Assembly: GCA_023396615.1 (NCBI GenBank)
Contig: JAEWVM010000009.1
Span: 966-64,965 of the forward strand
Length of the DNA: 64,000 bases
Direction: 5' to 3'
From: Spirochaetota bacterium
GTDB lineage: Bacteria > Spirochaetota > UBA4802 > JAFGJZ01
The notes beneath the pieces were generated by a model that saw only the letters and a program-made list of their open reading frames with translations, was not told the origin of the DNA and made no database searches. Shown here piece after piece: positions 1 through 64,000 of the stretch. How positions within the stretch are numbered: position 1 is the stretch's first letter; the number at the start of each line of letters is the position of its first letter. The translations under genes were made by a program, and so were the position numbers.

Positions 1-364
1 GCAGAATTTTAGCAGATTCATTTTTAACTTTCTTCTTTTCGGCAGAAACTCCCTGAAGCTCTTTTGCATCAAATGGAGCCCTTATTGTTAGAAAAGCATC
101 GAAATTCTTATAATAATTCAATTCCGTTTCAGAAAGATATTTCAAATCTTCAATCGAAGAATTTTCGAAATACAAGCGTTCTGAATTTCTTAAAGCAATT
201 CTTGTTTCAGGATGAGCACCCCTGGAATAAGCAATTGAACAAAACTCGTTTATCAAATCCTCTGCAAGATATGAAGATCTTATCAGAATCTTTTCATTCT
301 TACCTACCGATAAACAATAATCCGCAAGAAGTGCAGCATAGCGCTTCAAATAATTTTCTTTCAT
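1..364 (-). CDS. Aminopeptidase, M29 (AmpS/aminopeptidase T)-like, N-terminal part; gene runs off the window start
   Basis: Minus-strand ATG at 362-364 overlaps the stop of the upstream gene (ATGA). Translation MKENYLKRYAALLADYCLSVGKNEKILIRSS...AYSRGAHPE resembles M29 aminopeptidase N-termini. No stop before the window edge. Absent from the ORF track because it is truncated. Confidence 0.4.
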   Translation of the reverse strand, partial: MKENYLKRYAALLADYCLSVGKNEKILIRSSYLAEDLINEFCSIAYSRGAHPETRIALRNSERLYFENSSIEDLKYLSETELNYYKNFDAFLTIRAPFDAKELQGVSAEKKKVKNESAKIL

Positions 365-1068
365 CACTTTATCTCATATTTTATTTTTAGATCATTAACA
401 GCACGGAATATTCTATATTCATAAATATTATATATTTCACTAAGTAAAAAAGGCATTTTACGTTTAAAGCTGTTGAACATCGTTGTCGGTGTCGGGGACG
501 AGTAATTCAGTATACCGAAATCATCGGCAATCATTGAAGCTCTTTTCATATGATATGGATCACTGACAATTATTATTGAAGAAATATTTCTGCTTGAAAT
601 AATCGGAAGAGAAAAAAGAAAATTCTCATAAGTATTATTCGAAGCGTTTTCCAGAAGTATGTCACCGGCAGGGATACCGTTTTTAACCAAATAATCCCTC
701 GCTACAACCGCTTCCCCGAAATCTTCAGCGAATTTTTTACCGCCTGTAAGAAGAATATATCTGCAATGCCTCGCACGGTATATATTCATTGCATGATTTA
801 TTCTTTCGCGAAACACCGGTGAAGGGTTTTTGCCGTACGCCGCAGCACCCAAAACAAAAACAGCATCAGCCGAACCTTCAAAATTCACGCGGGAAAATGA
901 AAGAATTTGAAATGCCTGAAAAAAAAGCATGCCAAATATTATGATAAATACAATAATCAGAAAATTTCTAATCTTTTTAATCAAGAGCTTTCCTTCTAAA
1001 AAATGAGATCGAATTACTTCCGTAATCCCGTCGCTTCTCATAATCATAATATTCTGCATCAAATTCAA
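364..1068 (-). CDS. DUF218/YdcF-SanA (ElyC)-like membrane-anchored protein
   Basis: N-terminal TM (FLIIVFIIIFGMLFF) followed by GAAAYGKNPSPVFRERINHAMNIYRARHCRYILLTGG, typical of YdcF/DUF218. The first ~30 codons overlap the rsmD 3' end, so the true start is probably internal (ATG near 1041 or TTG at 982-984). Confidence 0.55.
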   Translation of the reverse strand: MNLMQNIMIMRSDGITEVIRSHFLEGKLLIKKIRNFLIIVFIIIFGMLFFQAFQILSFSRVNFEGSADAVFVLGAAAYGKNPSPVFRERINHAMNIYRARHCRYILLTGGKKFAEDFGEAVVARDYLVKNGIPAGDILLENASNNTYENFLFSLPIISSRNISSIIIVSDPYHMKRASMIADDFGILNYSSPTPTTMFNSFKRKMPFLLSEIYNIYEYRIFRAVNDLKIKYEIK

Positions 1069-1558
1069 TTACATTTTTTCCGAAATGCTGAATGACAGCC
1101 AGTGCCGAAGGATTCAGTACTGCGGATCTTTTTATCTTTTCAAGAATTTGATTATACAATGACACAGGACCTTCAACCTTAATATAAGGCGGATCAATAT
1201 ATATTATATCAAAAATCAATTTATCGCTTGAACATTTATCAAGAAACCGTTCGGCATCAATATTGTGAACAAGTATACCCTCGGAAATATTCATGGAAAT
1301 CATATTCTGTTTCAGTCTCAAAAACCTTTTATGGTCTAATTCGACAGCATGAACTATATTAAATCCCCGACTCCAAGCTTCAAAAGCAATCTGCCCGGAG
1401 CATGAAAAAAGATCGAGAAAAGTTTCATTTTTTTCCATCGCAATTATAGAAAAAAAAGCCTCTTTTATCATTTGAGGAGTGATTTCGGCATTCTGAAATT
1501 TCGCATTTGAAAAATTGACCAATCGGCCTTTGAGTTTCCCGGATATAATACGGATCAT
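977..1558 (-). CDS. rsmD: 16S rRNA (guanine966-N2)-methyltransferase RsmD
   Basis: MIRIISGKLKGRL N-terminus and DPPY motif (IIYIDPPY), typical of RsmD. Confidence 0.8.
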   Translation of the reverse strand: MIRIISGKLKGRLVNFSNAKFQNAEITPQMIKEAFFSIIAMEKNETFLDLFSCSGQIAFEAWSRGFNIVHAVELDHKRFLRLKQNMISMNISEGILVHNIDAERFLDKCSSDKLIFDIIYIDPPYIKVEGPVSLYNQILEKIKRSAVLNPSALAVIQHFGKNVIEFDAEYYDYEKRRDYGSNSISFFRRKALD

Positions 1559-1788
1559 TTTATCGAATCATTAAGCTCTTTCAGAAATGAAACGGAATCA
1601 AGACCGTTATTCACAATGACATGTGCCACAGTATCCTGAACCATTCCCTTGCATGACGGGCACATAAAAGAATACTTCCTGAATACTTCCGAAACAGCTG
1701 GATCAGCCATTATATCTATCAGTTTTGTTTCCGCTGTAATTTTCATTTTTTCCTCTGCAATTAAAAAAAAGGCATGTTCACCGAACAC
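1555..1788 (-). CDS. DUF1858 small redox-disulfide protein (hybrid-cluster-protein-associated family)
   Basis: 77 aa; ...RKYSFMCPSCKG... CxxC motif; 4-nt overlap with rsmD. Confidence 0.5.
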   Translation of the reverse strand: MFGEHAFFLIAEEKMKITAETKLIDIMADPAVSEVFRKYSFMCPSCKGMVQDTVAHVIVNNGLDSVSFLKELNDSIK

Positions 1789-1816
1789 GCCTTTTATCTT
1801 CTATGTCATTAAAAAT

Positions 1817-2269
1817 TTATTTCGACTTAGAAAATTTTTCTTCCATCTTAACAATAAAATCTTTAATAAACGGATCTGTTTCTTTTTCTTTTGCCTGAAG
1901 AAGATTGTTATATGATTCTTTTGAATCAATTCCCAATCTTGCAATCGCAAGTACTATTGTGTAACGCACATCTGAATTATTTTCAGTCAGAATGATCGCT
2001 GAAAGGCTTCTCACAACGGTTTTCTCCCCGATCAAACCTAGTGCACACGCAGACTCGACTTTTATCTCAGAATCTGAAGAAGTTTGAAGCAGATTTAAAA
2101 GCGGAGCAACAGCAGACTTCTCTTTGTTGTTTCCTGACCATTTCGCAGCTTCTATAACTGTCTTTTTATCATCAGAAGAAAGATCGGCTACGTACTCTTT
2201 CGCGGATTTTGCAGCAAAAAGAGCCGCAAACGAAAACATCATAATACCTAAAACAAAAATCTTTTTCAT
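1817..2269 (-). CDS. Secreted HEAT/PBS-lyase-like repeat protein
   Basis: Signal peptide MKKIFVLGIMMFSFAALFA; repeated ...ALGLIGEK... / ...AIARLGID... HEAT-like repeats. Confidence 0.45.
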   Translation of the reverse strand: MKKIFVLGIMMFSFAALFAAKSAKEYVADLSSDDKKTVIEAAKWSGNNKEKSAVAPLLNLLQTSSDSEIKVESACALGLIGEKTVVRSLSAIILTENNSDVRYTIVLAIARLGIDSKESYNNLLQAKEKETDPFIKDFIVKMEEKFSKSK

Positions 2270-2356
2270 TATTTCACCCCAAATAAAAATTGGCTTTTAA
2301 TTATGGGCGGTGGTATTTTATTATGTCAATAATATTAATAGCAGGAAGAATAAAAC

Positions 2357-3991
2357 ATGAGCTTTTTTTCAAAGCATAAATATCTGATTCTAATTGCATT
2401 ATCTGCCGTTTTGCTGAGAATTCCGGCCTATTTTAATGATTATTATGACGTTGATGAGCTTTCTGCAATAGTTCAGACTAAACAGTACTTTTCCGGTCTC
2501 ACACCCGGAATGGATTTCAAAGAAAGCAAGCACCCTCTGTATCACGCTCTGTTTAAAGTCAGTTACGGCATTAATGAAGATTACGGCTGGGTTATACTGC
2601 ATATTCTCGTTTCTTTAATTGTTGCACTTACCGGAGCTGTAATATACAGAACAACCAAGGAAATTACCGATAAATCAAAAACAGCTTTTACCGCAGGAAT
2701 ACTCTATACTATTATGATCTGTTCATTCAACAGATACTTTATGGCTACGAATGGTGAAATTGTATACAATTTGCCCGTATCAGTTGGAGCATTATCGATA
2801 GTGCTTTTTCTAAAAACTGATAAAATGTTAAATAAGATATTATATCTGTTGCTGTTAGCTTCCTCTTCTGCAATAAGTGCAGGAATAAAATTTCACGGTT
2901 TAATTATTTCCATAATCGCGGTTTTCTTTTTTCTGTTTATTCTTCCTTTGAGAGAAGGAAGAATAAACAGAAAATATGCAATAACAATGTTGTCTGTTTT
3001 ATCTGTGTTTATTGCAATTTTTGCAGCAGATTATTTTATTTATGGAAAAATTACACACAAAATTATCAACGATATTTCATCAAAACTTCGATATGCGACT
3101 CTTGTCTACGGATTGGAACCTCTCTCTCTAATTTTAAAATTCATTCACAGACAGGGTTTGCTGACAATTTGGCATCCATTAATCTGGATTTCATTTTTTG
3201 CTTTTACTATAAGTTTTTTCAAAAATAGAGATTTTTTTAAAACTGAAAGAACCCGTTTATTTATAATAATATCGGCAATTATCACCTATCTGATGGTTTT
3301 TGCTGGAGGTAAACGGCTTTATTTTCACTATTTCATGACATCATATCCGTTCATATGCATGGTAAGTTCATTTTATATTGAAGAAAGCCGGAATAAAATA
3401 TCATTTTTCTTCAGAAAACATTTCAAAAAAATATTGCTAATACCTGCTTTTTTCTTTTTCCTTTTTAACGTAAAAGATGTAATCATTAAACATACCGCAC
3501 CAGAATTGTTTATATTTGAATCGAAAGCATCATACTACTTTAGACTTATTGCTCTTGGAACAACCAATGATTACCTTATGCCGGATAAGCTTTACCACAA
3601 CCTTATTGACTATATAAAAGAAAAAACAATGAAAGAAGATAAAATTTTCGTATGGGGTGACGGCGCTTATATTTATTATTTTTCAGACAGACTACCTGCA
3701 GCATATCACATGTGGCCGAAAGGAACTATAGTGGGAATAACTTCAGCATACAAATCTCAAAATAAAATTGAAATGAAACAGGCTATCCATAATGAAAAAG
3801 CTATTATATTCAACATAGAAAAGTATGATGCAAAACTTATTATCGATACATCCGAAGCAGCAACATCTAAAATGGGATCAATATCTCCATTCTCTTACAA
3901 AATGACACCATTAGTGGATAAATACATCAAATCACATTACAAATTTGAGAAAGAAATAGATAAATTTAAAATTTACAGAAAAATAGAATAA
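2357..3991 (+). CDS. GT39/ArnT-like polytopic membrane glycosyltransferase (PMT_2-like) with C-terminal soluble domain
   Basis: About 11 predicted TM helices over 400 aa, then a hydrophilic ~140 aa tail. Architecture of dolichyl/undecaprenyl-phosphate-sugar dependent glycosyltransferases. Confidence 0.5.
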   Translation: MSFFSKHKYLILIALSAVLLRIPAYFNDYYDVDELSAIVQTKQYFSGLTPGMDFKESKHPLYHALFKVSYGINEDYGWVILHILVSLIVALTGAVIYRTTKEITDKSKTAFTAGILYTIMICSFNRYFMATNGEIVYNLPVSVGALSIVLFLKTDKMLNKILYLLLLASSSAISAGIKFHGLIISIIAVFFFLFILPLREGRINRKYAITMLSVLSVFIAIFAADYFIYGKITHKIINDISSKLRYATLVYGLEPLSLILKFIHRQGLLTIWHPLIWISFFAFTISFFKNRDFFKTERTRLFIIISAIITYLMVFAGGKRLYFHYFMTSYPFICMVSSFYIEESRNKISFFFRKHFKKILLIPAFFFFLFNVKDVIIKHTAPELFIFESKASYYFRLIALGTTNDYLMPDKLYHNLIDYIKEKTMKEDKIFVWGDGAYIYYFSDRLPAAYHMWPKGTIVGITSAYKSQNKIEMKQAIHNEKAIIFNIEKYDAKLIIDTSEAATSKMGSISPFSYKMTPLVDKYIKSHYKFEKEIDKFKIYRKIE

Positions 3992-4024
3992 AAAAAAGCC
4001 CTTGATAAGAAGGGCTTTTTTTTA
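3990..4024. terminator. Bidirectional rho-independent terminator between convergent genes
   Basis: A-run, GCCCTT-GATAAG-AAGGGC hairpin (3998-4015), then T9. Confidence 0.75.
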
Positions 4025-4636
4025 TTATTTCTGGATGTCTATAATCTCTTCCTTTTTAGCCTCAGCTTCTTTTATTTTTTCTTCTTTTGTCTTCTTTACT
4101 TTATAACGATCTGTATTTAAGGTAGCCAGACGGAATTCATAAGCGGAGAAATTAATAGAACGCTCAATTACACCTTTATTGTAATTCTGCAGTTCTGAGG
4201 GTTTTCCCAGAATACTTCCACGGTAATCTCTGATAAAAACCTTATCGAATATTTTTTTCTCTCCGGCTTTTACTTCAAATTTAACTTTATTCATTAGTTC
4301 TTCATTAAACATCCCGACTTTAAACACCGTTCCATCTTGACGTACAACGGCTACAACTGTATAAATTCCCGGTTCATAATTTATTACGATATTTCCGTCC
4401 TCATCTTTTATCTCTGATGGAACAACAACTCCCTTTTTTAGATCATTAGCGCCATCCAGCTTCTTGAAATATATACGCTTAGGCGCGAATTGAAGTCGTG
4501 TATCCTCATCTTCGATAAGAAATGTCCCGCCGAAGACCATTTTTGATGATAGATCAAACTCGCGTACATTCTTTGAACAAGAAAAAATCAGCAAAGGCAT
4601 AATAAAAACCAAAAGCTTCTTCATAATTTTCCTCAC
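4025..4636 (-). CDS. Lipoprotein, unknown function
   Basis: Lipobox LLIFSCS after a basic N-terminus; lysine-rich C-terminus. Confidence 0.5.
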   Translation of the reverse strand: MRKIMKKLLVFIMPLLIFSCSKNVREFDLSSKMVFGGTFLIEDEDTRLQFAPKRIYFKKLDGANDLKKGVVVPSEIKDEDGNIVINYEPGIYTVVAVVRQDGTVFKVGMFNEELMNKVKFEVKAGEKKIFDKVFIRDYRGSILGKPSELQNYNKGVIERSINFSAYEFRLATLNTDRYKVKKTKEEKIKEAEAKKEEIIDIQK

Positions 4637-4731
4637 ATTAAATATTAATTGTCAGAATCAGATGCATCAAGCAATTAGTAAACCAATTATTAAAAAGCAA
4701 AGTTCCGATTAATTCCCAAAAAAATCAGAAA

Positions 4732-5832
4732 TCAATAAAACTGTCTCATTTCTCCCTTCAGGGATTCGCCGCTGATATCTGCAAATTCTTTTAGCAGCTC
4801 TTTTTGTCTTGCATTAATCTTTTTAGGAACAGTTACATTTATCCTTACTAATAAATCTCCTTTTCCATGCGAACCGATGTAAGGCATTCCGCTTCCGCGA
4901 AGCCGGAATATCTGATTATTCTCGGTTCCTTGCGGAATTTTCATTTTCAGTGTCTGATTATAAATTGTAGGAACTTCTATATCGCCGCCGATGACCGCAA
5001 GAGGAAAGGAAATATCGACCGTACATACCAGATCATTTCCGCTTCTTTCAAAATATTTATGCTTTTTAACATGAATCAGGACATAAAGATCTCCCGGGAT
5101 TCCTCCCCCCTGAGCGTGTTCTCCTTCGCCCGTTATCTTCAAGCGTGAACCCGATTCAACACCCGCCGGAATTTTAATAGTTATTTTGCGTTTCTTAGCA
5201 ATAAGTCCTGTCCCGTTACATGATTTGCACGGTGAAGAAATAATTTTCCCCTGACCATGGCATTTATAGCATGTCTGTGTAACAGAAAAAAATCCCTGAG
5301 CCTGACGAATTTGACCGACTCCGTTACACACCGGACAAGTGATTGGTTTTGAACCGGATGCAGCACCAGTCCCTTCACATGAAGTACATGGTTCGTGACG
5401 CGGAATTTCTATCTGTATTTCTTTGCCGGTTGCAGCCTCTTCAAGTTCTACCGCTAAATCATACTGCAAATCGGATCCGCGTTTCTGACGCTTGCCGCGC
5501 GAAGAAAAACCTGAACCAAAAAAACCTTCAAAAATATCACCGAAATCAAAATCTCCGAAAATATCTGAAAAGTCGCGGTATGCGCCTTTCCCGAAACCGT
5601 CAAAATTACCGACACCTTCATGACCGAACTGATCATACTGCGCCCGTTTTTTAGAGTCTCTCAATACTTCGTATGCTTCGGTGGCTTCCTTGAATTTTTC
5701 TTCAGCCTCGGCATTTCCCTTATTTCTATCCGGATGATATTTTAAAGCAAGCTTACGGTATGCTGATTTGATCTCATCATCGTTAGCACTCTTCGCTACA
5801 CCGAGTATCTCATAGTAATCTCTTTTAGCCAA
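4732..5832 (-). CDS. dnaJ: Chaperone DnaJ
   Basis: J-domain DYYEILGV...HPD, G/F-rich region, four CxxCxGxG zinc-finger repeats. Confidence 0.95.
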
Positions 5833-5898
5833 AGTCTTTCTCCATAAAAATGCGAAAACCGCATTTAATTAAACAGGCGGCAAACGCCGCCTGAATGG

Positions 5899-7833
5899 TT
5901 ATTTTTTATCCTCATCAACAACTTCGTAATCCGCATCGTAAACTTTTCCATCATCAGACTTTGAAGCATTCCCTTCAGAAGAAGATCCTGCATCAGCATT
6001 CTGCTGAGCGCCGGAAGTCTGTTGAGCAGATGCAGCTTCTTTGTACATGCGCTCTGCGAACTTATGGCTTGCAGTCTCAAAAGCTGTTTTCGCAGTTTTG
6101 ATTTTTTCTACATCATTAGATTCAAGAGCAGATCTGAGATTGACAATTTCTTTCTCAATCTGTTCTTTTTCAGCTGCTTCAACCTTTGAAGCATTGTCTT
6201 TTAAAAGTTTTTCAACCGAATAAATCATATTGTCAGATTCATTCTTAATCTCAATAAGTTCTTTTGCTTTTTTATCTTCGTCGGCATGAGCCTCAGCATC
6301 TCTAACCATTTTATTGATCTCATCTTCATTCAATCCGCTTGAAGATTCAATTCTTATCTTCTGCTCCTTGCCTGTTCCGAGATCTTTGGCCGAAACATGA
6401 ACAATACCGTTAGCATCAATATCAAAAGTAACTTCAACCTGCGGAACTCCTCTCGGTGCAGGCGGAATATCCGAAAGCTCAAAACGTCCAAGAGTTCTAT
6501 TTTGCGCTGCAAGCTGGCGTTCCCCCTGAAGAACATGAATAGTTACAGCAGGCTGATTGTCAGACGCTGTTGAAAATATCTGACTCTTTCTTGTCGGAAT
6601 GGTTGTGTTTCTTTCGATAAGTTTTGTCATTACACCGCCGAGAGTTTCGATACCGAGAGAAAGAGGTGTAACGTCAAGAAGAAGAACATCATGAACATCT
6701 CCTGCAAGAACTCCGCCCTGGATACCGGCGCCTACCGCTACAACTTCATCAGGATTAACTCCCTTATGAGGTTCTTTGCCGAATATGCGTTTAACAAGTT
6801 CCTGAACAGCAGGAATACGTGTAGAACCGCCGACAAGAATAACTTCATCAATATCAGCAGCAGTGAGACCAGCGTCTCTAAGTGCAAGCTGACAAGGTTC
6901 AGCAGAAGATTCAATAAGATCACCACACATCTGTTCAAATTTTGATCTCGAAAGATTTATTACTAGATGCTTCGGTCCGCTCTGATCAGCTGTCAAAAAC
7001 GGAATATTGATCTCAGTTTCCATTTTATTGGAAAGCTCTATTTTTGCTTTTTCAGCAGATTCCTTAAGACGCTGAAGAGCCATCTTATCCTTGGAAACAT
7101 CGATACCTGTCTGCTTCTTGAATTCATCAATAAGCCACTGCATTATTCTAAGGTCGAAGTCATCGCCGCCGAGATGTGTATTCCCGTTAGTAGATTTTAC
7201 TTCAAATACGCCATCGCCGAGTTCAAGAACAGAAACGTCAAAAGTACCTCCGCCCAAATCGTAAACAACGATCTTATGATTTTTCTTAGCCTTATCAAGA
7301 CCGTATGCCAATGCCGCAGCTGTCGGCTCGTTTATTATACGTTCAACCTCAAGACCGGCAATTTTACCGGCATCTTTTGTTGCCTGACGCTGTGAATCAT
7401 TAAAATAAGCAGGAACCGTTATAACAGCCTTTGTTACGGGTTCACCGAGATAATCTTCGGCAGTCTGCTTCATCTTCTGCAAAATACGTGCAGAAATCTC
7501 CTGAGGCGAAAACTTACCTGAAACGGTTTTCACATTAACGCCGTTCTTGCCGTCATCTTCGATATCATAAGGAACTAGTTTCTTTTCTTCGGTAATTTCC
7601 GAAAACGCACGCCCCATAAATCTTTTTACTGAACGGATTGTATTTTCAGGATTCGTTATAATCTGATTCTTTGCGACCTGACCTACAAGTCTTTCCCCTT
7701 TCTCGGTATACGCAACGATTGAAGGAGTTGTTCTCTGTCCTTCTGAATTCTGAATGACAATCGGCTCACCGCCTACCATTACCGAAACACATGAATTTGT
7801 TGTTCCGAGGTCAATACCGATTATTTTGCTCAT
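5899..7833 (-). CDS. dnaK: Chaperone DnaK (Hsp70)
   Basis: [22 protein letters not shown], and a glutamate/aspartate-rich C-terminus. Confidence 0.97.
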
Positions 7834-7859
7834 AAAAATCTCCTTAATAGTTTATTTTA

Positions 7860-8489
7860 TCAGTTCTGCTTCGGCATAGGTTTTGAAACCTTTACCTTGG
7901 CGCTTCTTATTACAAAATCTTCAAGCTTATATCCTTTCTGATATACTTTTGTAACGGTGTCTGTATCGATTCCGTCCTGCATATCAATTTCAACAGCTTC
8001 ATGGCAATTCGGATCAAACGGACAATTTTCGGCTTCAATTTCAGAAATAAAATGCTTCTGAAGCAAAGAAGCTATTTCCTTAGCTATAATAACAACTCCT
8101 TCACTGAATGCCTTTTTGACATCTTCAGCAGAGGATTCAGCCGACATAGAATTTGCAGCTTCAACCGTACGGATCAAATCATCATTGATCTTTATTATCT
8201 CTCCCGCAATTCCGACAACAGACATTTTCTTATTTTGTTCTTCTGTCTTCGCGATTCGTTTTCTAAAATTGTCAAAATCGGCCTTGTTTCTAAGGAGAAC
8301 ATCCTTCAAAGATGCAATTTCCTGATCTTTTTTGCACAGTTCAGCCTTAAGCAGCTCGACTTCATTTGAACACGAACACTCGGAATCTGCACAAGCTTCG
8401 TTAGCCGAAGCATCACATCCGTCTTCAGACTGAACGCTTTCAGCTGAATCTTCAATCTTCTCTTCTCTTTCTTTTTCTTCTTTCTTCAT
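7860..8489 (-). CDS. grpE: Nucleotide exchange factor GrpE
   Basis: Coiled-coil N-terminus, ...DFDNFRKR... GrpE signature; position between hrcA and dnaK. Confidence 0.9.
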   Translation of the reverse strand: MKKEEKEREEKIEDSAESVQSEDGCDASANEACADSECSCSNEVELLKAELCKKDQEIASLKDVLLRNKADFDNFRKRIAKTEEQNKKMSVVGIAGEIIKINDDLIRTVEAANSMSAESSAEDVKKAFSEGVVIIAKEIASLLQKHFISEIEAENCPFDPNCHEAVEIDMQDGIDTDTVTKVYQKGYKLEDFVIRSAKVKVSKPMPKQN

Positions 8490-8501
8490 TATCTCACCTT
8501 A

Positions 8502-9533
8502 CTATCTTGATACACTTGAAAGAAAGTTTGTCACAAGCCTGCCCGTATAATCGACAAGAGGAACAACCTTTCTATAATCCATACGGGTCGGGCCTATAAC
8601 TCCCAAAACTCCCGCATTTTTATTTCCAATTTTATAACAACACGCGACAAGACTGCATCCGACGACATAACTGTTATCAATTTCTGAACCTATAAAAGTC
8701 TGAACAGAATCAGAGTCCATAGTCCGCTGCATAATTTCTGCTAAATTTTTCTTTTCTTCGATAAGGCGGAGAAAAGAAGTTAAAACTTCTTTCTCAATCA
8801 TGTCAGGAATATGCAGGATATTTTCAATTCCTTCTATAAAAACATCCTGCTCATTAATCGAATTCATAGCAAGCTCTACAACATCAAGAGATATCTGTTC
8901 GTTTGAACCTGAGTATTTCTGCCTCATCTTGGCAAGTATATCCGTTTTGATGTCAAATATTGAAAAACCGGCAAACTCACTTGATAAAATATTCGAAGTT
9001 GAAAACAATATATCCCTTGTTACTCTTTCTGAAATCGTGATCTTTTTATTTATAACCACACCTGTCCGGGTAACAATAATTAAAAGAACAGTCTCGGGAT
9101 CGATTGAAACAAGTTCCACCTGCTTAACAACAGTAAAATCCGGATTTGGAGTTAAAACAATACCTGCAAGCTTTGAAACAGAAGAAAGCATTTTAGTTAT
9201 CGATATAAACATCTTATCCAAATGCACTTCGCTTCGCATGAAATCATCTCGAATATATCCGTAATCCAGATCACTGATATCGTAAGAATCAGAAAGAAAA
9301 TCAACAAAGTACCTATATCCTGTATCTGTCGGGATTCTTCCAGCTGAAGTATGCGGATGTGTCAGAAAACCCAAAGACTCAAGATCATACATTATGTTTC
9401 TCATAGTTGCAGGAGAAATGGTGAAAGAATATTTTTGAACAAAAGAGCGTGACCCTACTGGTCGCCCAGTAGCGATATATTCCTGTACAATCGATTTTAA
9501 TACTTCCGATTCTCTTTCAGTTACAGCTCTCAT
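8502..9533 (-). CDS. hrcA: Heat-inducible transcription repressor HrcA
   Basis: RAVTERESEVLKSIVQEYIATGRPVGSR winged-helix N-terminus. Likely ATG start at 9533 with AGGTG RBS; the ORF track extends to 9539 via GTG. Confidence 0.9.
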   Translation of the reverse strand: MRAVTERESEVLKSIVQEYIATGRPVGSRSFVQKYSFTISPATMRNIMYDLESLGFLTHPHTSAGRIPTDTGYRYFVDFLSDSYDISDLDYGYIRDDFMRSEVHLDKMFISITKMLSSVSKLAGIVLTPNPDFTVVKQVELVSIDPETVLLIIVTRTGVVINKKITISERVTRDILFSTSNILSSEFAGFSIFDIKTDILAKMRQKYSGSNEQISLDVVELAMNSINEQDVFIEGIENILHIPDMIEKEVLTSFLRLIEEKKNLAEIMQRTMDSDSVQTFIGSEIDNSYVVGCSLVACCYKIGNKNAGVLGVIGPTRMDYRKVVPLVDYTGRLVTNFLSSVSR

Positions 9534-9542
9534 ACACACCTA

Positions 9543-9569
9543 TCAGCACTCAAAATATGGGAGTGCTAA
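9543..9569 (-). promoter_or_regulatory. CIRCE operator (HrcA binding site)
   Basis: Minus strand reads TTAGCACTC-N9-GAGTGCTGA; plus strand is TCAGCACTC-aaaatatgg-GAGTGCTAA. It lies between the -10 and the RBS of hrcA. Confidence 0.85.
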
Positions 9570-9570
9570 C

Positions 9571-9599
9571 AATATAATAAACCCACCCGAGAGCGTCAA
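9571..9599 (-). promoter_or_regulatory. sigma70-type promoter of the hrcA-grpE-dnaK-dnaJ operon
   Basis: Minus strand TTGACG-17 nt-TATATT, immediately followed by CIRCE. Confidence 0.6.
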
Positions 9600-9701
9600 G
9601 TTTTTTAATCAAACCAATTAAAGATTCAATAAAATTTCAAATAACATTAAAAACACAAAAAGATATCTCTTTCTTTTCGTAATATATTCAGAGGAGTATT
9701 T

Positions 9702-10151
9702 ATGAAAAAAATAAAATCGACAGCGCTAATAAACAAAAAAGCTTTTCTTCATATTTCAGATTTATGCCGGAAAAATAGAACTTCAACATCAAAGTTAATA
9801 GAAAGGATATTAATGGAAATGATCAAACTGAAGTTTTCCGCTAACAAGATAAAGACTTTCTCATCCGTAAAATATCAAAATCGCGGAGGAGAATACTCTC
9901 TTATTCATTACAGCGCAGACCCGAGCATATATGAATCATTGCTTGATATCAGAAAAATGGCAAAATCATCTATATCGAGAATGCTGAGCGATTTCATTTT
10001 GAATTTTCTAAAAAATAAACAAAATGCGCAATATTTTCTGATTTTTTTTACTAAGAAATGGGATAGGAATCAAGTGAATTACGTAATAATGTCTCGCTTC
10101 AACATTATTAGTCAAACATTACATATATCAATAACAGCAAAACTCGAATAG
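9702..10151 (+). CDS. Hypothetical protein (possible ribbon-helix-helix-like N-terminus)
   Basis: 149 aa; no recognised domain; RBS GAGGAG upstream of the ATG. Confidence 0.35.
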   Translation: MKKIKSTALINKKAFLHISDLCRKNRTSTSKLIERILMEMIKLKFSANKIKTFSSVKYQNRGGEYSLIHYSADPSIYESLLDIRKMAKSSISRMLSDFILNFLKNKQNAQYFLIFFTKKWDRNQVNYVIMSRFNIISQTLHISITAKLE

Positions 10152-10229
10152 CAAAGCTTATTTTAGGCTAATAAGTTTGATTTGACAAAAATCGACATTT
10201 CAGACTCTCTGTTCTTATGGGGTGATTAT

Positions 10230-10421
10230 ATGAGTATGCCTGGATTCGGAGAATTAGTCGTTATCTTTTTAATAATACTTTTTGTTTTCGGGGCCGGTAA
10301 AATCCCGAGAATTGCCAGAGAAATTGGCTCAGGTATAAGAGACTTCAAAAAGGCAATGAACGGCGACGATTCAAGCGAAACCGAAGAGACGAAAACGAAT
10401 AAAAAAAGCAAAAAAGCATGA
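10230..10421 (+). CDS. tatA: Sec-independent translocase subunit TatA/E
   Basis: MSMPGFGELVVIFLIILFVFGAGKIPRIAREIGSGIRDFKKA: N-terminal TM plus amphipathic helix. GGGTGA RBS before the ATG at 10230; the ORF track starts earlier at 10182. Confidence 0.75.
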   Translation: MSMPGFGELVVIFLIILFVFGAGKIPRIAREIGSGIRDFKKAMNGDDSSETEETKTNKKSKKA

Positions 10422-11269
10422 TTATTCTTTCAGGCTCAGATTCACTTCTTGCTCAAAGCATACTCCCTCTTCTTCGGGAGAAAACGAAAGTTTTCGCCTT
10501 TGACCGCACAAGAGGAAGCACAAATGATCCGCACTTTCTTTCAAAACTTGCAGAAGAAACAAAAGCCTCTATTTTCATCAATTGCGATGAAATGAATAAC
10601 GCTGAAGAATGCGCTTACAAAAGAGAAGAAGCTTACAGCATAAACTCTTTCGCAGCTGGAGAAATCGCAAAGGCTTGCAAGACTTTCAGCATTAAACTAA
10701 TTCATATTAGTTCTAGTTTTGTTTATAGCGGAAAAGAAAGCAGCCCTTACTCTGAATCCGACAATACCGATCCTCAAAATGTTTTGGGTGACTCTAAGCT
10801 ATTCGGAGAAAAAAAAATTATTGAATCCGGATGCGATCACGTCATTTTAAGAGTTCCGCAGATTTACGGCAAAGGGAACTCTTTTATTACCGATGTTCTC
10901 AGAGATTCAACCGGTTCTCGTCTCATCCAGGGGCAAATTATTTCTTCTTTATATTCAAAAGACGCAGCATCTATTATCGATTCAGCAATAGAGAAAAATA
11001 TATCAGGAACCTATAACGCCTCAAACTCGGGCGGTTCCGATATATTTGAATTTTTTAATCATTGCAACAAGCTTCTTGAAAAATATTCGGGGAAAAACAT
11101 CATCGCAAAATTTACTTCTGTTGACTATACAGATTTCCTAAGCGCCTCCGAACCAATTCTATATAATGACCTAAATATTTCAAAAATAGAAACAACACTC
11201 GGAATTAAATTACGCTCCTGGCAGGAAGCTCTCGAAGAATACATAAAAGATTACCACCAATTCATATAA
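10418..11269 (+). CDS. RmlD (dTDP-4-dehydrorhamnose reductase)-like protein with degenerate cofactor and catalytic motifs
   Basis: Clear RmlD-fold similarity (…LIHISSSFVYSGKESSPYSESDNTDPQNVLGDSKLFGEKKI…VPQIYGKGNSF…). The N-terminal GxxGxxG is replaced by SGSDSLLA, and the catalytic YxxxK reads LGDSK (Tyr to Leu). ATGA overlap with tatA. Confidence 0.6.
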   Translation: MIILSGSDSLLAQSILPLLREKTKVFAFDRTRGSTNDPHFLSKLAEETKASIFINCDEMNNAEECAYKREEAYSINSFAAGEIAKACKTFSIKLIHISSSFVYSGKESSPYSESDNTDPQNVLGDSKLFGEKKIIESGCDHVILRVPQIYGKGNSFITDVLRDSTGSRLIQGQIISSLYSKDAASIIDSAIEKNISGTYNASNSGGSDIFEFFNHCNKLLEKYSGKNIIAKFTSVDYTDFLSASEPILYNDLNISKIETTLGIKLRSWQEALEEYIKDYHQFI

Positions 11270-11360
11270 ATTCAGAGATTTCAGCTTTGATTCAGCTGTA
11301 AAATTTTTTCTTTACAAATTAAGCGCAGACATATAGTATCCATAACTATCGGAGACTCTT

Positions 11361-11684
11361 ATGCAAATTAACTTTCGTGACCAAGGTGAACACAAGATTC
11401 TATCTATAAACGGAGAAGTAGACCTCTACAATGTCGGTGAACTAAAAAAAATACTTTTTGCAGCAACAGACGGATCGAATAAAAGCGTGGTCATCGACAT
11501 GAGAGACGTAAATTATATGGATTCCTCCGGAATCGGTGCTCTTGTGGCAGGACAAAAAAAAATGAAGGCTCTAGGGGGGAAATTCCTTCTTCTCAATATC
11601 AGTGACGATGTTTTAAACATCCTTAAGCTGGCTACTCTTGATAAATTTTTTACAATACTGGAAGACGAGTCCGAACTGGTTTAA
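11361..11684 (+). CDS. STAS-domain anti-sigma-factor antagonist (SpoIIAA/RsbV-like)
   Basis: 107 aa; ...VVIDMRDVNYMDSSGIGALV... with the phosphorylatable Ser in DSSG context. Confidence 0.75.
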   Translation: MQINFRDQGEHKILSINGEVDLYNVGELKKILFAATDGSNKSVVIDMRDVNYMDSSGIGALVAGQKKMKALGGKFLLLNISDDVLNILKLATLDKFFTILEDESELV

Positions 11685-13216
11685 GCAGTACGCTTCATGA
11701 TCAAGACAGTCATATCATCATGGGGAGGAACTTCTCCCCTGAAGTTATCAACATCCTCGACAATCAGCCGGTTTAGTTCATCTGCATTCATGTCTGCATT
11801 AGAAACAACAAGACTCTGAAGCCTGTTTCTTCCATACTCTTCCTTAAGATAATTTCTCATCTCTGTGATTCCATCTGTATACATTACCACAATGTCGCCG
11901 ACTTCGAACGGGATTTCAGCCTGAAGATATTCTGAATCCTCCATAATTCCGATAGGTACACCGTCCAGCTTTGTCAGAGAGCACTTTTTATGCTTCGCTC
12001 TATAGCAAAATACCGGGCCATGACCCGCATTAGAAAATGATATTTTTCCGGTAGATTTATCAAAAATAATAAAAAGCAGAGTCGCGAACTTATCAATTGC
12101 AAAATCCGCACTTAGCGACCTGTTAATTGAGCTGACTATTTTTGCGCATTGAATTGTTTTCATCTGATGAAGTGCCGAAACAAAAACTGTACGAATCATA
12201 ACCATAACAAGTGATGCAGGTATTCCTTTTCCGCTCACGTCACTTATAAGTGCCCCCACTCTATTTTCATCTATTTCTTTGTAATCGAAATAGTCTCCGC
12301 CGACACCCTTTGCCGCACGCGTATAACCTTTAATCTGTATGCCGTTTTTATCATAGAAATCCATAGGATTGAGGCCTTCTTGAATTTCTTTAGCAACATC
12401 CAGCTGTTCCTGCATCAATGCTGACTCAATCTCGTTCTTTTTTGAATCTTTAAGCTCACCTGTCATTAAATTAAATTCACGGGCGAGAAGACCTATTTCA
12501 TCTCTGGTCTTCACATTTATCTTATAATCCAAATCCCCTTTTCCAATTATAGAAACGCCTCTGGATAATGTCTTAAGCGGTTTAGTCGTAACATGAGCCA
12601 GAAAAAATGCTATTATTATTGAACCGATAACCGCCGCCAGCGTTATAAAACCCGCCATATTCCTTATTCTCTTAACCTGCTCGCGGATCATTTTATCAGA
12701 AAATCCGAGCCTAACGACTGCAAGTTTCATATCTTTCTGGGTTCGATGATAAACAGGAAGAGCAAAGTCAAAAATTTTACCTTCAGAATCTTCCGAATCG
12801 ATGATAGAAACCTTGCGGACAATATTTTTATCTTCATAAGAAAGAATATCCTTGATTGAAGAATTATCAAAAACTGTTCCGTTAAGCTCCGTTTTTGAAC
12901 TTTTTATAACAAGGCCTTCAGTATTAAAAACATGCACGTAACGAATGGAATCCTTCATTTTCCCTGACTTAAGAATATTATCTACTGCAACACCAATTGC
13001 AAGATCATTTTCCGTACTAAGAGCATCTTCGGCGATATTTGCAAGATTAACGGTTTCGCGTGAAGCATAGTCCTCGATGGAGCGTGTCATAATGCTTATC
13101 TCGTCTTTCATAAAAAACCAGGAAACAGAAGCGACGAGCGATGCGGATAAAAAAACCATCGCCAGGGAAAATTTGTATTTAAGAGAAAATCTTGCTTTAT
13201 TTTTTTCTTTTTTCAT
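11681..13216 (-). CDS. Membrane-anchored HAMP-PP2C (SpoIIE/RsbU-family) serine phosphatase
   Basis: N-terminal TM, periplasmic sensor region, second TM plus HAMP, then PPM motifs (GVGGDYFDY, ...DVSGKG..., MYTDGITE). Confidence 0.8.
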   Translation of the reverse strand: MKKEKNKARFSLKYKFSLAMVFLSASLVASVSWFFMKDEISIMTRSIEDYASRETVNLANIAEDALSTENDLAIGVAVDNILKSGKMKDSIRYVHVFNTEGLVIKSSKTELNGTVFDNSSIKDILSYEDKNIVRKVSIIDSEDSEGKIFDFALPVYHRTQKDMKLAVVRLGFSDKMIREQVKRIRNMAGFITLAAVIGSIIIAFFLAHVTTKPLKTLSRGVSIIGKGDLDYKINVKTRDEIGLLAREFNLMTGELKDSKKNEIESALMQEQLDVAKEIQEGLNPMDFYDKNGIQIKGYTRAAKGVGGDYFDYKEIDENRVGALISDVSGKGIPASLVMVMIRTVFVSALHQMKTIQCAKIVSSINRSLSADFAIDKFATLLFIIFDKSTGKISFSNAGHGPVFCYRAKHKKCSLTKLDGVPIGIMEDSEYLQAEIPFEVGDIVVMYTDGITEMRNYLKEEYGRNRLQSLVVSNADMNADELNRLIVEDVDNFRGEVPPHDDMTVLIMKRTA

Positions 13217-13225
13217 TTATTACTG

Positions 13226-15538
13226 CTACTGCTTAAGCAAAATCAAAGTTTGCCTGATATTATTCTTAGCCTTTTCATTATTCGGGTCAATTGCAAGCAC
13301 TTTTCTCCATTCAGCTATGGCATCCTGATATCTGTTTGCCGAATAATAATTGATTCCTCTAAAATACAATTCACGCACCCTCGCCTCCTGCTCGGATGTG
13401 AGTGTTTTTTTCACAGGAACTGTTGTGCCTGATGCCCGGAGTTCCGCTTCAACACGGTTCAAGGCTACTATTGCCTTGGTGTTTTCCGGGTCTCTGTCAA
13501 CAATCCATCTGAAATTATCGCGTGCGTTCCTTAAATTAGCGGCTCCGCCTCTATTATAATATGCAAGAGCTTCATTATATCTGTCTTGTATTTCCTGAGG
13601 TGTCGCCGTCAAATCCGCATTTGCCTGCTGACGTACCGGTTTTTTAGAAGCAAGAGCTATCAAATTGGCAATATCCGGATACTCCGGATTTACCGATTTT
13701 AATATTTCAAATTTTTTCAAAGCTCTTGCATTGTCTTTTTTATCCAGCAATTCACGGCCTTCCGAGGCAAGCTTATCAATGTATTCTTTAAAACGCCGCG
13801 GATCGGTTTTAATCTGACATCTGGCAAGATACTGAGCCGCAATTACATTTTGAGGAAATAAATTCAGAATTTTTCTCCAATTTTCTTCCGATTCTGCATA
13901 CTTTCCTTTTTCATACAGAATCTTTCCGTTTGCAATCAAAGACGAAACGAGATCATAATACGGTGATGATTCATCGATTACCTCTTCCTGCTGTTGTTTC
14001 AGAGCTTCTTTAACACGTTTAGCGAAACCGATTGCGGTTTCATTATTCGGATCAAGTTTAATAGTTCTCTCAAAACTTATAAGTGCGTCCTTATAATTCG
14101 CCTGAGAGAAGTAAAATAAACCATTGTTGAATTCCTTATCGATTTCGACCAGTTTGTCGCGAAGAAGCTTGTCTGCAAAATTTTTCTTGAGCTGGGGAAT
14201 GCTTCTAATACGCGACTGGACATCTTTATAATCAGGGATAAGAGATGCTGTGTTGTTAAAATCGTCAAGAGCCGCATCAAAGTCATATGAATTAATATTA
14301 GATATACCGGACTGATAAAACTGTTCCGCCTGAATTCTTTTTTTAGCGGAGGTTTCTATTTCATAAGACAGTTTTTCAATTCTCGCGATATAATTAAGTG
14401 CGTCACGGTTCTTTGGATCCAGAGAAATAACCTGTTTATATTCAGCAAGCGAGTCAGGATATTTTTTCGCATCGAAAAAAACTCTGCCCGCAGCAAGAAG
14501 AGATTTTATTTTTTCAAATTTAATTCTGTTTGAAACGGCAAGTTCAGCCTTTCTAAGTTCTTCTTTTGCATAGATATCCTGAGGCATAATTCCCAAAGCC
14601 TTCTTCCACTCCGGTATCGACTCCTCATATTTTTCCTGCTCAACAAAACCTCTCGCAATAGTAATAAATTCATTATACTGACGTATTTTTTCCTCAGAAA
14701 TTCTTCTCTTATTCAGCTCATTTCTCAGGTCTTCTTCAAGAATCTTCATCTGTTCTCTCAGCCTGACAAGCTCGGGATCATTCGGATCAATTCTATACGC
14801 CGCTACAAAATTTCCAAGTGCATCTTTTGTATTCGAATCAGCCTCTGCAAGAAGCGAGTCTTTTCTTTTTTCCTCTTTTTGAGTACGGCTTTGCGGACAA
14901 GTATAGGGATAAGCTATTTCAAGGAGAAGCCGGTTAAGGCGTTTGAGATTATCAAGCTCCTGCTCGGTCAACTCTTCATAGGGTTTATTTCTGTAATACT
15001 GAGTCCAGCGCAAAAGATTGATTACTTCTTCATCATTTTCAATCGGTTTATTTTTCTTTATCCAGATATCATAAAAAGCAGGAATTCGGATAATTTCATT
15101 CAAACGGTCAATACTTCGATCCGGGGATATAAATCTTATCCTTCCGAAGTAATAGCCTGATTGTTTAATTTCATTCCAGAGAGCATCAAGTGAAAGCTTG
15201 CTCCTCTTAAATTCAGAATCATAGAAATCGCTTGAACCGAACTTCAGTCTTTCAATCACGCCCCTGGCTTCCCAGTAAAATATTTTAGAGCGCTGAAGAG
15301 AAATGTCTTTTTTATGTTTTTCCTCATAAAGAGATTCTATCTGCTGCTGTATTTTTTCATTTCCGGGATCGAGTTCAAGAGCAGTAAGCCATTCATTTAA
15401 AGACTCTGAAAATTTCTTCTGCTCATAATACTCTCTCGCTTTTTTCATTATATCATCCACCCGGGACGACTCGTTCTGAGAATAAGAAACCGAGAGAGAA
15501 AAGATGACAACTGCTAAAATGAAAATTATTATTTTCAA
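13226..15538 (-). CDS. Large secreted TPR-repeat protein
   Basis: Signal peptide and many TPR-like repeats (...A..Y...G.Y..A...). Co-operonic with the PP2C phosphatase (10-nt gap) and the upstream lipoprotein (4-nt overlap). Confidence 0.7.
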   Translation of the reverse strand: MKIIIFILAVVIFSLSVSYSQNESSRVDDIMKKAREYYEQKKFSESLNEWLTALELDPGNEKIQQQIESLYEEKHKKDISLQRSKIFYWEARGVIERLKFGSSDFYDSEFKRSKLSLDALWNEIKQSGYYFGRIRFISPDRSIDRLNEIIRIPAFYDIWIKKNKPIENDEEVINLLRWTQYYRNKPYEELTEQELDNLKRLNRLLLEIAYPYTCPQSRTQKEEKRKDSLLAEADSNTKDALGNFVAAYRIDPNDPELVRLREQMKILEEDLRNELNKRRISEEKIRQYNEFITIARGFVEQEKYEESIPEWKKALGIMPQDIYAKEELRKAELAVSNRIKFEKIKSLLAAGRVFFDAKKYPDSLAEYKQVISLDPKNRDALNYIARIEKLSYEIETSAKKRIQAEQFYQSGISNINSYDFDAALDDFNNTASLIPDYKDVQSRIRSIPQLKKNFADKLLRDKLVEIDKEFNNGLFYFSQANYKDALISFERTIKLDPNNETAIGFAKRVKEALKQQQEEVIDESSPYYDLVSSLIANGKILYEKGKYAESEENWRKILNLFPQNVIAAQYLARCQIKTDPRRFKEYIDKLASEGRELLDKKDNARALKKFEILKSVNPEYPDIANLIALASKKPVRQQANADLTATPQEIQDRYNEALAYYNRGGAANLRNARDNFRWIVDRDPENTKAIVALNRVEAELRASGTTVPVKKTLTSEQEARVRELYFRGINYYSANRYQDAIAEWRKVLAIDPNNEKAKNNIRQTLILLKQ

Positions 15539-15924
15539 TCAGAGCTCACAATTGTTTTATTTTTAATTTTAAAGAAACCGGACGAATCTTTTGACAAATA
15601 TGCGTCACCGATAAATTCGGACTCCTTCGAATCGGATCTCTTTACGACCTTGCCTCCGAATTTAATTTTCTTAGTATTAGAATCAATTTCTTCAATACCG
15701 AACAATACTATATTTTTAAAGTAGTAATCAGAATATATTTCAGCATATTCAGATTCTGTTTTTGAAATAAATTCATATTTATTAAGCACAGAATAGTTTT
15801 TGTTTCTGATGTGATAAGTCCATTCCTGCAGAAAATTTTCATAATAATTATTATCCGTTTTTTCCCTGCATGAGATAACAAATATAGACAATAAAAGGAA
15901 ATAGGCGGCGGCAATTCTTTTCAT
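15535..15924 (-). CDS. Lipoprotein, unknown function
   Basis: Signal peptide with lipobox-like ...FVISCRE; 129 aa. Confidence 0.45.
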   Translation of the reverse strand: MKRIAAAYFLLLSIFVISCREKTDNNYYENFLQEWTYHIRNKNYSVLNKYEFISKTESEYAEIYSDYYFKNIVLFGIEEIDSNTKKIKFGGKVVKRSDSKESEFIGDAYLSKDSSGFFKIKNKTIVSSD

Positions 15925-16180
15925 TTAGCGCTCCATAATGTTGCAGATTTGATACAAAGAACAAATAGTTGCAAACATGCAACAATAAAAACGCGGATTT
16001 TGTTTTTTAGACAGCATATTCATTAATAAACCAAAAAATCCTAGTTAAATCAATATTTTTTCTTGACTTGATCATTGAAAACAAACCTTAGTTAAGCAAG
16101 AAGAATCGTAGCAATAAAAAAAATAAGCGGTTCACAAGGCGCGATATTAGTTCGGCTCAAAAAAAATAAAGGAGCTCATT

Positions 16181-17500
16181 GTGAAAAAAGGAACAGGAGA
16201 AATAGCAAAAGCAGAGGGGAAATTAGGAATACTTATTCCCGGACTCGGCGCAGTAAGTACTACGCTGATAGCGGGAACTTTTCTTGCCCGCAAAGGATTG
16301 GCAGAACCAAAGGGTTCTCTTACTCAGATGGGTAAGATCAACATAAAAAAAGACAACGAAACCAAGTATATCGACATCAAAGATTTCGTTCCCCTTGCGA
16401 AACTTGACGACATAGTTTACGGCGGATGGGACATCTTTGAAGACAATGTTTACGAAGCTGCAAAACATGCCGCAGTTTTAACAAATGACGACTTAAACAA
16501 AGTTAAAGATGAACTTGAAACAATTAAACCGATGAAAGCAGTTTTCTTTCCTCAGTATGTAAAAAAGCTTCACGGCACATGGATAAAATCCGCCGCTACA
16601 AAATGGGATCTTGCAGAACAGCTTATCGCCGACATAGAAAACTTCAAAAAATTAAATAAAGTTGAAAGATGCGTTATGATCTGGTGCGCGAGCACTGAGA
16701 TTTACCAGGAACCTATTACCGGTATCCATGACACTATTGAGAATTTCGAAAAGGCTCTTAAAGAAAGCCATCCTTCAATCGCACCGAGCATGATATATGC
16801 TTATGCTGCAATCAAATGCGGTCACCCTTTTGCAAACGGTGCACCTAATCTTTGTATCGAAATACCTGCTCTTCAGGATCTCGCTGACAAAAACAGAGTT
16901 CCTATCGGCGGAAAGGATTTCAAATCCGGTCAGACACTCATGAAAACGATTCTTGCTCCTGGTCTAAAGGCAAGATTGATCGGTGTAGACGGCTGGTATT
17001 CAACAAACATTCTAGGAAATCGTGACGGCGAAGTTCTTGATGATCCTGAGAATTTCAAGACAAAAGAAAAAAGTAAACTCTCTGTTCTTGATCAGATATT
17101 TCAGCCTGAACTGTACCCTTCTCTTTATAAAGATTATTGCCACGTTGTAAGAATCAATTATTATCCTCCTCGCGGGGACAACAAAGAAGGCTGGGACAAT
17201 ATAGATATCGCCGGCTGGCTCGACTACAAGATGCAGATCAAAATCGACTTTCTCTGCAGAGACTCAATTCTTGCGGCACCTATAGCTCTTGACCTTGTTC
17301 TGTTTTTTGACCTTGCTCAGCGTGCAGGAATGTACGGAAACCAGGAATGGCTGTCTTTCTTCTGGAAGAGCCCAATGCATCCGGCAGACAGACTCCCTGA
17401 ACACGATCTTTTCGTTCAGTCAATGAAACTCAGAAATACTCTAAGATGGCTGATGGATCATCCTCTTCAGACGCATTTCGGTGATGAACATATCGATTGA
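16181..17500 (+). CDS. myo-Inositol-1-phosphate synthase (bacterial/archaeal-type MIPS)
   Basis: GTG start with AAAGGAG RBS; Rossmann-like N-terminus (LGILIPGLGAVSTTLIAG), ...NGAPN..., and a C-terminal MIPS-like region. Confidence 0.65.
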   Translation: MKKGTGEIAKAEGKLGILIPGLGAVSTTLIAGTFLARKGLAEPKGSLTQMGKINIKKDNETKYIDIKDFVPLAKLDDIVYGGWDIFEDNVYEAAKHAAVLTNDDLNKVKDELETIKPMKAVFFPQYVKKLHGTWIKSAATKWDLAEQLIADIENFKKLNKVERCVMIWCASTEIYQEPITGIHDTIENFEKALKESHPSIAPSMIYAYAAIKCGHPFANGAPNLCIEIPALQDLADKNRVPIGGKDFKSGQTLMKTILAPGLKARLIGVDGWYSTNILGNRDGEVLDDPENFKTKEKSKLSVLDQIFQPELYPSLYKDYCHVVRINYYPPRGDNKEGWDNIDIAGWLDYKMQIKIDFLCRDSILAAPIALDLVLFFDLAQRAGMYGNQEWLSFFWKSPMHPADRLPEHDLFVQSMKLRNTLRWLMDHPLQTHFGDEHID

Positions 17501-17505
17501 TTTTT

Positions 17506-17536
17506 TAAAAATCCGCCTAACGGCGGATTTTTTTAT
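17506..17536 (+). terminator. Rho-independent terminator after the MIPS gene
   Basis: AAAA-ATCCGCC-TAAC-GGCGGAT-T7. Confidence 0.75.
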
Positions 17537-17590
17537 TTTATAAAACCAATTTATTATTGTATTATACTTCGCCCGATATCACATAGAAAA

Positions 17591-18649
17591 ATGAATTCAA
17601 TACAAAGCAATAAAATAGGAATAGCTTTGGGAAGCGGCGGATCAAGAGGGATTTCCCACATTTCCGTTCTCAAACAAATATACAATCTCGGAATCCGTAT
17701 TGATTATGTATCAGGTGCAAGCATGGGGGCAATAATCGGTACCGCGTTCTGTGCCGGAAAACTTGAAGATTTTGAAAGAATTCTTCTCCGATATTACAAA
17801 GAAGACAGGATATATCCGCTAGCAGGATTTGCAGCTTCCTCATCGGGAATTGCAGATATCGGCAAATTCATGAAAATCTTCAAACGCATTATATTTCCAT
17901 ATTCACGAATCGAAGATCTTCCTATACCGCTCTCGATAGTCTGTACAGAGTTTCAAACCGGAAAACCCGTTGCATTCACTCATGGCGATATCTTCACAGC
18001 AATCCGCGCTTCAGTTTCCATTCCCGGTGCTCTGGTTCCCGTAAAATACGCCGGAACCTATCTCATAGACGGCGGAGTTTCGAATGCGGTTCCTGTTGAT
18101 GTTGCGAGGAAAATGGGCGCAGATAAGGTAATTGCTGTTAACATCAATCCGCTTAATAAAATGAAAAACCGGCCGGAGTTCATTGCCGATTACTCAACAT
18201 TCCTTGAAACATCAATGAATTCCTTAATAGACGGTCTGATTCCTTATGATGCCGTCCAGACAAGAAAAATCAGTCTGCCTGCAATTAAGAAAAATATTCC
18301 TGCAATTATTCAGTTTGTAAAAAAAACACTCGGAATGATAAAATATGCTTATGTTCATATTTTCAAAAACGAAACCCGTGATATAACTAAAAAAGAAGTT
18401 TTTTTTCCGAAAAAAAACAAACGTCTTCCCAATATTGTCGAAATTCTTTGGCAGACAATTGACATAATGCAATCAGTTAACACCCATGCGTTTTTTGAAA
18501 AATATAAACCGGATGTGATAATAGAACCTGATGTAATAGAAATATTTCCCTTTGATTTTACGCAGATTCCGCAGATTTTGTCTGCCGGAGAAACAGCTGT
18601 TTCAGAAAAAGAAATCGAATTAAAACGGCTCATGAATGAGAATCTTTGA
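17591..18649 (+). CDS. Patatin-like phospholipase
   Basis: GIALGSGGSRGISH (oxyanion GGxRG), GASMGA (GxSxG nucleophile), and DGG catalytic Asp motif. Confidence 0.8.
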   Translation: MNSIQSNKIGIALGSGGSRGISHISVLKQIYNLGIRIDYVSGASMGAIIGTAFCAGKLEDFERILLRYYKEDRIYPLAGFAASSSGIADIGKFMKIFKRIIFPYSRIEDLPIPLSIVCTEFQTGKPVAFTHGDIFTAIRASVSIPGALVPVKYAGTYLIDGGVSNAVPVDVARKMGADKVIAVNINPLNKMKNRPEFIADYSTFLETSMNSLIDGLIPYDAVQTRKISLPAIKKNIPAIIQFVKKTLGMIKYAYVHIFKNETRDITKKEVFFPKKNKRLPNIVEILWQTIDIMQSVNTHAFFEKYKPDVIIEPDVIEIFPFDFTQIPQILSAGETAVSEKEIELKRLMNENL

Positions 18650-19394
18650 TACGCATTGCCATTTTCAATCAGATATTTTAGCCGACACTACAAAGGCAAT
18701 CTCTGACGCAAAATATGCCGGAGTTCTCAAATTGATGAATAATTCCATTTCTTTCAGCGACTGGATCAAAGTACTTATAATTTCAGAAAATTACACTGAA
18801 GTAGTTCCTGCTCTGGGAATCCACCCCTGCTTTATCGATTTGAGCATCGAATCAATAAAAACTGAGCTGACCCTGTGTGATCTCTCAAAATACAGGGCAA
18901 TTGGGGAAATCGGACTGGATAAAAAAAAATCTTCAGCTCCAATAGAATTACAAATTAAAGTTTTTGAACTCTTCTTAATGCTCTCGCTGGAATTAAATAT
19001 ACCATGTTCGGTTCACTGCGTGTCTGCGGTTGATGAACTTATTTTCTGCCTGAAAAAGTTTAAGAATCATCCGCCGGTTATAATTCATTCCTTTTCGGGA
19101 AGCATGGAGCTTGCGCGCTCTCTTTCAAAATTCAGATGTTTATTCTCAGTCGGCAAAAATTTAAATCACAACCCCGGCAAAAAGCAAACCGAAATGCTGA
19201 AATACATCTTTCCTTCACTTATGACGCTTGAATCTGATTTTTCAGCAAGCAATACAACTGAGAACATGAGTCAAGACATCAAACCATACTGCATCAAAGA
19301 TTATCTTAATAATGCCTCAGAAATTTTATCTATACCTGCTGAAGAAATTGCAGAAAAAACCTATAAACTCTCCGCCGCTGTTTTTGGAGAATAA
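18636..19394 (+). CDS. tatD: TatD-family metal-dependent hydrolase/DNase
   Basis: MRIFDTHCHF N-terminus (HxH) and TIM-barrel metal ligand pattern; overlaps the patatin gene by 14 nt. Confidence 0.7.
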   Translation: MRIFDTHCHFQSDILADTTKAISDAKYAGVLKLMNNSISFSDWIKVLIISENYTEVVPALGIHPCFIDLSIESIKTELTLCDLSKYRAIGEIGLDKKKSSAPIELQIKVFELFLMLSLELNIPCSVHCVSAVDELIFCLKKFKNHPPVIIHSFSGSMELARSLSKFRCLFSVGKNLNHNPGKKQTEMLKYIFPSLMTLESDFSASNTTENMSQDIKPYCIKDYLNNASEILSIPAEEIAEKTYKLSAAVFGE

Positions 19395-19733
19395 ACTCAT
19401 TTTCGGAATTATTTAGAGCGCAGTAATTCATTTTAACTTATGAAACCCTAAACATCGATACATCGGGGGAAGAAAGTCTTACCTTAATAAATAATATTCC
19501 ATGATTCAATCCGCAGCTCATTCCGATTAAGAAGCAAACCTAGATTGAGAGCTTACCTGATAGACGGAATTAGTAAAACAATTGAAGTAAAATTCATTCA
19601 AGATTGATCATGTTCAAATATATCATATAAAATATGGGTAAACAATACTTTTGAATAAAGCATCCGAAACGTTCAAAACATATGTATAAACTAATTGACT
19701 TGTAGCACTTTTTATTATTGTCTGACCCAGTAT

Positions 19734-20546
19734 ATGAATATTCTCAAAAAACATCTCTTAAACATTATCGGAGCTTCAGTACTCGCTTTGAGCATATCGG
19801 GTCTTATTACCGGTACCGCCCGGATAGTCATACATCCAGGCGAAAAAACCAGACAGACAGCGCCCAAAGTATTTCAGGCAGAAAATACGGAAAAAATCAC
19901 CGATTATAATTTCATACTGAATTCAAATTTTTTTCAACTTTCCACCGCTCAAAGCTCAGAAAACGTTCAATCGGCTTCACCTGCAAATTTAATACTGCTG
20001 GGCACGGTTACAGGCTCACCTTCACTGGCCAGAGCAATGATAAGATCCGCTTCAGAAAATAAGGTCGAAATATTCAAAATAGGATCTTCAGCATGGGGCT
20101 ATACTCTCGTCAGAATTTTGAAAACCAAGGTATTATTGAAATCAGGTTCCAACGAATTTGAACTCGACATGCTTAAACAAGAAGGTTCCTCATCCGGTCC
20201 GCAATCAGGATTTCAGCCTGCAACAAAAAAGACAATAAGCAAAGCTGAACTTCTCACAAAAATTCAGGGCAATATGGACAATATGCTGAAGGGAATGAGA
20301 GCCGGACCCTACCGTGAAGACGGTCAGATCAAAGGGTACAAGATTATGGGACTCAGTAAAGACAATATGCTTTATGAACTTGGAATCCGTCAGGGAGACA
20401 TCATTATGAGAATAAATGGTCATCCAATTGACAGCACTCAGAAATTGTTTGAACTTTGGCAGAAGCTTCCGCAGGAGCCGAAGGCACTAATTGACATTAA
20501 ACGCGGAAATGAAACAACGACTCTCGATTATACTTTTTCGAATTAG
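19734..20546 (+). CDS. gspC: Type II secretion system protein C (GspC) with C-terminal PDZ domain
   Basis: N-terminal TM anchor; C-terminal PDZ (GYKIMGLSKDNMLYELGIRQGDIIMRINGHPI). First gene of the gsp cluster. ATG at 19734 chosen over the track's 19695. Confidence 0.55.
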   Translation: MNILKKHLLNIIGASVLALSISGLITGTARIVIHPGEKTRQTAPKVFQAENTEKITDYNFILNSNFFQLSTAQSSENVQSASPANLILLGTVTGSPSLARAMIRSASENKVEIFKIGSSAWGYTLVRILKTKVLLKSGSNEFELDMLKQEGSSSGPQSGFQPATKKTISKAELLTKIQGNMDNMLKGMRAGPYREDGQIKGYKIMGLSKDNMLYELGIRQGDIIMRINGHPIDSTQKLFELWQKLPQEPKALIDIKRGNETTTLDYTFSN

Positions 20547-20552
20547 GTGAAT

Positions 20553-30446: not shown

Positions 30447-31306
30447 ATAGAATAAACGAAATCTTCAGAAAAATATTTCAATATGCAAAAAATCTTTACG
30501 ATGATGCAAAGGCGCACCCTTTTTTTAAACGCTACGTTGTTTTAACCTGCATATTGACAGCAGTATTCACTCTTATTCTTTTTCCGGTTGATACAATAAT
30601 TTTAAAAGTATTAAGAGATGCCGAAGGTAAGTCTTTTCAATCCGCCGAAGTTTCAAATCTTAAAGCTTCTTTATTCGGCGATATTTCAATTGATTCAATG
30701 AAAATCAATCTCCGGTCACGTGAAGAAGTTTCGATCAGCAAGTTTGATTCAACAATATCAGTTTTCTCTCTGATTAGGGGCAATGCTGACGGGGAAATCA
30801 ACTCCGAACAGTTTTCTTTTTCGTCGCCTAAGTTCAAGTTTACATCAAAGATAAAACTGATTCCTGATGCGGAATACAGCACCAAAACAGGTATTTTTAC
30901 AAACGGCACTCTAACAGTGAAATTAACCAACTCACTGCTGGAAGGATTATCAATTGCCGGATTTAATATAAAACCGGCAAACATTGAATCTGTAAACGGA
31001 GAAATCCTTTTTCAGGACAAGAAATATAATATTAAGGTCATTAAAATTGACGGTCAGTCGCTCAGGGGAACCATAACAGGAACAATTATTCCGAACGAAA
31101 ATAATTTTTCGCTCTCCGTTCTCGACATCAGCTGTTCATTTGATCCCCAGTCCGGAATGTTCGACGATTACCGTATGCTTATCAACTATCTTATAGATAA
31201 AGACAGCGGGAAAATACTCATCAAACTTAAAGGAACAATTGCTAATACTGAAGTAATTACTCCAAAAATGAATATGCCTCAAATGGAAGCAAAAGATGAC
31301 AAATGA
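30443..31306 (+). CDS. gspN: GspN-like protein
   Basis: Single N-terminal TM then a beta-rich periplasmic region; last gene of the cluster; overlap with gspM. Confidence 0.4.
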   Translation: MNRINEIFRKIFQYAKNLYDDAKAHPFFKRYVVLTCILTAVFTLILFPVDTIILKVLRDAEGKSFQSAEVSNLKASLFGDISIDSMKINLRSREEVSISKFDSTISVFSLIRGNADGEINSEQFSFSSPKFKFTSKIKLIPDAEYSTKTGIFTNGTLTVKLTNSLLEGLSIAGFNIKPANIESVNGEILFQDKKYNIKVIKIDGQSLRGTITGTIIPNENNFSLSVLDISCSFDPQSGMFDDYRMLINYLIDKDSGKILIKLKGTIANTEVITPKMNMPQMEAKDDK

Positions 31307-31637
31307 AATGGATTTAATCATCAAAAAGACCGGAGAACTCGGAGAAAAAATATCTCAATCAGAAATTTTTCTCGCATACAAGAAAGCTTCTGCAGAGCTC
31401 ATGGCCAATCAGGATTCTTTCGACAAAGTAAAACGCTTTACCCGTCTTTCGGCAGTAATGAGAGAAAAACAGCATTATGCCGAAGAAATTACACAAAGCG
31501 AGATGGATGAAGTACAAAGTCTCGCGCAAAATGTTTTTGATGACGAGATAGCCAACAACTACATCGAAGTGCAAAACGCTTTCAGCTCTCTGATGAATGA
31601 TATTTTTACTGAAATTGAGATGAAAAAATCTTTTTAA
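31296..31637 (+). CDS. YlbF/YmcA-family (UPF0342) regulator-like protein
   Basis: Helical 113-aa protein; ...GEKISQSEIFLAYKKASAELMANQDSFDKVKRF... resembles the N-terminus of B. subtilis YmcA/YlbF. Overlaps the gspN end by 11 nt. Confidence 0.45.
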   Translation: MTNEMDLIIKKTGELGEKISQSEIFLAYKKASAELMANQDSFDKVKRFTRLSAVMREKQHYAEEITQSEMDEVQSLAQNVFDDEIANNYIEVQNAFSSLMNDIFTEIEMKKSF

Positions 31638-31720
31638 CCCGTTTTTTTCAAACTTCTTGACACGGAAAAGCAAAAATTGTAGAATTATATAGAGATTATT
31701 TTGTTGATCCGGCGGCAAAA

Positions 31721-32098
31721 ATGAACGAAAAAAGAAAGTTTAAACGTTACGAATGCAAAATCAAAGTCCGCTTCGAACACACCGAAGAGATGAACAGCTC
31801 TACTGAAGAAATCCCGGGTTTTAAAGGAAAAGGACACATCCTCGACATAAGTCAGGGCGGAATTTTTATCGCAACGGATACAAATGTACCGGTAAGCTGC
31901 GACATCCTGGTTACTTTCAAAACTGAATCCCGGATTTTTGAAGAGAAGGGATTCATTGTCAGAACCGGAACTTTGAAGAATAATCCTGCAGAAGTCGTAA
32001 AAAAATTTGAAAATTATGATATCAAAGAAAAATCCTACATCGCGATTCAGTTTGAAAACCCGATAGACAATATCAATCAAATGGAATTTCACGGCTGA
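31721..32098 (+). CDS. PilZ-domain c-di-GMP receptor
   Basis: RKFKR (RxxxR) and DISQGG (DxSxxG) motifs. Confidence 0.7.
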   Translation: MNEKRKFKRYECKIKVRFEHTEEMNSSTEEIPGFKGKGHILDISQGGIFIATDTNVPVSCDILVTFKTESRIFEEKGFIVRTGTLKNNPAEVVKKFENYDIKEKSYIAIQFENPIDNINQMEFHG

Positions 32099-32099
32099 T

Positions 32100-32987
32100 A
32101 TGCAGACTCAATTTGTATACATTGATGATATCACCAAGATTGACTCATCCAAAGCAACCGTATATGATCTGAACAAGAGATATATTGATTCTGAAGGGAA
32201 TATGTACGGCCTCAAATACAACCGCGAATCAAAAAAAATTGAAGTCATAAGACTTCTGAGAACATCAATGCAGCATGCACAGATGGTCGCGAAAAGAATG
32301 AAGGAAAAAATGAAAGCGGAACTGCCGAAACTTTCATCTGACGAAGAAATAATTTCCAACAGCGTAAATCACGACACGCCGGAAACATTTGAAGAAACTG
32401 AAGAAACTTATTCAAGCGACACCAAAATAGTACCGGACATGTTTGTAGCCGACAGGTTCAACGATCTTCCGATCTTCAAAGAAAGGCTTAAGGGTCTTTT
32501 AAGAAATGTTGCTAATTCGAACATCAACTCGCGCGAGCACCGCGAAATTTCAACGCCGCTTGATGAGGTTATCCGCAATATCGAAATTGACGGATTAGGA
32601 AAAATCGAAAAAATAACCTCCTCTTACAGGGAACTCACTGAATACCCGAGATCAATCAATTATTACATCGGACGTCTGGATAACCGGGCAAGAGAAATAC
32701 TTAACAATATTCACGCTGATTCAAAAAAGATAAAATTCATCCTTTGGATGGAAATGCTTCACTCGCTTAAGGAATTTTATCAGTCAGTCGGCAAAATGCT
32801 GATATCGCTTGAAAGAAACCTTGAAAAAACAGCAGAGGACCGCCTGTCAAAAATAGGCGCGCTTGAACGTCAATCGTACACTGACGCACGAACCACCATA
32901 TCCAATACAAAATCCGACATTGAAGAAATGTCGAGAAAGCTGAATGATTTCGAACTGTTCATTTACAGTTCGGACAATGTCTGCTAA
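32100..32987 (+). CDS. Hypothetical protein (helical, no recognised domain)
   Basis: 295 aa; starts 2 nt after the PilZ stop. Confidence 0.4.
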   Translation: MQTQFVYIDDITKIDSSKATVYDLNKRYIDSEGNMYGLKYNRESKKIEVIRLLRTSMQHAQMVAKRMKEKMKAELPKLSSDEEIISNSVNHDTPETFEETEETYSSDTKIVPDMFVADRFNDLPIFKERLKGLLRNVANSNINSREHREISTPLDEVIRNIEIDGLGKIEKITSSYRELTEYPRSINYYIGRLDNRAREILNNIHADSKKIKFILWMEMLHSLKEFYQSVGKMLISLERNLEKTAEDRLSKIGALERQSYTDARTTISNTKSDIEEMSRKLNDFELFIYSSDNVC

Positions 32988-33349
32988 TTGTTTTCTGTTT
33001 TTCTTAGAATTTCTTCTGCAAATATTTTCAGCTTCGGATGAACCTTCGGTTGGGGAAGACTGATTTTATTTTCTTCCTTTTCGGTATTATCTTCTTCGCG
33101 TATCAGCTTGGTAAATGCAAAAATCATGCGGTCGAAGATTTCACTCACACGGTCTTCTCTTCCGGCCATTTTATAGTATTTATAAGCGAAAAGCGGCATT
33201 TTTTTATCAAAGTAAAAATAATCGGCAATTCTTGTTAATCCGTCCTTATACATTGTGCTGACGAATATTTTTTCTGCCTCGGTGAGCTTCCCCTCATTAA
33301 AAAGCTCATTGCCTTTTCTTATCAATGCCGCGCGTTCGGAACTATCCAT
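32984..33349 (-). CDS. Hypothetical small TPR-like protein
   Basis: 121 aa; overlaps the tex start by 8 nt. Confidence 0.4.
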   Translation of the reverse strand: MDSSERAALIRKGNELFNEGKLTEAEKIFVSTMYKDGLTRIADYFYFDKKMPLFAYKYYKMAGREDRVSEIFDRMIFAFTKLIREEDNTEKEENKISLPQPKVHPKLKIFAEEILRKTENN

Positions 33350-35489
33350 CGGTCTTCCTTCTGAGAGAAATTCTCTTCAGCTCTTTATCGACAGAAATAA
33401 CCTCCGTCATTAGGGTTTCACCGACTTTTACAGCCTCAGAGATGTTTGAAATAAACTTATCCGAAAGATTGGATATATGAATCAATCCGTCCTGATGTAC
33501 TCCTATATCGACAAAAGCACCAAAAGCGGTAACATTCGTTACTACACCCGACAGCACCATTCCTTCGCGCAAATCATCCAGAGTTCGTACTGAACTGTTA
33601 AAATCAGCATACGAATACTGCTTTCTAGGATCGCGTCCCGGCTTTGAAAGCTCTTTTAATATATCATCAAGAGTATATGTCCCGGCCGATGAATATTTCT
33701 TTTTATCAATACGTGAAAGCAAATCCGGACTTAAAATTAAATCATTCAGACTAACACCCGCGTCTTCAGCTATCTTCATTACAATGGAATAGCTCTCCGG
33801 GTGAATAGCGGATGAATCAAGCGGATTTGAAGCGTCCTTAATACGAAGAAAAGCGGCACACTGCTCAAACGCTTTTTCTCCAAGACCGCTTACTTTTTTA
33901 ATATCCGTTCTGGACTTAAAACCCTTAAGCTCATTTCTTTTTTTAACAATTTTAGCTGCAAGAGAACTTCCGACACCGGATACATAAGAAAGAATTTCAA
34001 CAGATGCAGTATTAACGTCGACACCGACCTTATTAACGCACAATTCAACTGAATCTTTCAGAGCATCTTTAAGCTCCTTCTGGTCAACATCATGCTGATA
34101 CTGACCGACGCCTATAGCGCATGGATCTATTTTTACAAGTTCAGACAAAGGATCCTGAAAACGGCGTGCGATATTAACGGCACTTCTTACGGTAAGATCG
34201 AGATCCGGAAATTCCCGTCGTGCAGTTTCTGACGCGGAATATACCGAAGCCCCCGACTCGCTCACCATAACGACAGGAATTTCTTTTGGAATAAAATCTT
34301 TAATGAAATCTTCAGTCTCCCTTCCGGCGGTTCCGTTTCCTATCGCGATAAACTCAACTGAAAATTTATCGATTATCTTTTTTACAGCAGCCTTTGCCTC
34401 TGCTTCCTTCTTTTGAGGTTCATGAGGGAAAATAACATCATATCCGAGAAATTCATTCGTTTTGCCTATGACGGCAAGCTTGCATCCGCTTCTGAAGCCC
34501 GGGTCAATTCCAAGAATAGTTTTGCCTCCGGCGTACGGCGACAGAAGAAGATTTTCGAGATTATCTGCAAAAATTGATATTGAAAATTTTTCGCTTTTTG
34601 AAATATAGTTTCGGAGAACTTCGTTTGAAACCGATGGAAGAATTAGCCGTTTAAGCGAATCGAGCGCGGCTTTTTCTATTTCTTCCGAAAATATATTCTG
34701 TTTCTGAATATAATCTTTTTTTATTTTTCCGAGAAAAATATCTTCATTCTCGGCATCGACGCTAATCGAAAGCACTCCTTCGTTTTCTCCGCGCCGCAGA
34801 GCAAGAATTCTGTGCGGCGGTTCTTTTGATATCGCAGATGAAAATGAATAATACTGCTCGTATTTTGTACGTTTATCCTTATAATCTTTTTTAACCTTTG
34901 ATGAAATGATTCCTTTTGAGGTTATCTCTTCGCGGACGGTTTTTCTTATGCCGCTGTTTTCCGATATCATTTCCGCAATGATATCAAGAGCGCCGCTCAA
35001 AGCTTCATCGGCAGTATTAACCTGTTTTTCAGGATTGATAAACCTTTTCAATATTTCGGATTTTTCTTCTTTTCCGGCTGAATGCAGAATGATTTCTGCA
35101 AGCTCCTCAAGTCCTTTCTCCCGTGCAATCGACGCACGTGTCTTTTTTTTGGGTTTATACGGAAGATAAATATCTTCAAGCATATCAGAGTCACTGCAGC
35201 CGATGATTGTCTTTTTCAATTCATCAGTCATCTTTCCCAGTGATTCTATTACACCGATGATATAATCTTTGCGTTCTTCGAGTGATTCAATCTCTTTATA
35301 TCTTCTCGAAATATGAAGAACCTGCTTTTCGTCCATGTTTCCGGTCATTTCTTTTCTATAACGGGAGATGAACGGAACAGTACTGCCGTCCTTCAGCAGT
35401 TTGATTGTATTTATAACATAAGAAGATTTTACTTTAATTTCAGCCGAAATGATTTCGGCAATTGCTTCTGCTTCAATCATTATAAACAA
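33342..35489 (-). CDS. tex: Transcription accessory protein Tex
   Basis: HTH, YqgF/RNase H-like, HhH and a C-terminal S1 domain (…GMVLSGVVTNVTAFGAFVDIGVHQDGLIHIS…). Confidence 0.9.
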   Translation of the reverse strand: MFIMIEAEAIAEIISAEIKVKSSYVINTIKLLKDGSTVPFISRYRKEMTGNMDEKQVLHISRRYKEIESLEERKDYIIGVIESLGKMTDELKKTIIGCSDSDMLEDIYLPYKPKKKTRASIAREKGLEELAEIILHSAGKEEKSEILKRFINPEKQVNTADEALSGALDIIAEMISENSGIRKTVREEITSKGIISSKVKKDYKDKRTKYEQYYSFSSAISKEPPHRILALRRGENEGVLSISVDAENEDIFLGKIKKDYIQKQNIFSEEIEKAALDSLKRLILPSVSNEVLRNYISKSEKFSISIFADNLENLLLSPYAGGKTILGIDPGFRSGCKLAVIGKTNEFLGYDVIFPHEPQKKEAEAKAAVKKIIDKFSVEFIAIGNGTAGRETEDFIKDFIPKEIPVVMVSESGASVYSASETARREFPDLDLTVRSAVNIARRFQDPLSELVKIDPCAIGVGQYQHDVDQKELKDALKDSVELCVNKVGVDVNTASVEILSYVSGVGSSLAAKIVKKRNELKGFKSRTDIKKVSGLGEKAFEQCAAFLRIKDASNPLDSSAIHPESYSIVMKIAEDAGVSLNDLILSPDLLSRIDKKKYSSAGTYTLDDILKELSKPGRDPRKQYSYADFNSSVRTLDDLREGMVLSGVVTNVTAFGAFVDIGVHQDGLIHISNLSDKFISNISEAVKVGETLMTEVISVDKELKRISLRRKTDG

Positions 35490-36217
35490 ACCGGACTTAT
35501 AGTATTTACATATTCTTCAGCTTTATCGATAAAAAGTTCAGAGCCTGAAAACTTTTTTAAAATATAAAAATCTTTCTTTGAAGAATATCTCTCATTCCAC
35601 TCTTTAATAAATTTCTTTGACAAAGGCAGATAAGACCAATGCCACTTTTCTTCCTGATAACCGGCACTTCTGCCGGCAGTAAAGGGCTGCGCAAAACCGT
35701 ATCGGGCGGCATTTACAACAAGCCAGGTATATAGAATCTGACCGTCACCGCTTTCGAAAAATGTATTATTTAGCGAATTGATGTCAAAGTCAGTTCCCCA
35801 GTGATGACGGCTGGTTCCCGGCATCGATGAATAATTCAGAATATTTATGCCGCGTTTATATAAATTCTTTTCTTTGGAATAAGACCCGTTCCACTTAGAA
35901 TTCCAGATACGGGCCTGATCGTCATATGTTCTTGTGGAACTTATCACGGTAATCTTTATCGAAACTTCTTTCTGATTATTTCTTGTGCGTTCTGAATTTA
36001 ATTCTTTAATATATGAATCGAAAGCTGCAGACATTTTTTCAAGCGCGTAAGCGGCCTCTTTCCGCAGATGATGAGTTTTAGAATCAGTCCGTATAAATGT
36101 TTTTTTCAGATTGATAAAAGATGAATCTGATGACGGATTAATTCCGCCGGCAAGGTCTTTCAGCTCATAAGCAAAGGCAAAAAACGGGATTAAGATTCCA
36201 AAAACAAGTTTTTTCAT
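35480..36217 (-). CDS. Secreted M15-family (VanY/LAS) D-Ala-D-Ala carboxypeptidase-like metallopeptidase
   Basis: Signal peptide; SRHHWGTDFDIN matches the SxHxxGxAxD zinc-ligand motif. Confidence 0.6.
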   Translation of the reverse strand: MKKLVFGILIPFFAFAYELKDLAGGINPSSDSSFINLKKTFIRTDSKTHHLRKEAAYALEKMSAAFDSYIKELNSERTRNNQKEVSIKITVISSTRTYDDQARIWNSKWNGSYSKEKNLYKRGINILNYSSMPGTSRHHWGTDFDINSLNNTFFESGDGQILYTWLVVNAARYGFAQPFTAGRSAGYQEEKWHWSYLPLSKKFIKEWNERYSSKKDFYILKKFSGSELFIDKAEEYVNTISPVCL

Positions 36218-36301
36218 ATTCTCTCCACTTAATTCATTATCCGGCGATACGGAAATCCGTCCATTATTTTCTTAATAAAAAATAAAAGTTTCATGCAAAT
36301 G

Positions 36302-37732
36302 TTAAAAACTGATATTTTCATAAAATTTTTTTTCAAAAGAAACATCATCGGTAAGACTGATAAATTGAATTTTTTTTCTGAATTCTTTAAGTTCATCAAT
36401 GTATCCGGAATTTTGCAGAGAGTACTCCGCAGATTTCAATGATAAATTTCCGGCAACTATTACTTCGGATTTTTCGGCATAAGGAAAAAAACCGAGTGAA
36501 AACACATGCGATGAATTCACAGATGAGGCAAAACTTCCGGCAAGAATTATATTATCAGATTCATCGAAAACAAATCCTGATTTTTCAGAAAGAATTTCCG
36601 CACCGCTTCTGCATGCAGATTTCACAAGCTGAACTGCACGCACATCCTTCTGACTGATATATACATCATCTTTCAGATAAATAAGCTTTTCTCCGTCCGT
36701 GGAAGAATCGCCGTTTGTAATCTTTCCGCTTTTGTCTATCTGACCGGTTTTGATCAAAATACTGAAAATATCCGCAAGCCCGCTTGCAGCAATTCCCAGG
36801 GCTTTTCTGCCGGAATACAGTTTATACTCGATACGGGGATAAATTCCCGAAGCAGAAATAATTGCGCCTTCCCCGGCAGTCATTCCGCATGAAAGATTCA
36901 TTCCTTCTACTGCCGGGCCGAGTGGAACACTTGAAGCATAAACGGTATTTTCCGAAATAAAAGCCATTTCGGCATTTGTACCCATGTCGCAAATGAATGT
37001 TTTTCCGCGAAAATTCCTGAAAGCATAATAAGCGCATCCCAGAAAATCCGCGCCGAGAAAAGAAGTAAAACACGGCAGTATTTTCAAGCGGCAGCTATCA
37101 TTGAGTTCACTGAATGTTCCGTGATAATTATCCAGTTCTTCGATTGGGGCTTCATACGGAAAAGTTCCCATTTTTTCAGGACTGATTCCGCAAAAGAGTG
37201 AAAGCATCACGGTATTACCGGATACTGCAATGTCGGAAATGCCCCGGATGTCATCTTCCGAAGCACACAGCTTTTTGATGTTTTCCGCAATAGCATTGCG
37301 TATATATGCTGTCATTTTAGCGTATTCACGTGAAGCTATGCGCGAAATAACATCGTGACCGAAAATTCTCTGAGGATTTAAAAAAGACGATACCTCATTA
37401 AATTTTCCATCGATAAGGGAGGAAATCTTTACAACAGTTGTTCCAATATCCACTGCAAAAGTTCCGGATTTCACCTTTGACGATTTTTGTGAAACCCGAG
37501 AATCCGGCATAAATACCGTCAAATCGGAAGATAATATGTAATTGCAGGACTTAACCTGTCTTCTTCCGGCATCATCTTCTATGTCAACGAGACACTTGCC
37601 GCAACTTCCCTTTCCGCCGCATGGAGTATCAGGAAATATTGAAAAAAATCCCAATGCCTCCGTAAGAAGCTTTCCTTCATCAAATTCGGCGCATAAATTT
37701 CCGGGACTGATCGTGACTCTTAACTTCCGCAT
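36302..37732 (-). CDS. 2Fe-2S ferredoxin-ASKHA (DUF4445, RACo-like) ATPase
   Basis: N-terminal plant-type ferredoxin cysteines (CGGKGSCGKC...C), then an actin/sugar-kinase-like ASKHA region. Confidence 0.55.
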   Translation of the reverse strand: MRKLRVTISPGNLCAEFDEGKLLTEALGFFSIFPDTPCGGKGSCGKCLVDIEDDAGRRQVKSCNYILSSDLTVFMPDSRVSQKSSKVKSGTFAVDIGTTVVKISSLIDGKFNEVSSFLNPQRIFGHDVISRIASREYAKMTAYIRNAIAENIKKLCASEDDIRGISDIAVSGNTVMLSLFCGISPEKMGTFPYEAPIEELDNYHGTFSELNDSCRLKILPCFTSFLGADFLGCAYYAFRNFRGKTFICDMGTNAEMAFISENTVYASSVPLGPAVEGMNLSCGMTAGEGAIISASGIYPRIEYKLYSGRKALGIAASGLADIFSILIKTGQIDKSGKITNGDSSTDGEKLIYLKDDVYISQKDVRAVQLVKSACRSGAEILSEKSGFVFDESDNIILAGSFASSVNSSHVFSLGFFPYAEKSEVIVAGNLSLKSAEYSLQNSGYIDELKEFRKKIQFISLTDDVSFEKKFYENISF

Positions 37733-37851
37733 ACACCGATTAAGCTAAATCAGGCTAAAAAAGCGAGAATTTTTTGCATTTCGTCATAATGCAAGTTTGA
37801 TTGACAAAAAATACGCTTTTGACCGATAAATACAATAAGGAGAAAGAAGGA

Positions 37852-39027
37852 ATGAACAGCTTAACAGTATTTATCTACCCTTCTGCAAGAGACAACTCAC
37901 TTCTATCTCTGACGGATTTCCGCTCAAAATTCATGATGCCTATCGGCGGCAAATTCCGTATTGCGGATTTTGCGCTCAGAAACGCCCTTACAGCGGATCC
38001 GTATCAGATTGTAATGTACAGTGATGTATTCGATGACCTGCATCCTTATCTCGACACTCATCCGATAAACCAGAAAACAAAATGTAAAATCATACCAATT
38101 GTCGACGATTCTCTGGATGTCAAAGAACTCGCAAAAACCGTAAAAAAACATGAAACCAGCCATTATCTTATTTATTGCGGTGATAATCCTGCGCTTATAG
38201 ATTTCGGAGCAATGTACGATTACTACATAAAAAAGAAAAAAAACAAAACCGTGCTTTTCCAGCTGAAAAATTCTGAAAAAGCGTCGATGGCGAACACCGC
38301 TCTCATGACGACCAAGAAAAACTTCATTTCCGTTCTGAGTGAAGCGATTAAGCAAAAACGGAACTCCCCTCACCTGCTTGAAATGATCAATAATATGCTC
38401 ATAAACAAGGGTGTCGAAAAGTCAACGCATCATGCAGACATCTGGCCGGTCAGAAATATACCCGACTTTTATTCTCTCAATTATAATCTCCTTTCAGGTG
38501 ATTTATTTAAAACGATTTATACCGATCCGATTTTGACAGGCGGAATCAAAACAGATCAGCCGGCCAAAATAGGACCTAACGCAAATATTTCATCATCTTT
38601 TATTTCAGAAGGCTGTATTATAGACGGGAAAGTTACAGGTTCCATCATTTTTCCGGGTGTCATTATAACAGAGAAAGCCGAGGTCAAAGACTCAATAATT
38701 CTGCCGTACGTCACCATAGCAAAGAACGCCCGGATTGAAAATGCCGTAATCGACGAATTTACCGATTATGCAAACTCGCCTTTCATTTTCAATATCGGCG
38801 AATACGCGCGCATCGGATCCGATGCTGACGGACTACGTAACAGCGATTATCCGAAATCTCTTTTTTCTAGTATCAGTTTAATCGGAAAAAACTGTCTCAT
38901 TCCGACAAATTCGAACATCGGTTCGGCATGCTTCATTGCTTCCGCGACCGGTTTTTCTTTTTTTGAAAAGACAAAAACACTGGAAGACGGACTTTCAATT
39001 GTACCTTATCCCGAAATCTATTCATAG
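37852..39027 (+). CDS. GlgD-like (non-catalytic ADP-glucose pyrophosphorylase-like) protein
   Basis: MPIGGKFRIADFALRNA matches the GlgC/GlgD core, and the C-terminus is a left-handed beta-helix. The N-terminal GGxGxRL loop is absent. AAGGAG RBS before the ATG at 37852; the track ORF begins at an upstream TTG. Confidence 0.6.
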   Translation: MNSLTVFIYPSARDNSLLSLTDFRSKFMMPIGGKFRIADFALRNALTADPYQIVMYSDVFDDLHPYLDTHPINQKTKCKIIPIVDDSLDVKELAKTVKKHETSHYLIYCGDNPALIDFGAMYDYYIKKKKNKTVLFQLKNSEKASMANTALMTTKKNFISVLSEAIKQKRNSPHLLEMINNMLINKGVEKSTHHADIWPVRNIPDFYSLNYNLLSGDLFKTIYTDPILTGGIKTDQPAKIGPNANISSSFISEGCIIDGKVTGSIIFPGVIITEKAEVKDSIILPYVTIAKNARIENAVIDEFTDYANSPFIFNIGEYARIGSDADGLRNSDYPKSLFSSISLIGKNCLIPTNSNIGSACFIASATGFSFFEKTKTLEDGLSIVPYPEIYS

Positions 39028-39037
39028 GGGCGGATAA

Positions 39038-40696
39038 ATGAAATATCTTATAACGCTTTTTCTATTCATTGCTTTTACGGCCGATATGGGAGCTAAAGAC
39101 TTGGCGGCAATAGAATACAAGATAGATAATCCCGATTCGTCTTTTACAAGAGAAACAGGCAGGGATTATGCCAAGCTCATCGCAATTTCAGCTAATGTAA
39201 CAAAAGGTTTGAACATATACAACCCCTTTCAGCTTGAAAAGGATATATCAGGAATGGGAATATACCCGGAAAGAAATCTTACTCTCGAAAATCTTTCAGC
39301 ACTCTGCGCAACCAGATATATCGATTACGCTATAAGCGGAAAGCTTTACAAAGTTTCGAAGGGATTCAAATCAGAAAGTATTCTCTATTCGGCAGACACC
39401 AAAAGCATTATTTCAAGATCGAGCTCAACAGCCGCAACAATCAATGAACTCGCAGGAAAAGATGCACTGAAACTTTTTTCATTCATTAAAAATAAACCTT
39501 CCGCAAAAGTAAAGCAAACAAAAACAATCGCTCTTCTTCTTGATTCTTCTTACAATATGAACGAGGAATTGCCGGAAACAAAAGAAGCAATAAAGGATTT
39601 CGCTCTCGGCATTTTTTCCGACTATCCCGGAAGTAGTATTTTCGTACTTCCTTACAATAATAAGACTCCCCTTCGTTCAATAGAGGCTCCCGCAAGCAGT
39701 CTGATATCAATAGAAGCCCTTCTGTCAAAAATCAAACTTAACGGCGGAAACGACGACGCCTCATTTACAAATGCGCTAAGTTTTGCGGTTGAAAACATGA
39801 GATGGAATAAAACTTCTGACAATTCAATATTCATAATATCCAACTCATCTTTCAAGGATTCATTAAACGCATCAAGATACGCAAGAAGAGCGGCCAACAA
39901 AAAAATAGCAATCAACTGCATGATACTCGGAAAAACCTCGGGAAATGATTCGATAAACTATTCAAGATTATCAGACATGTCGCGCGGTTTCTCTGCGGAT
40001 GTTTCCTACCGCCAGACGCTGTATGACATAAAAGGTAAAGATTTCTATCTATATTACGAACGCGCAAGATTATTCGAAGGAGCCTCGGACGAAAAATACT
40101 GGCAGAATGGTCTGTTTAAATATCCGCAGAAAAAACGTTTCGGATACGCAAAAGGTCCGGGATTCGCCGATGAGATTTTTGTTAAAAAAGGCAGTAGCAT
40201 CAATCCGTATAACATGTCGGAATATTACCGCAAAAACGGAGAACGGGGATTTATAAACGCAAAAAATGTCGAATCGAATATCCGTAAAGCCATTCTCGGT
40301 TTCAAACAGCTTTCAACTGAGACTCATACAAAAAGTAAACTTGCACGGGTTCTCGTTTCGCAAGGCGGCATATCTTTATGGATCGATGTTTATGACACTG
40401 ATTCGCTTGATTTTTTTACGAAAAAGAAAAACCTGGGATATTCACTCCCTCTTGGTGTAATCATTCAGCAAAAAAAAGATGAACCCTACGGATTCACTTT
40501 CAATCCATATAAATATGTGACAGTGTTCAGCGGCGAGTTTATACCGGAATCGGTAAAAATTTCACTTCCTGATATCGCTAAAAACCCTAAAAAATACATG
40601 GATGGAAGCTTCATGAATCCTTCTCTATGGTTTGTTGAAGTTAAAGTTGAAGAAGTACGCACCATTGAGTCAAGTGATGACGTACGCGGCGGTTAA
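39038..40696 (+). CDS. Secreted protein with central vWA-like domain
   Basis: Signal peptide; ...IALLLDSSYNM... (MIDAS-like DxSxN), ...LNGGNDD..., ...IFIISNSS... Confidence 0.4.
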   Translation: MKYLITLFLFIAFTADMGAKDLAAIEYKIDNPDSSFTRETGRDYAKLIAISANVTKGLNIYNPFQLEKDISGMGIYPERNLTLENLSALCATRYIDYAISGKLYKVSKGFKSESILYSADTKSIISRSSSTAATINELAGKDALKLFSFIKNKPSAKVKQTKTIALLLDSSYNMNEELPETKEAIKDFALGIFSDYPGSSIFVLPYNNKTPLRSIEAPASSLISIEALLSKIKLNGGNDDASFTNALSFAVENMRWNKTSDNSIFIISNSSFKDSLNASRYARRAANKKIAINCMILGKTSGNDSINYSRLSDMSRGFSADVSYRQTLYDIKGKDFYLYYERARLFEGASDEKYWQNGLFKYPQKKRFGYAKGPGFADEIFVKKGSSINPYNMSEYYRKNGERGFINAKNVESNIRKAILGFKQLSTETHTKSKLARVLVSQGGISLWIDVYDTDSLDFFTKKKNLGYSLPLGVIIQQKKDEPYGFTFNPYKYVTVFSGEFIPESVKISLPDIAKNPKKYMDGSFMNPSLWFVEVKVEEVRTIESSDDVRGG

Positions 40697-40744
40697 AAAT
40701 ATCTTTACAGACTACATGTTTTCTGTTAAATTTACGGAGAAATT

Positions 40745-41980
40745 ATGAAAAAGTTTTTTTTGTGCTTATTTATCACTTTTCTTTATGCCTCTCTTTACCC
40801 GCAAACACCGGTTAAGGCAGTTATATATTCATTTCAAAATCAGACAGAACAGCAGAAATATTCATACTTTTCAGAAATACTTCCGCATAGCGTATCAAAA
40901 GAACTTTCACGCCTTAACTACTTAACAGAAATGGAAAACGTTTCAATACATCCGGAACCTCCGGCTTCTGCTGAATATGCTGAAAAACTTAAAAAAATAT
41001 CTGAAGAAAAAAACGCTGATTATGTTATAACCGGTTCTTTTGCAGTATCAGGTAAAAACCTTACTGCGAAATCGCATATTTATATCAGAAGAACCGGACG
41101 CATTTTTGAATTTTCATCAGAACAGGAAACCGGGCCGTACATATCTAAGATAGTGAATGAAATATCAGAAAAAACGGCATATTATATCGACAGATACATT
41201 CCGAGAATGACCGAAGAACCTGAATTTGATCCCAAGAGCAAAAAATTCGAAAAGAAAGGTTTCGTAAAGCTAATAGCCCGAAAAGAAGATTCAGTAATTT
41301 ATTACACAACCGACAAATCAACACCTGATCCTGAAAAAAATAAAACTACAAAAAAATATTCTGAGCCTATTCCAATATACAAAAAGACGACCATAAAAGC
41401 TATTGCACTGCGCGAAGGCTGGTTCCCGTCATCGGTTGCCAGCGAACAGTACTCACTGACAAATCAATACTCTAAATTGCACATTATTTTCTCGGCAGGT
41501 ATTCCTGTTTTTACAGGAGACTGGTCAAAAGAATTAAGCCGAAACGATAACCGTACTTTTTCTCTTAAAGCTGATTTAGGTCTGATAGAAAACGTATATT
41601 TCCGTTTTGCATATAATACACTCGCAGCAAAACCTGACGACAGCACGCTCGGTATCAAATACAATCTTTACGGCGGATCAATAGGATTCGTATATCAGTT
41701 TAAATTCGGCGAGTATGTCAGACTTAAACCTCATGCCGGCGCAGGATGGTTTTACGGATATATCTCTCCGGATGACGGTTTTACAAAATCTCTGTTTTTA
41801 AAATCAAAAGATTCCGGCGACAGTACCGATGGTTTCTACGGAGAGCTTTCAGTTTCAGCCGGAATAGCAATAGGTCATGTTGAGTTCGGAGTAATCGCAG
41901 GCTATTCTTTTTATCGGCTTGAGAATGATGATGACATGAATATTCATAGTTATTCATTTTACACAGCACTCAGATTCTGA
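40745..41980 (+). CDS. Outer-membrane protein with chitobiase/beta-hexosaminidase C-terminal-type (CHB_HEX_C) domain and C-terminal beta-barrel
   Basis: Signal peptide; ...SVIYYTTDKSTPDPEKNKTTKKYSEPIPIYKKTTIKAIA...; alternating-hydrophobic strands; terminal ...YTALRF. Confidence 0.45.
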   Translation: MKKFFLCLFITFLYASLYPQTPVKAVIYSFQNQTEQQKYSYFSEILPHSVSKELSRLNYLTEMENVSIHPEPPASAEYAEKLKKISEEKNADYVITGSFAVSGKNLTAKSHIYIRRTGRIFEFSSEQETGPYISKIVNEISEKTAYYIDRYIPRMTEEPEFDPKSKKFEKKGFVKLIARKEDSVIYYTTDKSTPDPEKNKTTKKYSEPIPIYKKTTIKAIALREGWFPSSVASEQYSLTNQYSKLHIIFSAGIPVFTGDWSKELSRNDNRTFSLKADLGLIENVYFRFAYNTLAAKPDDSTLGIKYNLYGGSIGFVYQFKFGEYVRLKPHAGAGWFYGYISPDDGFTKSLFLKSKDSGDSTDGFYGELSVSAGIAIGHVEFGVIAGYSFYRLENDDDMNIHSYSFYTALRF

Positions 41981-41988
41981 CAAAGCAA

Positions 41989-42017
41989 TTGACGTTTTTC
42001 AAAACAGTATGTATAAT
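41989..42017 (+). promoter_or_regulatory. sigma70-type promoter of clpB
   Basis: TTGACG-17 nt-TATAAT (41989-41994 and 42012-42017). Confidence 0.65.
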
Positions 42018-42022
42018 TATAT

Positions 42023-42050
42023 AAAAAGCTCTCCTCCCGGGGAGCTTTTT
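42023..42050 (+). terminator. Symmetric hairpin (A5-stem-T5) between the clpB promoter and RBS
   Basis: AAAAAGCTCTCC-TCCC-GGGGAGCTTTTT, an 8-bp stem. Likely terminator of the upstream OMP gene and/or a 5'-terminal stem-loop of the clpB mRNA. Confidence 0.5.
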
Positions 42051-42066
42051 ATAAAGGGGATGCCTC

Positions 42067-44652
42067 ATGAGAATGGATAAACTTACTATTAAAGCCCAGG
42101 AAATTATCGCAGATGCCCAGGAAACCGCTACAAAAAATAATAATCACGAAATTCAGCCGATTCATCTTCTTTCGGCGGCAGTGAACCAGAAAGGCGGCAT
42201 CTTTCAGTCACTTTCTCAAATTATTGGAGCTTCAACTCAGCTGGTATCAGAAGAAGCCGATAAATACATTTCAAAATTACCGAAACAAATCGGAGCCGGT
42301 CCCGGCGGCGGACAGATGTCGCAGAAAATGAATGAAGTTTTAAGCAGTGCATGGGACGAGGCACAGAAACTTAAAGATGAATATCTCAGCAGTGAGCACA
42401 TCATAATAGGTCTTTCCGCAGTAAAGGATACTCCGGCACATTCAATACTTTCATCGCACGGATTTACAAAAGAAAACATACTGCGCGCACTTTCGGAAAT
42501 CAGAGGCTCAAAACGCGTAACAGACGAGAACGCTGAAGACCGCTACAAATCACTTGAAAAATATGCAAAAGATCTCACAAAACTTGTTCAGACGGGAAAA
42601 CTTGATCCGGTAATAGGACGCGACGAAGAAATCAGGCGGGTGATGCAGGTATTAACACGCCGGACAAAAAACAATCCGGTTCTAATCGGAGAACCCGGAG
42701 TCGGCAAGACCGCCATTGTCGAGGGTCTTGCTCAAAGAATCGTTGCGGGTGACGTACCGGAAAACCTGAAGGGCAAACGTCTCATGTCGCTTGACATGGG
42801 GGCTTTGATTGCCGGCGCAAAATTCCGCGGTGAATTTGAAGAAAGACTTAAAGCTGTAATTGACGAAGTTGAAGAAAGCGAAAATACCGTAATTCTTTTT
42901 ATCGATGAAATGCACACCCTCATAGGAGCAGGAGCCGCAGAAGGTTCAGTTGATGCTTCAAACATGCTGAAACCCGCTCTCGCAAGAGGCGAACTGCGCT
43001 GTATCGGAGCTACAACGTTAAACGAATATCAGAAGTATATTGAAAAAGATAAAGCTCTTGAACGCCGTTTTCAGCCTGTATACGCTTCTGAACCGTCGGT
43101 TGACGACACCATCGCCATTCTCAGAGGCTTAAAAGAAAAATATGAAGTACATCACGGAGTAAGAATTGCAGATTCGGCAGTTGTTGCCGCCGCAATTTTA
43201 TCAGACAGATATATTACAAACAGATTCCTTCCTGACAAGGCGGTTGATCTTATTGATGAAGCGGCATCATTAATAAAGATGGAAATTGATTCCATGCCGC
43301 TTGAAATTGATGAAATAGAACGCAAAATCCGTCAGCTTACAATTGAAAAAGAAGCTGTAAAAAAAGAGACCGATAAAGCAAGCAAGGCTCATCTTGATAA
43401 AATCAATGAAGAACTTGCTAATCTAAATGAAAAGAAAAACATCCTTGCATCCCACTGGCGCAAGGAAAAGGAAATCATTTCTTCAATCAGAAGAGCAAAA
43501 AGCGATATCGAGTCACTCAGACTTGAAGAACAGAAACTTGAAAGGGAAGGCAATCTCAATAAAGTAGCCGAAATACGTTACGGAAAGATTGTCGAACTTG
43601 AGAAGTTTCTCACTCTTCAGCAGTACGCCCTCGCCGATGTTCAGAAAGAACAAAAGCTTTTAAAAGAAGAAGTAACAGAAGAAGAAATCGCATCCATTGT
43701 TTCACGATGGACAGGGATTCCTGTCAATAAAATGCTTGAAGGCGACAAAGAAAAGCTTATCAAAATGGAAAAAATTCTTGAGCATCGCGTCGTCGGTCAA
43801 CACGCCGCTATCAGCGCGTTATCTGACGCAGTACGCAGATCACGTTCGGGTCTACAGGATCCAAGCAAGCCGATTGGTTCATTTATCTTTCTCGGTCCAA
43901 CAGGTGTCGGTAAAACAGAAACAGCAAAGGCAATAGCTGAATTTCTTTTTAACGACGAAAAGGCCGTCGTAAGAATCGACATGAGTGAATATATGGAGAA
44001 GCATTCAGTCGCAAGACTTATAGGTGCGCCTCCGGGATACGTCGGATACGATGAAGGCGGACAGCTTACGGAAGCAATCAGAAGAAGACCTTACGCGGTT
44101 GTGCTTTTTGACGAAATAGAAAAAGCACATTCGGATATATTTAACATATTTCTTCAGCTCCTCGACGAAGGACATTTAACGGATTCGAAAGGACGAAATG
44201 TTGATTTCAAAAACACACTGATAATCATGACTTCCAACATTGGAACCTCGTATATTTCGGACACTTCAATAAAAGAAGAAGAACGTTATGCCGGTGTCGA
44301 ACAGGAACTCAAGATGAAATTCAAACCCGAGTTTCTGAACAGGGTGGATGAAACTATAATTTTCAATCCTCTGTCTAAAGACAACATCGGCGACATAGTA
44401 AAACTTCAGCTTTCGGAATTCGCCTCCAGAATTAAAAAGAGCCATGGAATAGAAATGGAAATAACTTCAAAAGCTCTCAAGTATCTATCTGAGAACGGAT
44501 ATGATCCTAATTTCGGAGCGAGACCTCTCAAGCGTCTTATTCAGAAAGAAATATTAAACAAACTTTCTGTTAGAATTCTTTCGGGCGAAATACTGCCTGA
44601 ACATAAAATTAAAATTGACTTCACCGACGAAATTACTATAAAGAGCCAATGA
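42067..44652 (+). CDS. clpB: Chaperone/disaggregase ClpB
   Basis: Two AAA+ modules (GEPGVGKT and GPTGVGKT Walker A), a long middle coiled coil, and the RRPY sensor. Confidence 0.95.
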
Positions 44653-45257
44653 AGTCATGCAAACAATTAAGCTCCGCGGGATTATTTCTTATTTTTCTTC
44701 TGTCATTTTCAGGATGCTCCGAAGAAAAATTTACTCCCGCAGAGTTCGATCCAATAATCAACCTTAATGCTCCGGCTAAACAGAACCAAGGCTCATTTGT
44801 TTTCGACAATAAAGCATCGTTTAATTTGCCTCAGGGCATGGAACCCGTCACAGGCAAACTTCTCATTGAAGCTAAAAACGCCGTCAAAAAAAATGAAACA
44901 GAAAAATTTCAATCCGAAATCAGAAACGTATGGATAGATAAAAAAGAAAATATCCTGATGGTTTTGTCCGTCCCGTCTTATTTTTACAGCAATGATGATT
45001 TTGCTATTTCGAGTGATATAATACAAAATTACAAAGATAATATCGCAGGCGCTAAAGTGCACCGCGATTTCAATTCTTCTACGTCTTTCAATATTCTTCA
45101 AATAGCTGTTGAAATCCGAAGCATAATCCTTTACAAATTCATTATATACTCACCTGAAGTAAAAATGGAACTTTCATTTATAATTCAAAAAGATAATTTT
45201 TTCAGGAACAGGTCGCATATCAGCGGTATAATAGAATCCGTTCAGCTTCAAAGATAA
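44649..45257 (+). CDS. Lipoprotein, unknown function
   Basis: Lipobox [13 protein letters not shown] overlap with clpB. Confidence 0.45.
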
Positions 45258-45886
45258 CCCTCTTCTTTCATGCTTAAAAATGAATCTTCACAAACAATTA
45301 GATGATCAAGAAGAGGTATGCCGACAATTTCACCGGCATTTGCAAGACGCTTCGTCGCGCGGAGATCCTCTTCTGATGGTTTCAATGAACCTGATGGATG
45401 GTTGTGAGCAACGATAATCGAACTTGCCGATTCTTTTATCGCTTCTCTGAATATTTCTCTCGGATGAATTATCGTCTGTGTAACCGTCCCGCGCGATATG
45501 GATGAAAATTTTAAAACCTGGTTTCTGTTATTTAAATTGATTACCATAAATTCTTCCTGAGGCAGACACGCCGAGTGCGGCAGCAGATACTTCCACACCT
45601 TGTACGGAGTATCTATTATTTCACCGATATTTTTTCCGTTTGTTATGCGTCTGCCCATTTCAAGAGCGCACTGAATTCTTACGGCTTTTGCAAGACCGAC
45701 GCCTTTCAGCATTGCGAGCTCACGAAGACCGGATTTCCGGATTCCATGAAGCCCCCTGCACTTGTTATAAACATCAGCCGCGAGATTTATTACATTTTTG
45801 CCGCTTGTACCGGTATTTAAAATTACCGCTATCAATTCAATATCAGACAGGGTTTTTACTTCACAGCCGTTAAAACATTTCTGCAT
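45248..45886 (-). CDS. radC: RadC-family JAB/MPN-domain protein
   Basis: ...LSDIELIAVILNTGTSGKNV... HhH region and HNHPSG JAMM motif. Probable start at M10 of the track ORF. Confidence 0.8.
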   Translation of the reverse strand: MQKCFNGCEVKTLSDIELIAVILNTGTSGKNVINLAADVYNKCRGLHGIRKSGLRELAMLKGVGLAKAVRIQCALEMGRRITNGKNIGEIIDTPYKVWKYLLPHSACLPQEEFMVINLNNRNQVLKFSSISRGTVTQTIIHPREIFREAIKESASSIIVAHNHPSGSLKPSEEDLRATKRLANAGEIVGIPLLDHLIVCEDSFLSMKEEGYL

Positions 45887-45969
45887 AGGCAAATGAATAT
45901 TTGATTGATCCATACCAGCTCCTTTTTATTTTGACAAATCTACTACCTTATACGAAAATAATTGCTGTT

Positions 45970-46707
45970 ATGGACAAAATAAATGAAATAATTTGCCTAG
46001 ATATAGGAAATACCAACACAAAATGCGCCGTTTTCACCGAGTACGGCGAAGAAAGTCTTTTTCTGTCATCGGAAAACAGCGCTTTATCCCAGCTGCTTGA
46101 AAATCTGCCTAAAATTAAGTTTCTGGCTTATTCCTGTGTTAATCCTTTATTTGAAGAAAGTGTAATTTCATTCTGCGAGAATAACAAAATAACCATGCTT
46201 AAAATAAGCGACATGCTTCATCTTGGATTTACAAACATGTATAATTCAACAGCCGGAGCAGACAGACTTGCAAACGCGGCAGCAGCTTCGGCAATTTTTC
46301 CGGATGATAATGTTATAGTTGTAGATGCCGGCAGTGCAATAAATATTGAAGTCATAGAATCATCCATCTTCAGAGGCGGAGTGATTCTCCCCGGCATATG
46401 CACGGCATTTGCCGCTCTCACGGAAAAAACTGCAATGCTGAAAAAACTCAAATATTCCAAACCTTCATCTATAATCGGGAAAAACAGCTCTGAAAATATA
46501 TCATCCGGAATATTCTACGGTACAATCGGTGCTTTAAAATACATTCTTGACGAAATAAGCCGTGAAAGCGGAAAAACATACAAGGTTGTTCTAACAGGCG
46601 GAGACGCTGAACTTATAAGCGGATCAATCGATTCTGATCTGACAGATAGATTGTTCACACTCAGAGGTATTAAATTCCTTGCTGATCAAAATCTAATTAG
46701 TATTTAA
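45970..46707 (+). CDS. coaX: Type III pantothenate kinase
   Basis: ICLDIGNTNTKCAVF phosphate-1 motif and ASKHA fold. ATG at 45970; the track ORF starts upstream in frame. Confidence 0.8.
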   Translation: MDKINEIICLDIGNTNTKCAVFTEYGEESLFLSSENSALSQLLENLPKIKFLAYSCVNPLFEESVISFCENNKITMLKISDMLHLGFTNMYNSTAGADRLANAAAASAIFPDDNVIVVDAGSAINIEVIESSIFRGGVILPGICTAFAALTEKTAMLKKLKYSKPSSIIGKNSSENISSGIFYGTIGALKYILDEISRESGKTYKVVLTGGDAELISGSIDSDLTDRLFTLRGIKFLADQNLISI

Positions 46708-46717
46708 AGAGGTCAAT

Positions 46718-47101
46718 ATGTTCTGTAGAGAATGCGGAAAACAAATTTCAAATAATGCTTCGATTTGTCCCGGATGCGGAGTAAGTGCCGGCAATGGATC
46801 AAATTTCTGTCCAGGTTGCGCTTCCGAACTGGAAGCCGGTTCAGAATTCTGTCGAAAATGCGGAACAAAACTGCTTAAAGCAACAAGATCAAAACTTGCA
46901 GCCGGTCTCCTAGGCATCTTTTTAGGAAGCTGGGGGATTCACAGATTCTATCTCGGTTACATAAACATCGGGGTAATCCAGATAGTCGTAACATTCATCA
47001 CTTGCGGAGTCGGCGGGTTATGGGGCTTCATCGAAGGAATACTTATTCTTTGCGGAAACACTATTACAACCGATTCAGAAGGCAATCCGCTTAGCGAATG
47101 A
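46718..47101 (+). CDS. Zinc-ribbon plus TM2-domain membrane protein
   Basis: Three CxxC pairs at the N-terminus; GIFLGSWGIHRFYLGY TM2 signature. Confidence 0.65.
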   Translation: MFCRECGKQISNNASICPGCGVSAGNGSNFCPGCASELEAGSEFCRKCGTKLLKATRSKLAAGLLGIFLGSWGIHRFYLGYINIGVIQIVVTFITCGVGGLWGFIEGILILCGNTITTDSEGNPLSE

Positions 47102-47121
47102 AAGACTGCAAATGCAGTCTT
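47102..47121. terminator. Hairpin between convergent genes
   Basis: AAGACTGCA-AA-TGCAGTCTT perfect inverted repeat. Confidence 0.5.
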
Positions 47122-47137
47122 CATTCACTAAATAGAC

Positions 47138-48670
47138 TTACCTGTTAATTAGTCCTTTTACTTTGCTGCCGGCTTTACTTTTTGCCTTATCAGTCTGTTT
47201 TGCGGCTTCCTTTTTTGCTTTATCCTTCGCCTTATCTTTAGCGGCATCGATTACTTCTCCGCCCGCTTCTTTTACGGCATCCTTGATAACATCATCAATT
47301 GAAGAGAGTTTCGGTGAAACGAGATCTGCATTAGGTTTAGCAACATTTCCTTTGATTTTTTCTTTCAGGAATATTTCACCCTTATCATTCAATAGAGGCT
47401 TCAAAGCTATGTCTGCAATTTTAGCAGGTGTAACAAATTTAGCGGCTTTACCCTTAATTGCTTTTGAAGCGAGAGATTCAATGCGTTTCTTAACAGTTTC
47501 AGCATGCTTCTTTGCAATGGAAAGATCGGCATCAATATCAACAACTGAACTTGCTATATTCATGCTTCCTTTAAACAAAAGAGTATAATCATCATTTGCA
47601 ATCTTGCCGTCTTTGAAAGAAACAACGTTATTCTTATAATGAGCCGAAACGAATCCGTTTTTCCAGTTAATTTCTTTTTTAAGAAAATCAAATTTTCCGG
47701 AATACTTCGAAAGCTGTTCGACATTAATCATTTCATTGAAAATCTGAAGCCCTGTAATAGTTCCATAAGGCGATCCGACACGGAGAGTGATTTCAGGATT
47801 CAAAATGCGGGTTGACTTGTCGAAAGGAACAGCATTACCTGTAACTTCAAAGCCGATGTCAAACGACTCAACGCTTCCTGATTTAGGTCTGCTCACAGTT
47901 TTAATTCCGCCGGAAACAACAAATACGGCATTGTCTTTATTCATAAGATCTGAAGGATCAATTACTATATCATGAACCTTCGCAGTAACTTTATAAAGCA
48001 TAAGACTCTGACCGCTTGCCTGATCGTAAAAACTTATTTGCGCATCCTGAAGCCCTATTGAACCGATATTTACAGCAACCGGAATATCATCCGCTTTCAC
48101 CGGAGCAGAATCCTTTGGTTTGTCTTCAGGAGAAACTTCTTTTTCTTTTTGTGATTTATCTTTTTTTGCCGGAACAAGAAGATCAGAAAAGTTAAACATT
48201 CCGTTTTTGTATCTGATTATGTTTATTTTAGCTGAATAAAGCATTACCTCGTTTAAAACAAACTGCTTTTTAAGAAGCGGAGGAATAGAGAGCTTAAACT
48301 TGAATGAACCAAGCGCCGCGAAAACATCATTTTCCCCAATAGGTTTCCCTTTTAATGACTTCAACTGCTCTTCTGTTTTAAAATTTGAAACCTTAACATC
48401 TTTGACTTCAATGCCGCTTACCGCAGAAAAAATACTGCTGTCAAATGAAGCAACACGAACCTGACGGTGTAGAACATTTTCAAGCTGTGATTCGACAAAA
48501 TCTTTATCAACGATAATATAAACCGCAATTAGGATTCCGGCAAATAACAGAATAAAAGAACCGAAGATTACCGCTAATACTTTTAAAAGCTTTGATGAAC
48601 TTTTTGACTTTTTAGCAGAAATAATTTTTTTTGGTGAACTTTTTTTAACTGGTTTAACTTGCTTTTTCAT
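47138..48670 (-). CDS. AsmA-family outer-membrane biogenesis-like protein
   Basis: Basic N-terminus plus TM, then a long beta-rich periplasmic region. KDKAKDKAKK-rich C-terminal tail. Confidence 0.5.
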   Translation of the reverse strand: MKKQVKPVKKSSPKKIISAKKSKSSSKLLKVLAVIFGSFILLFAGILIAVYIIVDKDFVESQLENVLHRQVRVASFDSSIFSAVSGIEVKDVKVSNFKTEEQLKSLKGKPIGENDVFAALGSFKFKLSIPPLLKKQFVLNEVMLYSAKINIIRYKNGMFNFSDLLVPAKKDKSQKEKEVSPEDKPKDSAPVKADDIPVAVNIGSIGLQDAQISFYDQASGQSLMLYKVTAKVHDIVIDPSDLMNKDNAVFVVSGGIKTVSRPKSGSVESFDIGFEVTGNAVPFDKSTRILNPEITLRVGSPYGTITGLQIFNEMINVEQLSKYSGKFDFLKKEINWKNGFVSAHYKNNVVSFKDGKIANDDYTLLFKGSMNIASSVVDIDADLSIAKKHAETVKKRIESLASKAIKGKAAKFVTPAKIADIALKPLLNDKGEIFLKEKIKGNVAKPNADLVSPKLSSIDDVIKDAVKEAGGEVIDAAKDKAKDKAKKEAAKQTDKAKSKAGSKVKGLINR

Positions 48671-48721
48671 AACACCCCTTTTTCCGTATTAAATAAAATA
48701 AAAGCAATAAGGTCAAGCGAA

Positions 48722-51112
48722 TTATAGAGAAGGATCTTCCGGCCAGTTATGTTTCGGATAACGGCCTTTCATTTCTTTGCGGACTTCGATATAGCTGTTT
48801 TTCCAGAAATTTTTGATGTCGCTTGTAACCTGAACCGGTCTTCCGGCAGGGCTCAAAAGATTCATTACAAGCGGTTCGCCGCAGACAAGCGGATTTTCCT
48901 TCACACCGAACAGTTCCTGAATACGTAAAGATACGGATGCTTTTTCCGAAGAATAATCTATTCTTTTACGTTTGCCCTCTTTGAGCGATATGAACTCGGG
49001 AGCATATTTATCAAGCCGCTTTATAAGTTCATAACCGACATGAGCCGACAGAGCGGAATAAATATTATCCTGCGGAAAGACTGAATTTGATTTGAAATCC
49101 GCATAATCAGCAAGCCAATCACAAACATTAGTTTTAAGTTTTGCCGAACTGAAATCAGAATATTCATCTACTCTACGAGAAACATAATCAAGTCTTTCAA
49201 TAAGCTGTCTGCAGTCATCCCCCAAAGATAATGAATCCAATCCATCTTTTTTCAGTTTCTTGATTGCTTCTGTCTTCAGAACTGAATAATCAACATCACT
49301 CAAAGCGCAAGGATGTTCCTCAACGGGCATCATGCCTATCATTTTTTTGCGGAACGCCGAACACTGCCAATTGTTCCATCTGATTTCATATTTCAAAGGA
49401 GCAGTACGGATAATAGTGTCAATAAGCTCTTTTTTTATTTCGGTATAAAGCAAAATGTGATTTCCGGCAGAAGTTTCCGTAAGCGGCGCAACGATATACT
49501 GCGGTCCGGATGAATATAAAACCGCCTGTTTTCCGAGAGAAAGCATGTAGTGAGTATTTTTATCGGTTCGGATTTTTCGTCCGATTCTATCCGGATAGGC
49601 GGAAATCAAAAGTTTTGAAGAAAAAGAAGCATCGACTTTCGATAATTCGCCTTTGATTCCCATTCTCTCACAAAGCTTTTCGAATTCAGAAACAATTCTT
49701 GAATATTTATTCTTATTATTAATTACATCTTCTATTAAATAATCAATATCAGCTGTAATATTTCCGTAAGAGCGAAAATCATCGGACAATAATACCGCAA
49801 GAAGTACAGCAGTCTGTTTTTCCGGCTCATCAGATTTAACTATCATGGATGCCAACCGGGGATGAACAGGCAATGACACAGCGAACTTTCCGGTTTCAGT
49901 TATGACATCATCATCGCTGATAAATCCAAGACCGCGTAGAAGATTAACAGCCTCGGATAGAGCTGATGCCGGAGGTTTTTCCGGAAAATTTAAACTCATA
50001 TCGGCAAGAGAACCCCACAACGCATTTTCAAGAGCAAAGGTTGAAAGATCAGAAGATAATATCTCCGAAAGATCATGCGGCATTTTGTAGTTTTTTTCAT
50101 TCCAGTACCTGTAAGCAATGCCCGGAGCTACACGTCCGGCTCTTCCGGATCTCTGCGCCGATGATGATGCTGAACTCTCAAGAGTAATCCGATGATTCAT
50201 CCCGCTTTGCGGATTATATCTAAGCTTGCGCACTAATCCGGAATCAACAACCGCTCTCACTGAATTTATTGTTATGCTTGTCTCCGCGACATTCGTTGAA
50301 AGAATAACAGCCTGTTTCTCTTTCAGCGTCCGTTTTACCACTGAGGATTGTTCTGCAGGAGACATACTTCCATGAAGAAGAAATATTTCTCCATTATAAC
50401 TTCCGCTTCTGAGTCTCTCTTCTGTGCGTTTCATTTCTTTCAATCCCGGAAGAAAAACAAGCACATCCCCTTCTCCGTCAAGATCACGGAGAGCTGACGA
50501 GATCAATCTGCAAATTCCGTCTTCAAGATATTCATTCTTTTGAGGCGGCATATATTTTAATGAAACCGGAAAACTTCTTCCTTCAACATTAACTGAAGGC
50601 CAGTCTGACAAATATCCGTTAAATGAATCCGCGGAAAGCGTCGCTGACATAAGAAGAATTTTCAGATCATTTCTTATCAGCGTTTTCGCGTCTATAAGAA
50701 ATGCAAGCGACAAGTCGGAACTTATACTCCGCTCATGAAATTCATCTAGAATCACAGCATCAATTCCGCCGAGAGAAGGATCTGACTGAATCATGCGGAG
50801 AAAAACCCCGTCCGTAACAACTTCGATTTTTTCTCCGCGGATTTTGTCAAAGCGCGTTATGAGTCCGACTCTGCCGCCGGGTTTCTCGCCGATCAATGAA
50901 GCAATTCTCTCGGCACAGCTTCTTGCTGCAAGCCGCCTCGGCTGGGTTACAATAATTTTACCCGGTATTTTTTCAGAAACGGCAAGAGGAACGAGGCTCG
51001 TTTTCCCGGCTCCTGCAGAAGCCTGAAGAATAAGATTTGACTCTTCCAGAAGACGGGAACATATCTCATCCAGTCGCGGAAAAACGGGAAGATTTCTGAC
51101 TTCATCATTCAT
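48722..51112 (-). CDS. hrpB: ATP-dependent RNA helicase HrpB
   Basis: AGAGKTS Walker A, DEFHERS (DEAH-box variant), SAT, HA2 and C-terminal HrpB domain. Confidence 0.85.
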   Translation of the reverse strand: MNDEVRNLPVFPRLDEICSRLLEESNLILQASAGAGKTSLVPLAVSEKIPGKIIVTQPRRLAARSCAERIASLIGEKPGGRVGLITRFDKIRGEKIEVVTDGVFLRMIQSDPSLGGIDAVILDEFHERSISSDLSLAFLIDAKTLIRNDLKILLMSATLSADSFNGYLSDWPSVNVEGRSFPVSLKYMPPQKNEYLEDGICRLISSALRDLDGEGDVLVFLPGLKEMKRTEERLRSGSYNGEIFLLHGSMSPAEQSSVVKRTLKEKQAVILSTNVAETSITINSVRAVVDSGLVRKLRYNPQSGMNHRITLESSASSSAQRSGRAGRVAPGIAYRYWNEKNYKMPHDLSEILSSDLSTFALENALWGSLADMSLNFPEKPPASALSEAVNLLRGLGFISDDDVITETGKFAVSLPVHPRLASMIVKSDEPEKQTAVLLAVLLSDDFRSYGNITADIDYLIEDVINNKNKYSRIVSEFEKLCERMGIKGELSKVDASFSSKLLISAYPDRIGRKIRTDKNTHYMLSLGKQAVLYSSGPQYIVAPLTETSAGNHILLYTEIKKELIDTIIRTAPLKYEIRWNNWQCSAFRKKMIGMMPVEEHPCALSDVDYSVLKTEAIKKLKKDGLDSLSLGDDCRQLIERLDYVSRRVDEYSDFSSAKLKTNVCDWLADYADFKSNSVFPQDNIYSALSAHVGYELIKRLDKYAPEFISLKEGKRKRIDYSSEKASVSLRIQELFGVKENPLVCGEPLVMNLLSPAGRPVQVTSDIKNFWKNSYIEVRKEMKGRYPKHNWPEDPSL

Positions 51113-51119
51113 TTCTGAA

Positions 51120-51728
51120 TCAATTCTGCCTTATTGATATTTTCCTGTCATGAATGATAATTCTGTCTTCACAGAAATATTTTACGGCAAGCGGATATAT
51201 TTGATGTTCTTCTTTTAAAATCTTTGCACTCAAAGACTCTTCCGTATCATCGTCACTTACAGAAACTGCGCTTTGCAGAATTACCGGACCGGTATCGGTT
51301 CCTTCATCAACAAAATGTACGGTACATCCGGCTATTTTAACACCGTAATCAAGAGCCTGTTTCTGAGCATGAAGCCCCGGAAAAGAAGGAAGCAGTGCCG
51401 GATGAATATTCATGATGCGGTTTCTGAATTCATTTATCAGATAAGGAGAAATGATTCTCATATAGCCGGCCGCACAAATGAGATCGGTAGAATGCGAACG
51501 CAATATCGAACACATCCCGGCTTCATATTCTTCTTTTGAAGAATAGCTTTTCGGATTTACAAAAAAATACGGAATACCGAGAGAGCGCGCCGTTTCAAAA
51601 GCCTTTACTCCGTCGACATTGGAAATAAGAACACCGTTTTTAGCAGAAATATAACCTGACTCGATACTCTCGGCAATCGCTTTGAAGTTTGAACCGCGGC
51701 CTGATACAAGATAAGAAATTTTCTTCAT
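51120..51728 (-). CDS. purN: Phosphoribosylglycinamide formyltransferase
   Basis: SGRGSNFKAI N-terminus and ...NIHPALLPSF... folate-binding motif. Confidence 0.85.
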   Translation of the reverse strand: MKKISYLVSGRGSNFKAIAESIESGYISAKNGVLISNVDGVKAFETARSLGIPYFFVNPKSYSSKEEYEAGMCSILRSHSTDLICAAGYMRIISPYLINEFRNRIMNIHPALLPSFPGLHAQKQALDYGVKIAGCTVHFVDEGTDTGPVILQSAVSVSDDDTEESLSAKILKEEHQIYPLAVKYFCEDRIIIHDRKISIRQN

Positions 51729-52726
51729 GCGATCCTCACTGAATCAAGATAATTATCTTCAGCTGCTTTATCAGCTGTAACCGTAAATTCGGAATTATTT
51801 CCACGAACGGTAATTGTATTTGTTTTATCAGCATCCGGCTTTCCATGCCGGTAAAGAACAGTATACGCTGTTTCAAGATCGGCTTCAGAAGCATTACCGC
51901 GGATAAAACCTACAGGTCCTCTGAAATTAGAAATAAGATACATGTCGGATTCATGCGAATATTTATCAAGAATTTCCGTCTCTTCGGCATTGCGTGAGAC
52001 GATAAGCTTACAGGATGTTGAAAGCCTGTAATGACGGCCGACACTCAATAAATAAATGTCTATATCTCGGTAATCCGGATGCACCGAAAGAAGATCCTTA
52101 AGTCTCGCGGAATAAGTTATATCGGTAAAAAGACATCCTCCGGCAGGAGAAGCATACTCTTCAATTCCGTATTCGCGCGCCAAAGAAAACTGCCGGTCTC
52201 TTCCGCGTCCGTTGATATCAAGAAGCTTTTCTCTGTCGATGAGACCGTCTCTTTCGGCTTTTATCGGATTCAGGAGTTTCGCCGAGAGAGGACGAAGAAG
52301 GTAATCCTTCAAAGATGATTCTTTTTCTATAAGGTTCATTTTATTGCGCTGTTGCGACATCGGTCTTTGACCGACAACTTCACCGGTAGCGACAAAATCA
52401 TAACCGTTCTTTCTCATATATTCCGCTGCATAACGGAGAAAAAATATTTTGCAGTCAACGCACGGATTCATATTCTTTCCGTAACCGTATGAAGGATTTT
52501 TAAGCATTTCCATGTATTCCGAACCGGTACGGATATGCTGAACCTGCAGACCTATTCTTTCGGCGTAAAGTGATGCTTTGGTTTCGTTTGGATCGGCATG
52601 CGGCGGAAAAAACGGAAGAAGAAAATGAAGACCGATTAGCTCAATGTTTTGTTCAAGAAGAACCTTGGCGGCAAGAAGCGAATCAAGCCCGCCCGAATAT
52701 AATAAAATGCCCTTTGCTTTTTTCAT
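51725..52726 (-). CDS. ThiI-like PP-loop ATP pyrophosphatase lacking a THUMP domain, with unknown C-terminal extension
   Basis: SGGLDS PP-loop; ...FVATGEVVGQRPMSQQRNKMNLIEKESSLKDYLLRPL... parallels ThiI TGEALGQVSSQTL...LRPL; AGGC context like the ThiI catalytic Cys. ATGA overlap with purN. Confidence 0.55.
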   Translation of the reverse strand: MKKAKGILLYSGGLDSLLAAKVLLEQNIELIGLHFLLPFFPPHADPNETKASLYAERIGLQVQHIRTGSEYMEMLKNPSYGYGKNMNPCVDCKIFFLRYAAEYMRKNGYDFVATGEVVGQRPMSQQRNKMNLIEKESSLKDYLLRPLSAKLLNPIKAERDGLIDREKLLDINGRGRDRQFSLAREYGIEEYASPAGGCLFTDITYSARLKDLLSVHPDYRDIDIYLLSVGRHYRLSTSCKLIVSRNAEETEILDKYSHESDMYLISNFRGPVGFIRGNASEADLETAYTVLYRHGKPDADKTNTITVRGNNSEFTVTADKAAEDNYLDSVRIA

Positions 52727-52778
52727 TACTCAAAGCTAAAAAATATGCCGAGAACGTCAATATTAATCCTTCGGCAGG

Positions 52779-53453
52779 CTACTGATTATCAACACGGAAA
52801 TAGATGCGCTTCCACTTATATGATCCGTCCTTGTAGAACGATGTAACGTAAAAATCCTGTTCAGTAGCTTTTTCGATGACATCAAGGGCTATCTTGTTTG
52901 AATTATCCGCGATCTCAATGTCGTTATCAGCCGTAAGAATAAGCTTTACCTTTTCATCCGTTACTGAAGAAATATTATCATAAACTTTCTCGTCGGTAGA
53001 ATCGTATTTCTGCGAATCCATGTATTCGAGATATCCGTAATAATCGAAATAATCACCAAACTCCTGTATCGATGCCGAAAAAAAATCAGCGCAGGGATAA
53101 ACAATCACGTGAAAAAAACCGGCAGCTTTTTCACCCTGTCCGACTCTTTTAACGAGTTGGCGAAGCATGGAAAACTGGGTATTTATTATCAATTCATTCA
53201 TTATGAATTTAATATGGCGTTTTTTCATCCATTCAAAAGAATGAATCATCTTTTCGATCCGCGCTTTAAAATCCTTATAATGAATTTCGCCGAGGCCCAC
53301 CACAAAGATATACGGCCCGATAATTCTGCCGTTTTTGTCGTAAGATGCTTCAACTATGACGCGGTTTTTTTGTTCGTTAAGCTTGCGTCTGTATTCGAAG
53401 GGAACAAGTTCGTTAAAATCGCTGATCTCTTTCATAATGCTATTTAAAGCCAT
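52779..53453 (-). CDS. Hypothetical protein
   Basis: 224 aa; acidic, Tyr-rich C-terminal half; no confident domain. Confidence 0.35.
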   Translation of the reverse strand: MALNSIMKEISDFNELVPFEYRRKLNEQKNRVIVEASYDKNGRIIGPYIFVVGLGEIHYKDFKARIEKMIHSFEWMKKRHIKFIMNELIINTQFSMLRQLVKRVGQGEKAAGFFHVIVYPCADFFSASIQEFGDYFDYYGYLEYMDSQKYDSTDEKVYDNISSVTDEKVKLILTADNDIEIADNSNKIALDVIEKATEQDFYVTSFYKDGSYKWKRIYFRVDNQ

Positions 53454-53834
53454 ATTTTTTTATTAGTCAATTCATTAATCAATTTAGACCGCAGATAAAA
53501 AAAAGCGAGCCGAAGCCCGCCAACAAAATATTAAGAAGGGTGAAGATGTAACAGCCGATCCGATGTCCCGGCGCTATTAGAAAGGGGATTATAACGCGCC
53601 GGAACAATCGGCTATCAATGAGGACATAATAAGCGATATAATAAAACTGTCAATTAAAATCCGTCCGGTTGGTATTTTTTATTATATTTTTATCTTTTTT
53701 TCTATTTTTTTCGAACAACCTTTGTATTGCAGGGTTTATTACATGATAATTGTAATTATAACCGTAAAACACAGTTTTTCATGAAACTGACGCTTATATA
53801 ATATTTTTAATTGAAAAATGAGGTATCTCAGGAG

Positions 53835-54710
53835 ATGATTGTCATTATGAAGAACAGCAGTCTTCAAAAAAGCCGTGATACAACAGATTCGTCTCTCACA
53901 TGGTATCTTGACAGAATAAACAAGATTCCGATGCTGACAAGAGAGGAAGAAGATCTCTATGCCCGTTTGGCGAAAAACGGCGATCCGGAAGCCAAAAACG
54001 TTCTGGTAAAATCAAATCTTAGATTTGTCGTATCTATAGCAAAAAAATATCAGACTAACGGAATATCACTGCTAGATCTCATCAACGAAGGAAACATGGG
54101 TCTTATCAAGGCCGCCGAAAAATTTGATCCGGACAAAGGATTTCATTTCATATCATATGCAGTGTGGTGGATACGTCAGGCTATAATGCTTGCGATTTCA
54201 CAGAAAACTTCGCTGATCAGAATTCCGCTCAACAGAAGCGCCGATCTTCAAAAAGTCGAAAAAGTTCATAAATCTCTCGAATCTAAACTTCACAGGGAGC
54301 CCACTGCCGAGGAAATATCCGAAGGCCTCGACATGAACAATGACCAGCTCAACTACCTGAAAAATATACCTCAGGAATTCGTTTCTCTTGATGCGGCAAT
54401 GAGCGATTCTGACGATACACCGATAGTCAACATGATCGAAGATGACAGGGGAGATTCACCGGATAAAGAAATTTTAAACCAGACATTATCAAACGAAATA
54501 AAAAACATTCTCGAAACGCTAACCAAATCAGAAAGAGAAATCATCAAAATGCGTTTCGGTCTCGATGAACATAAACCAATGTCGCTTCAGCAGATAGGAG
54601 ACAAATACGGTCTCTCCAAGGAACGCATACGCCAGATTGAAAAAAAAGCTCTCAGAAAACTGAATGCATCCCCTATCCGCCATAACCTCGAAGGATTTAT
54701 GGGCGAATAA
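53835..54710 (+). CDS. RNA polymerase sigma factor, sigma70 family (regions 1.2-4 present; RpoS-like or group 3)
   Basis: Region 2 ...NLRFVVSIAKKY...DLINEGNMGLIKAAEKFDPDKGFHFISYAVWWIRQAI..., and region 4.2 ...LQQIGDKYGLSKERIRQIEKKALRKL. Start ambiguous: TTG at 53811, ATG at 53835 or 53847. Confidence 0.8.
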   Translation: MIVIMKNSSLQKSRDTTDSSLTWYLDRINKIPMLTREEEDLYARLAKNGDPEAKNVLVKSNLRFVVSIAKKYQTNGISLLDLINEGNMGLIKAAEKFDPDKGFHFISYAVWWIRQAIMLAISQKTSLIRIPLNRSADLQKVEKVHKSLESKLHREPTAEEISEGLDMNNDQLNYLKNIPQEFVSLDAAMSDSDDTPIVNMIEDDRGDSPDKEILNQTLSNEIKNILETLTKSEREIIKMRFGLDEHKPMSLQQIGDKYGLSKERIRQIEKKALRKLNASPIRHNLEGFMGE

Positions 54711-56750
54711 TCAGCTTCCGTGTTTTTCCTTCAAATATCCGTATATTTCATCCTGAGATCGTGTTTTAACCTCTCCGCCTCGGTAATACTTGTTTGAAAG
54801 CGATTCATCGAGAATTCTCGATTTAATATTATCATTCCATGATATCTCAAGAATATCGCGGAGCTCATTTCTTATTGAACTATCATAAATAGGAACGGCT
54901 ACCTCGATCCTGTTATCAAGATTTCTGCTCATTAGATCTGCCGAAGAAATATAACAAAGCTCATTGCCGCCGTTTGAAAAAAAATATACCCGTGAATGTT
55001 CAAGATACCGGTCAATAAGTCCTCTTGCTTCGATATTTGCAGTCGAACTGTCAAGCACAAGCGAGAACATACCGCGAACGAGAAGTCGGACTCTGACACC
55101 GGATTCTGCCGCACGGCGGATATATTTTATCATTTCACGGTCAACGAGATTATTTATCTTGAAAAATATTTCAGCGTCAACACCGCTTTCCGCATTACGT
55201 ATCTCATTCTTGATAAGTCTCTTTAATTCATCTCGCATGTTAAAAGGAGCCACCAGCAGATTGCGGTAAGAATGATGCCTGAAATTCATTACAAAAAAAT
55301 CAAAAAGTTCTGATATCTCGGAAGTTATTCTCTTATCCGATGTTAGAAGATAGTGATCGGTATATTGACGGGCAGTTTCTTCATTAAAGTTTCCCGTACC
55401 TATTATGCAGTAATTTTTAAACGCATTATTCTCGCGTCTGGTAATCATGCATAGTTTAGAATGAACCTTAAGGCCTGCAATCCCGAGAATTACCTTAACG
55501 CCCTCCTCTTTCATGAGGTTTGCCCAGTAGATATTATTGTCCTCGTCAAAACGTGCCTGAATCTCCATGAGAACCGTAACTTTCTTTCCGTTTTTGCTAG
55601 CATTGATGAGCGCATTCGAGATACTCGAATCCTTTGCCACCCTATAAAGCGTTATCTTGATTTCGGTAACATTAGTATCCATAGAGGCTTCACGCAGAAG
55701 ATCAATAATCATGTTGAAAGAGTTATACGGAAAATGAAGCATCACATCGCGCTTACGTATTACGGATATTATGCTTGATTCGGAAAGCAGTTCCCTGTGC
55801 ACAATCGGCTCACGTCTGATGTCGGAATCTTCGGAAGGAAGAATATTCGGAAACCGCATGAAGTCCTTGAAGTTGTGATATCTTCCGCCGGGTACAAAAG
55901 TTTCATTGCGCTTGAGATTCATTTTTTTGAGAAAATACGAAAGCATTTCTTCCGGAACGGTGGAATCATAACTAATGCGCACCGGAGCTCCGGAATGACG
56001 TTTCTTCAATGACTTGCTGACTTTATTAAGCAGTGACTCTCCCAAATCATCGCCGAGATCAAGCTCAGCATCGCGCGTCATTTTGATATCATATGCTTCA
56101 AAAGTATCATATCCGAACGGCGAGAAAATATCGCTCAAACCGAAACGGATGACGTCATCAAGAAAAATAACACATTTCTTTTCACCGTCCCTCGGCAGAA
56201 CGATAAAACGCGGAATGAGTCCTGAAGGCACTTCTATAAGACTGTATTGGTCTTTCTTTTCGATTGAATTTGAAAGTTTTACCATAAGATAAATTGATCT
56301 GTCGCGAAGAGGCGGCAGAACTATATTCTTGCCAAGCATCACAGGAAAAATCTTGGGTCTGACGGTTTCATTGAAATAAATCCTGATGAACCGCTTCTGT
56401 TCCTCGTTAAGATTATTTTCATTCATGAAAAAGACATTACGTCTTTCGAGCTCTGTTATGATGTTTGAAAAGCATGTATCAAATTCGAGATGCCGCGTCC
56501 ACATTATATCCTGGATCTCTGCGAGTATCTTCTTCGGATCACCGCCCATAAGAGGATAAGCCTTTTTGCCGAGAGGCGCAAATCTGTTAAGTGTCGCGAC
56601 CTTAATTTCAAAAAATTCATCGAGATTTGAAGAATATATTCCAAGAAATTTGATTCTCTGCATAAGCGGAACGCCGGGATCATTCGCTTCCTGAAGAACC
56701 CTTGCATTAAATGATATCCAGCTTATTTCTTTTGGTCTATAGTCTTTCAA
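54711..56750 (-). CDS. ppk: Polyphosphate kinase 1
   Basis: N-domain, head domain, and two PLD-like C domains (...VHSKLCMI...). Its stop abuts the sigma-factor stop. Confidence 0.85.
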   Translation of the reverse strand: MKDYRPKEISWISFNARVLQEANDPGVPLMQRIKFLGIYSSNLDEFFEIKVATLNRFAPLGKKAYPLMGGDPKKILAEIQDIMWTRHLEFDTCFSNIITELERRNVFFMNENNLNEEQKRFIRIYFNETVRPKIFPVMLGKNIVLPPLRDRSIYLMVKLSNSIEKKDQYSLIEVPSGLIPRFIVLPRDGEKKCVIFLDDVIRFGLSDIFSPFGYDTFEAYDIKMTRDAELDLGDDLGESLLNKVSKSLKKRHSGAPVRISYDSTVPEEMLSYFLKKMNLKRNETFVPGGRYHNFKDFMRFPNILPSEDSDIRREPIVHRELLSESSIISVIRKRDVMLHFPYNSFNMIIDLLREASMDTNVTEIKITLYRVAKDSSISNALINASKNGKKVTVLMEIQARFDEDNNIYWANLMKEEGVKVILGIAGLKVHSKLCMITRRENNAFKNYCIIGTGNFNEETARQYTDHYLLTSDKRITSEISELFDFFVMNFRHHSYRNLLVAPFNMRDELKRLIKNEIRNAESGVDAEIFFKINNLVDREMIKYIRRAAESGVRVRLLVRGMFSLVLDSSTANIEARGLIDRYLEHSRVYFFSNGGNELCYISSADLMSRNLDNRIEVAVPIYDSSIRNELRDILEISWNDNIKSRILDESLSNKYYRGGEVKTRSQDEIYGYLKEKHGS

Positions 56751-57622
56751 GAGTTTTTCCCCTGAGAAGACGAATCTTTAAAACTATTTCCTTCATCAAG
56801 CAGACGCTGAAGAATTTCTTTTTTATTTTTCATTTTCATAATCTTTTCATTCATCTTCTCTTCTATCTTTGCCATTTTTTTCATGACCTTGTCTTTCTCT
56901 CGCTCTTCCTTTTCTCTTTCTTTTTTTTCTGTAAGTAAAAGCGATTTCTTTAAAAGTTCAATGCTTCGAACTGTCACGACGCTTGAAGAATCAAGAATCT
57001 TTCGGGCAATTTTACCGGCCTTGAGAGACAAATCATCCGGCGATATATTTTTTGAATTTTCAAAAAATGAATCAATCATCTGGGCCGATTCATCCCTCAG
57101 ACTGCGTATTATATTTTTGCCGAACTTGTCAAGATCATCATTTATAAATTTATAAAATACAAAATGCCCGCTGTTTTCTTTGATGTCCACGAATTTTTCG
57201 GAATCAAATTCAAACATGACGCATGAAGCAGTCGGAAGAGAAAAAACAAAATCTCTGCAGAAATATTTTGCAAGCTTTTCAAGAAGCGGATTATGCCCGA
57301 CAATGCAGACATTATTGTATCTTTCGGAAATTGTTTCAATGCAATGCAGAACCGCTTCCATATCCTGAGAATAAAGGCTTTCATTGATCTGAACATTATC
57401 ACGGGAAAAGCCTGACTCTTCCGCTATTATAACCGCACTCTCAAACGCCCGCAAAGCTATACTCGAATAAAAACCGTCAATAGCACATGAGTTATCTTTT
57501 TTGAGGTTTTCCGCAAGCAAATAGATATTTTTTCTGCCTGAAGTCGAAAGCAAACGCGCATAATCGGTTTCGTCATTATCCTTAACAGCTTTCCCATGAC
57601 GAACAAGAAAAATTTTTTTCAT
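56747..57622 (-). CDS. Histidine-phosphatase-superfamily (SixA-like) protein with K/E-rich coiled-coil C-terminal extension
   Basis: LVRHGKA (RHG motif) ...VGHNP... in the first ~160 aa, then EKKEREKEEREKDK... tail; ATGA overlap with ppk. Confidence 0.6.
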   Translation of the reverse strand: MKKIFLVRHGKAVKDNDETDYARLLSTSGRKNIYLLAENLKKDNSCAIDGFYSSIALRAFESAVIIAEESGFSRDNVQINESLYSQDMEAVLHCIETISERYNNVCIVGHNPLLEKLAKYFCRDFVFSLPTASCVMFEFDSEKFVDIKENSGHFVFYKFINDDLDKFGKNIIRSLRDESAQMIDSFFENSKNISPDDLSLKAGKIARKILDSSSVVTVRSIELLKKSLLLTEKKEREKEEREKDKVMKKMAKIEEKMNEKIMKMKNKKEILQRLLDEGNSFKDSSSQGKNS

Positions 57623-57623
57623 A

Positions 57624-58649
57624 TCAGTCTCCGAAACTTGTTCCGAGAAGACGCGCTTCCTTGACTAGCGGATCATCTTTCTGAACAGTTTTAATTTTTC
57701 CTGCAACTTCCTTTAATGGAACCGCAACCGTATCAGTATCCCGAAGAGAAGTCATAAAACCGAATTTTCCGGAATGAGCCAGTTCCGCGGCATGTGCGCC
57801 GAGGCGCGTGGATATTACACGGTCCATTGGAGAAGGAGATCCTCCGCGCTGAATATATCCCAAAATGGTTTCTCGTGTTTCAAGACCGGTATATTCCATT
57901 ATTTTTTTAGCGATATAATGACCCTTAGATTTTTTTGGTTTAGGCGTGTCAATCCCTTCGGCAACCACTACAATCGAATACGGCTTACGCTCATCATATC
58001 TTTTGGTAAGAACACTGCAAATGGATTCCATAGTGTACGGAATTTCCGGAATCAGAATAACATCACCGCCTCCGGCAATACCGGAATAAAGAGCAAGCCA
58101 TCCGGCATGATGCCCCATCACTTCAATTACCATAATGCGCTTGTGAGAATTCGCAGTCGTATGAATTCTGTCAATCGCTTCAGTCGCGATGTTAACGGCT
58201 GAATAAAATCCGAAAGATACGTCCGTACCCCAGACATCATTATCAATAGTCTTCGGAACGCCTATGATATTGAGACCTTCCTTGTGAAGCTGATAGGCCG
58301 TCTTCATGGTTCCGTTGCCGCCGAGGCAGATTAAACAGTCAAGACCAAGCTCTTTGTAGTTCTCCTTAATAGTCTGAACCTTGTCGAGAGTGCCGTTGTC
58401 GTTTTTGAACGGTTTTTCCCTTGAAGTGCGCAGAATGGTTCCGCCCTCAGTTAGAATTCCTGAAAGAAGATTTTCAGTAAGAGTTACATACTCCCGGTCG
58501 ATCAGCCCCCTGAAACCGGAACAGATTCCGATAACTTCCATGCCGTATTCGACAATGGCGCTTTTTCCGACACCGCGTATAGCCGCATTCAGTCCGGGAC
58601 AATCCCCTCCTGCAGTCAGAATTCCGATACGCATGCCTTTACTTTTCAT
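57624..58649 (-). CDS. pfkA: 6-Phosphofructokinase
   Basis: MRIGILTAGGDCPGLNAAIRG, ...GGNGT..., PKTIDNDV, ...MGHHAGW... Confidence 0.85.
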   Translation of the reverse strand: MKSKGMRIGILTAGGDCPGLNAAIRGVGKSAIVEYGMEVIGICSGFRGLIDREYVTLTENLLSGILTEGGTILRTSREKPFKNDNGTLDKVQTIKENYKELGLDCLICLGGNGTMKTAYQLHKEGLNIIGVPKTIDNDVWGTDVSFGFYSAVNIATEAIDRIHTTANSHKRIMVIEVMGHHAGWLALYSGIAGGGDVILIPEIPYTMESICSVLTKRYDERKPYSIVVVAEGIDTPKPKKSKGHYIAKKIMEYTGLETRETILGYIQRGGSPSPMDRVISTRLGAHAAELAHSGKFGFMTSLRDTDTVAVPLKEVAGKIKTVQKDDPLVKEARLLGTSFGD

Positions 58650-58766
58650 AAGTTCCTCGATTGAAAAAGTCGTAATTATTGTAGATCTGCCGCGCAGAAA
58701 ATGTCAAATCAATAGATTGAGGCGGGTATAAATTTAAAATTAAGACTGAACATAATCTTAACAAAA

Positions 58767-59888
58767 TCAGAATTTGAAGTGACGTTTTATGCTCATCGCT
58801 TCAAAAGCACAGACTTCATGACAACAGTAACAGCGAATGCACTTGGATAAATCAACCTTCAAATGTTTGCCTTCTTTCGATTGTCTGACGGAAATAGCCT
58901 GAGGAGAACATATCGAAAAACACTTCATGCACAAAACGCATTTTTCTCCTATGGAAGGAGCCGGTATAAAAACATTACGAACGAGATTATAAATTCTACG
59001 GTTAAGAATTTTCCGCAGAAAAGCGATGTCTGTGACTTTTTCAACGAGCTTAAAAGATGAAGGCTTCAAAGATACGGCATCATCACCGGATATTTCGACT
59101 TCAAAGCCGTCACGTCGCTTTTTAGCTTCATAAAGAATCGGAATATCATCAGATTTGTAGCCGATAATTTCCGAACAAACGCAGTCCAGTGCCAGCGGAT
59201 CGAAAGATGCACCGATAAAATTAGTGCTGACAGGCGAACCGTTTCTCGGACCGTCACCTTCCATCGATACGACAGCATCCATAATGGCGAATGATGGAGC
59301 AACCAGATCATGAAGATCAACGATCATTCCAGCGAAATACTTTCTTTCGACGAAACGAAAATGAAATTTTGATTTTTCAAGACCGCTGATAACACCGAAA
59401 ATGTTTTTAATGACGCCGGTATAATACATCTGCTGATGAGTCTTAAGCTTTGCCATGGAAACGATTATATCATTATCAATAACTGGTTTCGCTATATTGA
59501 ATTTTCTGGTAACTTTGCCGTTAGGCGCATCGACAGAAACGGTGTCCTTGAAATCTACAATTTGAACGCCGAGTCTGCGCGCGGCTTGCGCGATTCCGCA
59601 TTTTTCCGCAACACTGTAAACCGATTCAACAGCCGGAGAATCTCCAACACTAACGGTAAAACCGTAATCCATAAAAAGAGAAGCGGCAGCCTCAAATACA
59701 GCCGGATGTGTCGTAACTGCTTCATCAGGATGCGCTCCCATAAGCATGTTGGGCTTGAGAAGAACTCTGCTTCCTTTTGATTTTAAAGAATCAATGCCGC
59801 CGGCAAGATTAAATGTTTTATTGAGGGCTTCTTTAACATCTTTAAGATTATATGTATCAAGCCTTGAAAGTGCAACGACGCTTTTCAT
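58767..59888 (-). CDS. DUF362-domain protein fused to 2x[4Fe-4S] ferredoxin
   Basis: DUF362-like N-terminus (...RVLLKPNML...), C-terminal CVLCMKCFSIC...CIRCYCCHEVC. Confidence 0.6.
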   Translation of the reverse strand: MKSVVALSRLDTYNLKDVKEALNKTFNLAGGIDSLKSKGSRVLLKPNMLMGAHPDEAVTTHPAVFEAAASLFMDYGFTVSVGDSPAVESVYSVAEKCGIAQAARRLGVQIVDFKDTVSVDAPNGKVTRKFNIAKPVIDNDIIVSMAKLKTHQQMYYTGVIKNIFGVISGLEKSKFHFRFVERKYFAGMIVDLHDLVAPSFAIMDAVVSMEGDGPRNGSPVSTNFIGASFDPLALDCVCSEIIGYKSDDIPILYEAKKRRDGFEVEISGDDAVSLKPSSFKLVEKVTDIAFLRKILNRRIYNLVRNVFIPAPSIGEKCVLCMKCFSICSPQAISVRQSKEGKHLKVDLSKCIRCYCCHEVCAFEAMSIKRHFKF

Positions 59889-59923
59889 ACTGTCAGCTTA
59901 GCAAAGAAATAATTATCTGCAAG

Positions 59924-59969
59924 ATATTTTTGCGTTACAAAATATTTTTGCGTTACAAATTTTGCGAAC
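59924..59969. repeat. Tandem direct repeat, about 2.5 copies of an 18-bp unit (ATATTTTTGCGTTACAAA)
   Basis: Copy 1 at 59924-59941 and copy 2 at 59942-59959, both exact; a partial third copy TTTTGCGAAC follows. It lies about 36 nt upstream of the DUF362 start codon on the minus strand. Confidence 0.8.
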
Positions 59970-60134
59970 TATATTATTTTACTTCAGCGATTCATCACAT
60001 TTCAATATTCATCAACAGACAATTCATCATAAAACGACAAGCTTAGAAAATCCTTCAACACGCATAAAAACAAAGAGAAAATGATTGATTTTTTTTATTA
60101 TAAATGAAATATTAAGTAACCGGCGGAGATCAAC

Positions 60135-62435
60135 ATGAAAAGACTCAGAATCGGCCTCCAAACTGCGAGACTGGAATACGGCTACGGTGTAAAATTATGG
60201 CAGGGAGCGCTGATTGCCGCAAAACAAAGAGATGCCGATCTAATAGTATTTCCCGGGCGCAATCTGAATTCTCCACACGGATATGATTATCAATATAACA
60301 GCATTTTCAGCTTGATGAATCTTGATAATATTGATTCGCTCATACTGATTACAACACTTATCAGCAATTACGTTAACAAAGAAGAGTTAAATAAATTCCG
60401 CATGAATTTTTCCGATCTTCCAATAATCAGTGTCGGAGCAAGAATTGAAAATACTCCCAGCATTCTCATAGACAACCGGTCCGGAATCAGAGATCTCGTA
60501 AAACATCAAATTGAAGTTCACGGCGCAAAGAGAATCGCATTCATCAAAGGACCTGAAAATAACTGGGAAGCCGACGAAAGATATCAGGCATATAAATTGG
60601 AATTAGAAGCGAACGGAATTCCTTTTGATGAAAAACTTATCGGCAACGGAGATTTTACTTCTCACAGTGTAGCTCCCGCGATTGAGAAAATATTGAATTC
60701 AAACGATCTTCTTCCTGAAGTATTTATGTTTGCAAATGATGAAATGGCAATTCATGGAATGAGGCTTCTCAGAGAAAAAGGCATAGATATTCCCGGAGAT
60801 ACTTCTATTACGGGATTTGATGATATACGTGAAGCGGCAGCACAGTCTGTTCCGATAACCACAGTATCTCAGCCGCTCGCGGAGATGATCGACCGCGCGG
60901 TAAATCTTGCTGTTGAACTTGCGCAGGGCAAAGAAACCCCTTTTGAAACAATTCTTCCAACACACGCCGTTATCAGATCATCATGCGGGTGCATTGCCCA
61001 TTGCGTAAATGACGTCGTAAATATAAGAAAAATTAATCTTCCCAAAGATGATAAATATGACATGTGCAGTCAGGTTCTCAAGATTCTTGATGAACACAAT
61101 TTTGACAACTATTCCGGCAAAAAAACAAGGCGTGCAAATGTCGAACAGATCATTCGCAAAATTATATCTTTATCATCCGGCAATAAAAACGAAACAGCCG
61201 ATGAAAGCGATATTTTTTCATTTTTCAATTATTTCAGTCGAATGCTGATGGAAGAATCTTCACAGGGACTTCAGCCGGAACATTGGCAGATTCCGCTTTC
61301 AATTCTTTCTGAGTTTGTTAATTCCTCACGTGCAACAGATATTATGCTTGATCAGTTCAGGTTTCTCGTACGCGCCTGCGCGGTTCTAACCCTTGATTCA
61401 GCGCTCAACATGCGCGTTGCGAATCAATATGAATTTGAAAGAATAATCGAACACATTCATGATTTAGAATACGATATCTCTTCTGTAGTCGATTTGAATT
61501 CTCTCATACAAATTCTCGTAAGAAAGCTACCAAGCGTGGGAATCAACACCTTCATTCTGTCAAAATATAAAACCGATTGGGAACAGAAGCGCGATGACGA
61601 ATGGTCAGGACTCCCGGATCTAAAATGCGTGGCCTCTATGTGCGACGGCCGTGAAATGAATACACTTGAACTAAATGACTGTGGTGCATTAAAGTGGATT
61701 GCATCTCCAGACAGATCTGAAAATGACAGAAGCAGGGCGTTTGTAATTTATCCCCTGTTTTTCCGCGAAAATCATTACGGAATTGCAGCCTATGAACTTT
61801 CGCTTCAAAGCGGGTTCATATACGAAAGTCTGACGACCCAGATATCAGGAGTTTTAAAACGTATATTTCTATATGACGCGAAAGACAAAGCCGAACAGGG
61901 TCTTCGGCAGGCAATGCGCGATCTCGAAATTTTTAATGCACAGCTCAGTCAGCTTTCAATAACAGATGAACTGACAGGATTGTTTAACAGGCGCGGTTTT
62001 ATGAAAATGGCAGAACACTCATCGTTTCTCGCGCGTCAAATGGGACAGCCCTCCATGCTGATTTTCGCAGATCTCGATAAACTGAAAAAAATCAACGACA
62101 CTTACGGACACGACGAAGGCGACTGGGCGATAAAAACAGTTTCCGAAGCTTTGAAAAAAACATTCCGATCCAATGATGTGGTCGCGCGTCTCGGCGGAGA
62201 TGAATTTACTGTTTTCGCGACAAATATGAAAGAAGAACTTCTTCCAAGATCTCAGTCCCGCATAAATGATTTTTTAAAACAAAGATGTACCGAAAAACAA
62301 AAGGAATATGAACTGACTATAAGCATCGGTCATGTTATCTGCCCGGTTAACGAATCACTGAGTATCGAAGAGTATATGCAGATAGCCGACAGCCGTTTGT
62401 ATGAACAGAAGAAAAAGAAACATACTGAGAGCTGA
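60135..62435 (+). CDS. Diguanylate cyclase with N-terminal LacI/PBP1-type sugar-binding domain (no HTH) and C-terminal GGDEF
   Basis: Periplasmic-binding-protein type-1 fold residues (...PGDTSITGFDDI...), then a ~250-aa unassigned region. GGDEF domain with RSND I-site and intact GGDEF. Confidence 0.8.
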   Translation: MKRLRIGLQTARLEYGYGVKLWQGALIAAKQRDADLIVFPGRNLNSPHGYDYQYNSIFSLMNLDNIDSLILITTLISNYVNKEELNKFRMNFSDLPIISVGARIENTPSILIDNRSGIRDLVKHQIEVHGAKRIAFIKGPENNWEADERYQAYKLELEANGIPFDEKLIGNGDFTSHSVAPAIEKILNSNDLLPEVFMFANDEMAIHGMRLLREKGIDIPGDTSITGFDDIREAAAQSVPITTVSQPLAEMIDRAVNLAVELAQGKETPFETILPTHAVIRSSCGCIAHCVNDVVNIRKINLPKDDKYDMCSQVLKILDEHNFDNYSGKKTRRANVEQIIRKIISLSSGNKNETADESDIFSFFNYFSRMLMEESSQGLQPEHWQIPLSILSEFVNSSRATDIMLDQFRFLVRACAVLTLDSALNMRVANQYEFERIIEHIHDLEYDISSVVDLNSLIQILVRKLPSVGINTFILSKYKTDWEQKRDDEWSGLPDLKCVASMCDGREMNTLELNDCGALKWIASPDRSENDRSRAFVIYPLFFRENHYGIAAYELSLQSGFIYESLTTQISGVLKRIFLYDAKDKAEQGLRQAMRDLEIFNAQLSQLSITDELTGLFNRRGFMKMAEHSSFLARQMGQPSMLIFADLDKLKKINDTYGHDEGDWAIKTVSEALKKTFRSNDVVARLGGDEFTVFATNMKEELLPRSQSRINDFLKQRCTEKQKEYELTISIGHVICPVNESLSIEEYMQIADSRLYEQKKKKHTES

Positions 62436-62477
62436 TGGAATCTGTTATTGATGATTCAGGGCGTTATGCAATAATTT

Positions 62478-62513
62478 AAAGGGCATCCTATGCCCTTTAC
62501 CCGGTTTTGCCGG
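62478..62513 (+). terminator. Terminator-like hairpins after the GGDEF gene
   Basis: AAAGGGCAT-CCT-ATGCCCTTT, then CCGG-TTTTG-CCGG. Confidence 0.55.
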
Positions 62514-62763
62514 ATGCTCCGGACGCGCGTTGCGAGGCGCTATTATTTTGACATCCTGCCAAATATTGAAGCGCTTCGATGGCGGTTCTCGTAACGCCTT
62601 AGTATCAGCCTTCAGCGTACAATTTGCGTTCTTACTCTGTTTATTTATCTTTTTCTGAATTGCTTTGCCCACTTTGGATATTTTCATTAACATTCATTTC
62701 GAAATTTCATTACACGGATGAAAGCGGCATGTGTCAGGGGAATACTGTCACTGAAGAGATAAA

Positions 62764-62994
62764 TTATTGATTCCTTTCAATCTTTTGATTATTATGATTT
62801 AATTTAATATTCTTTTCTTTTTTAAATCCACCCAAATGATATATTAAGATAGCAGCATATCCTAACAATAAGATGTATATTAAATATTTTCTTATTTCTT
62901 TAACACCAAATCCTGAAATAAAACCATCAAGTATAATCAAAATGCCCATAATAATTGTATAAGCTATTAAAGTTGATATCATGTCCATCAACAT
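62764..62994 (-). CDS. Small two-TM membrane protein with holin-like features
   Basis: AAGGAG RBS 8 nt upstream; MLMDM N-terminus (three Met in five residues), two TM helices, and a highly charged C-terminal tail (KKEKNIKLNHNNQKIERNQ). Confidence 0.45.
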   Translation of the reverse strand: MLMDMISTLIAYTIIMGILIILDGFISGFGVKEIRKYLIYILLLGYAAILIYHLGGFKKEKNIKLNHNNQKIERNQ

Positions 62995-63457
62995 TACTCA
63001 CTCCTTATAATCCCGAACGGTATTCCGCCTGAAAATCTATCAATTAATTACAATTTCATCCCTGAGTTTTTAAAACTTATGCTCTTTCTGTTGCTTCCAT
63101 TTCTGCACTTCTGCGCAATAATTCATAGTATTCAGATTATCTTCATGCCCGCAATATAACATTTTACTTTTCAAATAATTACTGCGCCTATCCGCAAATA
63201 ATTTTAACCCGCTAATTCCATCACAACCTTCTACTCCATGAATGAATAAAGGAAAATGACATTGGTTTATTATTTAATTTTCATTTCATAATATTATTAC
63301 ACGTTCATTCACTTCGCTCAGTATACGCGCATATGTTCTTGTTGATATCAATCAGATCTATCCAATTTATTCGACTCTTACGGCTCCGACTATCACGTAC
63401 CAATAGGCGATTATCAAATCTTTCAGTATTTTCTTTATATCATTTTGTCTTCGTAAG

Positions 63458-64000
63458 CTACGGCAACTCATTGATATAAATCAGTCTAATATCATTTTCA
63501 TTACATCTTTCTACAACAAATGTTTCTCTGCCAGAAGATTCATAATACAAAAGCTCAACCTTCACATATTTCAGAAAACCATCTTTATCTTTTTTGTTTT
63601 CAATCATAACTTCAATAGCTTTATTTTCAAGCTTATAGCTGATTTTATTTTCAGGTAAATTTATCAATCCTATTTTTGGATAAATTGCTATTAAACGATA
63701 TAAAAGAAATCCATCCAGAACAGACGCATTAGTAATTGTGAGATAAGTTTTAAAAAAATAATCATTCTCATTCTGAGATTCCAATTGACCTTTGCTTAAC
63801 AGATATTTTTCATTATATTCTTTTAAGCTATACCTTTTCATTGAATCAATAAATTCACTCTTTCTTGGTGGCGGGAAGATACTCGTATATCCGCTGAAAA
63901 TATATCCTGTTTTATTTTTATAATTAACTTTTAGCCAATTCCCCTTTATATTATCTACGACAAGATAATCCTTAGTATTTTCAATTAATTCAAATTTTAC
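63458..64000 (-). CDS. Protein with SH3b-like domain, N-terminally truncated by the window end
   Basis: The reading frame is open from the window edge (…VVDNIKGNWLKVNYKNKTGYIFSGYTS…, an SH3b-like motif) through the 127-aa ORF in the track. The real start is beyond position 64000. Confidence 0.4.
   Translation of the reverse strand, partial: VKFELIENTKDYLVVDNIKGNWLKVNYKNKTGYIFSGYTSIFPPPRKSEFIDSMKRYSLKEYNEKYLLSKGQLESQNENDYFFKTYLTITNASVLDGFLLYRLIAIYPKIGLINLPENKISYKLENKAIEVMIENKKDKDGFLKYVKVELLYYESSGRETFVVERCNENDIRLIYINELP

Follow-up and report, generated by a model that had tools for sequence, protein, structure and literature searches.

Behind the last canonical gene of a type II secretion system (T2SS) operon in DNA of a Spirochaetota bacterium, four uncharacterised genes encode a YlbF-like protein, a PilZ protein, a protein of 295 aa and, on the opposite strand, a protein of 121 aa. 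Do they form one module that controls secretion, as a preliminary description of this DNA proposed, or do they stand next to the T2SS for another reason? We addressed this question in the 64,000-nucleotide stretch that contains them (referred to here as the window) and in related loci. The one-module proposal was not borne out: the pair formed by pilZ and the 295-aa gene is mostly found free of gsp genes within 10 kb and has its own promoter-like element, the 121-aa gene (p121) is assigned to another operon and a distant T2SS locus (L086) lacks ylbF. More probably, three independent units have come to lie side by side in this lineage only; their core would be an autonomous c-di-GMP effector pair, PilZ and its partner, placed beside the T2SS by rearrangement.

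Table 1. Features of the region that follows the gsp operon, in window coordinates
Feature	Position	Strand	Assignment and remarks
gspN	30443..31306	+	Last canonical gene of the gspC-N T2SS operon (context); NCBIfam TIGR04411 T2SS_GspN_Lepto, 76.3 bits (cut-off 50)
ylbF-like gene, 113 aa	31296..31637	+	Pfam Com_YlbF, E=5.4e-18; plausible terminal cistron of the gsp operon, lineage-specific (unit 1)
Sigma-70-like promoter element TTGACA-17-TAGAAT	31657..31685	+	In the 83-nt ylbF-pilZ gap, 35 nt 5′ of the pilZ ATG
pilZ, single-domain, 125 aa	31721..32098	+	Pfam PilZ, E=2.9e-8; unit 2, first cistron
LIC_10450-superfamily gene, 295 aa	32100..32987	+	NF047778, 112.6 bits (below the 150-bit equivalog cut-off); unit 2, second cistron
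121-aa gene (p121)	32984..33349	-	Weakly Sel1/TPR-like; predicted last gene of the convergent VanY-Tex-p121 operon (unit 3)
Tex	33342..35489	-	Pfam Tex domains; upstream gene of unit 3 (context)
VanY-like peptidase	35480..36217	-	VanY in syntenic loci; upstream gene of unit 3 (context)

Profile searches of the window ORFs identified gspC-M upstream of gspN. The four ORFs were confirmed at the positions given previously, and all are under purifying selection, with dN/dS values of 0.02-0.12 against relatives at 90-97% identity, which rules out chance ORFs. The junctions between them, read directly, are tight. The first 11 nt of ylbF (ATG at 31296) overlap gspN, which ends with a TGA stop codon at 31304-31306; between pilZ and the ATG of the 295-aa gene there is a single nucleotide; and the 295-aa and 121-aa genes converge so closely that their stop codons overlap at 32984-32987.

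Contiguity at the end of an operon, even with overlapping stop and start codons, can stem from recent rearrangement, and any proposal of a module therefore calls for a prior synteny check across relatives. The 295-aa gene is immediately preceded by pilZ in each of the 82 related loci in which upstream DNA is available; in 72 of them, the stop codon of pilZ and the start codon that follows are -4 to +7 nt apart. Most of these loci carry no gsp gene within 10 kb. The pair is bordered by genes of the gsp operon together with ylbF in L004-6, L084/85 and L088-95 only, where the 295-aa protein is at least 59% identical to that of the window (L089-L095 stem from activated sludge); in L001 (54% identity) HydF is found upstream of the pair. 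The most frequent upstream neighbour is a divergent pyrG (56 of the 73 loci in which two or more upstream genes are available), with rpoN, hpf, hprK and ptsH after it, and the ancestral position of the pair is next to this pyrG-rpoN-hpf-hprK-ptsH cluster. The pyrG gene was not found among the scanned window ORFs. A 544-aa ORF at position 2357 of the window gave no Pfam hit.

The order gspN-ylbF-pilZ-295-p121 is kept in L084, the outgroup at 59% identity. Conservation of the gene order with the T2SS, by which the preliminary description had proposed to judge its module, was nevertheless observed for none of the four genes but ylbF: in most of the 82 loci, gsp genes are missing beside pilZ, the 295-aa gene and p121, p121 being assigned to the VanY-Tex operon, and ylbF is linked to the T2SS only in the lineage of the window.

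The pair also appears to have its own transcription signal. The element in the ylbF-pilZ gap matches the sigma-70 consensus at 11 of 12 positions, the best match in the region, and the corresponding site of L084 matches at 12/12. Of the 82 loci, 45% contain an element scoring 10/12 or better in the 130 nt that precede pilZ, compared to 3% of random and 5% of shuffled controls; in 18 of the 37 loci with such a match, the element is located 32-36 nt from the pilZ start codon. No intrinsic terminator or terminator-like hairpin was detected on the + strand between 31637 and 31721, in the ylbF-pilZ gap. As judged by these consensus matches, pilZ and the 295-aa gene would be transcribed independently of the gsp genes, and the short spacing between the two suggests that they are translationally coupled.

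At the other end of the region, p121 shares 8 nt with the end of Tex, and in related loci it lies on the minus strand directly 3′ of Tex or VanY. Its product is 81% identical to the L084 counterpart (57% for Tex). From this gene order, p121 is the predicted last gene of the opposite-strand VanY-Tex operon. It had been described as a convergent, TPR-like gene; the convergent orientation stands while the likeness to TPR is weak, with 11.3 bits against TPR_1 (cut-off 27.8, E=0.33). Sub-threshold hits to repeat models were obtained with 8 of 13 homologues (best E=0.013), and the family profile matched the Sel1-repeat structure 6ork over residues 11-65 (E=1.7e-4).

Both the Com_YlbF and the PilZ assignments made previously held above the Pfam cut-offs. 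The 113-aa protein scored 65.8 bits against Com_YlbF (PF06133, cut-off 23.9), with residues 8-108 aligned to positions 1-101 of the 105 in the profile. Its scores against the NCBIfam YlbF/YmcA equivalogs (PRK13676 models) were 34, 22.9 and 16.9 bits, below the respective cut-offs of 223, 177 and 130. The closest solved relative was YheA (UPF0342, 117 aa, 2oee), which fits the window protein in size and gave the best PDB sequence match, although a weak one (E=0.08). To our knowledge, YheA-type proteins have no known function. The preliminary description had invoked the RNase Y specificity factors of Firmicutes. With RicF (YlbF) and RicA (YmcA) of the B. subtilis RNase Y 'Y-complex', the window protein shares the Com_YlbF helical core of about 100 residues. 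In contrast to these proteins, it contains no cysteine and ends at the Pfam core without a C-terminal tail. In B. subtilis, the C-terminal tails of about 25 residues carry RicF C134/C146 and RicA C141, which, together with RicT, coordinate a [4Fe-4S] cluster and are indispensable for RicT binding and function (PMC6751060). The absence of this Cys-bearing tail weakens the RNase Y analogy. Neither RicT/YaaT (PSP1) nor RNase Y nor a second Ric paralogue was found among the scanned genes of the window.

The overlap between ylbF and gspN was not restricted to the window: in L084, where GspN and YlbF are 45% and 51% identical to the window proteins, it recurs with 4 nt. Because of this recurrence, it is plausible that the gsp operon of this lineage ends with ylbF as its last cistron. 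A YlbF HMM run over 100 fetched loci (1.47 Mb) gave matches in the 13 T2SS-adjacent loci only. Homologues from a word-indexed search were all at least 80% identical, and those from a metagenome pattern scan at least 90%; since the subfamily is thus traced down to 51% identity (L084), its co-occurrence with gspN is inseparable from shared ancestry. A search for GspN homologues returned six hits and one usable distant locus, L086. In this T2SS of the same GspN type, gspD-N is followed by an IspH/LytB-like gene and ylbF is absent after gspN. On this thin sampling of one distant T2SS locus, ylbF would not be a general T2SS appendage. Literature searches yielded no description of a YlbF-T2SS linkage.

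A c-di-GMP input to the secretion system may already reside in the gsp operon itself. The window GspE carries an MshEN N-domain (Pfam E=7e-8), as do the MshEN-type secretion and pilus ATPases V. cholerae MshE and P. aeruginosa PA14_29490. Both 24-residue MshEN motifs are near-intact, with a Lys replacing the key Arg in motif 1. MshEN is an established route of c-di-GMP to T2SS/T4P-type machines, and the GspE of L. interrogans lacks both Arg residues (PMC12943098). The likeness concerns gspE and not the tail genes ylbF, pilZ, the 295-aa gene and p121; with near-intact MshEN motifs, a separate PilZ protein is not needed for c-di-GMP input.

The 125-aa protein scored 34.4 bits against Pfam PilZ (PF07238, cut-off 22.5), and the two motifs reported previously are indeed intact: RxxxR (R5-R9) and DxSxxG (D42-x-S44-x2-G47). 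Intact RxxxR and [DN]xSxxG motifs were found in 83/83 orthologues, which also display a subfamily signature, R81-T82-G83...N88-P89. The dN/dS of pilZ is about 0.05. By its domain and motifs, the protein is a predicted c-di-GMP receptor. Stand-alone PilZ adaptors reportedly relay c-di-GMP to separate partners, as the Xanthomonas PilZ protein does with FimX/PilB, Pseudomonas MapZ with CheR1 and YcgR with the flagellar motor. Like these adaptors, the window PilZ is a small single domain that has the canonical motifs but lacks an output domain, which implies action through a partner protein. It differs from them in three respects: its partner belongs to an uncharacterised family without recognisable fold relative, the pairing is hard-wired in a bicistron that appears translationally coupled, and the pair shows no evident link to pili, flagella or chemotaxis.

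The 295-aa protein had been reported to carry no recognisable domain. No Pfam domain was found, in agreement with this, but the protein does match NCBIfam NF047778, the 'LIC_10450 family' (E=2.7e-32, at a score below the equivalog cut-off), as do all 32 members of the window-family alignment. The word index returned 66 homologues, and 171 relatives were present among 1.84 billion representatives. The protein is composed of an N-terminal alpha/beta domain (1-55), a basic helix (57-73), a disordered acidic linker (75-107) and four long helices (112-288). Structure prediction, which had been suggested as a check, gave an AF2 model with a confident C-terminal part (pLDDT above 90); fold comparison of the protein provided no informative match, and a profile-sequence search of the family against the PDB nothing meaningful.

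Two Leptospira proteins, P0122 (L. koniambonensis) and P0139, score 512-517 bits against NF047778 and match the window-family profile over positions 3-280 (E 1e-41 and 1e-33, respectively), showing full-length homology with the same domain order. The two groups have in common the N-terminal domain, a linker that varies and a C-terminal helical domain containing a YPRS..YY loop, while the Leptospira proteins measure about 370 aa and the linker is shorter in the window protein. By its profile matches, the 295-aa protein thus belongs to the Leptospira LIC_10450 family, as a divergent member. The genomic contexts are different. In contrast to the window subfamily, which is always preceded by pilZ, the Leptospira genes adjoin rpsT-glmM-glmS without an upstream PilZ; this context (rpsT side, a conserved downstream gene of 264 aa, no PilZ) was found in L096/L097, L099 and L100, and differs from that of the window and of the 82 pilZ-paired loci. 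No cryptic or degenerate PilZ was present in the 590-nt gap 5′ of the LIC_10450 gene of L096, and the ORFs of 94-98 aa upstream of the genes of L099/L100 are not PilZ. Neither this L096 gap nor window positions 19000-36500 contained a c-di-GMP riboswitch or other Rfam element. Since genuine Leptospira genes have no adjacent PilZ, the LIC_10450 partner family does not depend for its function on a dedicated PilZ encoded next to it.

How should the association with the T2SS be explained? That all four genes constitute one T2SS accessory module, combining YlbF/RNase Y post-transcriptional control with c-di-GMP control by PilZ, now appears very improbable. Such a module would account for the contiguity with gspN, for the order kept in L084, for the lack of a detected terminator between ylbF and pilZ and for the selection acting on every gene. 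It is at odds with a pair kept in 82/82 loci, mostly lacking gsp genes within 10 kb and behind its own conserved promoter-like element, with the position of p121 on the opposite strand in another predicted operon, with the absence of ylbF from L086, with a YlbF-like protein devoid of the RicA/RicF Fe-S ligand tail and with a GspE that makes a separate PilZ unnecessary. The reading is largely refuted by synteny, and we removed this tempting YlbF/PilZ control layer for type II secretion as unsupported. A narrower tie, possible though doubtful, would involve the YlbF-like gene alone, as a lineage-specific cytoplasmic accessory (for instance an assembly or stability factor of the GspE/L/M/N platform or of gsp mRNA) with pilZ-295 as an unrelated neighbour. 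The start of ylbF and the stop of gspN overlap in the window as well as in L084, in spite of only 45-51% protein identity, the gene occurs only where gspN adjoins and its dN/dS is 0.07-0.12. Set against this are the L086 locus, the shared ancestry of the traced relatives and the lack of a precedent in the literature or of a known function for YheA-type proteins.

The T2SS neighbourhood could also matter by expression only. After the rearrangement, read-through from the gsp operon may have come to control pilZ-295 in part, so that the pair is co-induced with secretion genes without being part of the machinery. The window and L084 have kept the same arrangement, and no terminator-like hairpin separates ylbF from pilZ on the + strand; yet the strong internal promoter-like element has been retained in both (11/12 and 12/12), suggesting that independent initiation still matters, and we regard read-through coupling as quite unlikely. 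Somewhat less unlikely, though still not favoured, is mere co-expression of pilZ and its neighbour without any receptor-effector complex; the 295-aa protein would then act independently of c-di-GMP, presumably like its unpaired homologues in Leptospira. The Leptospira genes without adjacent PilZ and the fact that no pilZ-295 fusion was seen are compatible with this. However, the adjacency in 82/82 loci, with coupling-type spacing, persists between proteins diverged to about 30-40% identity while all other neighbours change. Persistent gene adjacency is typical of physically interacting products, which disfavours mere co-expression and suggests instead that PilZ and the 295-aa protein are physical partners.

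The favoured reading, three juxtaposed units, would then work as follows. The gsp operon would end, in the lineage of the window, with the small YlbF/YheA-like helical protein. The bicistron behind it, started from its own promoter-like element, would provide the single-domain PilZ and the cytoplasmic 295-aa protein at roughly 1:1 through translational coupling. PilZ would bind c-di-GMP via its canonical motifs and act with the 295-aa protein as a receptor-partner complex, for which the novel N-terminal domain of the partner and the helical-bundle loop E178-Y182-P183-R184...Y188-Y189 may form the output or adaptor surface. The VanY-Tex-p121 operon, the last gene of which abuts the pair, would form the third unit. 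Given the ancestral position of the pair and the lack of a nearby T2SS in most loci, its output should not be specific to secretion. One could speculate further that the bicistron is an undescribed c-di-GMP receptor-effector system throughout the sampled Leptospira-related Spirochaetota lineages, whose effector joins a new-fold N-terminal domain to a helical-bundle output, and that in the lineage of the window its capture behind a T2SS operon with a near-intact MshEN GspE and a cysteine-less YlbF-like cistron created, by read-through, a c-di-GMP-secretion hub; we consider this combination a long shot.

Literature searches revealed no description of a PilZ-LIC_10450 linkage, and the pairing is not described in the Leptospira PilZ inventories (PMC12943098, PMC11800159). 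It represents the first functional lead for the LIC_10450 family, one that points to c-di-GMP signalling. The family is hard-wired to a canonical PilZ in sister lineages and has no PilZ neighbour in Leptospira. By the pairing, its unlinked partner there may be one of the four orphan single-domain PilZ proteins (LIC_10128, 11447, 11993 and 12491). In pathogenic Leptospira this 'hypothetical protein' family is induced in host adaptation: LIC10450, reported as a hypothetical protein only, was up 2.9-fold in host-adapted L. interrogans (PMC3953431).

The four ORFs that the preliminary description had placed as a tail behind the type II secretion (T2SS) cluster were all found at the coordinates and on the strands claimed, and they are real genes, with dN/dS values of 0.02–0.12 against relatives at 90–97% identity indicating strong purifying selection on each. 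GspN of the upstream cluster scored above the cut-off of the Leptospira-type model TIGR04411. As read at the junctions, the gspN stop codon (TGA, 31304–31306) lies inside the ylbF frame starting at 31296, giving the 11-nt overlap previously noted. Between the pilZ stop and the start (ATG) of the 295-aa gene there is a single nucleotide; at its 3' end, the 295-aa gene runs into the convergent 121-aa gene (p121), their stop codons overlapping at 32984–32987. These two stops also overlap or lie at most 2 nt apart in the related loci L001, L004–L008 and the outgroup L084. Since they overlap or nearly do so, there is no space for an intergenic terminator and any terminators would be inside the opposing coding sequences. 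Elsewhere in the window, two other plus-strand frames (2357–3991, 544 aa, and 39038–40696, 552 aa) matched no Pfam family at E<=1e-5.

Features of the T2SS-adjacent region and predicted parts of the 295-aa protein
Feature	Position	Strand	Basis or remark
gspC-D-E-F-G-H-I-J-K-L-M-N, complete type II secretion cluster	19695–31306		upstream of the four ORFs
ylbF-like, 113 aa	31296–31637	+	ORF call
pilZ, 125 aa	31721–32098	+	ORF call
295-aa gene	32100–32987	+	ORF call
p121, 121-aa gene, convergent	32984–33349	-	ORF call
295-aa protein: small N-terminal alpha/beta domain	residues 1–55		AlphaFold
295-aa protein: basic helix	after N-terminal domain		AlphaFold
295-aa protein: disordered acidic linker	residues 75–107		AlphaFold
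295-aa protein: four long helices, pLDDT >90	residues 112–288		AlphaFold

A word-index search returned 66 homologues of the 295-aa protein, all from uncultured Spirochaetota/Leptospirales MAGs, and a one-genome-per-species scan provided 80 loci with 10-kb flanks, against which the window neighbourhood proteins were searched. In each of the 82 loci retaining upstream sequence, the 295-aa homologue is directly preceded by pilZ. For 72 of these 82 pairs, the PilZ stop and the next start are -4 to +7 nt apart, a spacing typical of translational coupling. The 125-aa protein matched Pfam PilZ (E=2.9e-8, 34.4 bits, cut-off 22.5) and carries RxxxR and DxSxxG, as had been described; both c-di-GMP-binding motifs are intact in 83/83 PilZ orthologues, whose identity to the window protein falls to 33% (median 40%), and an R81-T82-G83...N88-P89 loop is invariant in the subfamily. 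By gene order and spacing, pilZ and the 295-aa gene form a separate unit. In locus L076 (7756–9975) the PilZ-containing frame runs about 600 codons further upstream with no Pfam match, and is probably a stop-free stretch instead of a real fusion.

Conservation of gene order with the T2SS, named in the preliminary description as a test that could refute the proposed secretion-control module, was restricted to the window's lineage. Among the scanned loci, gsp genes and ylbF were found only in L004–L006 (96–97% identical to the window). L084 has the order of the window: gspN (about 44–45% identity), ylbF (51%), pilZ, a 294-aa homologue of the 295-aa protein (59%), the convergent 121-aa gene, Tex and VanY. 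L001 (54% identity) lacks both ylbF and a T2SS, and HydF immediately precedes pilZ. Across the remaining loci, the upstream neighbour is a divergent pyrG (CTP synthase) in 56 of 73 that have two or more upstream genes, and rpoN, hpf, hprK and ptsH come next; the downstream side differs between loci, with mfd, M16 peptidases and other genes. Since gsp and ylbF accompany the pair only in the window's lineage and pyrG is the neighbour elsewhere, the T2SS neighbourhood is, judged by gene order, a derived arrangement confined to that lineage. The ancestral neighbourhood, in which the rpoN-hpf-hprK-ptsH cluster comes after a divergent pyrG, is seen in L002, L024 and about 50 other loci; the pyrG linkage was lost in the window's lineage, and pyrG was not found among the window ORFs scanned.

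The 83-nt gap between ylbF and pilZ contains the best sigma-70-like match of the region (TTGACA-17-TAGAAT, 11/12, 35 nt before the ATG), and L084 carries a perfect 12/12 match at the equivalent place. A match of at least 10/12 within 130 nt upstream of pilZ was observed in 45% of 82 loci, compared to 3% of random segments and 5% of shuffled upstream sequences, and 18 of 37 such matches lie 32–36 nt from the pilZ start codon. As consensus matches, these elements agree with pilZ opening a unit divergent from pyrG in most genomes, which would be transcribed independently. Transcription may nevertheless read through from the gsp operon into the pair, since the sequence after ylbF showed no terminator.

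Best supported is a reading of the ‘tail’ as three units joined by rearrangement. Its core would be an autonomous bicistron encoding a c-di-GMP receptor (PilZ) and a dedicated LIC_10450-like partner, the two probably forming a 1:1 receptor-adaptor complex whose output would not be secretion-specific. Direct observation covers gene order, spacing, motif conservation and the promoter-like element; ligand binding, complex formation and independent transcription are inferred. PilZ receptors acting through partner proteins are of a known kind. A control layer for T2SS secretion, as initially suggested, is not supported: the pair is present in 82/82 loci and gsp/ylbF only in the window's lineage. 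If c-di-GMP controls this T2SS, GspE itself would be a simpler route than the pair, since its two 24-residue MshEN motifs are nearly intact, with the Arg kept in motif 2 but replaced by Lys in motif 1; this T2SS may thus sense c-di-GMP directly. The MshEN-type N-domain is encoded at 22346–22520 (+), with motif 1 KKIGEILVQNGELTQTELEAILKLQ, linker KDTGL and motif 2 RFGEALLKRGAVTEEALLRALSKQ. Both Arg residues are reportedly absent from GspE of L. interrogans (PMC12943098).

The 295-aa protein had been described as without recognisable domain. No Pfam domain was indeed found, but it is not an orphan, as it matched NCBIfam NF047778 (‘LIC_10450 family’) with E=2.7e-32; its 112.6 bits fall short of the 150 bits set as equivalog cut-off. 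An exhaustive profile search retrieved only 171 relatives among 1.84 billion representatives, which makes this a small family of narrow distribution. The subfamily of the window comprises about 32 representatives (E<1e-77); genuine Leptospira LIC_10450-family proteins, such as P0122 (from L. koniambonensis, licerasiae, venezuelensis and others) and P0139, are found in a second tier. Since both of these, with >510 bits to NF047778, match the profile of the window family end to end, the window protein is, by profile comparison, a divergent member of the LIC_10450 superfamily. Its AlphaFold model (mean pLDDT 80.7) has four parts (see table), and no fold relative was found for the N-domain of the superfamily. 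Invariant residues cluster in the N-domain (VYDLNKRYID..GNMYGL) and in a loop of the helical bundle (E178, Y182-P183-R184, Y188-Y189). The most conserved N-domain stretch contains an R-x-x-D (RYID, R27-D30, window 32178–32189), invariant in 32/32 pilZ-paired homologues; the unpaired Leptospira P0122 has K-Y-L-D instead. In GGDEF domains, RxxD constitutes the c-di-GMP I-site motif; it is short enough that its occurrence here may be due to chance.

In contrast to the window subfamily, where pilZ is always directly upstream, Leptospira proper has a LIC_10450 homologue without preceding PilZ. The 590-nt non-coding gap before this gene in L. koniambonensis (L096, 5411–6000) contained no PilZ remnant and no Rfam element; a hairpin-like segment lies at about 5576–5691. 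In L099 (3708–4004) and L100 (3720–4004), a non-PilZ ORF of 94–98 aa precedes the gene and overlaps its start by 4 nt. The gene downstream of the Leptospira genes encodes a conserved protein of 264 aa that matches no Pfam domain. None of the four single-domain PilZ proteins of L. interrogans (LIC_10128, 11447, 11993, 12491) adjoins LIC_10450 (PMC12943098), and LIC10450, a hypothetical protein, shows 2.9-fold up-regulation in host-adapted cells (PMC3953431). No description of a hard-wired pilZ and LIC_10450-superfamily pairing was found in the searchable literature; the pairing offers a first functional lead for this family, which is present in pathogenic Leptospira.

Assignment of the 113-aa protein to Com_YlbF was confirmed (E=5.4e-18, 65.8 bits against a cut-off of 23.9). 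Since its overlap with the gspN stop is kept (11 nt in the window, 4 nt in L084), the simplest view is that ylbF closes the gsp operon in this lineage as its final cistron. Word-index and pattern searches returned YlbF relatives only at identities of at least 80%, and over the 100 fetched loci (1.47 Mb) the YlbF profile matched only in the 13 T2SS-adjacent loci. In L086 (GspN 27% identical), a Leptospirales-type locus and the only distant same-type T2SS locus examined, an IspH/LytB-like gene follows gspN instead of ylbF. This 577-aa gene (10872–12605), with a faint UbiA match, overlaps gspN by 11 nt; another terminal ‘passenger’ occupies the operon position that ylbF has in the window. Membership in the YlbF fold family stands, but the function of RNase Y specificity factor cannot be transferred. 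In B. subtilis, cysteines C134/C146 of RicF (YlbF) and C141 of RicA (YmcA), located in C-terminal tails of about 25 residues, are essential and ligate an Fe-S cluster shared with RicT (PMC6751060). The window protein, in contrast, is devoid of cysteine and stops where the Pfam core does, so that it lacks the defining feature of ‘Y-complex’ subunits, and it scored far below the cut-offs of the YlbF/YmcA NCBIfam equivalogs. Its closest solved relative by sequence is YheA (UPF0342, 2oee).

The ‘TPR-like’ label of p121 held weakly: TPR_1 gave E=0.33, with sub-threshold matches in 8/13 homologues, and the family profile matched the Sel1-repeat structure 6ork (E=1.7e-4), weakly suggesting a Sel1/TPR repeat-like protein. 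In every locus where it was found (among them L001, L002, L007–L011 and L084), p121 is on the opposite strand, directly downstream of Tex or VanY, often with a 5–7-nt overlap (8 nt in the window). Judged by this arrangement, a VanY-Tex-p121 operon, with p121 as its tail gene, converges on the pair; other genomes have p121 3–4 kb away, with M16 peptidase genes between. Conservation in the neighbourhood is highest for p121, with 81% identity to L084 compared to 57% for Tex and about 44–45% for GspN, which is unusually high for a small uncharacterised protein.

What the first reader, a model, noticed from the sequence alone, without database searches (positions are those of the whole stretch)
54711..59969. 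Operon linking a DUF362 Fe-S protein, PfkA, a SixA-like phosphohistidine phosphatase with coiled-coil tail, and polyphosphate kinase 1
Four minus-strand genes run in series, with overlaps or gaps of 1-4 nt between pfkA, the SixA-like gene and ppk1. PPK1 works through a phospho-histidine intermediate, so an RHG-motif phosphohistidine phosphatase with a K/E-rich coiled-coil extension (EKKEREKEEREKDK...) fused into the same transcript is suggestive. It could modulate PPK1 or serve as a polyP-granule-associated factor. The operon is preceded by 18-bp tandem direct repeats. It terminates stop-to-stop against the sigma-factor gene, with no intergenic terminator.
Basis: partly seen in the sequence, partly recalled or inferred. 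Interest (0 to 1): 0.5.

Follow-up and report, generated by a model that had tools for sequence, protein, structure and literature searches.

The report
Polyphosphate operon with tailed SixA phosphatase
In an uncultured spirochaete, a phosphofructokinase, a SixA-type histidine phosphatase with an unusual 130-residue helical tail, and polyphosphate kinase 1 form one tightly coupled operon. Phosphatase-kinase neighbours are already known in other microbes, but this three-gene, tailed version recurs across divergent spirochaete lineages and I found no published study of it.

Summary
Four minus-strand genes encode DUF362/2x[4Fe-4S], PFK, a 291-aa SixA-like protein and PPK1. The pfk-sixA junction has a 1-nt gap and the sixA-ppk1 junction a 4-nt overlap. 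An 18-bp x2.2 tandem repeat lies upstream, and the ppk1 stop directly abuts a convergent sigma-70-family gene.

The conserved unit is pfk -> sixA-like -> ppk1, not four genes. It recurs in six mutually divergent Spirochaetota lineages with unrelated flanks (SixA-like 25-36% identical, PPK1 51-66%). DUF362 is kept only in near-identical genomes and is separated from pfk by 117 nt containing a strong promoter-like site.

SixA/histidine-phosphatase genes next to ppk are already noted in the literature, but their function is untested. I read this as a new variant of a known kind of polyphosphate locus. The most likely role is a PPK1-partnered phosphohistidine phosphatase. A polyphosphate-directed phosphatase is a close rival.

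The PFK keeps Gly104 (nucleotide type) with Lys124. Its GGNGTxxT motif fits no published donor signature.

The parts
59920..59959 (-). 18-bp tandem direct repeat (2.2 copies; unit TTGTAACGCAAAAATAT plus 1), 31-70 nt upstream of the DUF362 ATG. The promoter-proximal copy supplies the TTGTAA of a TTGTAA-17-GATAAT promoter-like site (59940..59912).
   Evidence: Conserved in L008, degenerate in L004, L006 and L007. Function unknown; possibly an operator or a duplicated -35 region.
58767..59888 (-). DUF362 protein with a C-terminal 2x[4Fe-4S] ferredoxin domain (373 aa). It lies upstream of the core and may be co-transcribed, but it is not part of the conserved module.
   Evidence: PF04015 190.7 bits, Fer4_7 29.9 bits. 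Present upstream of pfk only in genomes about 92% identical (L004-L008). Absent in L030, L033, L036, L040 and L001.
58678..58707 (-). Promoter-like site TTGACA-18-TACAAT in the 117-nt DUF362/pfk spacer. It is a candidate dedicated promoter for pfk-sixA-like-ppk1.
   Evidence: 11 of 12 matches, the best in the region; sequence. This is a consensus match only, not evidence of function.
57624..58649 (-). 6-phosphofructokinase (PFK-A family, 341 aa) with motifs GGNGTMKT (N103, G104, T108 in E. coli numbering) and PKTIDND (K124).
   Evidence: PF00365 368 bits. NF002872 ATP-dependent PFK scores 419 bits against a cut-off of 253; TIGR02483 PFK_mixed scores 398 against 430.55. Motifs.
57143..57622 (-). 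SixA-like protein, residues 1-160: minimal histidine-phosphatase core with R8-H9-G10, R23, R58 and H110.
56963..57142 (-). SixA-like protein, residues 161-220: family-conserved C-terminal extension. It consists of amphipathic helices 166-186 and 195-212 and the strand 215-218 (VTVR).
   Evidence: AF2 model, (pLDDT 85-97). Conservation of the hydrophobic and Lys columns across 44 extended homologues.
56747..56962 (-). SixA-like protein, residues 221-291 plus stop: a long helix (221-284) that is 50% charged and net +6. The segment TEKKEREKEEREKDK is ER/K-like. A heptad-patterned stretch (about residues 250-285) is compatible with a coiled coil.
   Evidence: This distal part varies within the clade and is absent in P0013, which still sits in the triad.
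54711..56750 (-). Polyphosphate kinase 1 (679 aa; TTG start overlapping the sixA-like stop). The predicted autophosphorylated His430 lies in the motif LKVHSKL (codon 55461-55463).
   Evidence: TIGR03705 702 bits, cut-off 465.85; junction; KVHSK conserved in all PPK1s of the related loci.
53811..54710 (+). Convergent sigma-70-family (group-1/2-like, RpoS/RpoD-related) sigma factor gene whose stop abuts the ppk1 stop. It forms the boundary of the operon and is not part of it.
   Evidence: The best hit, TIGR02394 rpoS, scores 269 bits, below its cut-off of 378.7. The adjacency is kept only in close relatives.

Best explanation
Shown. pfk -> sixA-like -> ppk1 is a compact operon, with junctions that leave a 1-nt gap or overlap by 4 nt. 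It is maintained by selection across divergent Spirochaetota. The middle gene encodes a SixA-type histidine phosphatase with its catalytic residues intact. That core is fused to a structured C-terminal extension.

Inferred, and the mechanism I commit to. The tailed SixA-like protein is a partner of PPK1 made in step with it. It uses His9 to take the phosphoryl group off PPK1's catalytic phosphohistidine (His430~P). This sets how much ATP-derived phosphate goes into polyphosphate. It also sets how readily PPK1 runs in reverse (polyP + ADP -> ATP).

The helix-helix-strand extension shapes or caps the otherwise open SixA active site. The long charged helix dimerises or docks the protein on oligomeric PPK1 and/or polyphosphate.

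The co-transcribed PFK is a nucleotide-dependent enzyme (Gly104 retained). Its co-expression ties the ATP-consuming commitment step of glycolysis to the polyphosphate/ATP buffer.

DUF362 and the 18-bp repeat are lineage-specific upstream additions.
For: - Operon anatomy.
- The triad is conserved in six lineages with unrelated flanks: the window, L030, L033, L034, L036/L037 and L040.
- The lineages are mutually divergent: PFK 65-83%, SixA-like 25-36%, PPK1 51-66% identity.
- The sixA-like/ppk1 junction is an overlap or a gap of at most 6 nt in the five related lineages with complete gene calls (gene tables); only L034 has a wider gap, 18 nt.
- A Leptospirales homologue keeps sixA-like -> ppk1 without pfk.
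- E. coli SixA is a protein phosphohistidine phosphatase, and PPK1 works through a phosphohistidine (established knowledge). The His430 motif is conserved.
- Among 16 SixA homologues from other phyla, 5 have ppk1 within 6 kb. My rough chance estimate for one single-copy gene falling inside 12 kb of a genome of a few Mb is about 0.3%.
Against: - No experiment links any SixA to PPK1; none turned up in my literature searches.
- SixA genes also occur in polyphosphate loci without PPK1, such as the Sulfolobus sixA-ppx-PPK3-CHAD operon (PMC12995831). They also sit beside PPK2. A PPK1-specific target therefore cannot be the universal role of polyP-linked SixA.
- Stoichiometric co-expression of an enzyme with a phosphatase for its own intermediate would waste ATP unless it were regulated.
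- One spirochaete has pfk -> ppk1 with no sixA-like gene. Two clade members, P0011 and P0014, are not next to ppk1.
- A prediction of the complex could not be run.
Confidence: 0.4

Rival explanations
1. Polyphosphate-directed phosphatase. The basic helical extension binds the polyP chain or granule. The His nucleophile then removes terminal phosphates, giving an exopolyphosphatase-like or PPX-substituting activity, or it removes polyP-derived phosphoryl groups from proteins. In this reading the enzyme acts on the product rather than on PPK1.
For: - SixA genes accompany polyP loci whatever the kinase type: PPK1, PPK2 or PPK3. They sit with PPX, CHAD, CYTH and ParA-like genes (PMC12995831; PMC8003754).
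- In 44 extended homologues the extension is usually strongly basic (net +4 to +13, pI about 10). Lys is conserved at positions 169, 196, 200, 204, 207/208 and 211, which fall on one helical face. Many carry K/P/A-rich distal tails of up to +35.
- No ppx, ppk2 or CHAD gene is in the window.
- Histidine-phosphatase-superfamily enzymes can cleave phosphoanhydrides, for example the PPIP5K phosphatase domain (PMC11836120, PMC13573052).
Against: - In this protein the conserved extension is net neutral. The distal tail is only +6 and carries as many acidic residues as a typical ER/K helix.
- No SixA-type enzyme is known to hydrolyse polyP.
- The tight coupling in this clade is specifically to ppk1.
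- Only 64 kb of the genome was seen, so absence of ppx from the genome is unproven.
Confidence: 0.27
2. Small-molecule sugar-phosphate phosphatase paired with PFK. The model is fructose-2,6-bisphosphatase, TIGAR or Shb17, which belong to the same superfamily. The C-terminal helices would form the substrate cap that SixA lacks, and ppk1 would be merely co-regulated.
For: - The gene sits 1-24 nt downstream of pfk in six lineages; I read the gaps from the gene tables (L034, shows only the 3' end of pfk).
- The extension packs on the core, to judge from pTM 0.85, as substrate caps do in other members.
Against: - The sixA-like/ppk1 pair survives without pfk. SixA-ppk1 adjacency recurs in other phyla without pfk.
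- The same PFK clade is usually free-standing.
- The best sequence and fold matches are SixA, not the sugar phosphatases.
Confidence: 0.1
3. Generic signalling SixA. The protein dephosphorylates an HPt or NPr-type phosphocarrier, as E. coli SixA does. Its position next to ppk1 would reflect co-regulation under phosphate or energy stress, with no direct biochemical link.
For: Characterised SixA acts on ArcB-HPt and NPr (established knowledge; PMC13445646 appeared). The fold and catalytic residues are the same.
Against: - Gene order and the overlapping or near-abutting junctions with ppk1 are kept while all flanking genes change.
- No two-component or PTS gene travels with it.
- The score is below the SixA equivalog cut-off, 57.5 against 74.5.
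Confidence: 0.1

Closest known systems
E. coli SixA (phosphohistidine phosphatase; PDB 1ujb/1ujc) and structural-genomics SixA proteins (2rfl, 3f2i, 4hbz)
   Different: This protein has 291 residues against about 160. The added 130 residues form a structured extension. It scores below the TIGR00249 equivalog cut-off. Identity is only 16-23%. Its genomic partner is ppk1, not signalling genes.
Polyphosphate gene clusters containing a SixA/histidine-phosphatase gene (Sulfolobus acidocaldarius saci_2017-2021 sixA-ppx-PPK3-CHAD; 'typical' PPK1/PPK2 neighbourhoods in PMC12995831; ppk neighbours in PMC8003754)
   Same: A SixA-family gene is linked to the polyphosphate kinase gene. I reproduced this here in Bacteroidota, Latescibacterota, KSB1 and Lactobacillales loci.
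   Different: Those SixA proteins are mostly short. Their loci carry PPX, CHAD, PPK2, ParA-like or Nudix genes and no PFK. Here the partners are PFK and PPK1 only, and the phosphatase is tailed.
Mycobacterial MutT1 (Rv2985 / MSMEG MutT1): Nudix domain fused to a SixA-like histidine-phosphatase domain
   Different: The fusion partner is an N-terminal Nudix diadenosine-polyphosphate/8-oxo-GTP hydrolase, not a C-terminal helical tail. There is no PFK.
E. coli ppk-ppx operon
   Same: It is an operon that pairs PPK1 with a phosphatase.
   Different: The phosphatase there is PPX of the Ppx/GppA (ASKHA) family and lies downstream of ppk. Here it is a histidine phosphatase upstream of ppk1, and no Ppx/GppA gene is in the window.
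PolyP-granule proteins with basic helical or Lys-rich regions (CHAD 'phosins' such as PptA; histone-H1-like AlgP)
   Same: The extended SixA family has basic amphipathic helices and K/P/A-rich tails. CHAD genes are neighbours in some loci.
   Different: There is no sequence or fold match to CHAD; Pfam finds none and the tail has no significant structural match. The window protein's tail is mixed-charge rather than purely basic.
PFK-A donor-specificity classes (ATP: GGDGSxxG; ADP: GGDGSxxI; PPi: GG(D/E)D(S/T) plus PKTIDxD; PMC11609450, PMC12203962)
   Same: The catalytic TIDND and the Gly104 of nucleotide-dependent enzymes are present. Lys124 (PKTIDND) is present as in PPi-PFKs. From memory, the actinobacterial 'mixed-group' ATP-PFKs also have it.
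   Different: The motif is GGNGTxxT, with Asn for Asp/Glu103 and Thr for Gly/Ile108. It fits none of the three published consensus motifs.

Membership tests
Histidine phosphatase superfamily, branch 1 (PF00300) | Profile match above the gathering score. RHG nucleophile motif plus the conserved Arg/Arg/His catalytic set. | tested here: met
   PF00300 scores 30.2 bits against a cut-off of 21.7. R8, H9, R23, R58, G109 and H110 are invariant in 44 homologues.
SixA (TIGR00249 equivalog) | Score at or above the curated equivalog cut-off. | tested here: not met
   57.5 bits against a cut-off of 74.5, although it is the best-scoring family, E 1.3e-15.
SixA (structure) | Minimal fold of about 160 residues with no cap insertion and an open active site. 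| tested here: met
SixA (function) | Hydrolyses phosphohistidine on a protein substrate. | not testable with these tools
   Needs an enzyme assay.
Cofactor-dependent phosphoglycerate mutase | Match to dPGM models; cap insertion and C-terminal tail of dPGM. | tested here: not met
   NF038349 dPGM_arch scores 18.7 bits against a cut-off of 225. Fold matches to mutases are weaker than to SixA.
Polyphosphate kinase 1 | Four-domain architecture (N, head/middle, C1, C2), score above the cut-off, and the catalytic His in the C1 PLD-like motif. | tested here: met
   PF13089, PF02503, PF17941 and PF13090 are all present. TIGR03705 scores 702 bits against 465.85. H430 in LKVHSKL is conserved in all related loci.
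ATP-dependent PFK-A | Gly at position 104 (GGDG) and the published ATP consensus GGDGSxxG; Gly124. | tested here: inconclusive
   G104 is present and NF002872 scores 419 bits against 253. However, the motif is GGNGTMKT and position 124 is Lys. The consensus is taken from PMC11609450.
PPi-dependent PFK-A | Asp at position 104 (GG[DE]D) together with PKTIDxD. | tested here: not met
   Position 104 is Gly. Only the Lys124 half of the signature is present. PPi-PFK NCBIfam models score far below their cut-offs.
DUF362 | Pfam PF04015 match. | tested here: met
   190.7 bits against a cut-off of 24, plus a 4Fe-4S dicluster domain. The function of the family is unknown.
Operon (single transcription/translation unit pfk-sixA-like-ppk1) | Same strand, minimal or overlapping junctions, and order conserved across distant genomes. 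| tested here: met
   Junctions. Six lineages. Divergence.
Operon (single transcription/translation unit pfk-sixA-like-ppk1) | One transcript covering all genes, including DUF362. | not testable with these tools
   Needs RNA data. A promoter-like site precedes pfk. There is no terminator-like hairpin in the DUF362/pfk gap.

The most novel reading that the evidence does not exclude
The pfk-sixA-like-ppk1 triad is a dedicated module for priming glycolysis from polyphosphate. PPK1 would run in reverse, or the GGNGTxxT/PKTIDND PFK clade would draw on polyphosphate directly, so that fructose-6-phosphate is phosphorylated from the polyP store when ATP is low. The tailed SixA-like protein would be the first dedicated phosphatase of PPK1's phosphohistidine intermediate and would act as the switch between polyP synthesis and polyP use.
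Probability: 0.12. Interest if true: 0.7.

Novelty: new variant of a known kind. Interest (0 to 1): 0.42.

Why it matters
SixA-type histidine phosphatases recur in polyphosphate gene clusters of bacteria and archaea. Recent papers list them as typical neighbours and explicitly leave their role open (PMC12995831 discussion; PMC8003754).

The spirochaete version is the most stripped-down case. It has only PPK1, the phosphatase and a PFK. The junctions overlap or nearly abut, and the order is conserved while the phosphatase sequence drifts to about 30% identity. That makes it a clean system for asking whether PPK1's phosphoenzyme, or polyphosphate itself, is the substrate.

It also exposes two things I found no description of. 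One is a structured C-terminal extension that defines a large subfamily of SixA-like proteins. The other is a conserved genetic link between a glycolytic kinase and polyphosphate synthesis.

PPK1 is a virulence and stress factor and a drug target, so a natural protein regulator of it would be of practical interest.

If the phosphatase turns out to be a generic enzyme, the finding reduces to a tidy but ordinary operon.

Tried and rejected
I obtained contexts one protein at a time with the look-up of encoding contigs, using all 12 look-ups.
- The profile search of the 5.8-billion-protein set with A3 did not return the distant clade members. Those came from the representatives search.
- The Foldseek afdb50 library was not available.
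- Rfam found no family at gathering thresholds anywhere in the window, and there are no tRNAs. No riboswitch or leader RNA explains the upstream regions.
- The repeat unit does not recur elsewhere in the window, so there is no evidence for a regulon motif.
- I checked whether the second His that I recalled as essential in E. coli PPK1 is present. It is Ile here and varies in all relatives, so I dropped it as uninformative.
- Considered and rejected: dPGM identity; CHAD-like identity of the tail, which has no Pfam or fold match; a PPi-type PFK, since position 104 is Gly; and a ppk1-specific origin of the GGNGT motif, since 117 of the 120 best PFK homologues have it, including a free-standing Bacteroidales gene.
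- Literature searches for a PFK-PPK1 link in spirochaetes, and for any experimental SixA-PPK1 link, found nothing.

Full report
**1. What is in the sequence**

Between 54711 and 59888, four long ORFs lie head to tail on the minus strand. Profile searches identify them as follows:
- A DUF362 protein with a C-terminal two-cluster ferredoxin domain (58767-59888).
- A PFK-A family 6-phosphofructokinase (57624-58649).
- A 291-aa histidine-phosphatase-superfamily protein whose best NCBIfam family is SixA (56747-57622).
- A complete four-domain polyphosphate kinase 1 (54711-56750).

I read the junctions directly.
- pfk ends TGA, one base follows, then the ATG of the phosphatase gene, preceded by GGAG.
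- The phosphatase stop TGA overlaps a TTG start for ppk1 (cTTGA), preceded by AGGGGA. The TTG start agrees with where the PPK1 profiles and homologues begin.
- DUF362 and pfk are separated by 117 nt. This spacer holds the best sigma-70-like match of the whole region, TTGACA-18-TACAAT.

Upstream of DUF362 there is an 18-bp tandem repeat at 59920-59959 (2.2 copies, 95% match). Its promoter-proximal copy supplies the TTGTAA of a TTGTAA-17-GATAAT promoter-like site. The unit occurs nowhere else in the window.

The ppk1 stop touches the stop of a convergent sigma-70-family gene (53811-54710), with no intergenic base.

**2. Organism and general setting**

The closest genomic matches are uncultured Spirochaetota MAGs, with 93% identity for the phosphatase (L006-L008).

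The rest of the window is ordinary chromosome: hrcA-grpE-dnaK-dnaJ, a type II secretion cluster, clpB, tex and other housekeeping genes. It has no ppx, ppk2 or CHAD gene, no Rfam match at gathering thresholds and no tRNA.

**3. What is conserved**

The phosphatase has few close relatives; a word-seeded search found 7 proteins. An exhaustive profile search then found a clade of similarly tailed proteins at 25-36% identity, inside a very large SixA-like family. I looked up the genomic context of these one by one.

- The order pfk -> sixA-like -> ppk1 recurs in L030 (P0008), L033 (P0009), L036/L037 (P0012) and L040 (P0013, annotated as Spirochaetes).
- It also recurs in L034 (P0010), a short contig that shows the 3' end of pfk and the 5' end of ppk1.
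- The genes flanking the triad differ in every lineage: TetR/CinA, GH28/ABC-F, GGDEF-EAL/unknown, TetR/DinB, and DUF362/sigma factor in the window.
- The lineages are mutually divergent. PFK is 65-83% identical, PPK1 51-66% and SixA-like only 25-36%.
- The sixA-like/ppk1 junction overlaps or leaves 0-6 nt in the five related lineages with complete gene calls (gene tables). The short contig L034 has an 18-nt gap.
- A Leptospirales homologue (P0007, 27% identity) keeps sixA-like -> ppk1 without pfk.
- One Spirochaetota MAG has pfk -> ppk1 without the phosphatase.
- Two clade members are not next to ppk1.
- DUF362 accompanies the triad only in genomes about 92% identical to the window. In three of the four close relatives aligned, the tandem repeat is degenerate.

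The selected unit is therefore the three-gene core. The DUF362 gene and the repeat are local additions.

**4. The phosphatase**

Sequence features:
- R8-H9-G10, R23, R58 and G109-H110 are invariant across 44 extended homologues. These match the catalytic set of SixA.
- SixA (TIGR00249) is the best family, E 1.3e-15, but the score of 57.5 bits is below the equivalog cut-off of 74.5. The dPGM and CobC models are marginal.

Structure:
- An AlphaFold2 model built on the 44-sequence alignment is very confident (mean pLDDT 94.6, pTM 0.85).
- Residues 161-220 form two amphipathic helices (166-186, 195-212) and a short strand (215-218, the conserved VTVR/ITIR motif).
- A single helix then runs from 221 to 284. 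The extension has no significant match among solved structures.

The extension across the family:
- In the wider family the 161-220 segment is conserved. It has hydrophobic columns at 175, 179, 183, 187, 198, 205 and 209.
- It has Lys-rich columns at 169, 196, 200, 204, 207/208 and 211. It is usually strongly basic, and many members add K/P/A-rich tails.
- In the window protein this segment is net neutral.
- The window protein's distal helix is 50% charged and net +6. It has an ER/K-like stretch followed by about 35 residues with clear heptad periodicity: 70% hydrophobic at a/d positions against 16% elsewhere.
- The distal helix is dispensable for the linkage. P0013 lacks it yet sits in the triad.

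**5. SixA and polyphosphate elsewhere**

Of 16 short SixA homologues from other phyla recovered in a species-level genome scan, five have ppk1 within 6 kb. Annotating those loci shows classical polyphosphate clusters:
- Latescibacterota: PPK2-HD-SixA-ParA-like-PPK1. The same arrangement plus CHAD appears for P0156.
- KSB1: PPK1...CHAD-ParA-like-CYTH-SixA.
- A Bacteroidota MAG: SixA-PPK1-Ppx/GppA.
- A Lactobacillales MAG: PPK2-PPK1, divergent from SixA.

This matches the literature. [quoted passage not shown] It also describes a Sulfolobus operon, sixA-ppx-PPK3-CHAD, and leaves the role of SixA open. PMC8003754 lists histidine phosphatases among the commonest ppk neighbours. I found no paper that tests any SixA against PPK1 or polyphosphate.

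**6. The PFK**

All four complete triad-linked PFKs (window, L030, L033, L036) carry GGNGTMKT and PKTIDND. In E. coli numbering this is Asn103, Gly104, Thr108 and Lys124 (alignment to GGDGS).

Published signatures are GGDGSxxG for ATP, GGDGSxxI for ADP, and GG(D/E)D(S/T) with PKTIDxD for PPi (PMC11609450, PMC12203962). Against these:
- The key discriminator, residue 104, is the nucleotide-type Gly.
- The enzyme passes the NCBIfam 'ATP-dependent 6-phosphofructokinase' model: 419 bits against a cut-off of 253.
- It is closest to ATP-PFKs among solved structures.
- Lys124, Asn103 and Thr108 do not fit any consensus exactly.

The motif is not special to ppk1-linked genes. Of the 120 best homologues (65-98% identity, many from Bacteroidales), 117 have it. 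One checked Bacteroidales gene is free-standing.

I therefore call it a nucleotide-dependent PFK whose donor preference has not been established experimentally.

**7. Mechanism**

Shown:
- A conserved operon with overlapping or near-abutting junctions.
- A SixA-type phosphatase with intact catalytic residues.
- A structured extension.
- Recurrent SixA-polyP linkage across phyla.

Inferred, with my preferred reading at about 0.4: the protein partners PPK1 and removes the phosphoryl group from the catalytic phosphohistidine (His430, conserved). This would tune polyP synthesis against ATP regeneration. The tail would provide docking or dimerisation.

The close rival, at about 0.27, is a polyP-directed phosphatase tethered by the basic extension. 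This rival explains better why SixA also accompanies PPK2 and PPK3 loci. It fits the mixed-charge tail of this particular protein less well.

A PFK-paired sugar phosphatase and a generic signalling SixA are less likely, at about 0.1 each.

The pfk linkage suggests coupling of the ATP-consuming glycolytic step to the polyP/ATP buffer. That PFK uses polyP directly is possible but unsupported.

**8. Verdict**

However, SixA next to ppk is a known and unexplained pattern.

What I did not find described is the Spirochaetota variant. It combines a tailed SixA-like protein, defining a larger extended subfamily, with a conserved three-gene pfk-sixA-like-ppk1 operon.

I classify it as a new variant of a known kind, of moderate interest.

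Noticed in passing
window 57624-58649, and P0169-P0288: The PFK belongs to a large Bacteroidota/Spirochaetota clade. Of its 120 best homologues, 117 carry GGNGT (Asn for the Mg-binding Asp/Glu103) together with PKTIDND. In the four PFKs read in full the motif is GGNGTMKT (Thr108). This fits none of the published ATP, ADP or PPi donor signatures, and the donor preference of the clade seems uncharacterised.
   Followed up: partly
L009 4357-4998; L010 2761-3504; locus of P0156: In Latescibacterota, KSB1 and a metagenomic contig, a ParA/MinD-like ATPase gene sits between the SixA and PPK1 or CHAD genes of polyphosphate clusters. This hints at active positioning of polyP granules.
   Followed up: no
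A2 (for example P0036, P0070, P0071, P0117): Many SixA-like proteins outside the spirochaete clade carry long K/P/A-rich, histone-H1-like C-terminal tails with net charge up to +35, after the conserved basic two-helix extension.
   Followed up: partly
window 53673-53709: A second 18-bp-period tandem repeat (2.1 copies, 84% match, AT-rich) lies in the divergent intergenic region between the sigma-factor gene (53811) and a 224-aa ORF with no Pfam match (52779-53453).
   Followed up: no
window 60135-62435, compared with L004/L005 1-5534: Synteny breaks immediately upstream of DUF362. The window has a LacI-type periplasmic-binding-like sensor fused to GGDEF. Close relatives instead have a Fic/MazE-like toxin-antitoxin pair and a hybrid histidine kinase with the same sensor domains.
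   Followed up: no
window 62500-64000: This segment is AT-rich (GC 27-34% against about 40%) with strongly negative GC skew. It contains only small ORFs, which I did not annotate. It may be recently acquired or non-coding DNA.
   Followed up: partly
window 16181-18649: A myo-inositol-1-phosphate synthase gene is followed by a patatin-like phospholipase gene. This is an uncommon pairing in bacteria and may relate to inositol-lipid metabolism.
   Followed up: no
window 19695-31306: A complete type II secretion gene cluster lies on the plus strand: secretin GspD, the GspE ATPase, GspF, the G-type major pseudopilin, minor pseudopilins and K/L/M-like genes.
   Followed up: no
L020 6510-8532: In an Arcticimaribacter MAG, the ppk1 gene directly downstream of SixA matches PPK1 in three separate tblastn pieces at different coordinates. 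It is either a frameshifted pseudogene or an assembly error.
   Followed up: no
window 54807-54822: A terminator-like hairpin for the plus strand (ATCGAGAATTCTCGAT followed by a T-rich run) lies about 100 nt past the sigma-factor stop, inside the 3' end of the ppk1 coding sequence. It could terminate the sigma-factor transcript within the convergent gene.
   Followed up: no

Follow-up and report, generated by a model that had tools for sequence, protein, structure and literature searches.

Two candidate orphan immunity genes for Rhs toxins on an AT-rich, strain-variable islet in a Spirochaetota genome

The window analyzed here, a stretch of 64,000 nucleotides from a Spirochaetota MAG, ends to the right of a GGDEF gene in two minus-strand genes, one for a 76-aa membrane protein and one, cut by the window end, for an SH3b protein (Table 1). 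The flanks in this lineage are GGDEF, PFK, PPK, and sigma-70 genes. GC content over positions 62700-64000 is 0.294, compared with a window mean of 0.387 (standard deviation 0.027, 1300-bp windows), and no other 1300-bp stretch anywhere in the 64 kb has a lower value. The AT-richness is carried mainly by the two genes, with GC contents of 0.229 for the 76-aa gene, 0.274 for the part of the SH3b gene inside the window, and 0.333 for the gap between them. A preliminary description of this DNA had reported an AT-rich right edge that begins downstream of the GGDEF gene; the AT-richness is confirmed, but the GGDEF stop codon does not mark its onset, since GC falls near 62.7 kb and the interval 62436-62763 still has a value of 0.424.

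Table 1. Features at the right edge of the window
Feature	Position	Strand	Remarks
Spacer between GGDEF gene and 76-aa gene	62436..62763	.	42% GC
Hairpin just 3' of GGDEF stop	62478-62498		AAAGGGCAT-CCT-ATGCCCTTT
Direct repeat, right copy	62687..62716	-	80% identical; 587 nt from left copy
76-aa inner-membrane protein gene, two TM helices	62764..62994	-	Candidate orphan immunity gene for Rhs C-terminal toxin CT2
Spacer between 76-aa and SH3b genes	62995..63457	.	463 bp, no convincing ORF
Direct repeat, left copy, ~30 nt	63274..63303	-	CGTGTAATAATATTATGAAATGAAAATTAA; repeat search on L001 (1814-1843)
SH3b protein gene, 3' 543 nt (180 codons plus stop)	63458..64000	-	Gene runs ~162 nt past window end

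The drop in coding density described previously was attributed to a gap of ~460 bp with ORFs of 30 aa or less. The gap itself stands, but the ceiling does not, as ORFs lying wholly inside it reach up to 34 aa, and a 48-aa ORF overlaps its edge. An Rfam scan of 62300-64000 returned no match, a tRNA search found none in the window or in the key loci, and tblastn with the putative toxins of contigs L004 and L012 (see below) detected no toxin pseudogene in the gap or upstream of the SH3b gene. To the left of the 76-aa gene, an 82-aa minus-strand ORF at 62445-62693 was considered as a gene and rejected. Because it has no family match in Pfam or PHROGs, is uncalled in the related contigs L001-L005, and lies in an interval (62436-62763) with seven gap columns (indels) relative to L005, it is probably not a gene.

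The 76-aa ORF is a real gene. It is intact in six homologue protein clusters at 72-100% identity, in all of which D23 and H53 are invariant. Several earlier remarks on this ORF were borne out: AAGGAG is present 6 nt before the ATG, consistent with a strong ribosome-binding site; two hydrophobic segments, at residues ~5-31 and ~37-57, have 19-residue Kyte-Doolittle means of up to 2.2, as expected of two TM helices; and the C-terminus is charged, with six K/R among the 20 tail residues. This combination of two TM segments and a charged tail is a generic feature. The MLMDM start that had been likened to the dual starts of holins is present, but the dual-start interpretation falls, as Met3 varies (M/I/T/A) and no basic residue lies between the Met residues; residue 4 is an invariant Asp in the homologue alignment. 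The plasmid database holds no match to the 76-aa protein.

The SH3b gene could be completed from a near-identical metagenome contig that extends the window. The full-length protein has 234 aa and comprises a signal peptide (h-region hydropathy 2.09; a helix at residues 3-15 in the predicted structure), an SH3b domain, and an alpha+beta domain. The SH3b motif proposed from the truncated gene was upheld, since the partial SH3_3 match of 21.6 bits in the window becomes one of 42 bits at full length (Pfam cut-off, 27 bits), as was the long C-terminal region, which was put at 127 residues and amounts to about 135. Nothing besides SH3_3 was found when the full protein was scanned against Pfam and NCBIfam, and the C-terminal domain is predicted to adopt a non-enzymatic alpha+beta fold, for which only generic matches were obtained. 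The SH3b family includes at least 20 clusters at 50% identity from several phyla. For a search of GTDB genomes, a first family alignment was too divergent; a second gave a single Desulfobacterales locus, near which no toxin was found. Weak SH3 matches in Leptospira plasmids were the only ones in the plasmid database, and the context of P0014 (contig L022) was uninformative.

Class II holins that accompany SH3b endolysins, for example the phage 21 S pinholin, are small two-TM proteins with a basic C-terminus, and the window resembles such a pair in that a small, basic-tailed two-TM protein is encoded near an SH3b wall-binding protein. The preliminary description read the locus as a possible remnant of a decayed phage lysis cassette, with the 76-aa protein as a class II holin and the SH3b protein as the wall-binding remnant of an endolysin. 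Unlike the members of a holin-endolysin pair, the two genes are separated by 463 bp, are found in other genomes one without the other, and show neither a phage context nor a catalytic lysin domain, a conserved dual start, or any sequence or HMM relationship to such proteins. Nor are they remnants, since both are intact and dN/dS values of 0.17-0.21 and 0.34-0.76 indicate purifying selection. Past 64 kb, the near-identical contig completes a protein with a signal peptide and no catalytic domain, muralytic or otherwise, and it was the lack of a muralytic domain that the preliminary description had itself named as evidence against its reading.

The holin assignment fared no better. In Pfam, the 76-aa protein matched only 2TM at an E value of 0.06, below the cut-off; Pfam, PHROGs, and NCBIfam contained no holin or lysin match; and Met3 is not conserved, nor does the N-terminus contain a basic residue. 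The best PHROG matches had E values of at least 0.035, the sole one in the lysis category being to an Rz-like spanin family (E 0.11). No relative of either protein came to light when 50,697 phage genomes were searched by tblastn or when IMG/VR was scanned, and no phage gene lies beside these genes in any neighbourhood examined. A lysis cassette is thus close to refuted, and we regard it as exceedingly improbable.

The island boundary that had been raised as an alternative is, by contrast, supported by the atypical GC content, by cassette-limited homology, by a step in divergence, and by assembly breaks. Homology to other genomes ends within 4-20 nt of each gene, as expected of discrete cassettes; for the 76-aa gene, homology to the loci in contigs L011-L014 is limited to window positions 62760-63014. 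The 5' end of the 76-aa gene marks a rise in divergence from the sister strain (L005), from ~1.8% to ~8-9%. The spacer at 62995-63457 is 98.3% identical to L005, a divergence as low as that of the SH3b gene, and four independent assemblies break just past the SH3b gene. Neither a recombinase nor a tRNA gene was found in the 64-kb window or in the 1.1-kb extension.

The two copies of a direct repeat bracket the 76-aa gene. Other genomes have a longer sequence in one uninterrupted piece; in the window, the left copy belongs to the left half of this sequence, and the right copy starts its right half (window positions 62643-62716). In contig L006, the full sequence of ~140 nt occurs twice, at 8777-8916 and 11281-11420, and these copies, 96% identical, bracket HicAB, a homologue of the 76-aa gene, and two small genes. 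A HicAB module lies beside the 76-aa gene throughout L006-L014.

Homologues of both genes were found directly downstream of Rhs sequences in other contigs. In L004, an 18-nt interval separates the stop codon of a 527-aa ORF from the start of a co-oriented SH3b gene with 86% identity. The 527-aa ORF contains an RHS repeat, an Rhs-associated core (TIGR03696, 78.9 bits, residues 226-308) that ends in a DPDG boundary, and a C-terminal Peptidase_M23 domain (48 bits). In L011-L014, the stop codon of a 389-aa ORF lies 4 nt ahead of a co-oriented gene that is 72% identical to the 76-aa gene. In this ORF, an Rhs-associated core (68.5 bits) is followed by a C-terminal domain of ~195 aa without known family; this putative Rhs C-terminal toxin upstream of the 76-aa homologue is here named CT2. 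The 389-aa ORF is itself preceded by a second ORF made up of an Rhs core end and a CT, with its own exported downstream protein, an arrangement typical of orphan rhs-CT/immunity arrays. The upstream Rhs ORFs scored 78.9, 68.5, and 46.6 bits against TIGR03696 (cut-off, 32.5 bits), gave PDB matches to the ends of TccC, YenC2, and Rhs shells, and carry DPDG and DPNG motifs at the core end, corresponding to the DPxG autoproteolysis boundary, beyond which lies a variable CT.

A comparison of L004 with L012 revealed 86% nucleotide identity over the Rhs core end and 91% over the downstream flank. Between these conserved flanks, L004 carries M23 and the SH3b protein, whereas L012 carries CT2 and the 76-aa protein, the two blocks being unrelated, a pattern that also shows in the protein comparison. 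A module that differs between shared flanks is a signature of polymorphic toxins. Since toxin and downstream gene are swapped as one block, the two genes of the window would appear to be alternative occupants of a single immunity slot. A further contig, L015, provides an independent second pairing of M23 with SH3b. Here a 35%-identical member of the SH3b family lies tail-to-tail with an M23 domain 14 nt away that shares 50% identity with the L004 toxin (E 9e-42), so that the two partners co-diverge; the contig also has another SH3b-family paralogue and a remnant of an M23 C-terminus.

These contexts bear on a rather unlikely alternative, namely that the two genes encode ordinary lineage-specific envelope proteins in a variable region and that their adjacency to Rhs sequences reflects shared recombination hotspots. 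The 234-aa protein would then associate with peptidoglycan in the periplasm, the 76-aa protein would be a small protein of the membrane, and both would have housekeeping or unknown roles. The placement of the genes 4 and 18 nt behind a co-oriented Rhs CT, the canonical immunity position, argues against this, as do the joint exchange of toxin and downstream gene between conserved flanks and the recurrence of the M23/SH3b pairing at an independent locus. The restriction of homology to the cassettes likewise speaks against vertically inherited housekeeping genes. An envelope role gains from the distant members of the family with SH3b and the C-terminal domain (23-31% identity), which stand alone in unrelated neighbourhoods (Desulfobacterales L016, and L017-L019), so that the wider family could have a general envelope role. 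It would also accord with the lack of a family annotation, and with the lack of a toxin beside the 76-aa gene in the lineage of the window and in L006-L010, two of the three distinct contexts of this gene. Toxin-linked contexts are few: the 76-aa gene has a single element type (L011-L014 and L020-L021), and the SH3b family has two loci (L004 and L015).

The Rhs ORFs in these contigs are 5'-truncated orphans, and neither a full-length Rhs gene nor a delivery system was observed in the contexts examined. The motif of the putative M23 toxin reads MLH[I/F]E; M23 enzymes usually read HxH at this position. A search for homologues of the M23 CT returned mostly stand-alone M23 proteins rather than carriers of polymorphic toxins, and in one contig (L023) the M23 relative is followed by an overlapping exported gene of 168 aa that is unrelated to the SH3b family. 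CT2 has no TM segment (maximum hydropathy 1.05) and no recognizable fold, a PDB sequence search with it gave nothing meaningful, and no relatives were found outside its own element, which was the element recovered again in a metagenome scan. A further possibility, which we consider very improbable, is that the SH3b protein is a helper of M23, acting as chaperone, activator, or peptidoglycan-targeting subunit in the manner of LytM-factor partnerships, and that the 76-aa gene codes for an addiction peptide or a small membrane toxin associated with the HicAB module of L006-L014.

The candidate immunity genes are present in the window without cognate toxins. The 64 kb contain no Rhs gene, and tblastn with both toxins, together with the Rhs core, gave no match and no remnant in the window or in L001-L005. 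The islet content is probably toxin-immunity related and not phage related. With neither a toxin nor a remnant in the window, the best reading of the sequence comparisons is that these are probably two stand-alone orphan immunity genes for Rhs toxins, carried on a strain-variable islet from which the toxins are absent. Immunity is the function that we infer from gene position in the other contigs.

The islet would span 62.7-64.0 kb of the window and at least 1.1 kb past its end. The Sec signal peptide would direct the 234-aa protein to the periplasm, where it may neutralize a peptidoglycan endopeptidase of the M23 family that arrives as the C-terminal toxin on an Rhs protein. In this protein, the C-terminal alpha+beta domain would block the M23 enzyme, and the SH3b domain would tether the protein to peptidoglycan or to the toxin. 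The compartments would fit, in that a predicted exported SH3b protein is partnered with an M23 toxin expected to target peptidoglycan. The 76-aa protein would form a two-helix hairpin in the inner membrane and neutralize CT2 at the membrane. Antidotes kept without their toxins may then protect the genome from neighbours that fire those toxins; we infer this protective role, as we do binding, neutralization, and the subcellular sites of action. A broader proposal is more speculative and distinctly unlikely: proteins of ~235 aa with signal peptide, SH3b, and alpha/beta domains could be widespread, undescribed periplasmic inhibitors of M23 endopeptidases, with the SH3b anchor on peptidoglycan providing protection at the substrate and not only by toxin capture, and Rhs-M23 could be an unrecognized antibacterial weapon among spirochaetes of anaerobic digesters.

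That immunity genes and rhs-CT/immunity arrays can occur as orphans is established (PMC3150448, PMC3967940, PMC10539506, PMC12247911). As in the orphan rhs-CT/immunity arrays of E. coli, Dickeya, and Salmonella (Poole et al. 2011, PMC3150448; Koskiniemi et al. 2014, PMC3967940), the 5'-truncated ORFs of L004 and L011-L014 retain the Rhs core end with DPxG, a variable CT, and a tightly spaced small downstream gene, and conserved flanks enclose a module of toxin and immunity gene that is exchanged as a whole. Unlike those arrays, the window contains the downstream genes only, with no Rhs sequence, and the host is an uncultured Spirochaetota MAG. Neither the toxin domains (M23 peptidase and CT2) nor the two candidate immunity families are among the Pfam Imm families, and in the accessible part of Zhang et al. 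2012, M23 is not mentioned and neither the M23 and CT2 toxins nor the two immunity families are found.

The locus would also resemble the orphan immunity genes and acquired defence islands of Bacteroidales (PMC10470768, PMC12247911) and the orphan immunities of the Serratia Rhs NADase system (PMC10539506), in which immunity genes without effector lie on exchanged, atypical DNA and the orphan immunities are presumed to protect against non-self toxins. It differs in having two genes in place of a long array and in the lack of a recombinase within the 64 kb and the 1.1-kb extension. The type VI M23 effectors of the Acinetobacter Tpe/Tse4 groups (PMC6833914) provide a precedent for M23 as an antibacterial, periplasm-acting toxin that requires a periplasmic immunity protein. 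Unlike those LysM-M23 effectors, the M23 domain here is a putative Rhs C-terminal toxin, and the candidate immunity protein carries SH3b.

The analysis corrects a plausible false positive, in that a small two-TM protein encoded beside an SH3b protein is insufficient to call a lysis cassette. The feature is of a known kind, and since polymorphic toxins and orphan immunity are well-established concepts, the advance is incremental; both protein families are undescribed. If the immunity reading is true, two undescribed candidate immunity families, an Rhs-borne M23 toxin, and the toxin domain CT2 would be added from a poorly studied phylum in anaerobic digesters. The SH3b candidate would be a lead for natural inhibitors of M23 (lysostaphin-like) peptidases, and carriage of orphan immunity genes would extend beyond the Proteobacteria and Bacteroidales, in which it has mostly been studied.

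From ∼62.7 kb onward, GC content falls from ∼0.41 to 0.26–0.31, and the value for the terminal 1300 bp (0.294) is the minimum among 1300-bp values across the 64 kb (mean 0.387, S.D. 0.027). The AT-richness is carried by the two genes themselves (GC 0.229 for the 76-aa gene and 0.274 for the SH3b gene; 0.333 for the intervening gap). The preliminary description of an AT-rich, gene-poor edge is real but needs small corrections: the decrease starts at ∼62.7 kb, the spacer adjoining the GGDEF gene has a GC content of 0.424 and thus is not AT-rich, and ORFs enclosed in the gap reach 34 aa rather than 30 aa. The sole other stretch of the window as GC-poor (≤0.30 over 1300 bp) has no relation to the right-edge finding; its product is a membrane protein of 544 aa that matches the PMT_2 glycosyltransferase family below threshold (23.9 bits; cut-off 26.1).

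Coordinates of features in the window and in related contigs
Feature	Location	Strand	Remarks
GGDEF diguanylate cyclase gene	window, 3′ end at 62435
Spacer	window 62436–62763
76-aa ORF	window 62764–62994	−	AAGGAG 6 nt 5′ of ATG; two hydrophobic segments, basic tail
Gap between genes	window 62995–63457		463 bp; enclosed ORFs ≤34 aa
SH3b ORF	window 63458–64000	−	runs off window end; partial SH3_3 match
Other GC-poor stretch	window 2357–3991
Homology to L004	L001 947–1662		8 nt before SH3b start to 3 nt after stop
Homology to L006, L012	window 62760–63014
Divergence step versus L005	window ∼62980–63005		L001 ∼2111–2140
Mismatch cluster versus L005	L001 1362–1401		11 mismatches in 40 nt
131-aa ORF	L001 280–675		∼440–840 nt past window end
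Repeat halves	window 63282–63343, 62643–62716
140-nt direct repeat	L006 8777–8916, 11281–11420		96% identical
Run of small ORFs	L006–L010 4500–8700
Rhs core end	L012 8873–9259; L004 8820–9206		86% DNA identity
Downstream flank	L012 10239–10496; L004 10761–11015		91% DNA identity
36-aa acidic ORF	L004 10777–10887; L012 10257–10367		M[LF][IL]KKEKIEDLEF[IM]EV[ED]PEDEELR..IVMEEEDKALS
DNA of acidic ORF	L006 ∼10252–10345		3′ of 76-aa gene
Repeating gene order	L011 1–16266		also L012–L014; period 10,778 bp
Rhs-borne M23 domains	L004 8400–9983; L015 1695–2186		atypical motif at residues ∼470–480 (L004)
M23 and 168-aa proteins	L023 4001–5307		4-nt overlap

Three metagenome contigs retrieved by exact-protein look-up with the 76-aa product (L001–L003) match the window at all but two or three positions across 1.7 kb and extend up to 1.1 kb further. 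These revealed that the complete upstream gene product is only 234 aa in length, comprising an N-terminal signal peptide (MFKKLFILTLFLHCFSSIAYS), an SH3b domain (SH3_3, 42 bits, residues 34–93), and ∼135 residues thereafter. The preliminary description, which proposed a possible lysis-cassette remnant or an island boundary, had named beforehand the lack of a muralytic domain in the full protein as refuting the lysis reading; the full protein contains none. No holin match for the 76-aa protein was found in Pfam or PHROGs, the best matches being to a 2TM family (Pfam, E 0.06) and a spanin family (E 0.11), and no relatives of either protein were detected in 50,697 phage genomes (tblastn) or in IMG/VR. 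The proposed holin-type dual start (MLMDM) does not have the lambda- or phage 21-like arrangement: Met3 varies among the six clusters of 76-aa homologues, and residue 4 is an invariant Asp. A lysis cassette, with neither muralytic domain, holin match, phage relatives, nor conserved dual start, is not supported. Genes on the flanks of the region in the sister strain (L005) encode GGDEF, DUF362, PFK, phosphatase, polyphosphate kinase, and sigma-70 proteins.

In an anaerobic-digester contig (L004), an 86%-identical SH3b gene begins 18 nt past a 527-aa ORF on the same strand, which contains an RHS repeat, an Rhs-associated core (TIGR03696, 78.9 bits), and a C-terminal Peptidase_M23 domain (M23-CT; 48.3 bits). 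The core ends ...NPIMFNDPDGH, and a PDB sequence search aligned this end to the C-terminal ends of TccC, YenC2, and Rhs shells. In four other contigs (L011–L014), a 72%-identical 76-aa gene begins 4 nt past a 389-aa ORF with a similar Rhs core end (68.5 bits; ...NNPIKYVDPDGN) followed by a ∼195-aa C-terminal domain (CT2), in which no TM segment, Pfam match, or PDB match was found. Upstream lies a 269-aa ORF, again an Rhs core end plus CT, with its own exported 214-aa downstream protein, making this layout a textbook match to an orphan rhs-CT/immunity array (PMC3150448, PMC3967940).

Between L004 and L012, the Rhs core end and the downstream flank are shared, but the block between them is unrelated, being M23-CT plus the SH3b gene in the former and CT2 plus the 76-aa gene in the latter. 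The two Rhs ORF products share 77% identity across the 180 residues that end at the DPxG boundary, after which they diverge. Because the toxin and downstream gene are swapped together between shared flanks, the two genes of the window are alternative occupants of one immunity slot in one Rhs family.

A very acidic 36-aa ORF follows the toxin/immunity module in L004 and L012; its DNA is also conserved in L006, another contig with a 76-aa homologue. The window lacks this ORF. Gene order repeats in L011–L014, where the element looks circular or tandemly duplicated (∼10.8 kb); the unit in L011 reads HicA/HicB, HTH, an unrelated 76-aa ORF, ParA, a 945-aa DnaG-type primase, two tyrosine recombinases, and two orphan Rhs-CT/immunity pairs. 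Rhs toxin/immunity modules may thus travel on it as on a small plasmid or an integrative element.

Among the divergent proteins that align with the 234-aa protein over its full length (23–35% identity), the closest (P0011, in contig L015) is encoded tail-to-tail with an M23-domain gene fragment, 14 nt apart. The M23 domain of this fragment scores 54.6 bits and shares 50% identity with the L004 toxin (E 9e-42), and the two have in common a distinctive tail, ...VTPRNYQRRRDLLDPTS[FY]LD. L015 also encodes another paralogue of the SH3b family and what is left of another M23 C terminus. This locus provides independent support for pairing of M23 with the SH3b family.

M23 peptidases normally read HxH. 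Both Rhs-borne M23 domains keep HxxxD as HAGCD and read SMLH[I/F]EMY at the HxH position, the first His being replaced by Met; the enzyme may thus have an atypical active site or altered activity. In contig L023, an M23 protein that shares 39% identity with the Rhs M23 toxin precedes a 168-aa exported protein with no family match and no relation to the SH3b family; the latter may serve that M23 subfamily as an alternative immunity or partner protein.

No tblastn match to either toxin or to the Rhs core was found in the window or L001–L005, and there is no Rhs-sized ORF within the 64-kb window. Both genes are intact and under purifying selection (dN/dS 0.17–0.21 for the SH3b gene and 0.34–0.76 for the short 76-aa gene). 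The window is homologous to L004 in the SH3b gene alone, and to L006 and L012 in the 76-aa gene alone. Divergence from L005 is ∼1.8% across the SH3b gene and gap, stepping sharply to ∼8–9% from the 76-aa gene rightward through GGDEF; the left part was therefore exchanged more recently. Within the region, conservation is highest in the supposedly non-coding gap (98.3%), and a mismatch cluster in the SH3b gene suggests a micro-recombination patch. Homology between L001 and L005 is lost 206 nt upstream of the SH3b gene, and four assemblies stop within 1 kb of this point. Gene-confined homology, the divergence step, and the nearby assembly ends support the alternative of an island boundary. The 131-aa ORF, present in L001 and L002 and missing at the same place in L005, matches no family and carries a signal resembling that of lipoproteins (…FIVSC); it may be one more exported protein that varies between strains, possibly an additional cassette of the immunity type.

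A ∼30-nt direct repeat (core ∼22–30 nt; copies 587 nt apart) brackets the 76-aa gene of the window. The window has two separate halves of a sequence that is unbroken in L006, and the ends by which these halves overlap form the repeat copies. In L006, the whole sequence occurs twice as a 140-nt direct repeat bracketing a 2.4-kb block (HicAB, the 76-aa homologue, a BamE-like lipoprotein, and a 63-aa TM ORF). The L011-type element lacks the repeat. In the window, the split repeat resembles a scar left by recombination or insertion. Upstream of the 76-aa homologue in L006–L010 is a run of small exported or lipoprotein-like ORFs, resembling an immunity-gene island, that includes an Imm74-like protein (25 bits, just under the cut-off), a TPR lipoprotein, and a second SH3b protein (217 aa) related in the SH3 domain alone.

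Close relatives are scarce: in a 5.8-billion-protein index, the 234-aa protein has just two additional clusters and the 76-aa protein six altogether, all from metagenomes or MAGs. Source-given names, available for one 76-aa cluster and neighboring window genes only, are Spirochaetota. A HMMER search of 1.84 billion representatives with the 234-aa protein gave 1182 matches at E ≤ 0.001, most of which, among the matches listed, cover the SH3b domain only. A set of ∼220–250-aa proteins aligned full-length at 23–35% identity, and in these Pfam detects SH3_3 only. More distant members (L016–L019) stand alone in unrelated neighborhoods, which would fit orphan immunity genes and a broader role in the envelope equally well, and this is the main weakness of the argument. 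The main rival explanation, ordinary envelope proteins within a variable region, accommodates such members; we consider it rather unlikely. The best explanation, and probably the correct one, is that these are two orphan Rhs-toxin immunity genes.

Polymorphic Rhs toxins, orphan CT/immunity arrays, and orphan immunity genes are already well known, and antibacterial type VI effectors with M23 domains have been described (PMC6833914). Neither an Rhs-M23 toxin nor an immunity protein containing SH3b turned up in a literature search that was not exhaustive; the text of Zhang et al. 2012, as far as it was searchable, makes no mention of M23, and of three type VI secretion papers retrieved, none deals with an M23-effector/SH3-immunity pairing in its title or abstract.

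The sequences directly support the domain architecture, the export signal, and the predicted fold, as well as the immunity-slot position beside Rhs toxins in other contigs, the swapping of modules, and the orphan state of the window copies. As orphan immunity proteins, the 234-aa protein would be exported to the periplasm, where its C-terminal domain would block an incoming Rhs-delivered M23 peptidoglycan endopeptidase and its SH3b domain would keep it on the sacculus or aid toxin binding. The 76-aa hairpin would neutralize CT2 at the inner membrane, its invariant membrane-embedded D23 and H53 being candidate functional residues. Both antidotes without their toxins would shield the organism from neighbors with either allele, a role already described for such genes in Serratia and Bacteroidales (PMC10539506, PMC10470768, PMC12247911).
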